Positions 1-64,000 of a stretch of 64,000 nt of DNA are shown here, in pieces. A program made the position numbers and the translations under genes. This DNA is from Mytilus trossulus. Taxonomy: Eukaryota. The stretch covers positions 19,654,001-19,718,000 of the forward strand of contig NC_086377.1 in assembly GCF_036588685.1 (NCBI RefSeq), given 5' to 3'. Within the stretch, counting starts at the first letter, position 1; every line of letters begins with the position of its first letter. Under the pieces are notes generated by a model, which made no database searches, was not told the origin of the DNA, and saw nothing but the letters and a program-made list of their open reading frames with translations.

Positions 1-1744
1 GTTTGATATTGTTTTGCATTTATTCAACATTTGTTGGTATCATAGAGTGGTGTCATGTTACTGATTACCCGTACTGCTCTGTTAGTCTGGATATTTAAGC
101 ATATTTTTTCTTAATGATCCTTTATGACTTGTTCAAATTTATAATTAAAGTTAAGTAAACCAATATTTTTTTATCTCGCCTAGTCAAAAAGCGACTCATA
201 CATTTCCTGTTGCCAGCATTGGCGGCATACGTTGTGATTTGATCTTGTTTATTTGTGAACCACTAGCTAGCATAAGGTCACTAAAATTTGAATAAATGTA
301 GTTTATTTGTTATTGTATATTCCTTCACATTTATTCAAAATAATGTCAGATTCATATTTCAAAAGGAAGAGAAATAGCAGATCGCTCAGTGACGAAAAAG
401 ATTATTTTCAGAAGTCGTTTTCAACCAACTTTAAAGTTTTCAATAAAACGACCGACAGTTGCAATTGATGATAACCCGGAGATTGGTGGACATTGATAGA
501 AGAAAGGAAGATAAAGCTATTCCATGTAAACCAATGCAAATAAGATGGAAATATGCATAGACCATTGTCTTAATGTTGACAAATAATTTTAGATATTACA
601 TCAGAACAGTACGCTGAATGTGTGACATTCAAAGCAAAAGGTAATTTAACTGATTGAAAGACTCTTTAAAGACTCTTGTAGAATCTTTTTTTGGTGATGT
701 ACGGTAACCATGGCAACTGAATTTTAATATTAAAAAGCTCAGTAAAAAAATCAAATAGCAAATGAAGAATCAACACAAAAAAGTATTTAGAGCTTCCGAT
801 TTATATGAATTACAAGAATGCGAAATTTTATGCGATTATGATAAATATATTTTTTTAAGATACGTTGGGATATGTGAAATAACCCCTTTCCCCACTTTAT
901 TTTACAAAAAAACTCAATAACTCTTCAACAAAATATTGTTGAATCTTAAACAAAAAGTATACAGGTGTTCAGATTACATGTGTGCGATCTTTTCCCAATA
1001 ATCATAACTAGGTATTTTGAGTTACGGTGCGAAATGTAAAAAATGTGGACAGATCTTTAGATTGATATAATCAAGAAGTATGCAAAGTTTCATGCAATAA
1101 TGACCAATAGTTTTTTGAGATACGGCACGACATGTGAAAAAACACCACCCCTGTTTTAGTTACACAGTCCCTAAATTTAAATAAAATTTCTCCGACATAT
1201 TTCATACGTTAACACATGAATGGAATATTTGTAAAAAATAAACATCAAAACATGTTAGAAAGATTTTGATTACACGGACATTACGGCGTAAATCCTGTAT
1301 ATCGATTGTAATGAAATCAGTATACATAAACCTGTAACATCTGTTGTCATGATTATCTTTCAAAAATATTAAAATCGAATTTCCTGGAAACTAACAAATA
1401 CATTTGACATCTGTGTCATCGATCTCTAAAGTTTTAATGCAATAAACATTTTCCTAACAAAAAACGAGGGAAACGCATTAAATATAAGAGGAGAACAACG
1501 ACACAACACTAAAATTTAACACACACAAAAACTGACCAAGCATCAGACATTTTCCTAATGTATATTTAAAAATGTCTTATATATACAGTAACAAGAAATA
1601 AATAAAAAGCGCAACAGTTTGCAAGCACCCTTACACATTAAATGAACTTGTTATTGTAAAACACATTCATAAATATTAATATGGCTACCAAAAAATTGTT
1701 ATTTTGAATTTCTTTGAATTGCTCCAAAACACTCTCCGTTTTCT

Positions 1745-1990
1745 ATCACAGGAATAGATTCGTTTACCCAAAACATAATTATCAGTTATACTCGAGTAAA
1801 AGAAAAATGAGATTGGTCAAATAAAGTACGAAATTGAAGAGCTTTGATAAACACAAACTAAAAGTTTTTCAAAATAGAGCCGAGTTGATATATTTCTGAG
1901 TTGAAAAGCCTTAGCATTTAAAAAAGTAAACATTTTGTTAACAGTCGATTTATAATCATGACCATCAAATGAGATAAAAAGTGCTTACTC
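1745..1990 (-). mobile_element. Heavily decayed retrozyme monomer
   Basis: aaataaagtacgaaattgaagagc...atgaccatcaaat aligns with the retrozyme body at 13900-14060 and 27710-27900; the hammerhead core is eroded. Confidence 0.5.
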
Positions 1991-4137
1991 GTTATACACA
2001 GTTATACAATAATGCAATAACAAAAAGTAATTTAGTCTACACAATTTTTTATCGAAAATGCTCCTAGAAAACACACAAATTACATAAAATAAGTAATGTA
2101 AAGTTTTGACAAAGGGCCGTACAAACCAGCTTAGAAATAATCTTCAAATTAGTATATTGTCATCTTTATATCATGGTTGCTACATGTAAGTTAACGTCTA
2201 TCACTTGTTCTTATTATAAAAAAAATTAATTGAAACTTCTGTGTATACATTTGACATTTTCTCTTAACAAACCAGTGGTACCTAGCGCACATTTCTTTAT
2301 CTTTTCGAGATAAGTTAAAATGTGTCACATTTCTCATTATGTAATTTATCAATACGGCTTATGACTTCATTTTTTTTCAACTGATTTGCATAGTTTTTTT
2401 TATTTGATGTTTGCACTACCCTAAAAGAGGGGATGATTAGGCGTTTACAAACCTGTGGACCCCCGCCAAATCTAAATCATTAAAAAACTAAGGTTTCAAA
2501 TCTCTCAGGCAAAATTGGCATAAGGGGGCGACCATTTGATATCCTTGGGGAGGAGGATTTTGAAAATAAATAACTCAGCCTTGAAAATCACAAAAAAAAA
2601 TGGTTTGTTCTGTGTAGTTTGAAAAAAAAATATACCTGACTTGCAATGTTATTAAAATAAATAACTCAGCCAGTCTATTAGAAAGTATGAGATGGCACCA
2701 GATTCTTCATAAGTTCATCTTCTTTCCAAAAAAAATAATCCGGAATCACTTTTCATTTTTTTTTAATAATAAAAGTATAAAGCTTATGTTAATATACTTG
2801 ACATGTCATTTGGTTTCATTTAACTTGAGGTAAACAATGTTTTGTATCAGGAAACATTAGCTCACTTTTGTTTTATTACAGGGCCGTAACTACATTGAGG
2901 CAAATCTCTCATGTAAGAACTTTCAAAACCAAACGATTTTCTACATATCAAATTATGTTCACGGCGAGTGCCTTGCAAGAAGCAAGTTCTGTTTTAACCT
3001 CAGACGTAGCCTTGATTTTCGGGATAAATGTTTCTTATTTATTTTTCTTTTTTAGTGCACTTCTGTATTTTGCTATTGTTGCATTCCTTTTGTAATCTAG
3101 TAATTGTGTTATGAACTTGATCATGAGTTTAAAAAAAACCAGCAGCCACACATTTAACTATGTGAATTCCATGTTTTCTTTATCATGCACATTGGTCTTT
3201 TGATGTTGTCTCTAGAAACGTAAGACTTACACCATGTACACTGAATTTGTACATTTTGTTTTAAGACCAAAATATCGTCAAAAAATTATTAAAACAAAAC
3301 TTGCATTTTTAGATTATCAAAGGGTCTTCGGAACACACAGAAAGCATGATTTGCATCATTTGTTTTATAGCATCTTGGGCCTTGAGTGGCTCCAAAACCC
3401 TTCAAAATATTTTTATCTCGCTCTGCTCGGTCAAATATGTTTCCCAATTCTTTTGAAAAGGGCTAATTACAAAGAAACATTGATACTATGTTTGTATGCT
3501 ATACATGTATATGCAGTTCGGAATATAAAAGATTCATTTCTGCAGAGGATGATGCTTAATTCTGATTAAATGGTACATAATGACTTGACTATACATGTAT
3601 TATTTATAATAAACAAATCATTTAAAATTGTATGTTTTCGAATATCAGAAATAAAGTAGTGAAAATGAATAATCGGGCCCTTGCTTTAATGAAAATGAAA
3701 AATCTTGCTTCAATTGTGCAGAAAATGAATTATCAGTCCGCTTAGTTTACAAAAATAAATAAACGATAAAAAAAAAGTCCTTATTGTTGACTGAAAGTAT
3801 GGATGTTCCCAAATATTGAATGCCGTACGCGTACATTTGTATGCATTTGAACTTTGCTGGACAGTTGTCTCATTGTCAATCATACCACATCTTCAAAGTT
3901 TCATATTGAAACCAGATGTATTACTATGTAACTTGTTTCTTCTATGGTGATATGGTTGGAACGTGTTTTTTTAAATGCTTCGCTCGTCTCAATATCTATG
4001 GTAATATGGTGAAAACGCGAACATTCTACTCAGCATTAATCGTAATGTTTTTAAAACGAATATACCATAGTGTTCATCATGTGCATATATTTAGCTATTT
4101 AATAGGTTCCATTGCAAGCAGTAACAATATAATGAGG

Positions 4138-4211
4138 TAACGATTAATTAACGTAACGATTTATTAACGTAACGATTAATTAACGTAACGATTAATTAAC
4201 GTAACGATTAA
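4138..4211. repeat. 16-bp minisatellite (TAACGATTAATTAACG), about 4.5 copies
   Basis: Directly visible. Confidence 0.9.
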
Positions 4212-4606
4212 TAATAATAATAAAACAGAAACAGCATGTTACAGTATCGTTGTATGGTGTATTTATGCATGGAACAATTGATTTACTTTCAATGAATTGT
4301 GTTTGACATGTTAATTTTACTATATGTGAAGGGCTATATTCTCATGAACTGGAAAATCATTTTAATTGGGATGAAACGAGATATGTTTTCGAATATTTAA
4401 AAATGCAAAAACAATCAATACTGATTCGTGAAAGGATGTGATACTATAAAGAAATGATATGCGACAACTAATGGTAATGTTCCAAGTACCAATGGAGCTA
4501 TTTTCGATAGTTGACGTACCCCCCCCCCCCCCCCCCCCGTTTTTATATTTTAAAATTTATACTTTTTTTCTGTTTGTTCGTTTGTTTGTTCGTCTGCCCC
4601 GATGCA

Positions 4607-5230
4607 GGTTATCTTGACTTACATCTAGAAATTGACAATGAGGGTCGACTGAAAACAAAACTTTACGACACAAGAGATGATTTCAGCTTTCCAATTGTGA
4701 ACTTTCCATTTCTAAGTAGCAACATTCCAGCAGCAACGGCATACGGGGTATATATCTCCAAATTGATACGATATTTCCGCGCATTTCCTATCATGATTTT
4801 CTTGATAGAGGGTTGCTGCTCACAGGGAAGGTATTAAACCAAGTGTTTTACGGACGCCATAACGAGTTAATTGACCTTTATGAAATAACCGTTTCAAAAA
4901 TTATATCGGATATGTTCCTTACGTCGTAACTTCCATCCCCTTCCCTTTCATGAATGTGACCTACCAAATTAGACTATCTACCGGATTTGTTATCACATGA
5001 GCAACACGATTGGTGCCACATGTGGAGCAGGATCTGTTTACCCTTCCGATGTACCTGAGATCACCCCAAGTTTTTTTGGGGGTTCGTGTTGTTTATTCTT
5101 TAGTTTTCTATGTTTTGTCATGTGTAATTTTGTTTGTCTATTTGTCTTTTTCATTTTTAGCCATGGCGTTGTCACTTTGTTTTAGATTTATGAGTTTGAC
5201 TGTCCCGTTGGTATATTTCGTGCCTCTTTT
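4607..5230 (+). mobile_element. Penelope-like retroelement (Naiad-type) 3' fragment: RT C-terminus plus 3' tail
   Basis: YLDLHLEIDNEGRLKTKLYDTRDDFSFPIVNFPFLSSNIP..AYGVYIS.LIRY is a PLE RT thumb region; frameshifted. The tail matches 38040-38418. A further small RT remnant lies at about 5460-5560. Confidence 0.8.
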
Positions 5231-5989
5231 AAAGTTTTTGGTCAAGGTAGTTAAGGATAAAGAAACAAAGTGCACATGTTCCCTATGGTATGATCTTTGT
5301 TATGTCAATGCAAAATTAAATTTTGTGACCAAATTTCACGGTCCATTGAACATGAAAAACGATAGTGCGAGTGTACTAGGGGCACATTCTTGTTAGTTAT
5401 TGTCCTTAAACTTTACGTTCCGCTTTATAAATGATGTCCTCTTATTAAATAATTAATACTTTGGTGACTACGTTGAACCCATTTATTCTATCGAACTTGA
5501 AATAAGAGACATAAACACTGAAAAGTGCCCTTTATATTGACTGACATCTTTACATTGAGAATGACTAAACATTTAACAATAAAGAACTATAACATATATA
5601 AAGCAAAACGCCATTCAATACTATATACATTTACATAAGAAAAGTTTGCATCCGTCTATTTGACAAAACATATATTGAAAACGATAATGTCAATTAAAAA
5701 GAGTGGACAATAAAAGAAACCAACGGAACACAAAATTAATGAAACAAGTAAAACAGCGACTGAAATAAACAGCAGCACTTAAAGACTACAACATGTTTTT
5801 CACACATAACATATTCAATGTTATTATATTACAATAACTATTATAATTAAAAACAAATTGTTCTGAGAACGATTCACTTTGATATGAATATACAATGTTT
5901 TAAAATACGGTTTAAAATGGTATATACAGTGTCAAATGTTACATTAATGTACGCTGATTTAAAAAATATATGTTTTTAAACACTTTTGT

Positions 5990-6700
5990 TGAAATGAGGG
6001 AGATTGGTTGTTACTTTCGGTCTGAAAAGTGTCACGTCGTGTATCATTTGATAGTTTACTTCCGGTTTACACACAGTCTTTTCCGGATGGATTTTTAAGG
6101 TCATGTAAATTGCAACTTACTGAAAAAAAGTCCCTTGGCTTTATAGAGATTAAACAAAGATCAAACTATAAACGTTAATTAAACCTTGACCTTGAGTTCA
6201 ATTTCAAAGTCATAAACCAAGGAACTTTTATCAAATTACCCTAGGTCTTTATTATACTTGATAAGTGAGTTATACCACCATACATGTAGTAATAAAAATA
6301 AAAAGGGAGAAAACTCCTACTTACGGTCAACGTACTATTGTCATCAAACTTTACCTGTTACGACATGTTTGCGAATAACAATTTAGTAAACATAATTTGT
6401 CGATATCTTATATATGTTATATGGGTAATGAACATAATGAAAATAAGCCGAAATCAAAATTTAGAATATGACTTTGAACTTTGACCTTGACCTTATTTTT
6501 ATTTGGACCAAGAACCTCAAATTCATAGACCCTTGCCCTATATCCCTTATGGTTTATCTATTAGATATGCATATTTCTTATATCAGATGCATAAAGTGGA
6601 AAAAAAACTCATATGAAGTCTCCGGATAGCTGCGATTTAAATGTCCACTCTTACCATGAAGACGGTACATGCAATTCGGCTAAATGATTTTGTCGTAAAA
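5990..6700. repeat. Interspersed repeat (TGACCTTGA-rich, Helentron-like); inverted copy at about 29260..30160
   Basis: ttacttccggtttacac and tcataaaccaagga here are reverse complements of gtgtaaaccggaagtaa (29939) and tccttggtttatga (29780). Confidence 0.55.
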
Positions 6701-7548
6701 AAATGAAAGACCAAATATACAGGACAAAATCAACAGAAAAGGACATAATAACTATAAATAACTGAATGTTTCTTTGAATAAAATGTATTATCTTTCAATC
6801 ATACGTTTGTAAATATAATACTATCATGGATATATAAAGATAACAGAGAAACATCCAAGGAGCTAATAACATATCAAAGGTGTAAGAAAATAGACAAACC
6901 AATGACCCTTCATCCCTAGTGTGCACGTTACAGACTTACAGCACGTTGATTCAGTCGTATCAATATAAAGTGGATACATTATCTGTGTATTGCATGTTAA
7001 ACAGCCTATATGGAAGAACATCAAAAATACGATGTACAGTAGGACATGTAGAATGAAGTGTTTGTTTACCCTTTGGTAAATGCATCTGTAGGTTGTGGAT
7101 GATATATAACTTTGTCAAGTCAAAACCTCATATTTTCATAAAGCAGTAATCATTACATAACAAAAGACGACAGAACTCACTTATTATATACCTACAACAT
7201 TCAAGTTTATTAAATGATAATATATATCTCTGCTGCTATTCTAAAACATGAAAATTATCAAAAATGTTCGAAAAAACGTACAGTTTTTTTTTATTTTTTA
7301 TTTTAAATGCGCATTATTATATGAGAAGTAAGTTTCTATCAACATTTCAAAATTATGTACTATCAATGGTACCTGCGGGGCCGATATGCATAAACATCAT
7401 AACTTAAGTGTGTCTTAAATTTATATTTCAATAAGACTTTCCTTACTTAAGTGAAATTCTTTAGTCGTATGCATAAACTTCACTCAACTAAGGAATACTC
7501 AGATCGGAACCTTTCCCTAATTACCGCATGGTATATATTAACTCATTA

Positions 7549-8954
7549 GGCTACACCAATTTAATTTCTTGTTCTAAGGATTTTTGGACAACATTTGGGG
7601 CGAGTGAGATTTGATAATTTTATTAAAAAAATATTGAATTGGCATAATTGGCAAATTTTTGAGGCGAAGGTTGAAAAGTAAAGGCGAGCGATAATATTTT
7701 TTTTAAACACAAAATAGTAGGTTTTGACAATATTAAAACTTGATTTATCACTTGTACTTTGACATTTCTTTAACTTATTTTAATTTAATTTTTCCCAGTT
7801 TACTAAGAAATAATTAAATCTAGTCTATGTATGTGTTACTGACAATGTAACAATTTTCCATCCAAGTCATAATCAGTTTGGGGTAACCCCTTAAAGTTAT
7901 AAATATCCCTTTTATATGGTTTATTAGGGATCAATATAAGTTATGATATATTTGTCTGTACAAAAGGGCTCATATTTTCTCAAAGAACTATATATATATC
8001 TGGTATTAAATGGTCAAAACATGTCCAAGAATGTTTGTAATATTCCTGGACTTTAACCATGTTAACACATTTACTTTGACAGTTTTATATCATTCAAAAT
8101 AAGTGGACCCCATATTTTGGAAAAAAAATGTTTAAAAATGATGCAACTCTCCTCTTTTTGGGTACAAACATCTAAGTTTTCAAAGGTTTTGTATCAGTAA
8201 AAGACCCCTTGTCTGAGGGAGGGTTGTTCTCAACCCGATAATAACAAACAGAGGTCAAAGTACAGCCTTTTACACAGGGCTTCGATACAGACTAAACAAC
8301 AAGCTATAAAGAACCCCAAAATTATTAGCGTACACAATTCGAACAGGAAAACAAACGATCTAATTTGTATATCCAAACGGGAAAATACCAAGGCAATGAA
8401 CAACATCAACAAACGATTACTGCTTAACGGCAGGCCCCTGAATCAACCAGGACAGGTTCATAAACATGCAGCCGCTATGGTATGTATGGATAGTTTTGTT
8501 TCGACAGCATACAATATAATTGCAGTTGAAGGCAAATCCTTCAGGACTTCTTTGTACTTATTCTAACACATCGAACATTTTTAATAGCGAATATAAGTAA
8601 ACGGGAAAGAAACCAGTTTTTTGTTCTTTACAGGTATGTCCGCTGTTATAAATTTATATCGCAGCACTCCCACTTTGGATGAATAACTTTCATGCTGAAA
8701 CAAATTATTCTCACAGATATTTACACAGTGTGGTGGGGTGCTTTTATGTTTAAAATCGTTAAATACAGGTTAGACTGTGATTTTAAAAATAAATGTTGAT
8801 ATCTTTTTATGATATTTACAGGAACAAATAGTGCGGGAAATGGAAATGAGTACATCTCCGTATGTGGGAAGCGGCAATAAAAAAAAATATTCTGTTTTGA
8901 AAAAAAAATAGGTGCGGGCGGGTTCGTTGAACAAGGAATCAAATTGGCGTGGCC
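7549..8954. mobile_element. About 1.4-kb non-autonomous TIR transposon (Zator- or PIF/Harbinger-like), with a nested repeat
   Basis: Imperfect 26-bp TIRs GGCTACACCAATTTAATTTCTTGTTC and GAACAAGGAATCAAATTGGCGTGGCC; flanks tta and ttt. Confidence 0.6.
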
Positions 8955-10006
8955 TTTCAAGTACAGCGTGTAAAAGTTTGTTATGACAATTAACATTAAA
9001 TAATGAATTTATTGGTTTTATTTCAAAGAGCTTGTGTTATATTGATAATAGTATGTAAAACAATTCAATAGTACGTAACAGAGTAAAATGTCGAAACAGA
9101 TAAACAAATTGGTGTTTAAGAGAAAAATTTTAAGCTTGATTCTTTGATGGATGAGCACGGAAAACAAACAAAAATGTGTTGTCCGAATATTTCTCCTACC
9201 TTATTTTTCATTCATTGTTCATGGATGTAATAATTTCTGGAAACAGCAGTATGTTTTAAACTCTAACACAACACAATAAAGTGTTGATGGCGTAGCAACA
9301 GACTGAGTGTTGCATTGTCCAAACAATTTTCTAAACACTTTTTCAATTAGAATTTTACTAATCGTTAAAATGTGGGCTTCCATCTTTTTTTCCAGACCCT
9401 TTGCTCACTTCTTTCTTATGGGTTTAAAAAAATCTATTTCGATGTATAATTAACATTTCTATCACTTCCCTTTTAAATCAAATAAGAGGTGGGGATCAGG
9501 AATACTTTCCTTTGAATGAATAGATATACTAAGGCTTTAATCAAAAGTCTTTACTTAAACACATTACTACAGTCAGGTATTATCACAGGTGAAATCTTAC
9601 AGTGATTCCATAACCACTCAACATAATTGTTCCAAGTTGTTAATTTCACAAACTCTCACCTAAGTCCATCCTTTAAACTAAGTGGGATCTTCGGCGTTTT
9701 CTTATTATAAGTAGTTTTATGCATACCACTTACTTTTTTGTGGGCGTGAAATAACTTTAAAATTTTAACTAAGATTTCACTAAAGAAATACTTACTTGTT
9801 TAATATTTTTTACTCATACCACTTAGATAAAAAGGCCGGGATTCCCTTAACTGAATAGATTACTAAAGGGATATCTAAACTTAACTAGCTGTATACATAC
9901 GGGCCCTGTTCTGTAAGTACATTACAAGTACTTTGTATTCATTATTATTTATATTTGTAATAAGTGATGTTGGTAAATAGTTAGAAAGATTTTAAGATGG
10001 AAAATA

Positions 10007-10212
10007 CCGTATAGCGGGTTATTTTCGCGAGTATAATTTAGCGATTTTCATTGAATTATGTATATGAAATATCTTTACGGTTATTATTTTGGAGGATTGA
10101 AAACGTGTATCATACCTTTGCATGTGAACTTTTATATTGGCGGAATTTATTGCGGCAGTTTTGTTTAAAATAAGCGAAAATATACACCCCGCGAAATTAA
10201 CCCGCTACACGG
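10007..10212. mobile_element. About 205-bp MITE with CCGTA termini (Tc1/mariner, Tc2-like)
   Basis: TIRs CCGTATAGCGGGTTATTTTCGCG and CGCGAAATTAACCCGCTACACGG; related copies at about 50838..51046 and 62581..62750. Confidence 0.75.
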
Positions 10213-10710
10213 TTGATAGAGATTGATAGAAAGATTATTCGAGCTATGATCTCTTAAAAGCATTAAACATGTTAAATGCAAGTCGTTAAATGAATATGGA
10301 CTGCCAGCGGCGTTGAATATGACAGATTCTTTGAAGACATATGAAAAAGATGGAAATCACCAAAGCAAAGGATCTTATACAAGGTGATGGCGATGGATGT
10401 AGATTCTGACGGAGAGGGAAGTCGATCTGACAAATAACTAGAACAGTTCCGCTAGCAGAAAACTGAAGATGGTATACATAAGAAGATAGATGAAGAGAAC
10501 GCATTTTTGGAAAGAAAATAGTGGAAGTAGAAAAGAGGTGTTAGAGTCAATGAAAGATAACCATTCAGGTAGGTGGCTTACATTTAAGTTCGCTGAATGG
10601 TCAGAAGATTAACAAAGAAGTAACTATTCTTTGGATCGGCAGTATGATATTTTCAAGAAAATATCATGATATTAATTTCTTCAGTTTCAAAGGCTTACTC
10701 AAATAAAAAA

Positions 10711-11345
10711 AAGAAGATGTGGTATGATTGACAATGAGACAACTACCCACATAAAGACCAAAATGACACAAACATTACCGTTACCGTACGGCCTACAACA
10801 ATGAGCAAAGACCATACCACATAGTCAGCTATAAAATGCCCCGATAAGACAATGTAAAACAATTCAAACGAGAAAACTAACGGCCTCATTTATGTAAAAA
10901 AATGAACGAAAAACAAATATGCAGCACTTAAGCAAACGACAACCCCTGAATTACAGGCTCCTGACTCGGGACAGGCACATACATAAATGATGTGGCGGGG
11001 TTTAATTTGTTAGCGGGATCCCAACCCTCCCCATAACCTGGGACAGTGGTATAACAGTACATCATAAGAATCAGTAAAAAAGGCTTAACTCATCAGAAAG
11101 ACAAATATGCAAGTGGACGTGGCCGGGTACTTATACATCTCGACACAAAAAGACGTAATGAACAGATCTGAGAGTACTCGCAGTTATTTGACAGCTAGTT
11201 CAAAGCCACTAACAACTAATAAAAAGATCATGCCTCTAAGACTAAAAAATCATTCCGTACACATCCAACATATAATGGATTTAGTGTAAAAATGTCATAA
11301 ACAGCCAGAGAAAAACATGACCTTGTGCAATGCCAAGTTAAGTCA
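10711..11345 (-). repeat. Interspersed SINE-like repeat family A (unclassified)
   Basis: Shares the end gatgtggtatgattg.caatgagacaac and its body with 17745..17975, 43945..45545 (interrupted) and 57285..57960, plus short tails at about 3860, 31135, 40600, 47285 and 61500. Confidence 0.7.
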
Positions 11346-12734
11346 ATTGTGTGGACCTGATAATAAACTTGTGCAATGCAAAAGTACAAAATGTATGTCA
11401 ATTTTGTGGACCTGATTTATTAATATTCTAGTATTGCCTTATCTGTTGTTGTTGTTGGATGTTTTTCCGTTTTTTTTGGGTTTTGTTTGGGTTTTTTTTG
11501 TTGCGGGATTGTTTGGCGTGTTATTTTTGCTTGGTTTGCAATTTGGTATACTCTTGTAAATGTATGAATTATTTGTTTAATTAATTATTTTAATAATGTT
11601 AGGAAAAATAAAAGTATTATTTATGTTGTTTCTTATTCTGATTCCGAGATAATTTTCTTTCTACAAATCATTTGAAAATCTCATGAACTTTATTTTATCG
11701 TCCACTGCGTATTTCATAACAAATGGAAAACGTACCTTGTATTTACTCATTTAGTGCTTTTTGTTAAAGGCTCCGTGTTGAAGGTGGTACTTTGTCTTAT
11801 TGCTTTTGTGTTTATAAATGTTGACTTTGACAGAGAGTTGTATCACTAAAACAACATCTTCTGATTCATATTTAGGTCATGCAATATTTAGTTTTGCAAA
11901 CGAGGGACGGTGAAACTCATAGATTGAAAAAAAAAACCGACAAGGCTATGGCTCAAAATAAAGACAAAAAGAAAAGTAATAGTACAGAAGACACATCATA
12001 GAAAAAAATATAGACTTAGAAACTGGGGGGGGGGGGGGGGGATCATATGCTCCATGAGGGTAAGCAGATGCTGCTCCACATGCAGCACCCGTCATGTTGC
12101 TTATATTATTACAAATCCAGTACAGGGTCGGTTTTGAAATATGTAGACAGCTGGGCGACTTGTTTGTTTGGAACTGTATGATGTTAAATAAAAACAAATA
12201 CTTTTCAAATGCTTTTTATTTCATTCAACAAAATAAACTTGAACTGAAAGTATAGCCAAACCTAGAAATATAAAAAAAAAAAAACAGAATAGAAAATGGG
12301 GTATGTAAAGGCAACAGTAGTTTACCGCTGTTCAAAAGTCATAAATCTAGTTTATACAGTACCGATGTGGCATCTCTCCATTAGAGACCAGATGAAACAG
12401 AACATCTATCATTTGTCATGATAACTTATTCGTAATTTTTACATTTGTGTCATAATGGCGGTGTTATTAAATGTTACACATTAATAGGTTTTTTTTGGCA
12501 TTAAGCAATGTATTACGTTTAGTAAATGACATTAACGTACCAATGTTTCTGAACTAGATGCAGGTTTCATGTGTATTGAGACATTTCCAGTGTTGTAACG
12601 TTGTCAAATGTTTTCTATAATGTTTCAATCGTCAAAGCATTTTGGAAGATACACTGTATGCACATAACAATCTATCATATTCTTTTGAAATATATAAATA
12701 CGTTTTATGTATACACATTTTTAATAATAAGATT

Positions 12735-14686
12735 TTAGAGGAGATAACCCGAAAAAAAGCTCCAATCACCATGTATAGTTTCCGATCCTCGTCCTGGGTA
12801 ATGGCGCACTTTGACAACATCTCCCTTGTGCAGATATATTACGGCATTCATCGACCCGGCAAAATTTTCACCACGTGGTGCATGTCCTCTTGATATTTCG
12901 CTACTGTTCTGTACAATTTGAAGCTCTAAAGGTGTACTTGTCTGTAGAAATGTACAGGCAAAGAAGTATATTCCATTACAGGGTGCTGTGAAATGACCCG
13001 TATGTTGGTTATATGCTTTACCGATATTGGTTATCACGTGATCAAAAATAACAGTTTGTGTCGAACCAAGGGTTACATGTGGAGTCAATCTTGCATGAAA
13101 GGCAACTTTATTGGAAGGAATCGCTGAACCTGCTATTAAAAAAAAAATACGGTTGTATCCACTTCTGATGCCATACATTTCTCATTCACATTAAGCCCAA
13201 ATTTCAAAAATAAAAACGCATAAGTGTAAATGCGTTACATTGTACGATATAAGTCTTCTTTTATGAATTGAAGAATATATAGAAAAAGGATTAACGATGG
13301 TATTCATTTCTGCTGCATACATGTCTTATTCACGTCTAAATTTAGAGAAAAAAGCATACTTCTAAAAGTATTTAGATATAGGTCTTCTTTTATCAACTAC
13401 AATTATGTTATCTTTACTCAACTCTTGAATTGTTTTATCTATTTCAGTTTTATTTGAATGTCTCTTATATCTAAAGTTATATAAGGTAATTTTAACAATA
13501 TATTCTGCTGTTACACATTATTGAAAAACTTACAACTGGGAAATTTTATTGTTTAAAGTTAAAGTTGGTCAGTCTCTCACTTATCACATTCTCAATATTT
13601 TTTAGTGACTGAAAGCCGTATGCATAACTTAATGATTGATTGTTGGTTGCTTAACGTCCAGTGGCAGTATGCATAACTTAATGTTTTACTTCTATTAAAC
13701 ATTTAACTTACTCTCTCCTAGAAGTCTGTTGGTTCTCTGAAGAGTATCAATTGCTTCTAATAATGCTGCTTTTGCTTTACCTACAAAATGTACAATAAAC
13801 AAGTCATAGATAATTTAAATCTCGTATTTGCGCCACGCGCTAGTTTCGTGTACAAAAGTCTCATCAGTGACGCTCAAATCTAATAATTTTGAAAAGTCCA
13901 AATCAAGTATGAAGAAAGAGCTTGTATGACTATAATTCCGAAAAAGAATTTCCGTATCCTATCTAGCTAGAGGTTGGATTAGATTATTATGAATAAAATA
14001 TTAAGCCACTTTATCTGTACCATTTATAAAACAATGTTTCAGAGCTATGACCATCAAATATGAGTGCTGTAGCAGGATGAAATTATAATTGAACATGTTA
14101 GCAAGACAAAGTAAAAAGTCGTTATGTTCAAATAGTGAGTAAATAATTAATCTTTCACGAGACAAACATCTGTCAAATCACATAGCTATGTAATTTGGAA
14201 GTCTACGAATTTCCGCTTAATAATTTAAAAAGAACTTAAACGTTATATGTAAGATAAGATAAGAACATTTATTGTTAGTCGGGTTTCATAAAATGCTACA
14301 AACATAAGGTCTACTCGCCGACATTAATAACAATTACAACACATACAATATAATGACATATAGGACAGATACAACACACGCAAAAGACAATGTTAAGCCA
14401 GCTATATTGTATAAGCACAGTTTATATATATATATAATCAAGCACAAGCAGGTAAAGCATTAAACTAGAATTTAAGCACATGCACAGCAGTCAAATAAAT
14501 GAAATTTACTAGTTATGAAAGTCAGACCAATTGTCGTCATATTGACATAAAACACGTATATCATTATTATGTAGAGACACGCAACTTGGACTACTTACCA
14601 ATTTTTCGGCAGCAGTCATCTCCACCATACACATATACTACACTTATGCATGTTATAAACAATAGGCTTATAAATATGTACTTCAT
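12735..14686 (-). CDS. Secreted C1q-domain-containing protein, gene 1 (184 aa); exons complement(14599..14686, 13712..13780, 12735..13132)
   Basis: Exon 1 reads MKYIFISLLFITCISVVYVYGGDDCCRKI (signal peptide-like) then G|gtaagt. Exon 2 is tag|GTAAA..GAGA|gtaagt (KAKAALLEAIDTLQRTNRLLGE). Exon 3 is a gC1q domain (VAFHARL..VIFDHVITNIGKAYNQHTGHFTAPCNGIYFF..LHKGDVVKV..SFFSGYLL*). Lengths 88+69+398=555 nt, in frame; the exon 3 acceptor is tandem (TAGCAG). Confidence 0.92.
13618..13683 (-). mobile_element. 32-bp 5'-truncated retro-insertion with 17-bp TSD in intron 2 of gene 1
   Basis: gtatgcataacttaatg at 13618..13634 and 13667..13683 flanks an insert with a (CAAT)n-like tail on the minus strand; the gene 3 intron has the empty site at about 27453. 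Confidence 0.75.
13830..13874 (-). ncRNA. Decayed type I hammerhead ribozyme in intron 1 of C1qDC gene 1
   Basis: Minus strand AGCGTCA CTGATGA GACT-tttgt-ACAC GAAA CTAGCGCG TGGCGC. The core boxes are kept, but stem II is mismatched and the GUC triplet is lost. Same intron position as the gene 3 copy. Confidence 0.7.
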
Positions 14687-15040
14687 TTTTACTTTCAAAG
14701 TATATCCGTATAATCAAATTGGTTGGTACAACATGAATCTGTAACCATTTGGTAATGTGTTGTTTCAGTACCTTACACATTATTATAAAGTTATTAGATA
14801 CCGTAATGATCATATTGCGTGCTTAAAAATAAAAATACACCTATTACAATACAAACGTGCACGCTATTTTTTTTTAAAGATTGCAACATTTGTTGAACAG
14901 ATTTTGTATGCTGTATATGTCAGATGGTTAAAAGTAAAATCACAAAAATACTGAACTCCTAGGAAATTTCAAGGGAAAGTAACACGAATTACAACCATAT
15001 GGTGCCCTATATCTTCCATGGAGATAAATCTGAGTTGACA

Positions 15041-15597
15041 GAATCTATCTCAATAAGGTAACATAATCTATCTCGATAGTTTAACATAATCTATCTCGAG
15101 AGGTTAACATAATCGATCTCGATAAGGTAACATAATCTATCTCGATAAGGTAACATAATTTATCTCGATAGGTTAACATAATCTATCTGGATAGGTTAAC
15201 ATAATCTATCTCGATAGGTTAACATAATATATCTCGATAGGTTAACATAATATATCTCGATAGGTTAACATAATCTATCTCGATAAAGTAACATAATCTA
15301 TCTCGATAGGTTAACATAATCTATCTCGATAAGGTAACATAATCTATCTCGATAAGGTAACATAATCTATCTCGATAGGTTAACATAATCTGTCTCGATA
15401 GGTAAACATAATCTATCTCGATTAGTTAACATAATCTATCTCGATAAGTTAACACAATCTATCTCGATAAGTTAACACAATCTATCTCGATAGGTGAACA
15501 TAATCTATCTCGATAGGTTAACAGAATCTATCTCGATAGGGTAACATAATCTATCTCGATAGGTTAACATAATCTATCTCGATAGGTTAACATAATC
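15041..15597. repeat. 23-bp minisatellite (AACATAATCTATCTCGATAGGTT), about 24 copies, upstream of C1qDC gene 1
   Basis: Directly visible head-to-tail array without spacers. Confidence 0.95.
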
Positions 15598-15699
15598 AGG
15601 TATTTGTTTACCACTTATCAGGATTTTATCTCAACAAGTACAGATTTTTATTTTACAATGTATCTAGCTTTTTTATAAACTAAGTATAGAATAGTCGTG

Positions 15700-18600
15700 A
15701 TAGACGTTTTATGTATTTTAACAAATAGAACGACTTTGAAGCTTTATTTATCGTGACAAAAAGTCACAAGACTTTAGCTCACCTTTCAAAATAACAATCG
15801 CGATACGGCTAATACGAGTAATAAGATAACATATCATGAATTGTTGAAATTTATTTATTTTTCTAAAAATTTGGATTCAATGTCGTTGTATTTGTTTAAA
15901 AACATGACTTTTATTGAAGACGAAGCCACCAATTATCATTTGCATACGAAAATACACGATAACTGGATATTTATATTGACCAGTTAGAAAAAAAAACAAT
16001 GAAACATTTTTTCCTTATTTTACTTATAGACTTAGTTTTTTTCTGCCAGGAAACATTACATTCACTCTGTGGTTAAAGTTTTTAAAATTTTTTCTTAAGC
16101 TATCCTGGAATTGTTCAGAACTATGCCAAAAGTTTGTTTATGATCAGAAGATAGTATCCAGACGTTAATTTGTGTAAAAAAGAAATTCCATTTTTTCCGT
16201 AGTTCACTTATAAAAAGACATAGTTTTTCTACCAGTTAACATTACATACAGTCTGCAGTTAAAGTTTTTAAACATTTTTAAGATTCGTTTTAAGAATCGT
16301 CTGACAATCAAGAGATAGTAACTAGAGGAATAGTTTTACTGATTTGTTCCTCATTTTTGTTGAGTGTGTGATTAACAGTAAACGTAGGTGATACACTGGG
16401 TTCCGCGGAACCCTTACAAATTGTCTTATATGTAAAGTACTTTTGAGTAAATTCATGTTGGATAGCTGAAAATTTATTTAGCCTTAAAATGGGTCAAGAT
16501 GAACATCGGTATCGTTCAACGTTTGTCTAATGGGGTATATCTGTACTGTAGTCTGCCTTTTCATATCCATGCAAGACCTTGAAGGCCGTACGGTAACATA
16601 ACCATGTTAACTTCCATGACATTTGATTTATGATGCGTAGTTGGCTAACTGGCAATCATAACTCGTCTTTGTTTTTATATTGGTCCAGTAATTATTGTAA
16701 TGTTAACAGCATTTTATTTTTTGGGGAATATTTTCAGGTCCATATTTACAACAATTAAAGACAAAAACGTAGGATGGTGACACAAAAAAGAAAACATTTT
16801 AACTACTTAACATCATATGTATGGACGACATTGAGAAAACGAATGATTCAAACAGTCGTCTTTCTCTATTAGAATGCCAGAAAATGAAGATGGTTAGAGT
16901 TTTCAAGAGTCAATTCTAATTTCATATTATAATAATGAAGTGCTACCGCATAGTTAACCATTTTAAATAAGAGTATAAAACAGCGACGCATTTACAAATA
17001 CAAGACAATAACAATCAAAACCAAGGAGTTAACAAATACTAACAAAACCAAAGAACATTTATATCTACAGCTATAAATAATAATTAAGAAACAACACAAA
17101 CTCTACTAAAACCACGGAGTTAAATCAAGTGCTCCGAAAGGGTAAGCATTTATCAATATCAGCAATCAACATATAGAACAAAAAGTCAACAAAAAACAGC
17201 AATAAAACAAAGTGCAACAATTAAAAAAAGAAAATAATAAAACATTTAACCTGTTATTTTTTCTGATAGAGCTTGACGACAACGGACATGTTCAACTGTG
17301 TACGACATGAAAAGCTGTTGAACTGCAATTACTTCTGTATAAACTTAATTCGTTGTAATTCGGTAAAAATTAATAGCTTTGCCACAAAAAATATTCTAGC
17401 CAATGATTTTTTTTATAAGCTATTATTTCTGTTTGTTTTGTTCGCACATTGTCGTCAATAGAATAGCATTGTATGCGATTGCCATAAGACATAGGTTTAG
17501 CTAGGTTTCAACAAGATTTAATCCACCACTATCTACATATCAAAATGCCTGTTACAAGTCAAAAATATACCAGTTGTTACCATTTGTTTGATGTTTTCAT
17601 TTTTGCTATTTATTGAATACCTTTTAGTATGTTGTTAATCAATTATGATATTTTGAATTATATCAGTGAACAAAAACAATGACAGCCAATGCATCTTTAA
17701 GGTGGATAATTCAATTTATAGGCTTTATATATAATTAAAAAAAAGATTATGTGGTATAATTGCCAATGAGACAATTTTCCACAAGAGAGCAAAATGACAC
17801 AGACATAAACAACTATAGGTCACTTTACGGTCGTCAACAATGAACAAAGCCCATACCGCATAGTCAATTATAAAAGACTTCAACAAGGCAATGTAAAACA
17901 ATTCAAACGAGTTAACTAAGGGCCTTATTTATATAAAAGAATTAACGAAAATAAATATGTCACACATAAACAAATGTTGTTCCATTCCTAGCTTCCCGCA
18001 AATCGTCTATTTATAACAATTCATAGTATTTTGTATGTCAACTTTATTTGAAGCTTTTATTATTTGGCAGTAAAAGTTCAAGTCGGGAATCAATCTTATC
18101 AAACAAAGTTATCATCACTTGTTGCTCGATTTTTATATATCGGCGTGTGAGACAGGCATATAAAAAATCGAGGAGCAAGTGATGAGAAACTATTTTAATA
18201 AGATTGTTCGGGAATAGAACTTTGAAGTTCCTTACTTCCACAATGTGAATTAGTCTTTGTATAAGGGTTATGAATATTTTTTTCGTTGTATTGTAATGTT
18301 TTCCCTGGTATTTCATTTAAATTAATCAAAAGACATTTGTCGATTTGTTTGTAACTCAAAATTATGACTACAGAAAAGCAATGTGGATGCATAAAATGTG
18401 ATCTTCATTCACTATCTTCAGGTTTTACTATTCTAATGAATCGTAATAGGAAACCTATAATTGATGTTGTGTTTCAAAGGTTAAGATGAACACTATGTAC
18501 ATGATGTATAGAAACCACGACTTTTGTAAGTGTCAATTATATATATTGAGATATCGGGTCTTATTAAATTCCAATACCAAACATGCGTGACTTTTCCCTG

Positions 18601-20100
18601 CGTTGGATAACTTTTAGTGGTCATGGGCGACTATCTACTCCTTGTTCGGGTTGTTGTAACTTTGACACATTCCCCAGTCTTCGTTTTAAATTTTGCGTTC
18701 TATATCTTCCTCCTTTTCCTAGGAGCATCACCATGAGGCACGATGAGAATAAGAATATATTTTCTACATTTGAAAATTCCTTTAGCAAGTCATGAATTTG
18801 ACAGTTGTTGTCCATTCGTTTGATGTGTTTTATCCTTTGAGTTTGCCATTTGATTAGGAACTTTCCGTTTAGAATTTTACGCGGAGTTCAGTATTTTTGT
18901 GATTTTCCTTTTTTTTTATATCATGTATCTATATATCTATATATATTTAATGTCGCAATTTGCCTGTCAGTTTCAGTTTTTTTCTGCTACAAAGGTAATC
19001 TTCTCGAAACACAAATTAGTATACATACGGTTTGCAGTAGGAGTAAACACGAGGACGGTTTCAAACAGAATGATTTTAAAAGCAGAAAAAATGTGTACCT
19101 AATATTAGATGACAATACGAAAACTTAAAATCCAGGCTAAACATAGGAGAAGGTACTTTGATTCAGACACGGACTCGTGATTTCGATGGTTTGTTTTATT
19201 GTTCTACATTGTATTTGTTTTTGCAAACATTTAAAAAAAAAACTTGTTTATTCTTAGTCCTTAGTTGTATTTGACTCAACCTTTTGGAAGTTTGGGACCT
19301 CATGCAATGCTCTTCCACCTTGTACTTGTGTTGGCTTTACACCTTTTGTTTATTTCATTGTAGCGTCACTGATGAGTCTTATGTAGACGAAACGCGCCTC
19401 TGTTGTATTGAAATATAATCCTGGTACCTTTGATATTGTTTTTTTGGTTTGTGCTTTTGTTTGATAAGGCATATATAGATATGGTCTAGACTTTATTTTC
19501 GAATAGATATTGATTCTTGTGATGTCGGACGAGTTCATGTGGTCTATTGTACTGTTCGAGACATTTGTTGCTTGTAAATTTTTGTATGTTTTGTATGATA
19601 AAATAATATTTCAAAAGAATGAATTTTTTTTTTTTTTTTTTTTAAATTGACTCAGATACACAGCAAACAAGTCAACCTGCTTTGTATCATATATAAATCA
19701 AATCAATAAACCACAGTTATAATTACTGTATAATCTATAAATTCACACAGTGATCACAGCTGCGTCCTATATGAAAAATCCTCCCTATACATGTACACAG
19801 CAATTGTTACACAATAATTTATATTAAATATACAATAGACATTGCTGTTTGAAGCTTTAATACATGTAGTAAAATATTAAATACGGTAACCCGTAAAAAA
19901 GCTCCAATCGCCATGTATTATTTCCGATCCAACTCCAGGGTAATGACGCACATTCACAACATCTCCTGTGTGCATATATACAACTGCATTCATCGACCCA
20001 GCCTGCGATCCTCCACCTGTTGCTGCATGTCCACGTGATATTTCGGTGCTGTTTTGAACCATTTGAAGATGTAATTGAGTTGCAGTGTGTGGTCTGAGAA
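15700..20100 (+). repeat. Segmental duplication unit X (intergenic plus gene 3' end), copy 1; paralog at 23060..26810
   Basis: Colinear anchors: gacgttttatgtatt (15703/23060), gtaaattcatgttggatagctg (16447/23607), gacatgaaaagctgttgaactgc (17305/24638), cagcaaacaagtcaacctgc (19661/26375). Confidence 0.85.
19250..19435 (+). mobile_element. Retrozyme fragment with near-intact type I hammerhead (19362..19406)
   Basis: AGCGTCA CTGATGA GTCT-tatgt-AGAC GAAA CGCGC CTC TGTTGT, followed by the aatcctggtacctttgat tail also seen at other copies. The triplet is CTC instead of GTC and stem I is weakened. Confidence 0.75.
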
Positions 20101-21682
20101 ATGTGCAGGCAAAGAAATAAATTCCATCGTTGGGTGCTGTGAAATGACCCGTATGTGGGTTATATGCTTGACCAATATTTGTAATCACCTTATCAAAAAC
20201 AACAGTCTGTGAAGAACCAAGGGTGACATACGGTTTCAATCTGGCATGAAAGGCTACTTCAGTTGACGAAATTGGAGAATAAGCTATTAAACAAAAATCA
20301 TAAGTTGAACATTATATTCATTTACATATTGCCTCAACTGATGATTTACACTTTGTTTCAAGTATATTCAATTTGAGCTGCCTTGGTATCTATATATTCT
20401 ATGTTTTTCCTATGACGCTTATCAATTTCCATTTACGTATGGTAAATATTTCACTGTTTAATTAGTCTATAAGTTTGTTATGAAATTTGGACTTTCAAGC
20501 GACTCTTTTTCTGCCGAAACACAGTCTCATACTTTCGGTGATTTAATTCATAATAACATTACTATAAAAATAATCATTGGAATTATATCAAGCATGGGCA
20601 ATGACTCGTATATCATGTATATGGTGTAGGGATAAATGACTTTGACCATGTTGTATTTTCTATTTCTACTGATATCTTAGCATATTACCATAACTTACTG
20701 TCACCAAGCAGGCTGTTGGCCCTCTGCAGTATGGTAATTGCATCTTCTACAGTTGACTTTGCTTGTCCTAAAACAAGGTGATTGTTAAGATACAATATGT
20801 AAGTTTTCATCCCTACTTTTTTTTTTAGTTGAGGCACAATACGCACATACACAATGGAATAACTCAAAGCGAAATGAATAATGATATGCATAACAAGAGA
20901 GACTAAAGATACAACCCTTACTTCAAATAAGTCGATCACAAACTGACCAGAGAACAAAAAAACAACAACAATCAACAGTAAAACACTAGAGAGAAAACAA
21001 AGGAATAGGCAACACGAATCCGAACAAAATCTGGTGTGATCTCATGTGCCTCAGAATGAGACCAGACTAGCTCCAAATATTGCATCAGTGGTGCTGCTTG
21101 TTTAAGTACAAGTTGGGAGGTGTCAAGTTGCGTACCAGGATTGTTACAACGATGTTTACAAATATAATACCTATCAATGTTGAAAGTAGCATGGCATGAT
21201 AGAATTATTTTGTTTCTAATAGAAATATTTTATACTCTAAAAGTTTATACTTCGTGGCGGACCTATAATGTTCGCTCAAAATATCGCCATTTTTAATTGA
21301 AGAATCTAAAACGTTTTAGAAAATCGACAGTAAAAAAATGAAAAAAGAACAGACACATTCAAATTTACTTCATGTTTTTATTTAATTTCCTAGTGAGCAA
21401 CATCAACAATAATGTCGATTTTGATCTCCGGCGTTGTTCGAAATTCATCTGACGTTGCAGTTTAAAGTATTACATCAAGCACGTGCAGCCCGTGTTTTAT
21501 TAATATAAGAACATTGCTTTGTATCCAAATCTGAAGAAGAACTTCATATAAGAATCAATAATAACAAACTGAATTTTTTTTGACATACCTATTTTGCCAC
21601 AACAACTGGTTTCTTGACCAACTGTGGATGACAGAACGGAAAGTGCAATAAGAATTATATGTCCCATGTCGACGTACTGCAT
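19877..21682 (-). CDS. Secreted C1q-domain-containing protein, gene 2 (189 aa); exons complement(21589..21682, 20699..20767, 19877..20283)
   Basis: Exon 1 MQYVDMGHIILIALSVLSSTVGQETSCCGKI with G|gtatgt; 69-nt exon 2 (G)QAKSTVEDAITILQRANSLLGD; exon 3 gC1q domain VAFHARL..GHFTAPNDGIYFF..SFFTGYRI*. Lengths 94+69+407=570 nt, in frame, canonical GT-AG. Confidence 0.92.
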
Positions 21683-21697
21683 ACATTAATATACCTT

Positions 21698-21732
21698 ACT
21701 GAACATATACACAAACACGTTGATTTTTTATA
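21698..21732 (-). promoter_or_regulatory. Candidate TATA box plus initiator of C1qDC gene 2
   Basis: Minus strand TATAAAA (21732..21726) is followed by TCAGT (21702..21698), with the A 32 nt from the first T and 18 nt upstream of the ATG. Confidence 0.5.
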
Positions 21733-23059
21733 TGATTTTATTTCCGCGGTAAACTCGGTTAAAGCGCAGTTTTTTACAAGTTAAAGTATGAAACATCCGA
21801 AAGGAACATAGACATTTCCGATTAAAATCATAATAAATGTTTACATCCTTAAAAGCCAAATTAAACATAATTGTGAATAGTGTATTATATATACTATTTT
21901 ATGTACAAGATAAATTGGTTCATTTAGAAATTGGCTTAATCAATCACCAAACATTTAATGATATCATTTTGGTGAAACATAACATTTTTTAAATTGAAAT
22001 AAAAATAACGCATATGTTCTCATTGAAATAACATGATTATTATTAGTCCATCAGCTGTTGAGGTAAATTTCAGTTCTGTGTTACACCCTAGGGTACCGCA
22101 ATATTTTTGTATAAATCTAAAGAGTAATGTCTGAAGAATAGTTTAAGAGTATATCAACAATTTTGTTTAATACATATATATATAGAAATAAGAAAGATAA
22201 CACAGTATTCGGTACAATTTCTCTTTTTAAATTAAACACATCATATCTTATAAATACGGATGCTAATTTTTATTTAATTTTTAAATCGTATAGGACCAAG
22301 AAAAAAAGGCAGAGGATAATATCCAAAACTCATGATTTTGAATGAATCTAATCATACATACTTGTTTTCGTGATAAAAAAAAGTATATTTTTTTACCTTG
22401 AAACATAGAGCATCTAGTAACTAAAGGCAGTTGAACAAAATTCAAAGGTAAGAAAGGAGAAACAATGTTAAAGGTCATATGGTAATACATTATTGTTTTT
22501 TTTTTTTGCAATATATTTGATATCGGGAAATTAAAGACCTTACTTCAATTAAAACTATGACAGCTATCTACATGATCTAGTTTCATCTACATCATTTGTA
22601 CAAAAAAACATTTTTTTATATTTTTTGATATCAAGTTCAATTATACATTCAGAAACGACCTTTTTTCCTCTGTGTCTTGTAGAATCGTCTATTCTTAAAA
22701 TATTCTCTCGCACAATATCTGGACATCGGTGGGCATGCAACATTGCAATATAACCCGTTTACAAATGAAAATCAACACTCAGACTATAGGCATGAAGAGA
22801 GGCAATAAATGAACAAAAGACAAACCCGGGACACAGAAGTACAAACAATACACTATCAACTTTGAAAATTAAAAGTAAAATAGAAACATGGATCACGAAG
22901 AAAATGTAGGGGCGACATCACAGAGTGAAAAGAACTTGCTTCTTGCTAGACACTTTCCGTGAAAACAATTTGATATTAAGACAATCTTTTGTTTCATTTT
23001 TTTTCCAATTTCCTACATGAGGTATTTGCCTCATTTGCCTCACCGTAGTTAAGGCGATG

Positions 23060-26000
23060 GACGTTTTATGTATTGAAAGAAATTTAACGACTATGAAGCT
23101 TTATTTATCGTGACAAAAAGTCACAATACTTTATCTCATCATTCAAAATAACTATCGCGTTACGGCAATTTCAAGTAATAAGATGAAATATCATAAATAG
23201 GTTTTTTTCTACAAAATTAAATTTGGATTCAAAGTCGTTTTATTTGTTTAAAAACATGACTTTTATTGATGACGAAGCTACAATTTAGGATGTGCAAAAA
23301 GGAAATACACGATAACTGGATAATCATATTGACGAGTTAGAAAAAATATCAAGAAAAATTTTGATAAGAGTTCCGGACTTCTCGAGATAAAACAATAGAA
23401 GTCGTCAAAATACCTATTTATGTTTACCTATCGAGATAAATTAAGTTAACTCAATATAATTTCGATAGCCGGAATTGACTTCCAAAACTCTCATATTGTG
23501 CATTAAAAACAATTTGAATCATGCGCCTCTCCATAGTTAGGTTTATTGTTTCGCATTTTGGCCCCAACACATTTCTTTTATATACATTTTGTAAAAGTAC
23601 TGTGCAGTAAATTCATGTTGGATAGCTGAAAATTTATATAGCCTTAAAATGGATTACGATGAACATCGTTATTGTTTAACGTATTTCTAATGGGGTATAT
23701 CTGTATTGCAGTCTGCCTTTTCATATCTATACAAGACCTTGAAGGCCGTACGATAACCTAACCATGTTAATTTCCATGACATTTGATTTATGATGGGTAG
23801 TTGTCTAACTGGCAATCATAACTCGTCTTTGTTTTTATATTGGTCGAGCAATTATTGCAACGTTAACAACATTTCAGACCCATGCAATTTGTGATTTGGT
23901 TTTTTGAATGAAAGATGCTAAAGACACCAAATTTGTATTTATTCATCAGATAAATAAATGTCAAATGTTTCACAAAAAGATAGGTCGCAAATAATCGGGT
24001 TTTGTCTTTTAACCAAATATTTAGGGAATATTTTTATGTCAATATTTACAACAATTCAAGACAAAAAAGTTGGATGGTGCCACAAAATGAAACCTTTTAA
24101 CTACTCAAAATCATATGTATGAACGACATTGAGAAAAAGAATGATTCAAACATGCATCTTTTTTTTTTAATTTGAATGCCAGAAAAAGAAGATGGTTATA
24201 GCTTTCAAAAGTTAATTCTAATTTCATATCATAATGATACAGTGCAACCGCATAGTTACCCATTTTAAATAATAATAAAAAAACAAGCGATGCATTTACA
24301 AAAACAAGACACTAACAATCAAAACCAAGAAGAAAACAAAGACAAAACCAAAGGACATTTATATCAGCAGCTATAAATAATAATTAAGAAACAACACGAA
24401 CTCCACTAAATATCGAGAGTGAAATCAATTGCTCCGGAAGGGTAAGCATTTATCAATTTTAGCAATCAAATTATATAACAAAAAAGTCAACAAAACGAGC
24501 AATAAAACTAAATGCAACAATTAAAAAAAAGAAAAAAGAAAACATTGAACAAATCTTTACATCACGCTCCCCAATTAATTAAACCTGTTATTGTTCCTGA
24601 TAGAGCTTGTCGACAACGGACGTGTCCAACTGTGTATGACATGAAAAGCTGTTGAACTGCAATTACTTCTGTATCAACTTAATTCGTTATAATTCGATGA
24701 GCATTAATAGCTTTGCCACAAAAAATATTCTAGCCTATAATATCTCTTTTTATTAGCTGCTATTTCTGATTGTTTTGTTCACATATTGTTGTCAATAGAA
24801 TGGAGTTGTATGCGATTGTCATAAGACATAGGTTTAGCTAGTTTTCAACAGATTTAATCCACCACTATCTACATACCCAAATGCCTGTAAAAAGTCAATC
24901 TATATACATAGGCTTTCTTCCTTTCTTAACTTTCAGCAAATCGTCTATTTATAACGATTCATAGTATTATGTGTGTCAGATTTATTTGCAGCTTTTACTA
25001 TTTGACAGTAAAATTGTAATTCTGGAATCAATCTTATGAAAACAAGTTCTCACCACTTGCTCCTTGATTTTTTTATATATTGCCGTGTGAGACCGACATA
25101 TAAAAAATCGAGGAGCATGTGATGAGAACTTATTTTAATAAGATTGTTTGGGAATACACTTTGAAGTTTCTTACTACCACAATGTGATTAAGTCTGTGTA
25201 TGAGGGTTATGTATATTTGTTCGTTGTATTGAAATGTTCTCCTTGGCATATCATTTAAATCAATTACAAGACTTTTGTCGATTTGTTCGTTACTATAACT
25301 TATTACTACCGAAAAGCACTTTGGATGCATAAAATGTTATCTTCATTCGTTATCTTCAGGTTTTCTATTCCAATCATGCATAATATGAAACCCATAACTG
25401 ATGTTATGTTTCAAAAGTTAAGGTGAACACTATGTATAGAAACCAAGAGAATAAGGATACATTTTCTACATTTGATAATGCCTGTAGCATGTCATGAATA
25501 TTTCAGTTGTTGTCTATTCGTTTGATGTGTTTTATTTTTTGATTTTGCCATTTGATTAGGGAGTTTCCGTTTAAAATTTTTCGCTGAGTTCAGTATTTTT
25601 GTGATTTTATATTCTTTTTTGTATCTATACAAATTTTATGTTGCAATTTGCCAGTCAGTTACCAATTATTAGAAATTATTATAAACTAAGGAATGTATCT
25701 CCCTCATGCAAACCTCTGATTCCTCTCACGGATTTGGCTATACTTTTTGGAACTTTTGGATTATAGCTCTTCATTTTTTATATAAGTTTTGGATTTCAAA
25801 AATTTTGGCCACGAACATCAATGAAGAGACATGTATTGTCGAAATGCGCATCTGGTGCAAGAAAATTGGTACCGTTAGTTTGATTACAGGTTTTTCTGCT
25901 ACAAAGGTAATCTTCCCAAAACAAAAAATAGTATAATACCATAAACATGCTGTTTCCAGTTGGAGTAAACACGAAGGCGGTTTCAAACAAAATGATTTTA

Positions 26001-26810
26001 AATGGAGAAAAAAAGTGTACCTCATATCAAATGACAATACGAAAAATTCAAATCCAAGCTAAACATAGGAATAGGTACACGTACTTTGATTCCGACACGG
26101 ACCGTGATTTCGCTGGTTTTATTAAAATATAATCATCGTACTTTAATATTGTTTTTTAGTTTGTGATTTTATTTGATAAAGCATATTCAGAGATGGTCTA
26201 GACTTTTTTTACGACTAGATATTGATTTGTGTGGTGTCGAACGAGTTCATGTGATCTGTTTTACTGTTCGAGACATTTGTTGCTTGTGAATTTTGGTATG
26301 TTTTGTATGATAGAATAATATTTTAAAAGGATGGATTTAAAAAGAATAAAATTATAATAATTGACCCAGATTCACAGCAAACAAGTCAACCTGCTTTGTA
26401 TCATATAGAAATCAAATCAATCGACCACAGTAATGATCTGTATAACATATTGATTCACACAGTGATCACAGCTACGCCCTATATGACAAATCCTCCCTTT
26501 ACATGTACACAGCAATTGTGACACCATAATTTATATTAGATAATATACAATAAACATTGGTTTTTGAAGCTTTAATAGTAAAATATTAAATACGGTAACC
26601 CGTAAAAAAGCTCCAATCGCCATGTATTATTTCCGATCCAAGTCCAGGGTAATGACGCACTTTCACAACATCTCCTTTGTGCATATATACAACTGCATTC
26701 ATCGACCCTTCCTGTGATCCTCCGCCTGTTGCCGCATGTCCACGTGATATTTCGGTGCTGTTTTGAACCATTTGAAGATGTAGTTGAGTCGCAGTGTGTG
26801 GTCTGAGAAA
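23060..26810 (+). repeat. Segmental duplication unit X, copy 2
   Basis: See copy 1; a third, TE-riddled partial copy spans about 28960..37000. Confidence 0.85.
25661..25888 (+). mobile_element. Retrozyme fragment of a second family with a core-mutated hammerhead (25815..25858)
   Basis: ACATCA ATGAAGA GACA-tgtat-TGTC GAAA TGCGC ATC TGGTGC: a CUGAAGA-type core with the first C changed to A. The segment is absent from the paralogous position near 18970. Confidence 0.7.
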
Positions 26811-28523
26811 TGTGCAAGCAAAGAAGTATATTCCATTGAAGGGTGCTGTGAAATGACCCGTGTGTTGGTTATATGCTTTACCAATATTGGTTATCACGTG
26901 ATCAAAAATTACAGTCTGTGTGGAACCAAGGGTTACAGATGGAGTCAATCTAGCATGAAAGGCTACTTTATTGAAAGGAATCGCTGAACCTGCTATTTAG
27001 AAAAACAAATAACGGTTATATCCACTTCTGATGCTTACATTTCTTATTCACATTAAGTAGAAATAAGAAAAAGGATGCATAATTGTAAATGTATTACGAT
27101 GTAAGTCTTCTTTTGTGAATTTGAGAAATTTAAAAAAAAAAGTAATGGCTTAATGATTGCGTTCATTTCTGATGCATACAAGTCTTATTCACGTCAAGTC
27201 TAATTTAAAACAGGTGGATACTTGTAAATGCATTACGATGTTAATATCCTTTTATGAATTACAATCAAATGATCTTAACTCTACTCTTGAATTGTTTTAT
27301 ATATATATCAATTTCATTGGAATGTGTCCTATATTTAAATGTACATAAGTTAATTTTAGCAATAGATTCTTTTGTAACATATTTTTTAAAAAATTACAAC
27401 TGGGTCAGGCTCTCAATAATCACATTCTCAATATTGTTTAGTGACTGAAAACCGTATGCATAACTATTTGTTTTATATCTATAAAACATTTGTTTTATTT
27501 CTATAAAACATTTAACTTACTCTCTCCAAGAAGTCTGTTGGTTCTCTGAAGAGTATCAATTGCTTCTAACAATGCTGCTTTTGCTTTACCTACAACATGT
27601 ACAATACACTCATCATAGCTACCAGGATTAAAATTTTGTATTTTCGCCAGACGCTCGTTTCGTCTATAAAAGACTCATCAGTGACGCTCAAATCGAATGT
27701 TTTTGAAAAGGCCAAATCAAGTACGAAGTAAGAGCGTTGATGACTATAACTTGGGAAAAGTTTTTCCACATCCCATCCAGCTAGCGGTTAGATTAAATTA
27801 TTGTGAATACAATTGATAGAAACTTTATCTGTACCATTTATAATTCAGACCCCTTGCAAAAAAAACGATGTTTCAGAGCGATGACTATCAAAGATGAGTG
27901 CTGAAGCAGGATGAAAATTCCAATCGAATATGTTAGCAAAACAAAGTAAATAGTTCAAACAGTGAGTAACCAATTAACCTTTAACGAGACAAACATTTCT
28001 CAAATCACATAATTATGCAATATGTAAGACTACGATTTGCCGCTTAATAATTTAAGGAGAACTCATGCGTTATTTGTAAGATAAGATAAGACAATTTATT
28101 TTTAGTCGGGTTACATAAAATACCCTAAACATAAGCTCTCTACAGTTTTTTGCCGACATCAATAACAATTACAACACATACAATATAAAGACATATAGAA
28201 CAGATACAACACACACAATAGACAATATAAAGACAGCTATATTGTACAAGCAAAGTTCAAATATTATATAAAATCAATCACAAGCAGGTTAAGCACTAAA
28301 CTAGATTATAAGCACATGCACATCAGACAAATAAAAAAGATTAACTAGTTCTAAAATTCAGACCAATTGTCGTCATATTGACATGGAAACACGTATATCA
28401 TTATCATGTAAAGACACGCAGCGTTGACTACTTACTAATTTTTCGGCAACAGTCATCTTCACCATAAACTAATGCAATACTTATGCATGTTATAAACAAT
28501 AGGCTAATAAATATGTACTTCAT
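26586..28523 (-). CDS. Secreted C1q-domain-containing protein, gene 3 (187 aa), mosaic of gene 1-like and gene 2-like parts; exons complement(28436..28523, 27521..27589, 26586..26992)
   Basis: Exon 1 MKYIFISLLFITCISIALVYGEDDCCRKI; exon 2 (S)KAKAALLEAIDTLQRTNRLLGE; exon 3 gC1q domain ending SFFTGYRI*. Lengths 88+69+407=564 nt, in frame, GT-AG sites. Confidence 0.92.
27645..27688 (-). ncRNA. Minimal type I hammerhead ribozyme (retrozyme-derived) in intron 1 of C1qDC gene 3, sense orientation
   Basis: Minus strand reads AGCGTCA CTGATGA GTCT-tttat-AGAC GAAA C-gagc-GTC TGGCG. The CUGAUGA and GAAA core is complete, with a 4-bp stem II, 2-bp stem III, GUC cleavage triplet and 5-bp stem I. Confidence 0.85.
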
Positions 28524-29259
28524 TTTTGCTTTCAAAGTATTTTCGTCTTATCAAGTTGGTCGGTACGACATGAATCTGTAACCATTTGGTAATGTGTTTT
28601 ATCATTACCTTACATATTATCATGAAGTTATTAGATACCATAATGATCATATTGCGTGCTAACATATAAAAATACACATACTACAATACAAAAGTGCACG
28701 CTAGTTTTTTAGATTGCAACATTTGTTGAACAGATTTTGTTTGCTGTATATGTCAGATGGTCAAAAGTAAAATCCCAAAAATACTGAACTCTGCGGAAAA
28801 TTCAAGGGGAAGTATTTCTGATTAGTTATCAAGCGGCACACATAACAATCCTATGGTGCCCTATACCTGCCATAAATCTGAGTTGACCAAGTTAATCTCG
28901 ATAAGTCAACACAAATCAGATATGTTGACGACAACTCTACACAAGTCATGATTTTTTTCGTGATAGAAGTTTAATGTATTCTTCGTTTTTGACTGAAGGA
29001 CATCAAGTCGGCGTATCAATGTCAAATACTTTTTCAGATGTATCTTAAATAAAACCAGATGTACCTCAAGGGTGAGTTTTAGGTCTTATATTTAGGTCTT
29101 TCCACTTTTCTTCTGATCCTTATTATTGTTTCTTCTTCCGACACGTTTTCTGACGGTGTTTTTGGTTTTGCAAGAGGTCACTTAGATTGTTGACATATTA
29201 TATCGAACAGTAATCACGATTTTGAAACTGACCCTGTTTAGCCGAACACTTTTTATTGT

Positions 29260-30160
29260 TATCTCCCCAAACACTGTTTCTCTTGAGTACAAATCTCTTC
29301 CGCAGTGGCAAAGGTTACAACAAAATCAGTTCATCAATTTGTTCATTATATCCTAAGGATCTTAGAAATATATTTGAGCAAAGCGGTCCGGACACTCCAT
29401 ATGAGAGTTATTTTTCCTTCTGAATTTAAATTCAGTAAAATGTAAATGTAAATGGTACCCATAACTGATAGAGACCTAGAGTTTTTTGATTTGAGGAGGT
29501 CCTTGGTCCAAACGAAAGAAAATAGGGTCACGGTCAAATGTCAAGGTCGTCTCTAAATTTTGATTTTGGCCTAATTTCACCTCTTTTCAAACAACATATC
29601 AGATATCGACAACATTTGTTTTACTTAATTATTAGCTGCGACATAGCGTAATACATATATATTGGTTCAAATGGTACGCTGACATTAAATTAGAGTTTCC
29701 TCCCCTCTTTTATATATGCGTTTGGTGATATAACTCATCAACCAAATATAATTAGGACTTAGTATCTTTTGATTTGAGGTCCTTGGTTTATGACCTAGAA
29801 ATTGAGCTCAAGCTCATGGGTTAATTTTCTTGATTATGACCTTTGCTTTTACCTAATATGTATAAATGATAAAGCCATGGAATTGTCTGCATTAAGATGC
29901 AAGCCATATGACCTTGAAAAGAACACCGGAAGTTACCTGTGTAAACCGGAAGTAACTATTGTGTGTACTCTTTGAAAGTAAAAGTATATAAAACAATATA
30001 TATTTGGTGACAGTGTGTCAATTAAATAGTTAAATGATATCGAAAGTAACGTTTTGTAAACCGGAAGTATTTATTTATCTACCTTATTTTAATAAATTGC
30101 ATAGAAACCATATAATATTGGAATCAGCGTATTATAGGCTATCATTTGAAGCTGTTAATG
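29260..30160. repeat. Interspersed repeat, inverted homolog of 5990..6700
   Basis: See the paired feature; internal tandem aaccggaagta units. Confidence 0.55.
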
Positions 30161-30214
30161 ACATTTTACAATATTCATAATATTTATTAATGGTTTGCCT
30201 TAATTAATCCCTAA

Positions 30215-31272
30215 TCATACTATAGATCATTTGCTAATGATCGCACTATTTTTGTAATTGGAACAGCCAAAAGTCAATGTGGTGTTAGAAAATATTTGCC
30301 ATTTGGTTAATGAAAACAAAATGTTAGTTAATGTGCAAAAAACTAAGACAAATAGGTTCAAAACAAAAACTTTCCGTCATGTGCAATGACATATTAAATA
30401 TATCCGTTAATATCCAACAAATAAATAAAAGTCAGTGTGAAAAGGTCCTTGGTATTTTTGTTGATACCACGCTTTCTTGGTATAATCAAATAAATCATAC
30501 AATTAAAAAAAAAGTTAATTATTCATTGACTTTTATTAAAAAGGAATCAAGAAATACTTGAATCATAATGCACGAATTCTATTTGACTATACATATATTC
30601 TTCCACATTTGAATTACTGTTGTTCATTATGGGAAAACTGTAACAAGATTTTAGTTTGACAGTCTACTTAATTTGCAAAACAGGTCAGCAAGAATTATTT
30701 TAAACGAACACGATATTCGTAAAACATATTTTGAACTATTTAAGGATTCTGGAATTATTCCCGTTACTAAGAGAAGACGTTACCACAAATCATTATTAAT
30801 GTATAAATCAAAACATGAACTGGTACCAACATATTAATCCAATCTGATTGTGCCTACAAATAGTAAACAATCGTACAATACCCGATGTTCACTATCGGAT
30901 AATTATTGTCCTTTTAAAAATCAAATACAGAATTATACAAATCAAGTTTTTCCTTTAGTGGTCCAAAAGTGTAGATTTTGCTATCCATTGAAATAAAAAA
31001 AATAAAAAAGCATATATGCATTCAAATACTCTTACAAGTCATTATATTGGTAAAAGTGTGAAATTTATGAGATAATCCACGTTGTATACTATGGGTGTTT
31101 TTTTGTTGGTGTTGTTATATTTTGTTTATATAGATATTGGAAGATGTGGTGTAAGTGCCAATGAGACAACTCTCCATCCAAATTACAATTTAAAAAGTAA
31201 ACCCTAATATACATCTATTATTGATATTGTATTGGAAAGCCTTATAACAAAATGATTAAATCCAAACGAGTT

Positions 31273-31355
<83 letters not shown>
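30215..31355 (+). mobile_element. 5'-truncated CR1/L2-type LINE with (ATT)n tail
   Basis: RT C-terminal remnants KVLGIFVDTTLSW..I, ILPHLNYCCSLW and LQNRSARIIL; ends in the (ATT)n run at 31276-31355. Confidence 0.7.
31276..31355. repeat. (ATT)n microsatellite, about 26 units
   Basis: Directly visible; one ATC interruption. Confidence 0.95.
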
Positions 31356-31357
<2 letters not shown>

Positions 31358-31478
31358 ACAAAAAGAACGACTTTGACGCTTTATTTATCTAAAAAAAGAA
31401 TACAAGATGTTATCTTATCACTTAAAATAACTACATGTATCGCTAAACGATAATTTCGAGTAATCAGATAGAATAATT

Positions 31479-34400
31479 GAGCCGCGTCGGATAGAAATCG
31501 ACCTTATGCAATTCGACGTCAAACCGAGTAACGTTACGATAAAGTTTCACAAGTTTTCATACAGGTAGTTTCTGACGTTATAAAAAAAAACATGTCGCTA
31601 TCCTACAAAACTACGTTTTTTCTAAAAAATATTGTGCGAACATTTCTGGTCGGATTTTAATGTACTAGGTACCAATAGAAGCAGAATTGTCAGAGTTATA
31701 TTTGTTTATTTTGATAGACTTTTGTTGTGAAACGTTTTCAATTTTTGGTTATATATAACCAGTATTGTTTTTGTTCAGAAATTTCTTATGTATTTCAACG
31801 AAATTAAATTGTAAAAACTGTTATACATGTTCATAACATGAGAAACAAAAGTAATGGACGACAAAACTATGACAAATTAAACTAGTATACTTTCGACGAT
31901 TCTACGTATTTTAACTCCGTATTTGTGAAAATCCAACATAATATGCCTTCACAAATTTTTTTTAGTGGGGTTTTATATGAAATTTGTAAAAAAACATACG
32001 GGGAAACCATACAATGTTAATCTGAATAAAACGGGCCCTTATCTAACGTATTCCATACATATAGGACAAAACTAGTATATTATTTCTGACAAGTTTAGTA
32101 AAAAATGCCTATAATGTTTCACGGAAACCGCTTTATCCGGTCCGACATGAACATTTCCAAATTATCCGGGAACCGTCATCTGCGTGTCGCGTGTCGTCAG
32201 CTTTAATAAAAAACAATGTTCCTGAATACTGTCCTTTTCTAAATAACATATTTCTCAACATTAATATCAGTTTTGGCTAACAGGAATACATTGTTTTGCT
32301 AAGGTACGTAAACTTCCTAATACGTTCTATATATTGAACTATTTTTACGTTCACGATCTATTTTTACTTTTTATACAAAGTGAATTTAAAGTACAAATGT
32401 ACTATGATCTACTATCTATTTTAGTAAAATTTATTTTCATTTCATTCAGTGGCATATGACACCTGTCTTAAAATATAATTGTATACAATTCTTAAGCTGA
32501 ACTAAACTAAAGTAACATTCTGAAAAACTATTTCTAGTAGTTAAAAACGAAATTTGTGCTGTATTGCAAAACTTTGCTACACACAGTCATGACAATGACA
32601 CACGCAAAAACAAAATTAGGTCAAAAGTAATGCATATCATTGTACCGATGCATTTTGGAAAATCTAAAAAGAAATATTAACACAAACATACAATATTAAA
32701 CAAAGACCAAGACGTGCTCTAGGTGGATTTTGTACTATTTGCGTGCAATTTATCTGTTCTTAACTATTCAGAAATTTAGAAATGTTTTGCGTGTAGTTTA
32801 GTTCAATAACATTTCTATTTAGAAATTGAAAGAAAGAGGGAAACATTTGCATAATACATGTGTACATGCATTTCGAAAACTAATAACTTTCAAAATAAAA
32901 CCTTTTAAACCTTCTTTTTCATATCCCGACAACTTTAAAATTAGTATTCGGGCAATAAAATTCCCGATCTATGCATCCGTTGGTCTTACAGTTTTGCGTC
33001 CGTCCGTCCGTCTGCGTGATTAAGGTAACAATTTTGGAAGATGTAAACTGTGATGTCGGATTTATAAATAATAAACCAAAATTTCATCTAAAAAAAACGT
33101 TTATTTTGAAATTTGAACTACTATAATTTAAATAGATAGTATTTGAGATTTTGATCTACCTGTCACAAATCACTGGTGAACTATAATGGCGCAAAGCGCG
33201 ACAACCAGTTGTATAGAAAAATTCTCTTGGTTCAATGTGTCTTTAATTTCATTCCTTTTTAATGTTGTAGTAAATTTCTGAAATGGACTGGTTCAATAAC
33301 ATAGGATGCGAAGAACTAGAAAATGAAGCAGTTGCCTATTTTGAACAATATATAGGGTCAATACCAGAGGTTTCGGCATCAAGCAATAATGAACTGATTG
33401 AGTCTGATAACAGCGATTCCGATATTGAAAATGACGAATCTGATATTGTAAATACATGTGACACAATTTAAGCTAGGGCCCGGGAATTTTATTCCACTTC
33501 CGCCATTCAAGATCAATCGGAAAATACATGTTCTCTTAATCAAAATGATGAATTAGAGGATCCTTCCCGACTTCGAATAAATGCTCTTTTTGCTGACAAC
33601 TGTAATTGTACAAAAAAATGTTTTACAAAGCTTTCCACATTTAGAGAACAGACCTATGATGTATCGTTATCTGTTTGTGAATTTACAAAAGCAGAGCGTG
33701 ACATATACTTGCTTTCAAAATTAGAAAACTTAGAAATAACAGACTCGGTTTTCAGAGGAGGAAAGAGAGAACGAAAACGATACCGATATTCTTTTCAAGG
33801 ATGTAAGATATGCGAGTTCACATGGAGAAATATTTATAAAATTGGGAGGAGCGAATTTAAAAGTTTAAAACAACACTTAAATGCAAATGGCGTAGCCCCT
33901 CGTCCGCATGGTCTTAGTGGAAGAAAATCGAATCACGGACATTCATTTGAAGTGATTGAAAATACGATAAAATTTATCAAGCGGTATGCTGATGAATTTG
34001 GTCTTCCTCTCCCGGCTGCGCCTCGGACAACCGACAATACCCCTCCTATTCTACTACCTTGTAGCGAGAGCAAGAAATATGTACACTCCAAATATGTTAG
34101 TTCATGCGTTAACTCAGAACAACAATATTTTCAACTAACCGTATTTAAAGAAGTTTGGAATGCATGTGTCCCTCATATTCAATTGATGAAACCAAAAACG
34201 GATCTGTGTAAAACGTGTTTTCAGTTGAGGGAGGATATTTCCGGATCTATTTCAGAAGACGCAAAATTAGTGACAACTCAAAAATTAATTGACCATATAC
34301 AGTCTGCGCGGACGGAGCGTGAATATTATAAATTATGTACACAAAGATCACGTTATGAATTAAAGTTAGCTGAGTCTCCAATAGGAAAGTATAACACTTC

Positions 34401-35606
34401 ATGTTCAAAGAATTTTGAAAATGTTCATTACACTTTTGACTTTTCACAATATGTAAATTTGCAACATTCGTCTCAACAAGTTGGAGCTCTATACTTTTTA
34501 ACACCTCGAAAGGTTCAAATATTTGGAGTTTGCGATGAAAACTTTCCAATGCAAACTAATTATTTGATTGATGAGCAACAAACAATCGGAGGGAATGGAA
34601 GTCGGACACATCGACCCAATGCTGTTTTAAGTATGCTCACCATTATCTGCATGGTAGTACTTACGGTGAAAAAGCGTGTCATTTTCATGCTGATAATTCC
34701 GTGGGACAAAACAAAAATAAAAATACTTTACATTATCTGTTGTGGAGGTGCGCAAAGGGTTTACATAAAACTATTAACTTGCATTTTATGAATGCTGGGC
34801 ACAGAATTTTTTTATGTGACGCATGTTTTGGCATGTTGAAAAACATTTTTAGAAAGTCGGACGTAATTACTGATTCGCAACTGGTTAAAATTGTTGACAA
34901 TTCTGTCAAATGCAATAGGTCATATGTTTTCAATGAAAATGACGATGACGAAAACAGCTTAAAATGGTACAGATGGGATAATTTCTTCACTAAATATTTT
35001 AAACCACTCAGAGGTATAGGAAAATTAAATCACTTTAGATTTACCAATGACGAAGTAGGAGTCGTATTTGCGAGAGAAACTCTTGATGAACCGGAGAAAA
35101 GACTGGTCCTCCTAAAGGAAAGCGCAAACCTACCGGAGTTGCTTACGATACTTCCAGAAATTATTTAGCCAGCAGGGCTGACAGAGGAGAGAAAGCGTTA
35201 TCTGTACAATGAAGTCCGTCCTTTTGTTCAGTTTAATTTCCGTGTCGAATTTTGTCATCGTGCTTCAGAGGAGTAACATTTTACATATGCTGGTTAAAGT
35301 TGGATTGAAAACTTGAGAATCATGTATTGCTTCGTTGTAATAACCTTATAAATTAAATTAAATATTGTATGTCAATGTATGATTTCATATCTCTCTTTAT
35401 TGTGATAAAAGGACCGATACAGAATAAAATTAATGCACGATAACGGTAATTTCACGACGTTGTCGTGAGATCTGATGTTATATATAATTAAAAAGAGTAA
35501 AAAGTTTTTTTGTATTCAAATTGTATGACTATCAGCAAAATTGATATGAACAAAACTCATTTTGAGATTTTTTTTGCATAAGGTCGATTTCTATCCGACG
35601 CGGCTC
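31479..35606 (+). mobile_element. Sola-superfamily DNA transposon (probably Sola2), 4128 bp
   Basis: Perfect 33-bp TIRs GAGCCGCGTCGGATAGAAATCGACCTTATGCAA (31479..31511 and 35574..35606) with 5'-GAG termini; AT-only 4-bp flanks (aatt and atat, an imperfect TSD); internal DDD transposase. Confidence 0.85.
33283..35276 (+). pseudogene. Sola-type DDD transposase pseudogene (about 660 codons)
   Basis: ORFs 33283, 33709 and 34701 join into one reading frame broken by TAA (33469), a 1-nt frameshift (about 34638) and TAG (35166). Motifs: C-x2-C..H, HYTFDF, HADNSVGQNKN, GH..CDACFG and C-terminal PAGLTEERKRYLY. Confidence 0.85.
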
Positions 35607-35825
35607 ATATAATGAATTGTTGAGATATATCTCGAGTTATTTTTTCTCGAAATATGGGTCAATATATAAAAAAAGAAAGGTATGATTGCCAATCAAGGTC
35701 GTTTTATTTGTTTATTGTTACATTGAATGCTGTTCCAAAGTTTGCTTGTTTTGGGTATTTTGTATTGGTTTTCATCTGAAAATCGATAAATCTAAGGTGA
35801 CGCCCCCTACAGCCGAGATATATAA

Positions 35826-36380
35826 ATAAAGGCAACAGTAGTATACCGCTGTTCAAAACTCATAAATCCATGGACAAAAAACAAAATCGGGATAACAAAC
35901 CAAAACCGAGGGAAACGCATTAAATATAAGAGGAGAACAACGACACAACACCGAAACGCAACACACACAGAAACGGACCAAGCATCAGACAAAACACCAC
36001 GAGAATAACAAATATAACATGAAAACCAAATGCATGAATTTGGGATAGACAATTACCGTGCCACGTCTTATCTCAATATCTCAAAAATAAGAGAAAACAC
36101 AAACGACTCAACGTTAAAATGCAACACACACACACAGAAACGAACAAAAATATAACAATGGCAATCTTCCTGACTTGGTACAGGACACTTTTAAAGGGGA
36201 ATAAAAGTGGTGAGTTGAACCTGGTTTTATGGCATGCCAAACCTCGCACTTTAATGGCAAAGTTAAATACAACATTGAAATGACAACATAATATTACAGG
36301 CTACAATACAAATAAATAGGAGAACATATTAGACAAAGAAAAACATGATTAATAGATAGCAAAAATCATCAGGTTTAAAA
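35826..36380 (-). repeat. Interspersed repeat family B (hairpin end aacagtagtataccgctgtt)
   Basis: Near-identical to 39420..39755; fragments at about 1460, 12305, 40090 (inverted) and 42865. Confidence 0.75.
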
Positions 36381-37007
36381 ACCAGACAAAAATTTTATAT
36401 TTGTTTACAATATATAGTAAGGTTAACCTACAAACAAGATTTCATAAAGATTGGAAGAAGTTGCTTCCGTACTATTTTGCATTGTTTTCTAATGGATAGG
36501 TTCTACAAAAAGATGAAACATATCACGCCGAAGCTACATATTATCATTGGAATAAGAAAAAAACACGATAACCGGATAATTATCTTGATTAGTTAGAAAA
36601 CCTTTCAAGAACAATTCTGAAAATGCTTCATGACTTGTCGATATAAAACAACAGAAGTCGTTAAAATACACATTCCATGTTTACCAATCTAGATAAGTAA
36701 TGCTAACTCAACATTATCTGCATGGCAGCAATTGACTTTCATAACAATCATATAGTGGCTTTGAAAAAAAATGAATCATGCAGCAGTGTGTTGTTTCTCA
36801 TTTTGGCGTTGACACATTTTCTTTTATTATAATTACTGTGCAGTATTCTTGTTCGATAACGAGTATTAATATAACCATTAAAGTGGGTTAAGGTGATATC
36901 CTTATTATTCATCGTATGGCTATTTCTGGATTGCAATCTGTCTTGTCATATCCATACAAGACATTACATGCCATTCGGTTACATAAACATGTTAACTTCA
37001 ACATTTG

Positions 37008-37110
37008 TAGGACTTTGGTGGCCGAGTGGTCTAGTAGGTCATTAACTGTATTCCTACCTTGACAACACTGCCGTTAAATACAAACTAAAATCAAATCATC
37101 AATCACGCAA
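37008..37110 (+). mobile_element. Internally deleted tRNA-derived SINE
   Basis: Pol III A-box TGGCCGAGTGG followed by a (aatc)n-like tail; no B-box or cloverleaf. Confidence 0.45.
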
Positions 37111-37574
37111 TCACTCAACTAGATATGCATTTGAAACTTCTTAGAGACCCATGGTGGCATGTTAATAAAATAATAATTGACTGTCATACAAGTGAGAGCT
37201 TTAGATATATGAAACCGGGTTCAATCCACATTTTGTTTACATTTGAAAATGCCTGTACCAAGTCAGAAATTTGACAATTGTTGTCCATTTGTATGATGTG
37301 TTTCATCATTTGACTTTGCCATTACATAACGGACTTTCCGTTATGAATTTTCCTCAAAGTTCAGTATTTTTGTTATTTTACTTTTTTTTGGTATAAAGAA
37401 TTTTTTTTTCCAAGGACAATCATGCTTAAACAAATCTTTGGCTTGGTCTTGGTATCTCTTAGTTTAACCTTATTAACGTTTACTTTGACTTTGAAGCTTA
37501 CTACGTAAACTTAAACGTTTAGTACGTAGAATATAATGTTTGAATACAGATGGTGCGTACGCTGTCAATGAATA

Positions 37575-37975
37575 TGTGCTCTCTCCACTCGAGACAGTTA
37601 CATAATTAAAGCGCGAGGCTTGCCGAGCTTTTTTAATAATTTATATTTAACTGCTGAAAGTGGAGAAATATCGTTATACACGAGTTACAATGGTAGAATC
37701 TGTTTCTATAATGATTTTTATCCTTCCTTTTCAAGGATTTGAAGAAAGTTGTGTACTTTAAATGTGATGTCACCAGGCAAGGTCGCCTTTTTTCATGACG
37801 TCACAAAAAGAAAATTCAGAAGAAAACAAGACAATTTAACGTCACAATTAAATATCAACCAATCATTTGACGAGAACAGATTTTTCACTAGTGAGGAGAC
37901 ATTTTTTTCTCACACCTGTCAGGAAATGTTAAAATAGCACAAAAATGAGAGAATATCATTTCACAGATCATATTA
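37575..37975. mobile_element. Decayed hairpin-ended element (Crypton-like architecture)
   Basis: Hairpin tctccact..gcgaggcttgccgagc..agtggaga (37582..37666); imperfect IR at 37697 and 37861. Confidence 0.45.
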
Positions 37976-37980
37976 AATAT

Positions 37981-38697
37981 GAAGCTATTAAACCAAGAGT
38001 TCCAAATGGTGAAGTTGAAATCATCCCTTCGTAAATTTTACGGACGCCATCACGAGTTGGTTGACCGTTATGGAATAACCGTTTCACAAATGATATCGGA
38101 TATGTTCCTTACGTCGTAACTACAATCCCCTTCCCTTTCATGAATTTGACCTACCGAATTAGACTATTTACCGGATTTGTAATCACATAAGCAACACGAC
38201 GGGTGCCGCATGTGGAGCAGGATCTGCTTACCCTTCCGGAGCACCTGAGATCACCCCTAGTTTTTGGTGGGGTTCGTGTTGTTTATTCTTTAGTTTTCTA
38301 TGTTGTGTCATGTGTACTATTGCTTTTCTGTTTGTCTTTTTCATTTTTAGCCATGGCGTTGTCAGTTTGTTTTAGATTTACGAGTTTGACTGTCCCTTTG
38401 GTATCTTTCGTCCCTCTTTCCTTATGTCGTAATTACAAGCCTTCCGTTTATGACCTACCGAATAAGACGATTTACTGTCTTTCTTATAACATGATCAACA
38501 CGACAGGTGCCAAATGTGGAGGAGGTTCTGCTTACCCTTCTGGATCACCCCCTGCTTTAGTGGGAGTCTTTAGTTTTCTATGTTGTGTCTTGTTATTATT
38601 TGTTTATGTCTGTTTTTCATTTTTAGCAAATGCGTTGTTAATTTATAATCAATCTATGAGTTTGAATTTCCCTCTGGTATCTTTTGCCTCTCTTTTA
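37981..38697 (+). mobile_element. Two tandem Penelope-like 3' ends
   Basis: KLLNQEFQMVKLKSSLRKFYGRHHELVDRYGITVSQMISDMFLTS* (stop 38117-38119) is followed by a tail to 38418, then a diverged second tail at 38420-38697. Homologous to 4830-5230. Confidence 0.75.
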
Positions 38698-39419
38698 CAT
38701 ATTACTTTGACCTTTTTCTAGTGTTAACGTACAAACTTGACAGCTTTACCAATGGACCTTTCATCTTTGACAGTGTCAGACAGATTCGGTGTCACTTAAC
38801 GCGAAGAACATATAGCTTTCAGATTTTTCTGTCAAGTTTCCGTCAAAAACGGGATGTCCAATTCCATCTAAATATTTTGCAAGTTAGTTTCCAAATCCAG
38901 AATCGCAACCATGTTTTTGCGCAACCTCAATTTTCGAAGATAAAGCTCAAATATTTTTAGCAGAACAGTCACAAAAACAGGCAAAATTGGAACACACTCA
39001 CCATCGTTACTTGTACATTTTCCAAAAGTACTGATTGCAGTGATTGTAATATATACCTAAGTATTGATAGTGGTTTATTGTATGTTAGTATGTGGCATAA
39101 ACAAAAGTCGGTCACATTTTGCGTCTTTCTTATTATAAGTTCATGAAAAGCAGGGATAGGTTAAATATAACTGTGCTTGGAACTTGATTACTAATTGTTT
39201 TATCTTTTTCTTCTCTCTGGAAAGAACGTTGCAACGACATATTTCTGTACCTCCACTGTCTGGGTTATTTCTGTCTACATGTCTGTATGCGTCACAAAAA
39301 TACGTAACTTATTGGAGCGTTTGTCCATTTATGTGACGCGTAGTTTATACGTCGTCTGTGGTGTCCTGGTGTGCTGTTGTAAATTCATGGGAGGTATTCG
39401 TTGTCATTCTCCGGTTTAA

Positions 39420-39755
39420 ATAAAGGCAACAGTAGTATACCGCTGTTCAAAACTCATAAATCCATGGACAAATAACAAAATCGGGGTAACAAACTAAAAC
39501 CGAGGAAACGCATGAAATATAAGAGGAGAACAACGACATAACACCGAAACGGACCAAGCATCAAACAAAACACCACGAGAATAGCAAATATAACATGAAA
39601 ACCAAATACATGAATTTGGGATAGACAAGTACCGTGCCACGTCTTATCTCAATATCTCAAAAATAAGAGAAAACACAAACGACTCAACGTTAAAATGCAA
39701 CACACACATAAACGAACAATAATATAACAATGGCCATCTTCCTGACTTTGTTCAG
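39420..39755 (-). repeat. Interspersed repeat family B copy
   Basis: Near-identical to 35826..36180. Confidence 0.75.
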
Positions 39756-40644
39756 GTTATGTTGTAATGTTTGTATGTATGTTTTTATCTGTGTATAGTG
39801 TTTGGGTTTACTATTTTCCTGTAGTGTTGTCAATTTATTAATATAGTTAACATTGTTATAGAAGCGGTTGCATTGCCTAGCCATTAAACAAGGTTCAACC
39901 AACCTTTTTTTTTAATTTGCTGTACCAAGTAAGGAATATGGCAGTTGACCGTTTATATGTATGTCGACGTTTGTTTTTGTTGCAGTTCAGTGTTTAAAAT
40001 GCACTGTTGTTTTTCCTTTTATAGTTGATGTGTTTCACTCGAGTTTAGTTTGTAACACAGATTATTTTTGGTTTATTCGATTGATGATTATTGAACAGCT
40101 GTATACTACAGTTGCATTAAGAAGCCATGTGTCTAATTTCTGCAGGATTTGAAGATGATATAAGAACTCAAAATACTTAATAGGACGTCTCTTTGTCTTT
40201 CAATAGACGATTCAGAGGACACATCACTTATTCATTGTTATTAGAGATCAGTCACCTTCCTTATTGTATGCATCACTTCGTATATCACAATTCTATGCTG
40301 AGATATCAAGCCTGAAAATAATTAAAACAAAACAAACGTTATATGCATGTAGTCAAGACAAAATATGTCAAAAGTGGATACTGAAATAGGGTTCCAGTAC
40401 CTTCAAATTATTTGGTGTTACTTTCTGTGTTGATTTAGATGTGTTAAACCTAAATTATGCTCCTCGAATACAAAAAAAATGTACAATATTACAAAAATGG
40501 TCAAAACAGTCACTTAGCTTGTTGTTCGGTGTGAGCCAAGGCTCCGTGTTGAAGGTCGTACATTAATCTATAATGGTTAACTTTTATAAATTGTTAATTT
40601 GATGGAGAGTTGTCTCATTGGCACTCACAGCACATCTATGTATA

Positions 40645-40925
40645 TCGACTGACGCCGTTTGGTAAAATAACAATTATAAAATCACTGTTATTTCAAAATT
40701 TAATTATCTGTTCGTTTCCATCTCAGGTCCAGATGATAATACGATACATCAACTTAATAGTAAAATGTATTCATTCACATGGTATTATAAGCCTGACAAG
40801 CCAAAGTGGAATCTTCTATATCAAGAGTACTACAGAGGGGGCCTAAAAATTATTAATTTGAGATCTTTTATACAAGGGTTAAAACTAATGATTATTTAAG
40901 TCAGAATCGTAATGGATACAATTAT
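40645..40925 (+). mobile_element. L1/Tx1 LINE ORF2 fragment
   Basis: Across frameshifts: GKITIIKSLL..LNSKMYSF.W..KPDK..LYQEYYRGGL..INL..FIQGLKL, typical of the post-RT region of L1/Tx1. Confidence 0.55.
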
Positions 40926-40949
40926 TTACTTTCACACAATAGATCGATT

Positions 40950-42860
40950 TAGAAAAAAATATACCACAGCACTAACAATCCACACCTTGCAACGCCTCTC
41001 CGTAGACAAAAAAAGGACTACTGGATTAGACAATTAGGTACTGCGACACCATAAGATTGCAATGAAAAAATTGATGGGATTGGTATTATATATAGTCCCT
41101 CGTGCAGCTCAGTGAATGTGATTATTAATATTTTCAACTCTACTTGATGTAGACACAGTCATGGTCTCCGTCATAATACATCACCTACTCTGTATGATGT
41201 CTCTATTGATGACTTGCTGCTATTTATACAAAAGCCGTTAGGTATTCATCACATTCGCACGAACCTTTGTTAAATTCCCCTTTCAAAACTTCATTCTCTG
41301 TTCCATTTATGTTTGGGAACAAATGTTGAAACCCCTATCCAACCAATACAAACTTACAGCTATAACTACGGATAATGCAAGTCACAGACTTTTCCAACCA
41401 GTCCGCATTTGAGATAACATCTTTTCTTAATTTTTCCTTTGCGAACGAAAGCCTCGATAGCGTCAACTTAGGCAATTTCCTTCATAACAAATTACTTCAC
41501 TCGAAAATACCTCCTTATATTAAAGATCTGTCTGTACCAATTATTTTTTATATCTATACCAAACCTAATGCACACTAGTAACTAATTACACGCTCGTTTT
41601 GCAGGATCTCAATATTGACGACTACAAGTCTAAACCCCCTGATTGCACTTGTGCTAGTTCCCAATCCACATAAAATCCGGCTTGCCACGTTATTACTGGT
41701 GACCTCAACATTGTCAATAACACTTCCCTGCGAAATATGTTATCGAAAGGTCCGAACTATCGTGAGACTAACCCCATCATTTAGATATACAACTTCAAAA
41801 TGTTGATGAATTTAGTTGAGGACTATGCCAGGCTATGGGATAGGCACGGAAAGGAAGACGAGACACTCTTTCCGAATGGATTAATGCTGTGAGGTCGTTT
41901 ATACAAATCAGAATTAAAAACTGAATACTAATAAAGATTGACGTAGCATGGTCACTGATAAAGCTACTAGTAGCTTTATCAGTGGACCATGCTACGTCAA
42001 TCTTTAAAGACCCAAATGGTGCAAAACACTTATCCTCCATGACAAATATGTTGTTGTCCCCGGAGATAAAACCCCAAGCAACATCGTTTTTGTGTGTAAA
42101 ACGCATTTCATTAATTGCTTGATAAACGAATAAGTTATTGACAATGCACTTGGAGACCCAAAATATAGCTTCACGACACTAAGCAAATAGGAAAGCCTGG
42201 TTACTCATAGGTCTGTGCTATTATTTATTATCATTATTTATTTTGCTGTTCGCATTTGAAGAACGAAAGACAAGTATTTCTACAAATCAAGTTTTCAAAT
42301 AATCCAAATACAATTTCATTTTGCTCATTATTTAATAGTAAAAAACAATCTGTCTTAAGGAAACTTTGTTTATTTATTAAGTGTATTAATATAAAAGTTT
42401 GTCCCTCCATGTAAATGTAATCGCATAAGCATCTTATCGATCATTTTTCCTTCTTATATCATTAATTATACATGTTACTTTTAAAACATGTATGTCATCA
42501 TATTAACTGTATTTGTTACCTTAACTATTGTGTCTGTATTTATATTGTATGTTTCTCTGTAAACTTGTATCTAGTTTTTAGAGAATAAAGTATCTATCTA
42601 TCTATCTGCTATGTTCCTTTGGAGTTTCCAACCGAAGACGAAGAACTGTGTCTTCCATCACTGTACTGGATACCTAAACTACATAAGTTTCTTACAAACA
42701 AGGGCATATTTTTGAGTCTTCCAAGTGCTTAACTCTTTATCATTTTGAAATAATATTAAAACCTTTGACTTTTCTACACTTTACACACAAGTATTCTACA
42801 CTCCAAACTAAAAGACAAATTGAAAGAGTTAGTACTGCTTGTTTCATTAAAAACTAATGG
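40950..42860 (+). mobile_element. Degenerate Penelope-like element with N-terminal GIY-YIG endonuclease (Naiad clade), interrupted by an L1-type tail
   Basis: Remnants in order: DYWIRQLGTATP..CN (GIY-YIG C-terminal motif, about 41015), [21 protein letters not shown] linker (about 41690), LYWIPKLHK (42661), NIKTFDFSTLY RT motif (42752). Many stops and frameshifts. Confidence 0.75.
42222..42606 (+). mobile_element. LINE 3' end with AATAAA and (TATC)n tail, nested in the Naiad element
   Basis: Ends aataaagtatctatctatctatc; flanked by the direct repeat tgctat; the host Naiad sequence is continuous across the insertion. Confidence 0.55.
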
Positions 42861-44434
42861 CAAATAAATAGGGCAAAAGTAGGTTATCGCTGTTCGAAAT
42901 TTTTAAATGAATTGAGGAAAAACAACATATCCTAGATACAAACAAAAACAAAAAAGGGAAACACATCAAATATAAGAGGATTAAAACGACACAATGTAAA
43001 AAAACTTCGAACAGCGATAACCTACTTTTGCCTCTATTTATTTGCCAATAGAAAATTATTTATTATATCTTGGGTACAAAAACTCTCCTCTTTGAAATCA
43101 ACCGTGTTAGTTGTAATTTCTGTACATTTTGCGAGGGAGAGCCAGAGCTTATAAAACATTTAATTTAAGGTTGTCATATTGTAGCCGACATTTAGCACAA
43201 TTTAAATTCTTAGATTTTCGATGAAGTTTATTTCGCAATTTCACTTAATTTGATGTTTTAATTTTTTACCTTTATAAAAATAATAAATTGATAATATCAA
43301 CAATTCAATTATTCTATTGACAAAGTACTTTATTTTAGATTTAAGATGCAAAATATAGAACCTCATAAAAAAGCACTTCAAAATTACATGAAAGAAATTT
43401 TATTTTTGATAAAACATTTCGTCAAAATATTTAAGTGTGGATGCACACAACTCGTACTGGAACCCCTAGACACAGGTCACTGCTTATATTTTAACGAGGT
43501 TAATACGTGTACATATGTGTTTATATGAGTATTTGAAAGTATTTGTGTAATGTCATACTAAAAGCAGCTTTGTTCTTGCACTTCTATTACTACTGTAATA
43601 TATTTATGAACAAGTTAGTACTATGCCTAATCCACAAATTTCATACTGTCATACCATTTATATTACTTGCATCATTATTGTGCCACAAGTTGAATATATG
43701 TTGATACATGGATTTCATGAAAATAGGACGTCGCCCTGTATAGATTACGAATTTGTTAGTATAGAACGGGTGTTCAATTAAATTCAGATTTAACTAGCAG
43801 CTCGGATATTTTACACTCAGATCATCATCCCCATAAAAACCGTTCAGTACTTTAGATAACACTGTGATTATTTCAATTAATAGACCATTATCTGAAACAC
43901 CGGTAACTCTACATTAAAAATGCACATTCTGCACCATAAAAAAAGGATTGGTGTGATGGCAAATGAAACAAACCGCTCTCAAACCACCAAATGATACGGC
44001 AATTACCAACTAAAGGTCACTATACGGGATTCAACAATGGCCACAGTCTATATCGTAGTCAGCTATGAAATGCCCAGCAATGACAAATGTAAAACAATTC
44101 AAACGAGAAACCTTATGGCCTAATTTATGTACAAAACAGTGAACGACAACAAAAATATGTTACACAGCAACAATCGACAACCACCCAATTACAGGCCTCT
44201 AACTTGAGACACATATATAATGTTATATAAAGCGGGGTTAAATTATGTTAGTGGTTGCAAAACCCTTATCGTCATCATGGAACAGTGGTGAAACAGAACA
44301 ACAAAAGAGCACATTATAAAATCAGTTGAACAAGTTTTAACTCATCATATGGATACACATTGAAATACATCTAACAAAATCCCGGCGTGGACGTGGCTGG
44401 GTACTGCAAAAAACTAACAACAAAACGATATTAA

Positions 44435-45026
44435 GGTGGTATGGGTGTCTTTCGCCATCTTGGATTGTAAAAAACAGAGAATCTAAGGTCCATATTTTCT
44501 ATCAAGTTAACAAAATTTGATGCAGGAATGCAGATATTTAATGTGAATTTTCATTTAAAAGAACCAACTTATAAGAATATAACTTAGAAATATTAATATT
44601 TTTACAAGTGTAGATTATTTTTGGTAGTTTTTGAATATTTTCAAATTGGCAGTTTAAGGAGAGGTAACTCTAAAACAGTGCATTTTCTGTTGGACTCTAC
44701 ATGAAATTTTCCTATTTTGTCTTTTAGCCGGAAAAAACGTACGGTGACCCTATCTTTTCTTTTTATATTCTCAAAGCATTGTCTGAAAGCAATCTTTTCC
44801 TAATTTATTCTACAATTCTATCATTTTGTTTAGTTTCTATACACAAAATATTGTTTTTTCCTGTATAATCCATACAAAGTTTGTCATTTTGTCACAACCT
44901 GTAGCTTGAGAAAATGCGCGGTGACCTATCATTTTTCTAATATTTTTGAACATGTATAAATAGATACTACATTTTGACAAAGTATGAACAAATTCTATCA
45001 TTTTTATTTTAGACTCCCATACCACC
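44435..45026. mobile_element. Non-autonomous DNA transposon (Kolobok-like MITE), 592 bp, TTAA TSD
   Basis: ttaa|GGTGGTATGGGTGTCT...AGACTCCCATACCACC|ttaa; a closely similar copy lies at 55058..55649. Confidence 0.85.
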
Positions 45027-45037
45027 TTAAGTACATA

Positions 45038-45446
45038 CACAGCTACCTTTGCATATGTACTATTTATGTACTGAAAATCAATAGTACAGTGGAATATTAC
45101 TTTTAATATTTAGTACTACTTCTTTACTTTAGAATTGTCCAGTACTTGATTTGTACTTAAAGAATGGGTACAACAATAAAACCAACAATGATCACAGTAT
45201 TCCATGTTTGAAGATCATAAATTTATAAGATTTGAAAACAGACAAACTTACAAAATACTGAAAATGTAACCGTGCAATCAAAAATCTGTAGTACTTAAAT
45301 TTCAAATACATATAAAGTATTGTAAAATACAGGTACCTAAGTATTACAATAATTCTTAAGTAAAAAATAGTACTGAATATTAAAAGTAGATTTCCTGTAC
45401 CACAGATCTTTAGTACAGAAATAGTACCTAGGAAAAAGTAGCTCTG
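45038..45446. mobile_element. Foldback MITE with about 100-bp imperfect TIRs and TA TSD (Tc1/mariner-like)
   Basis: ta|CACAGCTACCTTTGCATATGTACTATTT...AAATAGTACCTAGGAAAAAGTAGCTCTG|ta; the host repeat resumes on the right. Confidence 0.7.
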
Positions 45447-48097
45447 TATTTGAGAGTACTCGCATTTACTGACAGCTAGTCATTAATACATAATAAAAGA
45501 TATAATGCATCCAAGATTACATTATCAATCAATACACATCTAAGATACAATTTATTTTCAGAAGATTATCTAGATCATGTAAGTCATTTCCAGGCATTTA
45601 ACGGGAATATTTGTGGATATGCACGTGCATTTTCATCTCATAATATGGCTGCAGCATTGCCACCTTTGACACAATTGTGAAAAGTTCTAAAATTTCATAG
45701 AAGAAATTTCGATTGACGGTGGTTGAATTTATATTTGGAATGTGTTTTTTTTTTAATCATGAGCACATGAATATCCTTAAAGAATTATTGTATATTGTGT
45801 TCTTGCATTTTCGTAAAATAATGATTAATAAAGGGTAATGGGAAAATTAAATGAGGCAAAATGTCATAACATTGAATAAGAATTACAGTAGCGGAATATA
45901 TAAACAATAATTAGTAATAAGCAGTCGACGAATTCTTATAAAAACTATATTGAACTGCTCAACAGAATAAGACAGGTAAAACAAAACACACATATAACAA
46001 ACATAAATCATAGAAAACAGTTATATCGTACTGAATTTATCTAAGACAGAAAACGCAAAATTTAAAACATCGAATTTGTTTTATCCACAAATATTTTTTG
46101 GCAGTGGAGTGTATTAATTTTAAGACAAAATGTCTATGTCTGTAACTAGTTAAGGATTGTCTTCGTTATCTTTTAAGGCCTGTTGTTATAGTCCTATCGA
46201 ATTTAGCATATATTTAGATAGACATTGTAATATATTACTTCTTTTGGGACACTGATATCTTCATAATATTGTGCAAATCTCTTTTTTTTTTTGAGTATTC
46301 GGATTATCCATTATTTGTTAATAAAATATATATTGCATGTTCTACTCTTTGCTTACTTCTCATTTTCGTTTCCTTTTTCTTATTTTTAACTTCAATTGCT
46401 AGTTGGTGTTCTTTTGGTTTCCCGGTCTCTTGCCATTTCTCATATATTTCCCTACAGGATTTCGAAATTATAATTACTTCTAGCGCGACTTTCCAATTTG
46501 ACCTTTGGATTCGAACTGCTTAGTTTGAACTTATCTTTTTCCTGTCTTAGTAAGTGTTTACAATAATATTTGCAATTAAAAACTGACATTCTATCAGAAG
46601 TGCCGTATGTTTTGTTGTTTTGAGTCATTCACGTATACCCATAGTGAGAAACCTACCAAACATATCATATCACATTGCATATTGGTTTTCCATGGAAACC
46701 AGGTAGTTGAAGCATGTAATTGTTATTTTTATAAATGATAAAATATGACAAAAGGCCTCAAATGTCATTTGATATAACCGAATGGGTAAAAATAAAGAGC
46801 ATGTTTTAAAGGAGTTCAGAACTGGTTGCAAAACCTCTTCAAAGACAAACAGTTGACTATTTTCACCTATGGTAAAAGCACAACTTTCCGTTTCTGATTC
46901 CGAGATTTTCGCTCGGGTTTTGATGAGGTTCGAATTTCTTGATATTTACCTTTGTAAATAGTGATCAAAGGTAACAGGATTATTGTTTTTCACGTCAGAC
47001 GCGCGTGACATTTTCTTGACATCATCAAGGTAAATAAGAAACGAATTCAAAGTAAATATGATAGTTTTCGAGAGAAATGTAAAGAGCCTTTGATTTTGTT
47101 GAGTGTTTATCGAGTTTTTATTAATATAGAATACACCATTGGTTTTCCCGTTTGAATGGTTTTACACTTGACATTTGTGGGACCCTTTATATAACTGACT
47201 GTTCGGTGTGAACCAATGCGTTGTGTTTAAGACCCAACTGTGACCTATACTTGTTTACTTTTACTAGTTGTGTGACTATGACTGAGAGTTGTCTCATTGA
47301 CAATCCTACCACAACTTCTTATATTTTTTTACAGTCAAAAGTCCACATTAACTTATCGAAGAATGGTGAATATGTGTATGTCAAATAGACATCATTAATA
47401 GCTGTTGTCTAATTGTCAAGTGGCAAATACTATGCGAGGAAGTAAAAAACATCATATACCGATGTTGGTTGGATCGAAGAAAATCTGTTTTAGCAATAAA
47501 TAAGATTTTTTTTAATAACAAATAGTTGTTTTAAATTCTGCAATGGTCATATGTGCTAGGGCGTATCAATTGATTGCTCTAACCGATTAAATCAATCATT
47601 AGATTAAAACAGATAACACTAAAACAAAAGACAAAACAGTGATGTGACAAAAACTCGTTCGTTTGGAGTCTTTTTTATAGGTTACATTGATATTGTGATC
47701 TCAATAACGGACAAACAATAGAAACAAGACAAAACAGTTACGAAGAATCACGGAATAAATTCTGGTTGGTAAATGTTATACCAAATTACTAACAGAATTG
47801 AATAGTTTACTAGGTTTTATCCCATAGGTTGAGATAATGTTTGACTATGCTCAAGTTAAATATCTTGCCCTGCTTCTTTTTCACATGCGATAAATAGACA
47901 TATAAACCATAAAGAAAATATATAACAGAAAAAAGATACGCAAAAAGCTGTTGGCTTGAACAAATGTTTAATATAGCAGCAAAATAAATAGTTATGAACC
48001 ACAACAAACTGGTACGGTTTTAAAGAAACCTAGCAAAAACCGAACGCAAGCTAATAGTTGAACACATTGAGTCATACGAATTTACTATTTGTAAATT

Positions 48098-49370
48098 TTA
48101 ATAGACTTGATATCCAGAAAAGAAACCCCAACCTCCATGAATCGATTCTATTCCAGATCCAGCATGATGGCGTACGAGTACACTGTCTCCTCGCTTCAGG
48201 GATACTAAAGCATTCATGGAACCTGCTTCAAAATCCCCAGATGCAGCGTGACCTTGTGATATCATATCGTTGTTTTTAATCATTTGTAAATGTAGACTAC
48301 TGCTACTACCAGTCTTAAGAAATGTAGAAGCAAAGAAATACACACCGTCATTAGGAGATGTAAAATGACCAGTTCGGAAGTCATACGCGCTACCAATATT
48401 TGTAATCACGTCATCGAAAATAACTGTTTGTGAAGAGCCAAGAGTGACGTCCGTCGATAGCCGTGCATGAAAAGCGACTCTTTTATCTAAAATTTGTCCA
48501 CCTATGAGAGAGAAAAAAAAACAATGTGAGGTATTAGCCTTTAATCTGAAATATAAACAACCGTGAATGGTAAACAAATAGATTAAAGAGGTATGTTTAC
48601 TGACTGATCTCTAACCTAAATTGGTTTACTAGAGATATAGCATTCATATCCATTTATTATTAGTTTCATTGACAGAAACTGTCAATTCAGTATGAATAAG
48701 CATGCTTAAACGAATGAAACTATCTAGTGAACCTTCATGCAGTTTTTGCCCTCTATTTAATTTTGTCTTTCCATTTAATGTTTTTCCGAGCATCCCAAAA
48801 CCAATAACATTTAGGTGAAATATGTAAAGAACAAAACTGTTCAGCGATTTACAAAAATGTTACTTAATACATGATACAAAAAATAAACAAGGAAAGCTAA
48901 TTCGAATCACGATAACAATAAATTATATCTAACTAGCATATGTTTTACTAATTGAACAATGCAGTCTCTTAGACGCTTTTTGCTCAGAAATTGAAAATCA
49001 AATATTTGTCTTGCAAATTAAATTCCAACAGAAATCCATGTTATGAATTTATAATGACAATATGTGATGTTGATATACGATTTAAAAATACGTTCATTTC
49101 ATCATCCGTAACTTTTTTTTACTTTGAACAGTTTTTGAAATGGTTCACGATAGTAAATGTTATGTGTTCTTTATAAATGCTAAGTCTTTAAAAAAAATAA
49201 GGTTAAATAACATCAACCTATTAATAACTGTTTATTGATTGTTGTGTACACTCATTACCTGTTTTATTATGCGTTGCAGATATTTCCTTAATTCTTCTTT
49301 CATTTTCGTATATGTACATGGCCATCAGTGCTAGAACAATAGCATTACAGAACACAATTAAATAATACAT
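48098..49370 (-). CDS. C1q-domain-containing protein, gene 4 (171 aa), two exons: complement(49259..49370, 48098..48501)
   Basis: Exon 1 MYYLIVFCNAIVLALMAMYIYENERRIKEISATHNKT with G|gtaatg and an in-frame TGA 7 codons upstream of the ATG. Acceptor tttctctctcatag|GT. gC1q domain VAFHARL..VIFDDVITNIGSAYD..GHFTSPNDGVYFF..GFFSGYQVY*. Lengths 112+404=516 nt, in frame. Confidence 0.87.
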
Positions 49371-49624
49371 GTCCTTAAACGAATTTCTTCAAAATAAATT
49401 CAAGTATTCGGGATATTTAAAACATAACTTGGTGTGTATTTCATTGTCTACAACTATACACAACAAATAATCAAAGGAGGCAATCATTATTTAAAATAAT
49501 CATTCAGGTAAAACGGGTAGAGTTCATCCTACATTTAAACCTATCGTGTACCGATTGATCATTAAAATTTGAGTGTCGCTGTTAAACGGCAATGATTTGA
49601 ATGAAAAATTATCGATTAGAATTG

Positions 49625-50082
49625 TTATGCCCCATCTACAATAGTAGAGGGGCCTTATGTTTTCTGGTCTGTGGCTCCGTTCGTTCGTCCGTCCGTTCGT
49701 TCGTCTGTGCGTCTGTTCAGGTTAAAGTTTTTGGTCAAGGTAGTTTTTGATGAAGCTGAAGACCAATCAACTTAAAACTCAGTACACTTGTTGCTTACGA
49801 TATGATCTTTCTAATTTTAAAGCCAAATTACACTTTTGACCGCAATTTCACGGTCCACTAAAAATAGAAAATGAAAGTGGAAGTTTCAGTTTAAAGTTTT
49901 TGGTCAAGGTAGTTTTTGATGAAATTGTAGTCCAATCAACTTGAAACTTAGAAGACATGTTCCCTATAGTATAATCTTTCTAATTTTAATGCCAAATTAG
50001 ATTATTACCAAATTCATGGTCCATGGAACATGGAAAAGGATTGTGCGAGTGGGTCATCCGTGTACTTTGGACACATTCTTGT
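49625..50082 (+). mobile_element. Helentron-associated non-autonomous element (HINE/DINE-1-like)
   Basis: 5' ttatgcccc subTIR with a nearby inverted partner, (GTTC/GTCC)n microsatellite, two tandem units of about 169 bp (49722, 49891), 3' stem-loop gtgtac-ttt-ggacac, T-rich insertion site. A 3' fragment of the same family is at 5229..5395. Confidence 0.75.
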
Positions 50083-50104
50083 TTTTAATAACTTGTTTTT
50101 TTTT

Positions 50105-50690
50105 CCTCATATTTTTTACCTCGAGCGCCACAGAAGTCCAAACGCACTTCTGGTACCGGTTGTGTTATCAATACCACTGGGTCGATTCTTTTCTGTTACA
50201 GACCAATGTTAAATCCAGCTCGGTATGTACATGTAGTAGTTTGGAATTGGCATGTACATACTGATATCGTTTTAATGGACATTCGCTTTTTAACAAAAAT
50301 GAAACGATTTTAATTAGGTAATACTGTCTTCCCCATGCAAACCTCTGATTCAATGTCATTGAATTTTGCTTTGTTTAAGAGTATGTTGGGTTTGTATCAG
50401 CTTTTCGACGTCTAACTTAGTTTTGTTTAAGATTTTCATATACTTTGGCCTCGAGCTTCAACGAATATATATTAGTCATCGAATTGTGCATCGGGTAGTG
50501 GTGAATAGAAACCGTATATGTTATAACTATCCCTTCGTCGATACCCCTGCCAGTGAACCATGATCCCAAATGGTATCATCAAGCCCACTTGCCAGGACGT
50601 CGGACCTTACATGAAAATTCCGATTTTATTTTGATTGAGATTTGCTGATAAGAAAGGAAATATAACTCCTTCATGCAAAGCTATCACATG
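50105..50690 (+). mobile_element. Decayed tandem retrozyme-like units
   Basis: The catgcaaacctctgattc / catgcaaagct motif occurs at 50334 and 50672 and is shared with 25705; eroded hammerhead-like segments lie near 50120 and 50450. Confidence 0.45.
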
Positions 50691-50837
50691 AAAAATATGT
50701 GAAGTTGGCAAAATTTAAGAATTGCATTCCCCATTATGTCTACTTACTTGAAAACAAAACGTGAGGTATTCACAGAAACTGGACCACGCAAAAATGGGAA
50801 GCAAGGCTATATTTTCTTGCCATCTTACGTATTACAT

Positions 50838-51046
50838 TATATAGGGGTTTTTTTCGCGGGTGTAAAATTTCGACATTTTCATTGAAATTAGTATACGAAA
50901 TATTTCAACAGATATTTTTTTTAGCAGATTAAAACTGTCATCAATACTTTTGCATGTACACTTTTAAATTGACAGCGATTTATGTTGGCGATTTGTTCTT
51001 TCGACGAGCGAACATTTACATTTTGCGAAAATAACCCACTATACGG
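50838..51046. mobile_element. CCGTA-terminus MITE copy
   Basis: tataggggtttttttcgcg...gcgaaaataacccactatacgg|ta; interior homologous to 10007..10212. Confidence 0.65.
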
Positions 51047-53132
51047 TACATGTATGTATTCATGCAAGATGTCCAATACTTTCACTGGAAAACTTATAGG
51101 AAACTTTTGTTTTTATGTTCGATCAATTGACTAGATAAGAAAAATAATTTACAGTGTACAATAGAACAGGAAAAGATATAGGCTTAAAATAACGGTATAA
51201 TAGGTAACATATATACAAGTGTGTGGACATTTTGTTCCCGAGGATTTCATTCGCCAAGCTACAAATTTGTGCAGGATATTTAGAAGAACTTAACAAATAC
51301 TTGCTCGGAACTCGCCCTCTATTAACAATTTTCTGACAATGAAACAATGACCGAAAAACGCTGTATTCTTTCTAAATGCTTTACATAAAATATCATGTGC
51401 AATTTGTTGAATAAAACAAAAATTGACTCTCAATTGACCGTCAACGTAACTTAAAACAGTTCCACTTCACCACGAATAACAATAATCTGAATTGTTCAGC
51501 ATGGCAAACACTTTACCGTTTAAACTTCCAACTGATCCAAAGCACCTGGGTCAAAGTTAGGCGATACCAATTAAACAGCAGGCTATTTATAAAATGTTCA
51601 AAACTACTGTATTTACAACAAAATTTATGATAAATTATGGCTTTAAATGCTAGTGCTTAGTCCTACATTTTTTTATAAATTGCATCTAATTGTGTATCTG
51701 TTACGGTAATACTTGCGTACTCAAGCACGACTTATAATACCACTGTATACTGTCAAAACAACTCTGTAAAAAAGTCAAAACAACTTCTAGGGACTATGTG
51801 GCATGACACGACATCGAACTTGTGCTAATGTAAAACGCATACAAAATAAACTGCAAGAAAATTTCAAAACGGAATTTCCCGTATTAAATTGCAGAACCAA
51901 ACGTTCAAACAAATGAAAAACAACTGTTAGTTTCCTTACTTTGATCAAACATTTGCTTATGCAGAAAATGTAGAAATGCATTTAGTAACAAAATGGTGAC
52001 ATGCATAATGTTCATTTTCATGATATGAGACATGGTAATTTAATGCACGAACTAATTAAATGTGATGTGCATGATATTTCTTGAAGTAAGTATCTTTGCT
52101 AAACGTAAGTCGGTATACAATTCTTCCGGAAAAGTTTTCAGCCATTTATCCTGCAAATCGAAATGACTTTTCTCAAATTGAAAATATACTATTAAGATTA
52201 GTCAATCTTTTTTTGTTTCAACGAGTATCATATCAAAAGATGATGCTACCTTTACTAGTTTTTTGATAGTAACGATCATAATTTAATCGATGTATGTTCA
52301 TGTTGGATGGTGCAAGTTTGCTGAGTGTGTTCTCACATACAAAAAGGGATGACGCTAGAGTAGTACCCAGCTGATACAAATTTTGTGTTTTGGTGATGTA
52401 TAAGTTCCCTCCTAAGTGCACTCTGTCTTATCTTAAGTATATTTATTAGTTTAGCCTCTTTCTACTGAGTTTTTGTTTGTTCTTATGCTGTACTGTATCA
52501 CCAGGATTCAAACCAAAATGACACAAACATTAACAACTATAGGTCACTGTACGGTCTTCAACAATACAATAATACAATAATAATAATAACTAAATACAAC
52601 ATAGAAAACAATAACTAAGAGACACGAACCCCATAAACAAATGTGTATGATCTTAGATCCTCATGAAGGGTAAGCAGATCCAGTCTCGCCACCTTTTTTT
52701 CAGAGCATATACCGTAACACTAAAACCTTATTTTGTTGTATTAGTCAATGTTATTTTCTTTAAAATTGTATATTTAAGTTTTAGAACGAATCAGTATTGA
52801 TGACGTCTGTTGTACTGTTCAATAAATTCGCGTACTTTCTTGTCGAATTACGCTTTGTATGTATTGTTCAAATATTATTATGTTAAAGAAAAGTTAAAAT
52901 TTTGGAAGATAAATATATATATTCAAAATAAATATGAACATGTCAATAGATCCAGAACCCTGTCGAGATTTACCTGTCTCCAATTTTCTATTATTTATTT
53001 CCTTTACTTAAAGACACTGCAAAATATTATAAACATTACAACAGATATCTGTACACGGCTTTTTGCAACCGTGTATTTATATCAAATAAACAATATTTTT
53101 TTCTGGAAACCTCAATAGTGATTTTTTTGTTT

Positions 53133-55954
53133 TTAGATACGGTAACCAGTGAAGAAGCTCCAATCGCCATGTATTATTTGTGGTCCTAATCCAGGGAAAT
53201 GACGTACTTTGACAACATCTCCCTTGTGCAGATATACAACTGCATTCATTGCCCCTGTCTGCGATCCGCCACCAGATGCTGCGTGCCCTCGTGATATCTC
53301 GTTGCTGTTTTTGACCATTTGAAGATGTAATACTGTTGCATTGTGTGGTCTAAGAAATGTACAGGCAAAGAAGTATATTCCATCAAAGGGTGCGGTGAAA
53401 TGACCAGAATGTTGGTTATAAGCTTGGCCGATATTAGTAATCACCTGATCGAAGATAACTGTCTGTCTAGAGCCAAGAGTTATATACGGTGTCAATCTTG
53501 CATGAAATGCCACTTCAATTGAAGAGATCAGAGAATCTGAAATTAAGGAAAAAGAAAACAATCAAGTGTTGTACAATCTATTTAAACACATGTTGACCTT
53601 AGTAGGAGTAAATTACAATTTGTTTCACGATAGTTGTCTTTATTTATGCTTGAGTTGCTGTTATATCTAGAAGTCTTTTGCTTGATTGGCTGAATGAATT
53701 GCATTTTCGGTCTCCGTAAAGTTCTGCTGACGATAATCCAACATTCACATCTACGTATTCCATCTTAAAGAATAAAATAATTAACTAGTCTAAATGATAA
53801 GAGTCCATTTACAATTATGACATTGGACTGAGTATGAAGTCGCATTATAGGCAGTACTTACAGGAGAGCTGACGCTTACCATGGTGTCACAACCGGTTTC
53901 GTTTGTTTTGGTGTTTTATTTAAAAACGTTTTACCGACAAATGTTATTTGACATATAAGCTGTATGTTCTATCAACAATTGTATGAGTTTGCTCATTGCT
54001 GTGAACGTTGCTTTTATTCTTTTTTTATACTTTTTATAAACAATTAGCTTGCTAAAACGTACTCTCTCCAAGCAGTCTGTTCGTCCTCTGCAGTGAACTA
54101 ATTACCTCTGATAACGCTGCCTTTGATTTACCTAAAATAAGGCAATTGTTACTAGATTTTAGAAAAAATATACATAGCCTCTATAATTGAAGCTTAATAC
54201 AAACATATTATAAACTTTCAAAGTAATATGATAATCAGTGGTGACAACTAAAGCATGAAAAAAGAAAGGCAAAGGAACGACAGGTATATCCAAAATATAA
54301 GTCAATTCCATAGACAATAACTGTTTAGTGTCTTTAAATATCAGCTGTATGTGTACGAGGCTAGGAAACAAGGTGTATGCGAGCTTTAAGCGAGCTACTA
54401 CACCTGTTCTAAACCGAGTACAAATACAGCTGATATTTAAAGACACTAAACAGTTATTGTCTTTATCCTGCAATTAATTCTGTTTATTGTTTGTGTTTTA
54501 AAAGACACAAAAACTAACATGTTTAGCATTTATTTTCGATTTGTAATCCCTTGAGGCCCGCGTAGTAATATCAAAATCACACATTACGCTGAAGACGGGT
54601 TCGCAAAAAAAGAATCTCGAATGGTCAACTATAATACATCGCTCAAGGTGAATAAATATCTATTCTAACATAACAACTAATTTCAACAGTAAAAACTAAC
54701 AGCAAAACATTGTCAAATTTGAAACAGAAGTAAACGAGTTGGCCTACGCTTCAGACTTGACATTCACTAAACACGCATGCTGAAATTGACATGGCTGATT
54801 TTATAACACAATCATACACATTCAAATTTTGAAATCGACAATTGTCAACGTCATTGGAATGCAACTGGAATACACATTCTGAGGTCAAACAGGTTCAAAC
54901 AATACTCAGTCTGGCAGTGGGCGGAGCTTTAAAGCGATATCTGTATAGTATACAGATACAGCATAGCGATATCTGTAGGACTGTATCTGTATAGTAGGAC
55001 ACCCAATTGCAGGTTAAAAACAGACAACATCATAAAAATAACTGAAAAACGACTTAAGGTGGTATGGGTGTCTTTCGCCATCTTGGATTGTAAAAAACAG
55101 AGAATCTAAGGTCCATATTTTCTATCAAATTAGCAAAATTTGATGCAAGAATGCAGGTATTTCATGTGTTTTTACATTAAAAAGATCCAATTTATAAGAA
55201 TATAACTTATAAATAGAAATATATGTACAAGTGTAGAATATATTTGGTTGTTTTTAAATATTTTGAAATTGTCATTTTAAGGGGAGGTAACTCTAAAACA
55301 GTGCATTTTCTGTTGGATTGTTCATGGAATTTTCCTACTTTGTATTTTAGCCGGAAAAAACGCACGGTGACCCTATCTTTTCTTTTGATATTATCAAAGC
55401 ATTTTTTGAAAGCTATATTTTCCTAATTTATTTTACAATTCTATCATTTCGTTTAGTTTCTATTCACAAAATGGTGTTTTTTCCTGTATAATCCATACAA
55501 AATGTGTCATTTTGTCACGACCCGTAGCTTGAAAAAATGCACGGTGACCTATCATTTTTATAATATTTTTTAACATGTATCAATAGATACTACATTTTGG
55601 CAAAGTATGAACAAATTCTATCATTTTTATTTTAGACTCCCATACCACCTTAATGACAAATAACCGTCTACTATTTACAATTTCAGATAAAAAAAAAAAT
55701 TAAAAAAAAAGAGAACCATTCGAAACCCTTCAAAGTTTAGAACGCATCATTTCCAAAAATGTAGGCTAATATTTATTTTTTGAGAAGATACATTCCTATT
55801 ACAAAAAAGAATGATTTAAAGCTAATGACAAAGACTCCAGATGGCAGGTTAAATAAGATAAAAATTGAAGATACATACCAATATTTCGGCAACAGTCCTT
55901 CTCACCGTACACAAGCACAAGTGTACTGAACAGTATGTTAATATATATTCTCAT
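53133..55954 (-). CDS. Secreted C1q-domain-containing protein, gene 5 (182 aa); exons complement(55879..55954, 54063..54131, 53133..53536)
   Basis: Exon 1 MRIYINILFSTLVLVYGEKDCCRNI with G|gtatgt; 69-nt exon 2 (G)KSKAALSEVISSLQRTNRLLGE ending |gtacgt; exon 3 gC1q domain ending SFFTGYRI*. Lengths 76+69+404=549 nt, in frame. Confidence 0.91.
54310..55025. mobile_element. Hairpin-ended non-autonomous element (Crypton-like architecture) in intron 1 of gene 5
   Basis: 150-bp hairpin at 54312..54462 with about 45-bp near-perfect arms; short IR cctgcaatt (54467) and aattgcagg (55005). Confidence 0.55.
55058..55649. mobile_element. Second copy of the 592-bp TTAA MITE, in intron 1 of C1qDC gene 5
   Basis: Same TIRs, TTAA TSD and length as 44435..45026. 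Confidence 0.85.
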
Positions 55955-57284
55955 TTTGGTCCTGTGCAAGTATTTTTTTATAATTGAATCGTTTTTGAAT
56001 ATTGAAATTTAACAAACATTACCAACTGATTTCGTTTTGCACTCAGTACTTAAAGTGATAGCATAAAGTCATTTGATATTATAATGATCTTATAGCGTGC
56101 TACTAACAAATAGTTATTAAATTTACTAATCGATATACAGATTCGTGTTACCTTTTCTAAATGCCGTATGTATGGCAAAACAGGACCATACAAATATAGC
56201 GAGCTTCAAGGTAAAATGATGACAGTCACTTTGGAGGCTGCTTCAGAGATGTTTGATATCCATCCAGCGACAAACATTACACTCATATTTTGACACGGGA
56301 ACAAGCACATTTTACACTTCTATACTAATGTATTGAACTTTAATTTAACCTATGATACTCTCTCCAGCAGATAGGTTAAGGCAGCGAGGATGCCACATAA
56401 TAGTACATTAAACAAGAAGAGAACAAAACAAAAAATACAAAATGGGAAAACATAATAATGATATGACATATTCAAGTCATGCAACTATTTTAATATTATA
56501 TTCAGTCTATTTATGAAGAAAACGCTATTTTTTAATGTCAGTAACATCCTTTTAGGCGCGTTGAACTTGACATACTCTACTTTATAGAATCCTGATTAAG
56601 TGCAGCTGCTAATGGACTGTTGAATAGAGACTTTATTAACAATAAATTATTATAAACTATATGTGTAAACGGGGACATCTAATTGTATCTTTCTTTTTAA
56701 AATAGATTGATTCATTATTGTTTGCAAATAGTGTTTGGTAATTATGCCGTTCATGTTCAGGATCATCATTAAACAAATACTAGAAGTTATTCAAAAATGT
56801 AAATACCCTGATGAAGGAAATGTCATTATGTTTTCCATTGGGTAGGGAAATATATGTTGGACATTGAACAAAGAGTTTGACTTGGAACACACCACATTTA
56901 AATTGTTCAGAGACATGCCGACCGAGTTCGTCAGTATTCATAAAACGCGGCACTGGTCAAACAAGGGGCACCGGAATTGATTTAACAATTAAAAGGGAAA
57001 TAGATGCATAAACTAGCATTCCACAGAGTAAATTGATAACCCTGTCCAGAGGGATAAACTAAAAATATTCATCACGGTATACCTAAGTAACTGCTAGATT
57101 TCAAACCTGATATTAAGGTAAGTCAATAGTTGAGGTGCAAATGGGTTTGTAATATTTTAGCTAATCTCCATTTACCTGAAATTAAGGCAAAGACATATTC
57201 GGTATCTGTAAACCCACTTATTTATATGACCATTATTTTTTTTTATTTTACTAAACAACATTCAGCGTAAATATAAAAAAATAG

Positions 57285-57960
57285 ACGATGTTGTGTGATT
57301 GCGAATGATACAACTATTCACAAGAGACCAAATAATACAGAAATTTTAACAACTATAGGTCACCATACGGCCTTAAACAATGAGCAAAGTTCATACATAG
57401 TCAACAAAGGATCTAAAATAACAAATGTAAATTAATTCAAACGATGAAACTAATGGCCTAATTTATGTACAGAAAAATAAACAAAAAACAAGAATGTAAC
57501 ACAGCAACAAACGCCAACCATTGTTTTATAGGTTCCTGACTTGTAGAACAAAAGAACTATCAAAATTACTTGAAAAAGGCTCAACTCATCAGATGGATAA
57601 GAATAGAACTACATCTAACAAAAACACGTAGTGGACGTGGCCGGTAATTTGTACATCCCAACAACAAAAAGACACCAAGTACAGATCTTAGAGACTTCGC
57701 AGTTACTGACAGCTAGTTCAAAACCAATACAACTTAGAATCATGCATCTAAGACTAAATTGTCTATCAGTACACATCAAACATCCAATGGATTTTGAGTA
57801 AAGATTCATAAATAGTCAAAGAAAAACATGCTCGTGTGCACTGCCAAAATACTGGTATCGACAGATTGTAGATCCATGAATGTGCATATGTATATAACAA
57901 TAATATTAAGTTTGCTTTTAATATACTGATAACAAAACCAATATTGATACCTATAAAAAC
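57285..57960 (-). repeat. Interspersed repeat family A copy
   Basis: Colinear with 10711..11345 (gtggacgtggccgg, cagatct.agag.ct.cgcagttactgacagctagttcaaa). Confidence 0.7.
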
Positions 57961-58554
57961 AATATTCAAAGATTTTAGTACTGTCTTTGATAATAAGTTT
58001 ATCTAAACATGCTAAAGGATCGATAAGTTTACTTGGATCGTTCAAAATTTCCGGGCACGTTAAACAACATCTTCGTTAAAATGAGGATGTGTTATCCCGT
58101 TTGACATAAGTTATCTACAGGTACAATTAAACTTCAAAACCAAATCTGTATATCTATGGAAGAATTAAATAAAGGTTTTAAGTAATTTGTGGTAACAAAA
58201 TCCCTGGCTAAATAATTTACCAGTGATCTTTATCAAAAACCAAAAATAATCAAAGTTTCAAAAGCGAAATAATCAAAGTTGCACATTAAGTTTAGTACTT
58301 GTATAATTTGATCAGATATCTTAACTGTCAATTTTTTTAAAGTTTTAAAATCAAAATTAAATTGAGAAAATTTTAAAAGTATTTTTTCTTTAAAAACTTA
58401 GAATTTTGATATTTTAAAACTTTGATAAAAATTCCATGAAACTAAAATTTGAAGACTTTCTAAAATTTTGAATTGATATATGAATGATTACACGGATCGA
58501 TATACAGCAACAAATGACAACCACTGCATTTCATATTACAATAAACGTCAGTTG

Positions 58555-59006
58555 TAGGTTGCATTTCTGTAAATATTGACAATGCAATTTCCCATAGGAA
58601 CTCCTTTTACGGCTAAAACTGTACCACTTTTAATATGAAGTTTTGAAAAAAATCTTATCCTAGAATTAAAAGTTCATATGCACCATAATTTTTTTCAAAG
58701 GTCAAAATATAGGGCTGTGTGGCATATTTTCAACGTTTATATGCCCTGAACTTCTTAGAGTTTAAACTTACACTAATTTTCTTAACTACCCCTACCTCGA
58801 ATTAAGGGTTACCACAGATTTCAATGTAAACAATAAGCACGTGTCTATTTACTGGTAACATTCCTAAGTTCTGTCTCTGCGATATGGAACATAGAGAGCA
58901 TAACTGGGAACCAGTATGTAAACAAAATTAATTTTCTATGAATATTCAATTTCTCCCCAAAAGAGGAGTATTTTGAGAAACAGCTGTATTTACAAAGTGC
59001 AACCTG
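58555..59006. mobile_element. About 450-bp MITE
   Basis: Imperfect TIRs AGGTTGCATTTCTGTAAATA and TATTTACAAAGTGCAACCT, right end followed by TA. Confidence 0.55.
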
Positions 59007-59829
59007 TAAATGTTCTAGTAAAAAACATAATTTGGAAAAATGAAATTAAAAAATTTTCATAAAAAATTAACTTCAGTCATACACGGTAGAATATGACCGA
59101 AAGGCACGATAACGTACTGGTCAATTTTTCACACATTTATAAAGATTCTAGCCCTTTGGCTACAACATATATATTAAAACAGATAGAATAAACAACATTG
59201 TTTTGATTAATCATATTCGTACTTCAGGCTTTTATTTCAAACATTTAATTAATAATATATTTTTGTATTAATGTAATCAAAAACAAAATTGCACTTGCTA
59301 TTTTAACATCTGTTTCTTTTATTATATAGGCATCATGTTGTGATATTTATTGTGACGTTGAACTCGAACCATGTTTCGCTGTATTCTTCTCCTCGCCGTT
59401 TCCATTGTTACAATAAAGGTAAGCAATTTATGCCAGTAGAAGTACCATGATATAGGGATGATGATGATGAGAATGATAAGGATGACGATAAGAATATTAT
59501 TCATATTTTTTTTTACATCTATATAATATAATACTGTTTTTAATTAAACCAATTCATTTCAGAACAACATCATGCAAAAACGAAGGTGTGGCATGATCAC
59601 CATTCGACTTCAACGATGAGCAAAACCAAACCGCATAGCAAGTTAAAAAAAATCAAACAATTTAGAATAAGAATACTAACGACCAGATTTATGACCAAAA
59701 ACAATAAACAAAAACCATTCTTATATAGAGAAGAAAACAACGACAACAGGCGTCGGACGTGGTCGATATAAAACGGCGCATGTCCACAACTTGGGATAAT
59801 ATAAAAATTGAAAATCATAACTATGCATA

Positions 59830-61080
59830 TTATTTTTTCATTTCCTATTGTTAATTATCCATTTATAGATGTTGACGTCCCCTTGTCACCATCTTGTGGT
59901 GTTTATACATTTAAACTTGTTCGATTCGCTCGTATACGCAGCAACGTATTTGATTTTAACGAAAGCAATTTCTATATTTCTGAAAAATTATTACCCCAGG
60001 TTTTTCGATATCACAAAGTAGTTAAAACATTTACTAAATCACTACATCGGTACCAGGCCATAATTAGTAAATATATATATTTATCACATATTTTTTTACT
60101 GATATGTACGTTTTTGCATGGCCAATAAAAGCCGGAAGTCAAGGTTGGTTATCAGCCCTCGGGGCCGATATCGACATCAGCCCTCGAAATCCATATCAAG
60201 CCCCCGAGTTTAACGTCCGGTAACCTGTTAATCAAAGACTATTTGTAAACAAGTTGATCACAATGAAAAGAAATTTAGAAAGTAACGAATGTGCTGTAGA
60301 AAAAAAGTAGAAATCAACAGTGAAAATCACAAAAGTTCCCGTAAAAATTTGACGTCATGAAGAGATCAGAAAATATATGACGCCACACTGGAATAAGTAG
60401 CGTTATAGGATTCTTCCTTAGCATTTTTTAACATTTGTAATGTAACACTTTGAAGTCGTTTAAAATTTACAATTCTTAGAATTAATATATTTATTGTTAA
60501 TTATTTCTTAAACTTTTCACAAAACGTTTTTAAACTATTGTGATACCAACTTTTTTTAAAAATATGTGATAAATAGAATATTACATGTCATTTTCCATAT
60601 GGTCCATGGTATCAGCCCACGACCCATATCAAGCCCTCGGGCTAAAGCCCTCTGGCTTGATATGGGAGTCTAGGGCTGATACCAGGGCCATATGGAAAAT
60701 GCCATGTAATAATCTATAAATATATCAACATGCAGACATACGTTCAGGTATTTCACATCCAACCTTTTATGGTATAATTATTTACAAAGCCCAAAAAAAT
60801 GTCGGCATTCACCTCAAAAGCTTACTTAACCTTTCAACATACATTTTCAAAAGGTATATAGTTACGATACTGTTGTCAGGTCATTAAGGATTGCATATGT
60901 TGGTATTAATTTTGATTCACTCATAGGGTCTTTGCATTGTTAATGAACACATTTTTTTCTAAAACCAGTTTTCGACATAAAACGGGCTTTGATGTTCTCA
61001 TATATATTATAATGATATGATATTTAACCTCTAACGGGAGGGATTGTGCTTGATTTTCATATGATGAAGACATAACTGCT
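59830..61080 (+). mobile_element. Penelope-like 3' fragment of a second family, split by a hairpin element
   Basis: FSFPIVNYPFIDVDVPLSPSCGVY..LVRFAR is homologous to the 4680-4780 RT thumb; coding-like sequence resumes after about 60718 (SGISHP.FYG..KGYSYDTVVRSL). Confidence 0.65.
60076..60718. mobile_element. Hairpin-ended non-autonomous element (Crypton-like architecture) nested in a PLE
   Basis: 145-bp hairpin at 60573..60717; IR tatttatcacatattttt (60078) and aaaaatatgtgataaata (60558); partial internal copy of the hairpin arm at about 60148-60210. Confidence 0.6.
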
Positions 61081-62580
61081 AGTAATCCTTTGTTCATGTA
61101 TGTATCCTTGTTATGTTGCTTAGTTTCCTTTGTTACCTATTCTGACATCGTACATCGGACTCAGACTTCTTTTAAACTGAGTTTTCTTTGCCTATTGCTG
61201 TGTTTCTTTATTATACATTGGCTAGAAGTAAAGTATATAGGGGAGGCTTGAGATCCCACAAAACATGTTTAACCCCGCCGCATTTTGTTCGCCTGTCCAT
61301 TTTCAGGAGCCTTTGGCCTGTGTTGGTGTGTGTATTTGTTCATTTATATGTTTTGGAGTTTAGTATGACGTCCATTTTCACTGATCTAGTACACATTTTT
61401 ATTTAGGGGCCAGCTGAGGCCCACCTCTGAGTGCTGATTTTTCTGGCTGCGTTGAAGACCCATTGGTGGCCTTTAGCTGTTATCTGCTCTTTGATTGGGT
61501 TGTTGTCTCTTTGACATACTTCCCATTTTCATTTTCATTTTTTTTATTAATTCAAAAAAGCATAGAGTCAGAATATTTCTTATTTATTGTTTTTTCTTTC
61601 ATCCTAAGGCTAGATCACCAGTATACGGTAAGTAGAATTAAATGTACCGGGATATATTAATATATCAAATATAATATACCTGCTGGAGGAGCAGTGGGAC
61701 CTTTTTCCGGACGTGGGGATTGTGTCTTTATTTTTTGTGGGAATTCGAGAATGTGGCTGTATTTTTGCGAGAGGAAATGATTAATTGTTTTGGATCAGGG
61801 AAATACTTGTTTTTTTTATTTCAGAATTAGGAATGACAACTCCTCCTACCACTCACTTTTGATATACGTTTCAAGCTTACCCCTTTTCGAATCAGTTCCT
61901 ACACAGTACTTCTTTTTAAGGTTACCTTATGTTTGGATATGATTCTCTCAATACATCATTAGTTTTAAACGGACCTAAGCATTATAAGGCAATATCAAAA
62001 AAGCAATTATTGTGCTTAAATTTGATATTGGGAATTATTCAAGCAAGAGTCCGTCAAAAAAAACCATTGCAGAACATGGAACTTTTAAAACCATTCCAAC
62101 AATCATTTAGGACATTCTGCAAAAGAAACCGTAAGAAATATCGGCAACTGTTTTTTGAGAAGCTATATTTAATATACTTCAATATCGATTGACTCAAATA
62201 CATGTAGCACTGACCATGCTGAAGACGAACAGGCACCTTACAAATAGCAACAGCTTATGTATGTTTGATTAATAGAGGAAGACTAATTCAACTAGACATC
62301 GCAGATTTCTTTTCGTGAAATTGAAAGGTTAAACACAAAAGTGAGGCGAAGGATATCAAAGCGACATTCAATGTGTAATATATGTCGTCAATTACACAAG
62401 AACATTATCAATACACACAATGGCAAACAACAGAACGATTTTATTAAAATAAAATGACTTTTCTGTTGGTTACAGGAATTGTTCCCACAGATATTCTTTA
62501 AAGTTGTCAGTATTTTTCACTTGATTCCAATGAAATGTTGACGAAAACCGCATCTGCTGCATTAACATTGGTACCGTTTA

Positions 62581-62750
62581 CCGTATAGTGGGTTATTTTC
62601 GCGGGTGTAAAATTTCGCGATTTTCATTGAATAAGGTATACGAAATATTTTGGCAGTTATTTTTTAAGCGGATTCAAAACTTTTATCAATACCTTTGCAT
62701 GTACCGTTTTAAATTGGCGCTATTTATTTGGCAATTGAGTTCTATCGGTG
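62581..62750. mobile_element. CCGTA-terminus MITE copy, right end missing
   Basis: ta|ccgtatagtgggttattttcgcgggtg, interior homologous to 10007..10212. Confidence 0.6.
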
Positions 62751-63111
62751 AAAATTGTTTAGTTCACGTACTGATTCCGTATTTTCGCGGTAGTTACCTT
62801 ATTATACAATAAACTCAAAATAAACTGTTCTAATGATCTACTAATAAATTTAAAGTCGAAAACCATCTTTATTGATGAAGATCAATCGTTGTTTACAAAC
62901 AGTATCAACATTACGGGAGTTTCCCTAATATGATCCATGGTTGCCGATTGGTAAACAATATGTAACAAGCTCAGTCATTGGTCAGTCGAAAGTATAAATA
63001 CCAAAACAACAACAGAAACGAGGGAGTGTTTGGTTGACAAGAATGGGTAGTGACAAACTTTAATAAATGCTGGAATATGTAGCTTATTGAACGTTACCTT
63101 TGTTTTAATTT

Positions 63112-63285
63112 AAGGTTGTCGGTGCTGGTGCTAAGGGTGACGGTGACGGTGCTAAGGGTGCCGGTGACGGTGCTGAGGTTGTCGGTGACGGTGCTGAGGT
63201 TATAGGTGCTAAGGTTGTGGGTGACGGTGACAAATAGTCACCAATCACGGTGACTGTGCTAAATACGGTTACCGGTGACGGTGAC
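63112..63285. repeat. GC-rich GGTGAC/GGTGCT-based degenerate tandem repeat
   Basis: Repeated ggtgacggtgct(a/g)agg units. Confidence 0.8.
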
Positions 63286-64000
63286 ATTGCTATTGAAGGT
63301 GCACATTTAGAGTTCTGTTGGCGGTTTTGGCATGATTAATATGCAATTTTAGGTGTTATACTAAGTTGCTGTCTTCTTAGTTCTATAATGTAGAAGGGTG
63401 TTTTTTTTATCCTTTAATTGAGATTATAGAAAGATACAAAATAAGTGGCAACCTTGTTACTTGAATGTTGAATTAAACATGTAGTAGTTGTGTGTGTCTA
63501 TGGAAGACCATCCTGAACCAGGGACCTGACCCGACCAGTGACGAATCCTACAAGACCCATTCTCTCCAGCGTGGATTATTATTGATATTAATAAAATATG
63601 AAACTTTATATTATTCAGATATTTTATTTCATAACTAAGAATTATATATAAATACAAGTATACGTTTTCCCTTTCTGTAACGTGTTTTGGTCCGACGGTT
63701 AATAGTGGACGTCGAACCTTACACTTTATAGATCCTTTAAATCCCTTTTTCTTTGTGACCCTGTGTTCTCTGTTGGCCGACTCTAGCACCAGGGAGGCGG
63801 CCTTACAATAATATACTGGTGCAACAAACCATGTAAATTTATGTTTTTTCTGGATTTAGGAGAATAATGATAGTTTCTAATGATGGTATAGTTTTCTTAG
63901 GTATCAGGATTTAGTTCAAGCTTCATTGTAAATATAACAAAATTTGATGAGACCGTTGAATAAAATGAGAGGTTTACCGCTTTAAAACCAAATTTAATCT

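What the first reader, a model, noticed from the sequence alone, without database searches (positions are those of the whole stretch)
26586..28523. Gene 3 is an in-frame mosaic with a switch point inside the C1q domain
Seen: the upstream region, exons 1-2, both introns and the first part of the C1q exon of gene 3 match gene 1 (VIFDHVITNIGKAYNQHTGH). From about 26810-26826 (FFACTFL) onward, the coding sequence and 3' flank match gene 2 (RPHTATQLHLQMVQNSTEISRGHAATGGGSQ..GYRI). Inference: unequal crossover or gene conversion at a conserved beta-strand shuffles the variable loops between paralogs, a germline route to lectin diversity. Which gene is the recombinant cannot be fixed from this window.
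Basis: seen in the sequence. Interest (0 to 1): 0.7.

Follow-up and report, generated by a model that had tools for sequence, protein, structure and literature searches.

The report
Recombined mussel C1q lectin gene
A mussel gene of the C1q-domain family joins the front part of one paralog type, in frame, to the back part of a neighbouring type; it also occurs in other animals' sequence data and is likely transcribed, and a second neighbour likely carries a similar swap, so mix-and-match recombination may add to this large immune family's diversity.

Summary
Confirmed. Gene 3 (28523-26586, minus strand, 3 exons, 187 aa; equal to a protein its source labels Mytilus trossulus) is an intact chimera. 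Promoter region, exons 1-2, introns and the first 51 C1q residues are of the A type (gene 1 and gene 0, 3.7 kb left of the window). The rest and 3.5 kb of 3' flank are of the gene-2 (B) type. The switch lies in 26836-26815, beside the longest A/B identity (25 nt). Trees on either side reject each other (AU p about 1e-4). Contigs from 4 of 8 runs laid (4 studies, two alleles) bridge the switch, so it is no assembly error. Gene 3 is the recombinant: both parent types exist whole in other Mytilus. Its 5' donor was likely a sister of gene 1, and the gene order fits a Lepore-type deletion after a gene-2 duplication. A circular intermediate was tested and rejected. Genes 0 and 1 share the 5' part but have 3' halves from other sub-lineages, so swapping recurred. 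The process is known; I found no report of it in C1qDC genes. The scan noted a similar chimera elsewhere in this genome. Binding was not tested.

The parts
28436..28523 (-). Gene 3 exon 1 (start codon, hydrophobic signal-peptide-like segment), A type
   Evidence: CDS check; residues 1-53 are 48/53 identical to g1 and 21/52 to g2
27521..27589 (-). Gene 3 exon 2 (predicted helical stalk), A type
   Evidence: helix 25-49 at low pLDDT; a contig of run X2 joins its end to exon 3 (table 7)
26837..26992 (-). Gene 3 exon 3, A-type part (C1q residues up to N105)
   Evidence: 11 of 11 lineage-diagnostic sites A-type; 93-94% to g0 and g1
26841..26865 (-). Position of the longest exact match between g1 and g2 in exon 3 (25 nt), just 5' of the switch; likely pairing site
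   Evidence: the best 30-nt window of paralog identity is 26876-26847 (0.92)
26815..26836 (-). Switch interval, N105-C112 (26836-26805 if only lineage-diagnostic sites are used)
26586..26814 (-). Gene 3 exon 3, B-type (gene-2-like) part to the stop codon
   Evidence: 95.3% to g2; pS 0.105, pN 0.026 against g2
23056..26585 (-). 3' flank of gene 3, a duplicate of gene 2's 3' flank (15699-19876)
   Evidence: collinear blocks 83-91% identical without gaps
22470..23055 (.). High-copy repeat sitting at the end of the duplicated flank, next to gene 2's upstream region
   Evidence: 486 candidates, most scored copies end at 23055; extent
28524..28980 (-). A-type proximal upstream region of gene 3
   Evidence: 218/242 to g1, 203/242 to g0; weaker match on to 28980 = 15717
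28981..37052 (.). Distal A-type upstream of gene 3, broken by nested repeats (28981-31356, 31478-35607); homology resumes at 31354-31475, 35606-35630 and 36507-37052
   Evidence: 73-78% to the other copies
12735..14686 (-). Gene 1 (A-type 5' part; 3' half groups with L009)
   Evidence: CDS equals P0008; trees
19877..21682 (-). Gene 2 (B type, closest to the 3' donor)
   Evidence: CDS equals P0004; whole B-type relatives in M. galloprovincialis
53133..53540 (-). Gene 5 C1q exon (B type; polarises the comparison)
48098..48505 (-). Gene 4 C1q exon (distant paralog, outgroup)
   Evidence: 59-66% to the others

Best explanation
Gene 3 is an intact in-frame chimera of an A-type 5' part and a gene-2-type 3' part, likely made in the germ line by non-allelic homologous recombination at the best-conserved stretch of the C1q exon. 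Likely steps (inferred): (1) gene 2 with 3.5-4 kb of 3' flank was duplicated in tandem, downstream of a separate A-type paralog; (2) that A gene paired with the extra B copy over the roughly 25-nt identity and crossed over, deleting the DNA between them (Lepore-type fusion). The same two steps in the other order, across two haplotypes, give the same result. The product would express a gene-2-like C-terminal two-thirds of the C1q head from an A-type promoter, signal peptide and stalk. The same A-type 5' part has likely been joined to other 3' halves at about the same place in genes 0 and 1.
For: Shown: sharp switch; incongruent trees, AU p=0.00012 and 0.0001 (9 exons); intact CDS; bridging contigs in X1, X2, X4 and X5 with 3, 0, 0 and 3 differences, against 7-16 for g2 and 25-31 for g0/g1 over the same spans. 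Both parent types are whole in other Mytilus species, and g3 is the only A/B combination among the aligned rows shown (55 aligned, output cut). Upstream homology is A-type for about 8.5 kb and older (73-78%) than the duplicated 3' flank (83-91%). No extra B-type 5' remnant upstream of g3 and no A-type 3' remnant between g3 and g2 was found. pN is well below pS on both halves (0.025 vs 0.13; 0.026 vs 0.105). Second mosaic: g0-g1 are 93.6% alike 5' and 80.7% 3', g0-L007 82.1% and 91.2%; quartet permutation 1/2000; AU without g3 p=0.003 and 0.0005.
Against: The direct donors are not in this haplotype, so the steps are reconstructed. A high-copy repeat covers the left junction. The proximal 5' part is more alike among g0, g1 and g3 (introns 77-85%) than the distal upstream (73-78%), which hints at an added conversion. 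The pN/pS counts are small (3-5 changes per class). The spliced contig in X2 does not itself span the switch; it overlaps the bridging contig by 30 nt, and the tool guesses X2 to be DNA. The g0/g1 switch interval is wide (26858-26786), so its overlap with g3's could be chance (roughly 1 in 4, my estimate). The protein test that g0 leaves its 3' group in the 5' tree was not significant (p=0.17).
Confidence: 0.68

Rival explanations
1. One-step repair: a break in an A-type gene was mended by one-ended invasion of gene 2, copying its 3' half and 3.5 kb of flank, with a non-homologous join at the far end (long conversion tract or template switch).
For: Gives the same final structure in one event; the homologous end is at the best identity block and the far end shows no homology to gene 2's upstream region.
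Against: Needs a 3.8-kb tract and loss of the A gene's own 3' flank. The repeat at 22470-23055 hides the join, so microhomology cannot be read.
Confidence: 0.2
2. A single unequal crossover between genes 1 and 2 (anti-Lepore duplication), with later rearrangement.
For: Gene 3 unit looks like gene 1's 5' side plus gene 2's 3' side.
Against: It predicts order B, hybrid, A; the order is hybrid, B, A. Both intergenic copies should be the same age, but they are 73-78% against 91%. The 5' part of exon 3 groups with g0 rather than g1 (bootstrap 90).
Confidence: 0.06
3. The gene 3 unit was excised as a circle by gene 1 x gene 2 recombination and reinserted nearby.
For: Strong homology ends at 28914 (=15066) and 23056 (=15699), which looked like a circular permutation.
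Against: Both apparent ends are repeat termini, and homology resumes collinearly at 31354, 35606 and 36507-37052, so about 900 bp of the source lie on both sides.
Confidence: 0.03
4. Assembly chimera of two haplotypes or paralogs.
For: Heterozygous genome with a tandem array; no other-species protein orthologue of g3 among 39 clusters.
Against: Both halves differ from every parent by 5-20%; bridging contigs in four studies, two with another allele.
Confidence: 0.02

Closest known systems
Bivalve C1qDC tandem arrays (Gerdol et al. 2019, PMC6835236; passages read)
   Same: Secreted-type C1qDC genes in tandem, ascribed to unequal crossing over; positively selected sites are more frequent in the hypervariable C-terminal part of the domain, the part that is swapped here.
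   Different: That paper invokes crossing over for copy number; 'recombination', 'chimer', 'shuffling' and 'mosaic' occur 0 times in its main text. Here the exchange falls inside the domain. Supplements were not read.
Haemoglobin Lepore and anti-Lepore fusion genes (recalled, not read)
   Same: In-frame 5'/3' fusion of tandem paralogs by non-allelic crossover; the 3' coding part comes under the 5' gene's promoter.
   Different: Here a close relative of the 3' parent survives downstream, so an added duplication is needed; parents are only 75-80% alike; the gene is old and carries at least two alleles.
Sea urchin Sp185/333 and plant R-gene hybrids (PMC5103432; passages read)
   Same: Clustered innate-immune genes diversified by unequal crossing over, conversion and hybrid genes.
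   Different: Sp185/333 recombination is described as possible at any point and tied to short tandem repeats; here exchanges cluster, as far as seen, in one conserved strand region of a folded domain.
Vertebrate gC1q domains (caprin-2 4OUL, C1QL1/3, Cbln1)
   Same: Predicted fold matches: E 4e-12, TM 0.89 by target, rmsd 1.3.
   Different: 22-31% identity; ligands and function cannot be carried over.

Membership tests
C1q-domain-containing proteins | C-terminal gC1q domain (PF00386) with jelly-roll fold | tested here: met
   PF00386 precomputed for P0001; 10 predicted strands and Foldseek matches to C1q domains
C1q-domain-containing proteins | Signal peptide and helical stalk in place of collagen (secreted bivalve type) | tested here: inconclusive
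   Hydrophobic N-terminus and helices 2-18 and 25-49 at pLDDT under 50; no signal-peptide or coiled-coil predictor was run
C1q-domain-containing proteins | Trimer formation and binding of microbial glycans | not testable with these tools
   Reported for other bivalve members (PMC6835236, PMC10672478 passages); not shown for this subfamily
Chimeric paralog by non-allelic recombination | Single sharp switch of ancestry with incongruent trees | tested here: met
Chimeric paralog by non-allelic recombination | Switch next to a block of parental identity | tested here: met
   25-nt g1/g2 identity at 26865-26841; switch 26836-26815
Chimeric paralog by non-allelic recombination | Junction present outside the assembly | tested here: met
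   4 of 8 runs laid have a listed bridging contig
Lepore-type (deletion) fusion | Upstream flank from the 5' parent, downstream flank from the 3' parent | tested here: met
Lepore-type (deletion) fusion | Ancestral order 5' parent then 3' parent, both replaced by the hybrid | tested here: inconclusive
   No remnants found, but no pre-fusion haplotype was available
Anti-Lepore (duplication) fusion | Hybrid lies between both intact parents, with same-age duplicated intergenic copies | tested here: not met
   Order is hybrid, B, A; 73-78% against 91%
Duplication through a circular intermediate | Copy is a circular permutation of its source with no overlap at the ends | tested here: not met
   About 900 bp of source lie on both sides once repeats are skipped

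The most novel reading that the evidence does not exclude
This Mytilus C1qDC subfamily evolves as two interchangeable modules: one 5' cassette (promoter, signal peptide, stalk, first strands) has been joined repeatedly, at the conserved GHFTAP-GIYFFAC stretch, to at least four different 3' recognition modules. That would be a recurrent germline mix-and-match route that moves binding faces under new expression control, on top of copy-number change.
Probability: 0.45. Interest if true: 0.62.

Novelty: new member of a known kind. Interest (0 to 1): 0.42.

Why it matters
C1qDC genes are among the largest immune families of bivalves (476 in Eastern oyster, PMC6835236), and their diversity is ascribed to duplication plus point selection. 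A verified hybrid, and a likely second one next door, show that exchange inside the domain also contributes. It gives a natural swap experiment: genes 2 and 3 have nearly the same C-terminal head under different promoters and stalks, while genes 0, 1 and 3 have nearly the same front with different heads. It also warns that whole-domain trees and selection tests on this family can be misled by recombination.

Tried and rejected
Circular intermediate: attractive, rejected. A 19-23-nt 'terminal repeat' at 28958-28980 proved to be a piece of interrupted upstream homology. Assembly chimera: rejected. Gene 1 or gene 2 as the A/B recombinant: rejected, as the control quartets (g2,g5,L007,L009) and (L006,L007,L009,g2) show no switch (1931 and 1455 of 2000 permutations). 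Runs X11 and X12 (labels C, D) showed only the gene-2 letter at 26790, X3 had no listed bridging contig and X8 covered only 26632-26810; contigs show presence, not absence, so this is no evidence that the hybrid is missing there. Contig depths were not used as copy number. Protein AU tests on the 5' part were weak (cassette as one clade p=0.11; g0 with its 3' group p=0.17; g1 with its 3' group p=0.04), while on the 3' part the cassette genes without g3 are rejected as a clade (p=0.0002; groups were named). Literature searches gave no report of chimeric C1qDC genes in the listings; one search gave nothing usable on binding loops, so loop names and their role in binding are recalled only. No complex prediction was run.

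Full report
Setting. The window is G000:C5:19654001-19718000. It holds five minus-strand C1q-domain genes (C1q exons near 12.7, 19.9, 26.6, 48.1 and 53.1 kb). A sixth, gene 0, lies 3.7 kb left of the window in L001, and more distant paralogs lie elsewhere on the contig (L006-L010). Gene 3 has three exons with GT-AG introns; its 564-nt CDS equals P0001, which its source labels a Mytilus trossulus C1q/TNF-related protein. The AlphaFold model (mean pLDDT 69.9) has ten strands and matches solved C1q domains (best E 4e-12).

Observation. Against genes 1 and 2, gene 3 sides with gene 1 at 26 of 31 informative sites down to 26826 and with gene 2 at 57 of 60 from 26814 on (0 of 10000 permutations). 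At sites where genes 0 and 1 differ from genes 2 and 5, the split is 11 A-type then 26 B-type with no exception, one further site being private (indel columns counted singly). The switch is therefore in 26836-26815, N105-C112, at the start of predicted strand 106-116. The longest exact match between genes 1 and 2 in this exon (25 nt, 26865-26841) lies just 5' of it. Trees of 9 exons on either side reject each other (AU p=0.00012 and 0.0001). The 5' relationship runs through both introns and the promoter region; the 3' relationship runs through 3.5 kb of flank to 23056.

Is it real? Of 24 runs listed, 8 were laid. Four have a listed contig bridging the switch: X2 26753-26913 (0 differences), X4 26753-26856 (0), X1 26760-26882 (3) and X5 26760-26869 (3), from studies P2, P4, P1 and P3. 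Over the same spans gene 2 differs from gene 3 at 7-16 places and genes 0 and 1 at 25-31. By the difference tables X1 and X5 share the same three changes, a second allele; X5 carries another organism label than X1, which may mean a second species or introgression. In X2 an overlapping contig leaves exon 3 at 26992 and continues with the last 12 nt of gene 3's exon 2, which differ from those of genes 0, 1, 2 and 5. That indicates a spliced transcript, though that contig does not itself cross the switch and the tool guesses X2 to be DNA. X11 and X12 showed only gene-2-type letters at 26790, which does not prove absence.

Which gene is the recombinant? The protein search gave 39 clusters, P0001 being a singleton; members of 20 clusters were read and 55 sequences aligned. 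Whole B-type proteins occur in M. galloprovincialis (including MgC1q20 and MgC1q79), M. edulis, M. coruscus and M. californianus; whole A-type proteins occur likewise. Gene 3 is the only row seen with an A front and a B back. Its 3' part keeps K where gene 2 and its M. galloprovincialis relatives share T (MHKG against MHTG), so the donor likely split from gene 2 early. pN is about a quarter to a fifth of pS on both halves, as expected of a working gene, on small counts.

How it arose. In transcription order the array reads gene 3 (hybrid), gene 2 (B), gene 1 (A), gene 0 (A). One unequal crossover between genes 2 and 1 would give B, hybrid, A. I first suspected a circular intermediate because the strong homology ends at 28914 and 23056 map close together in the source. 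Both ends proved to be repeat termini, and the upstream homology resumes collinearly at 31354, 35606 and 36507-37052. These upstream copies are 73-78% alike to the others, while the two downstream copies are 91% alike in the same block. So the 5' donor was a separate, older A-type locus, and the gene-2 3' part with its flank is a younger duplicate. The simplest route is inferred: duplication of gene 2 with its flank, and a deletion crossover between the upstream A gene and that copy (Lepore-type; name recalled). One-ended repair copying 3.8 kb from gene 2 gives the same structure and cannot be excluded.

A second mosaic. Genes 0 and 1 are 93.6% alike in the 5' part of exon 3 and align through both introns (77-84%), but only 80.7% in the 3' part, where gene 0 is 91.2% to L007 and gene 1 85.0% to L009. 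The quartet switches between 26859 and 26785 in gene-3 coordinates (1 of 2000 permutations); trees without gene 3 still reject each other (p=0.003, 0.0005); synonymous differences rise from 5/38 to 19/50 (Fisher p=0.015). At protein level the same front is found with four kinds of back half, three of which also occur behind other fronts; on the 3' part the front-sharing genes without gene 3 are rejected as a clade (p=0.0002), but the 5' protein tests are weak. Recurrent exchange is thus well supported for this array. A true hotspot is not shown: the intervals are wide, and exchanges are expected where identity is highest.

What it likely does. Gene 3 keeps 71 of 75 C-terminal residues of gene 2 but only 37 of 51 in the N-terminal strands and 21 of 52 in signal and stalk. 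Oyster C1qDC selection is reported to concentrate in the C-terminal part of the domain (PMC6835236, passages). The likely novelty is therefore a gene-2-like binding region under A-type regulation and oligomerisation; this is inference, and no ligand is known for these proteins.

Comparison and verdict. Unequal crossing over is already invoked for C1qDC copy number (PMC6835236, passages), and hybrid immune genes are known in sea urchins and plants (PMC5103432, passages). PMC10672478 and PMC10138031 (passages) added no report of C1qDC hybrids; PMC7653742 and PMC7188851 were seen as search listings only. Searches showed no description of intragenic C1qDC chimeras; the library lacks most subscription papers and no supplements were read. 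The scan noted an anti-Lepore-type chimera and two conversion cases elsewhere in this genome (unchecked). Verdict: a real, likely expressed hybrid gene, a new member of a known kind, with a credible sign of repeated module swapping in the subfamily. Interest 0.42.

Noticed in passing
L001:6298-8190 (gene 0, window -3700 to -1811): Sixth C1qDC gene with open exons; 5' part like genes 1 and 3, 3' half like L007 and the M. galloprovincialis P0019 group. No matching protein turned up among the hits read.
   Followed up: yes
window 15034-15597: 23-nt minisatellite (about 24 units) 350 bp upstream of gene 1's start; only one or two units at the matching place upstream of gene 3 (28880-28930) and an inverted copy at 23377-23453. 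It could alter gene 1 expression.
   Followed up: partly
window 31478-35607: 4.1-kb element with perfect 34-bp terminal inverted repeats, probably a young DNA transposon; contents not examined.
   Followed up: no
window 28981-31356: Repeat element split by a second insertion (29093-30171) and ending in a (TTA)n tract at about 31270-31355.
   Followed up: partly
window 26989-26994: Tandem acceptor (TAG CAG) at exon 3 of gene 3, also in gene 1; relatives occur as pairs differing by one residue here (GET/GES forms).
   Followed up: no
L006:7134-7539, L008:2804-4120, L009:3952-4435: A-type paralogs that look broken in exon 3: a one-base insertion (L006), an insertion of about 0.9 kb (L008) and one of about 80 nt (L009).
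   Followed up: partly
P0003, P0016 (M. californianus, M. coruscus) against genes 2 and 5: Exon 1 resembles gene 5 while the C1q 3' part resembles genes 2 and 3, hinting at further exchange within the B lineage.
   Followed up: no
window 27527-27538: Gene 3 has NRLL, not KRLL, before the C1q exon, as do gene 1 and gene 5 (gene 2 NSLL); the dibasic site noted in an earlier finding is absent in these genes.
   Followed up: partly
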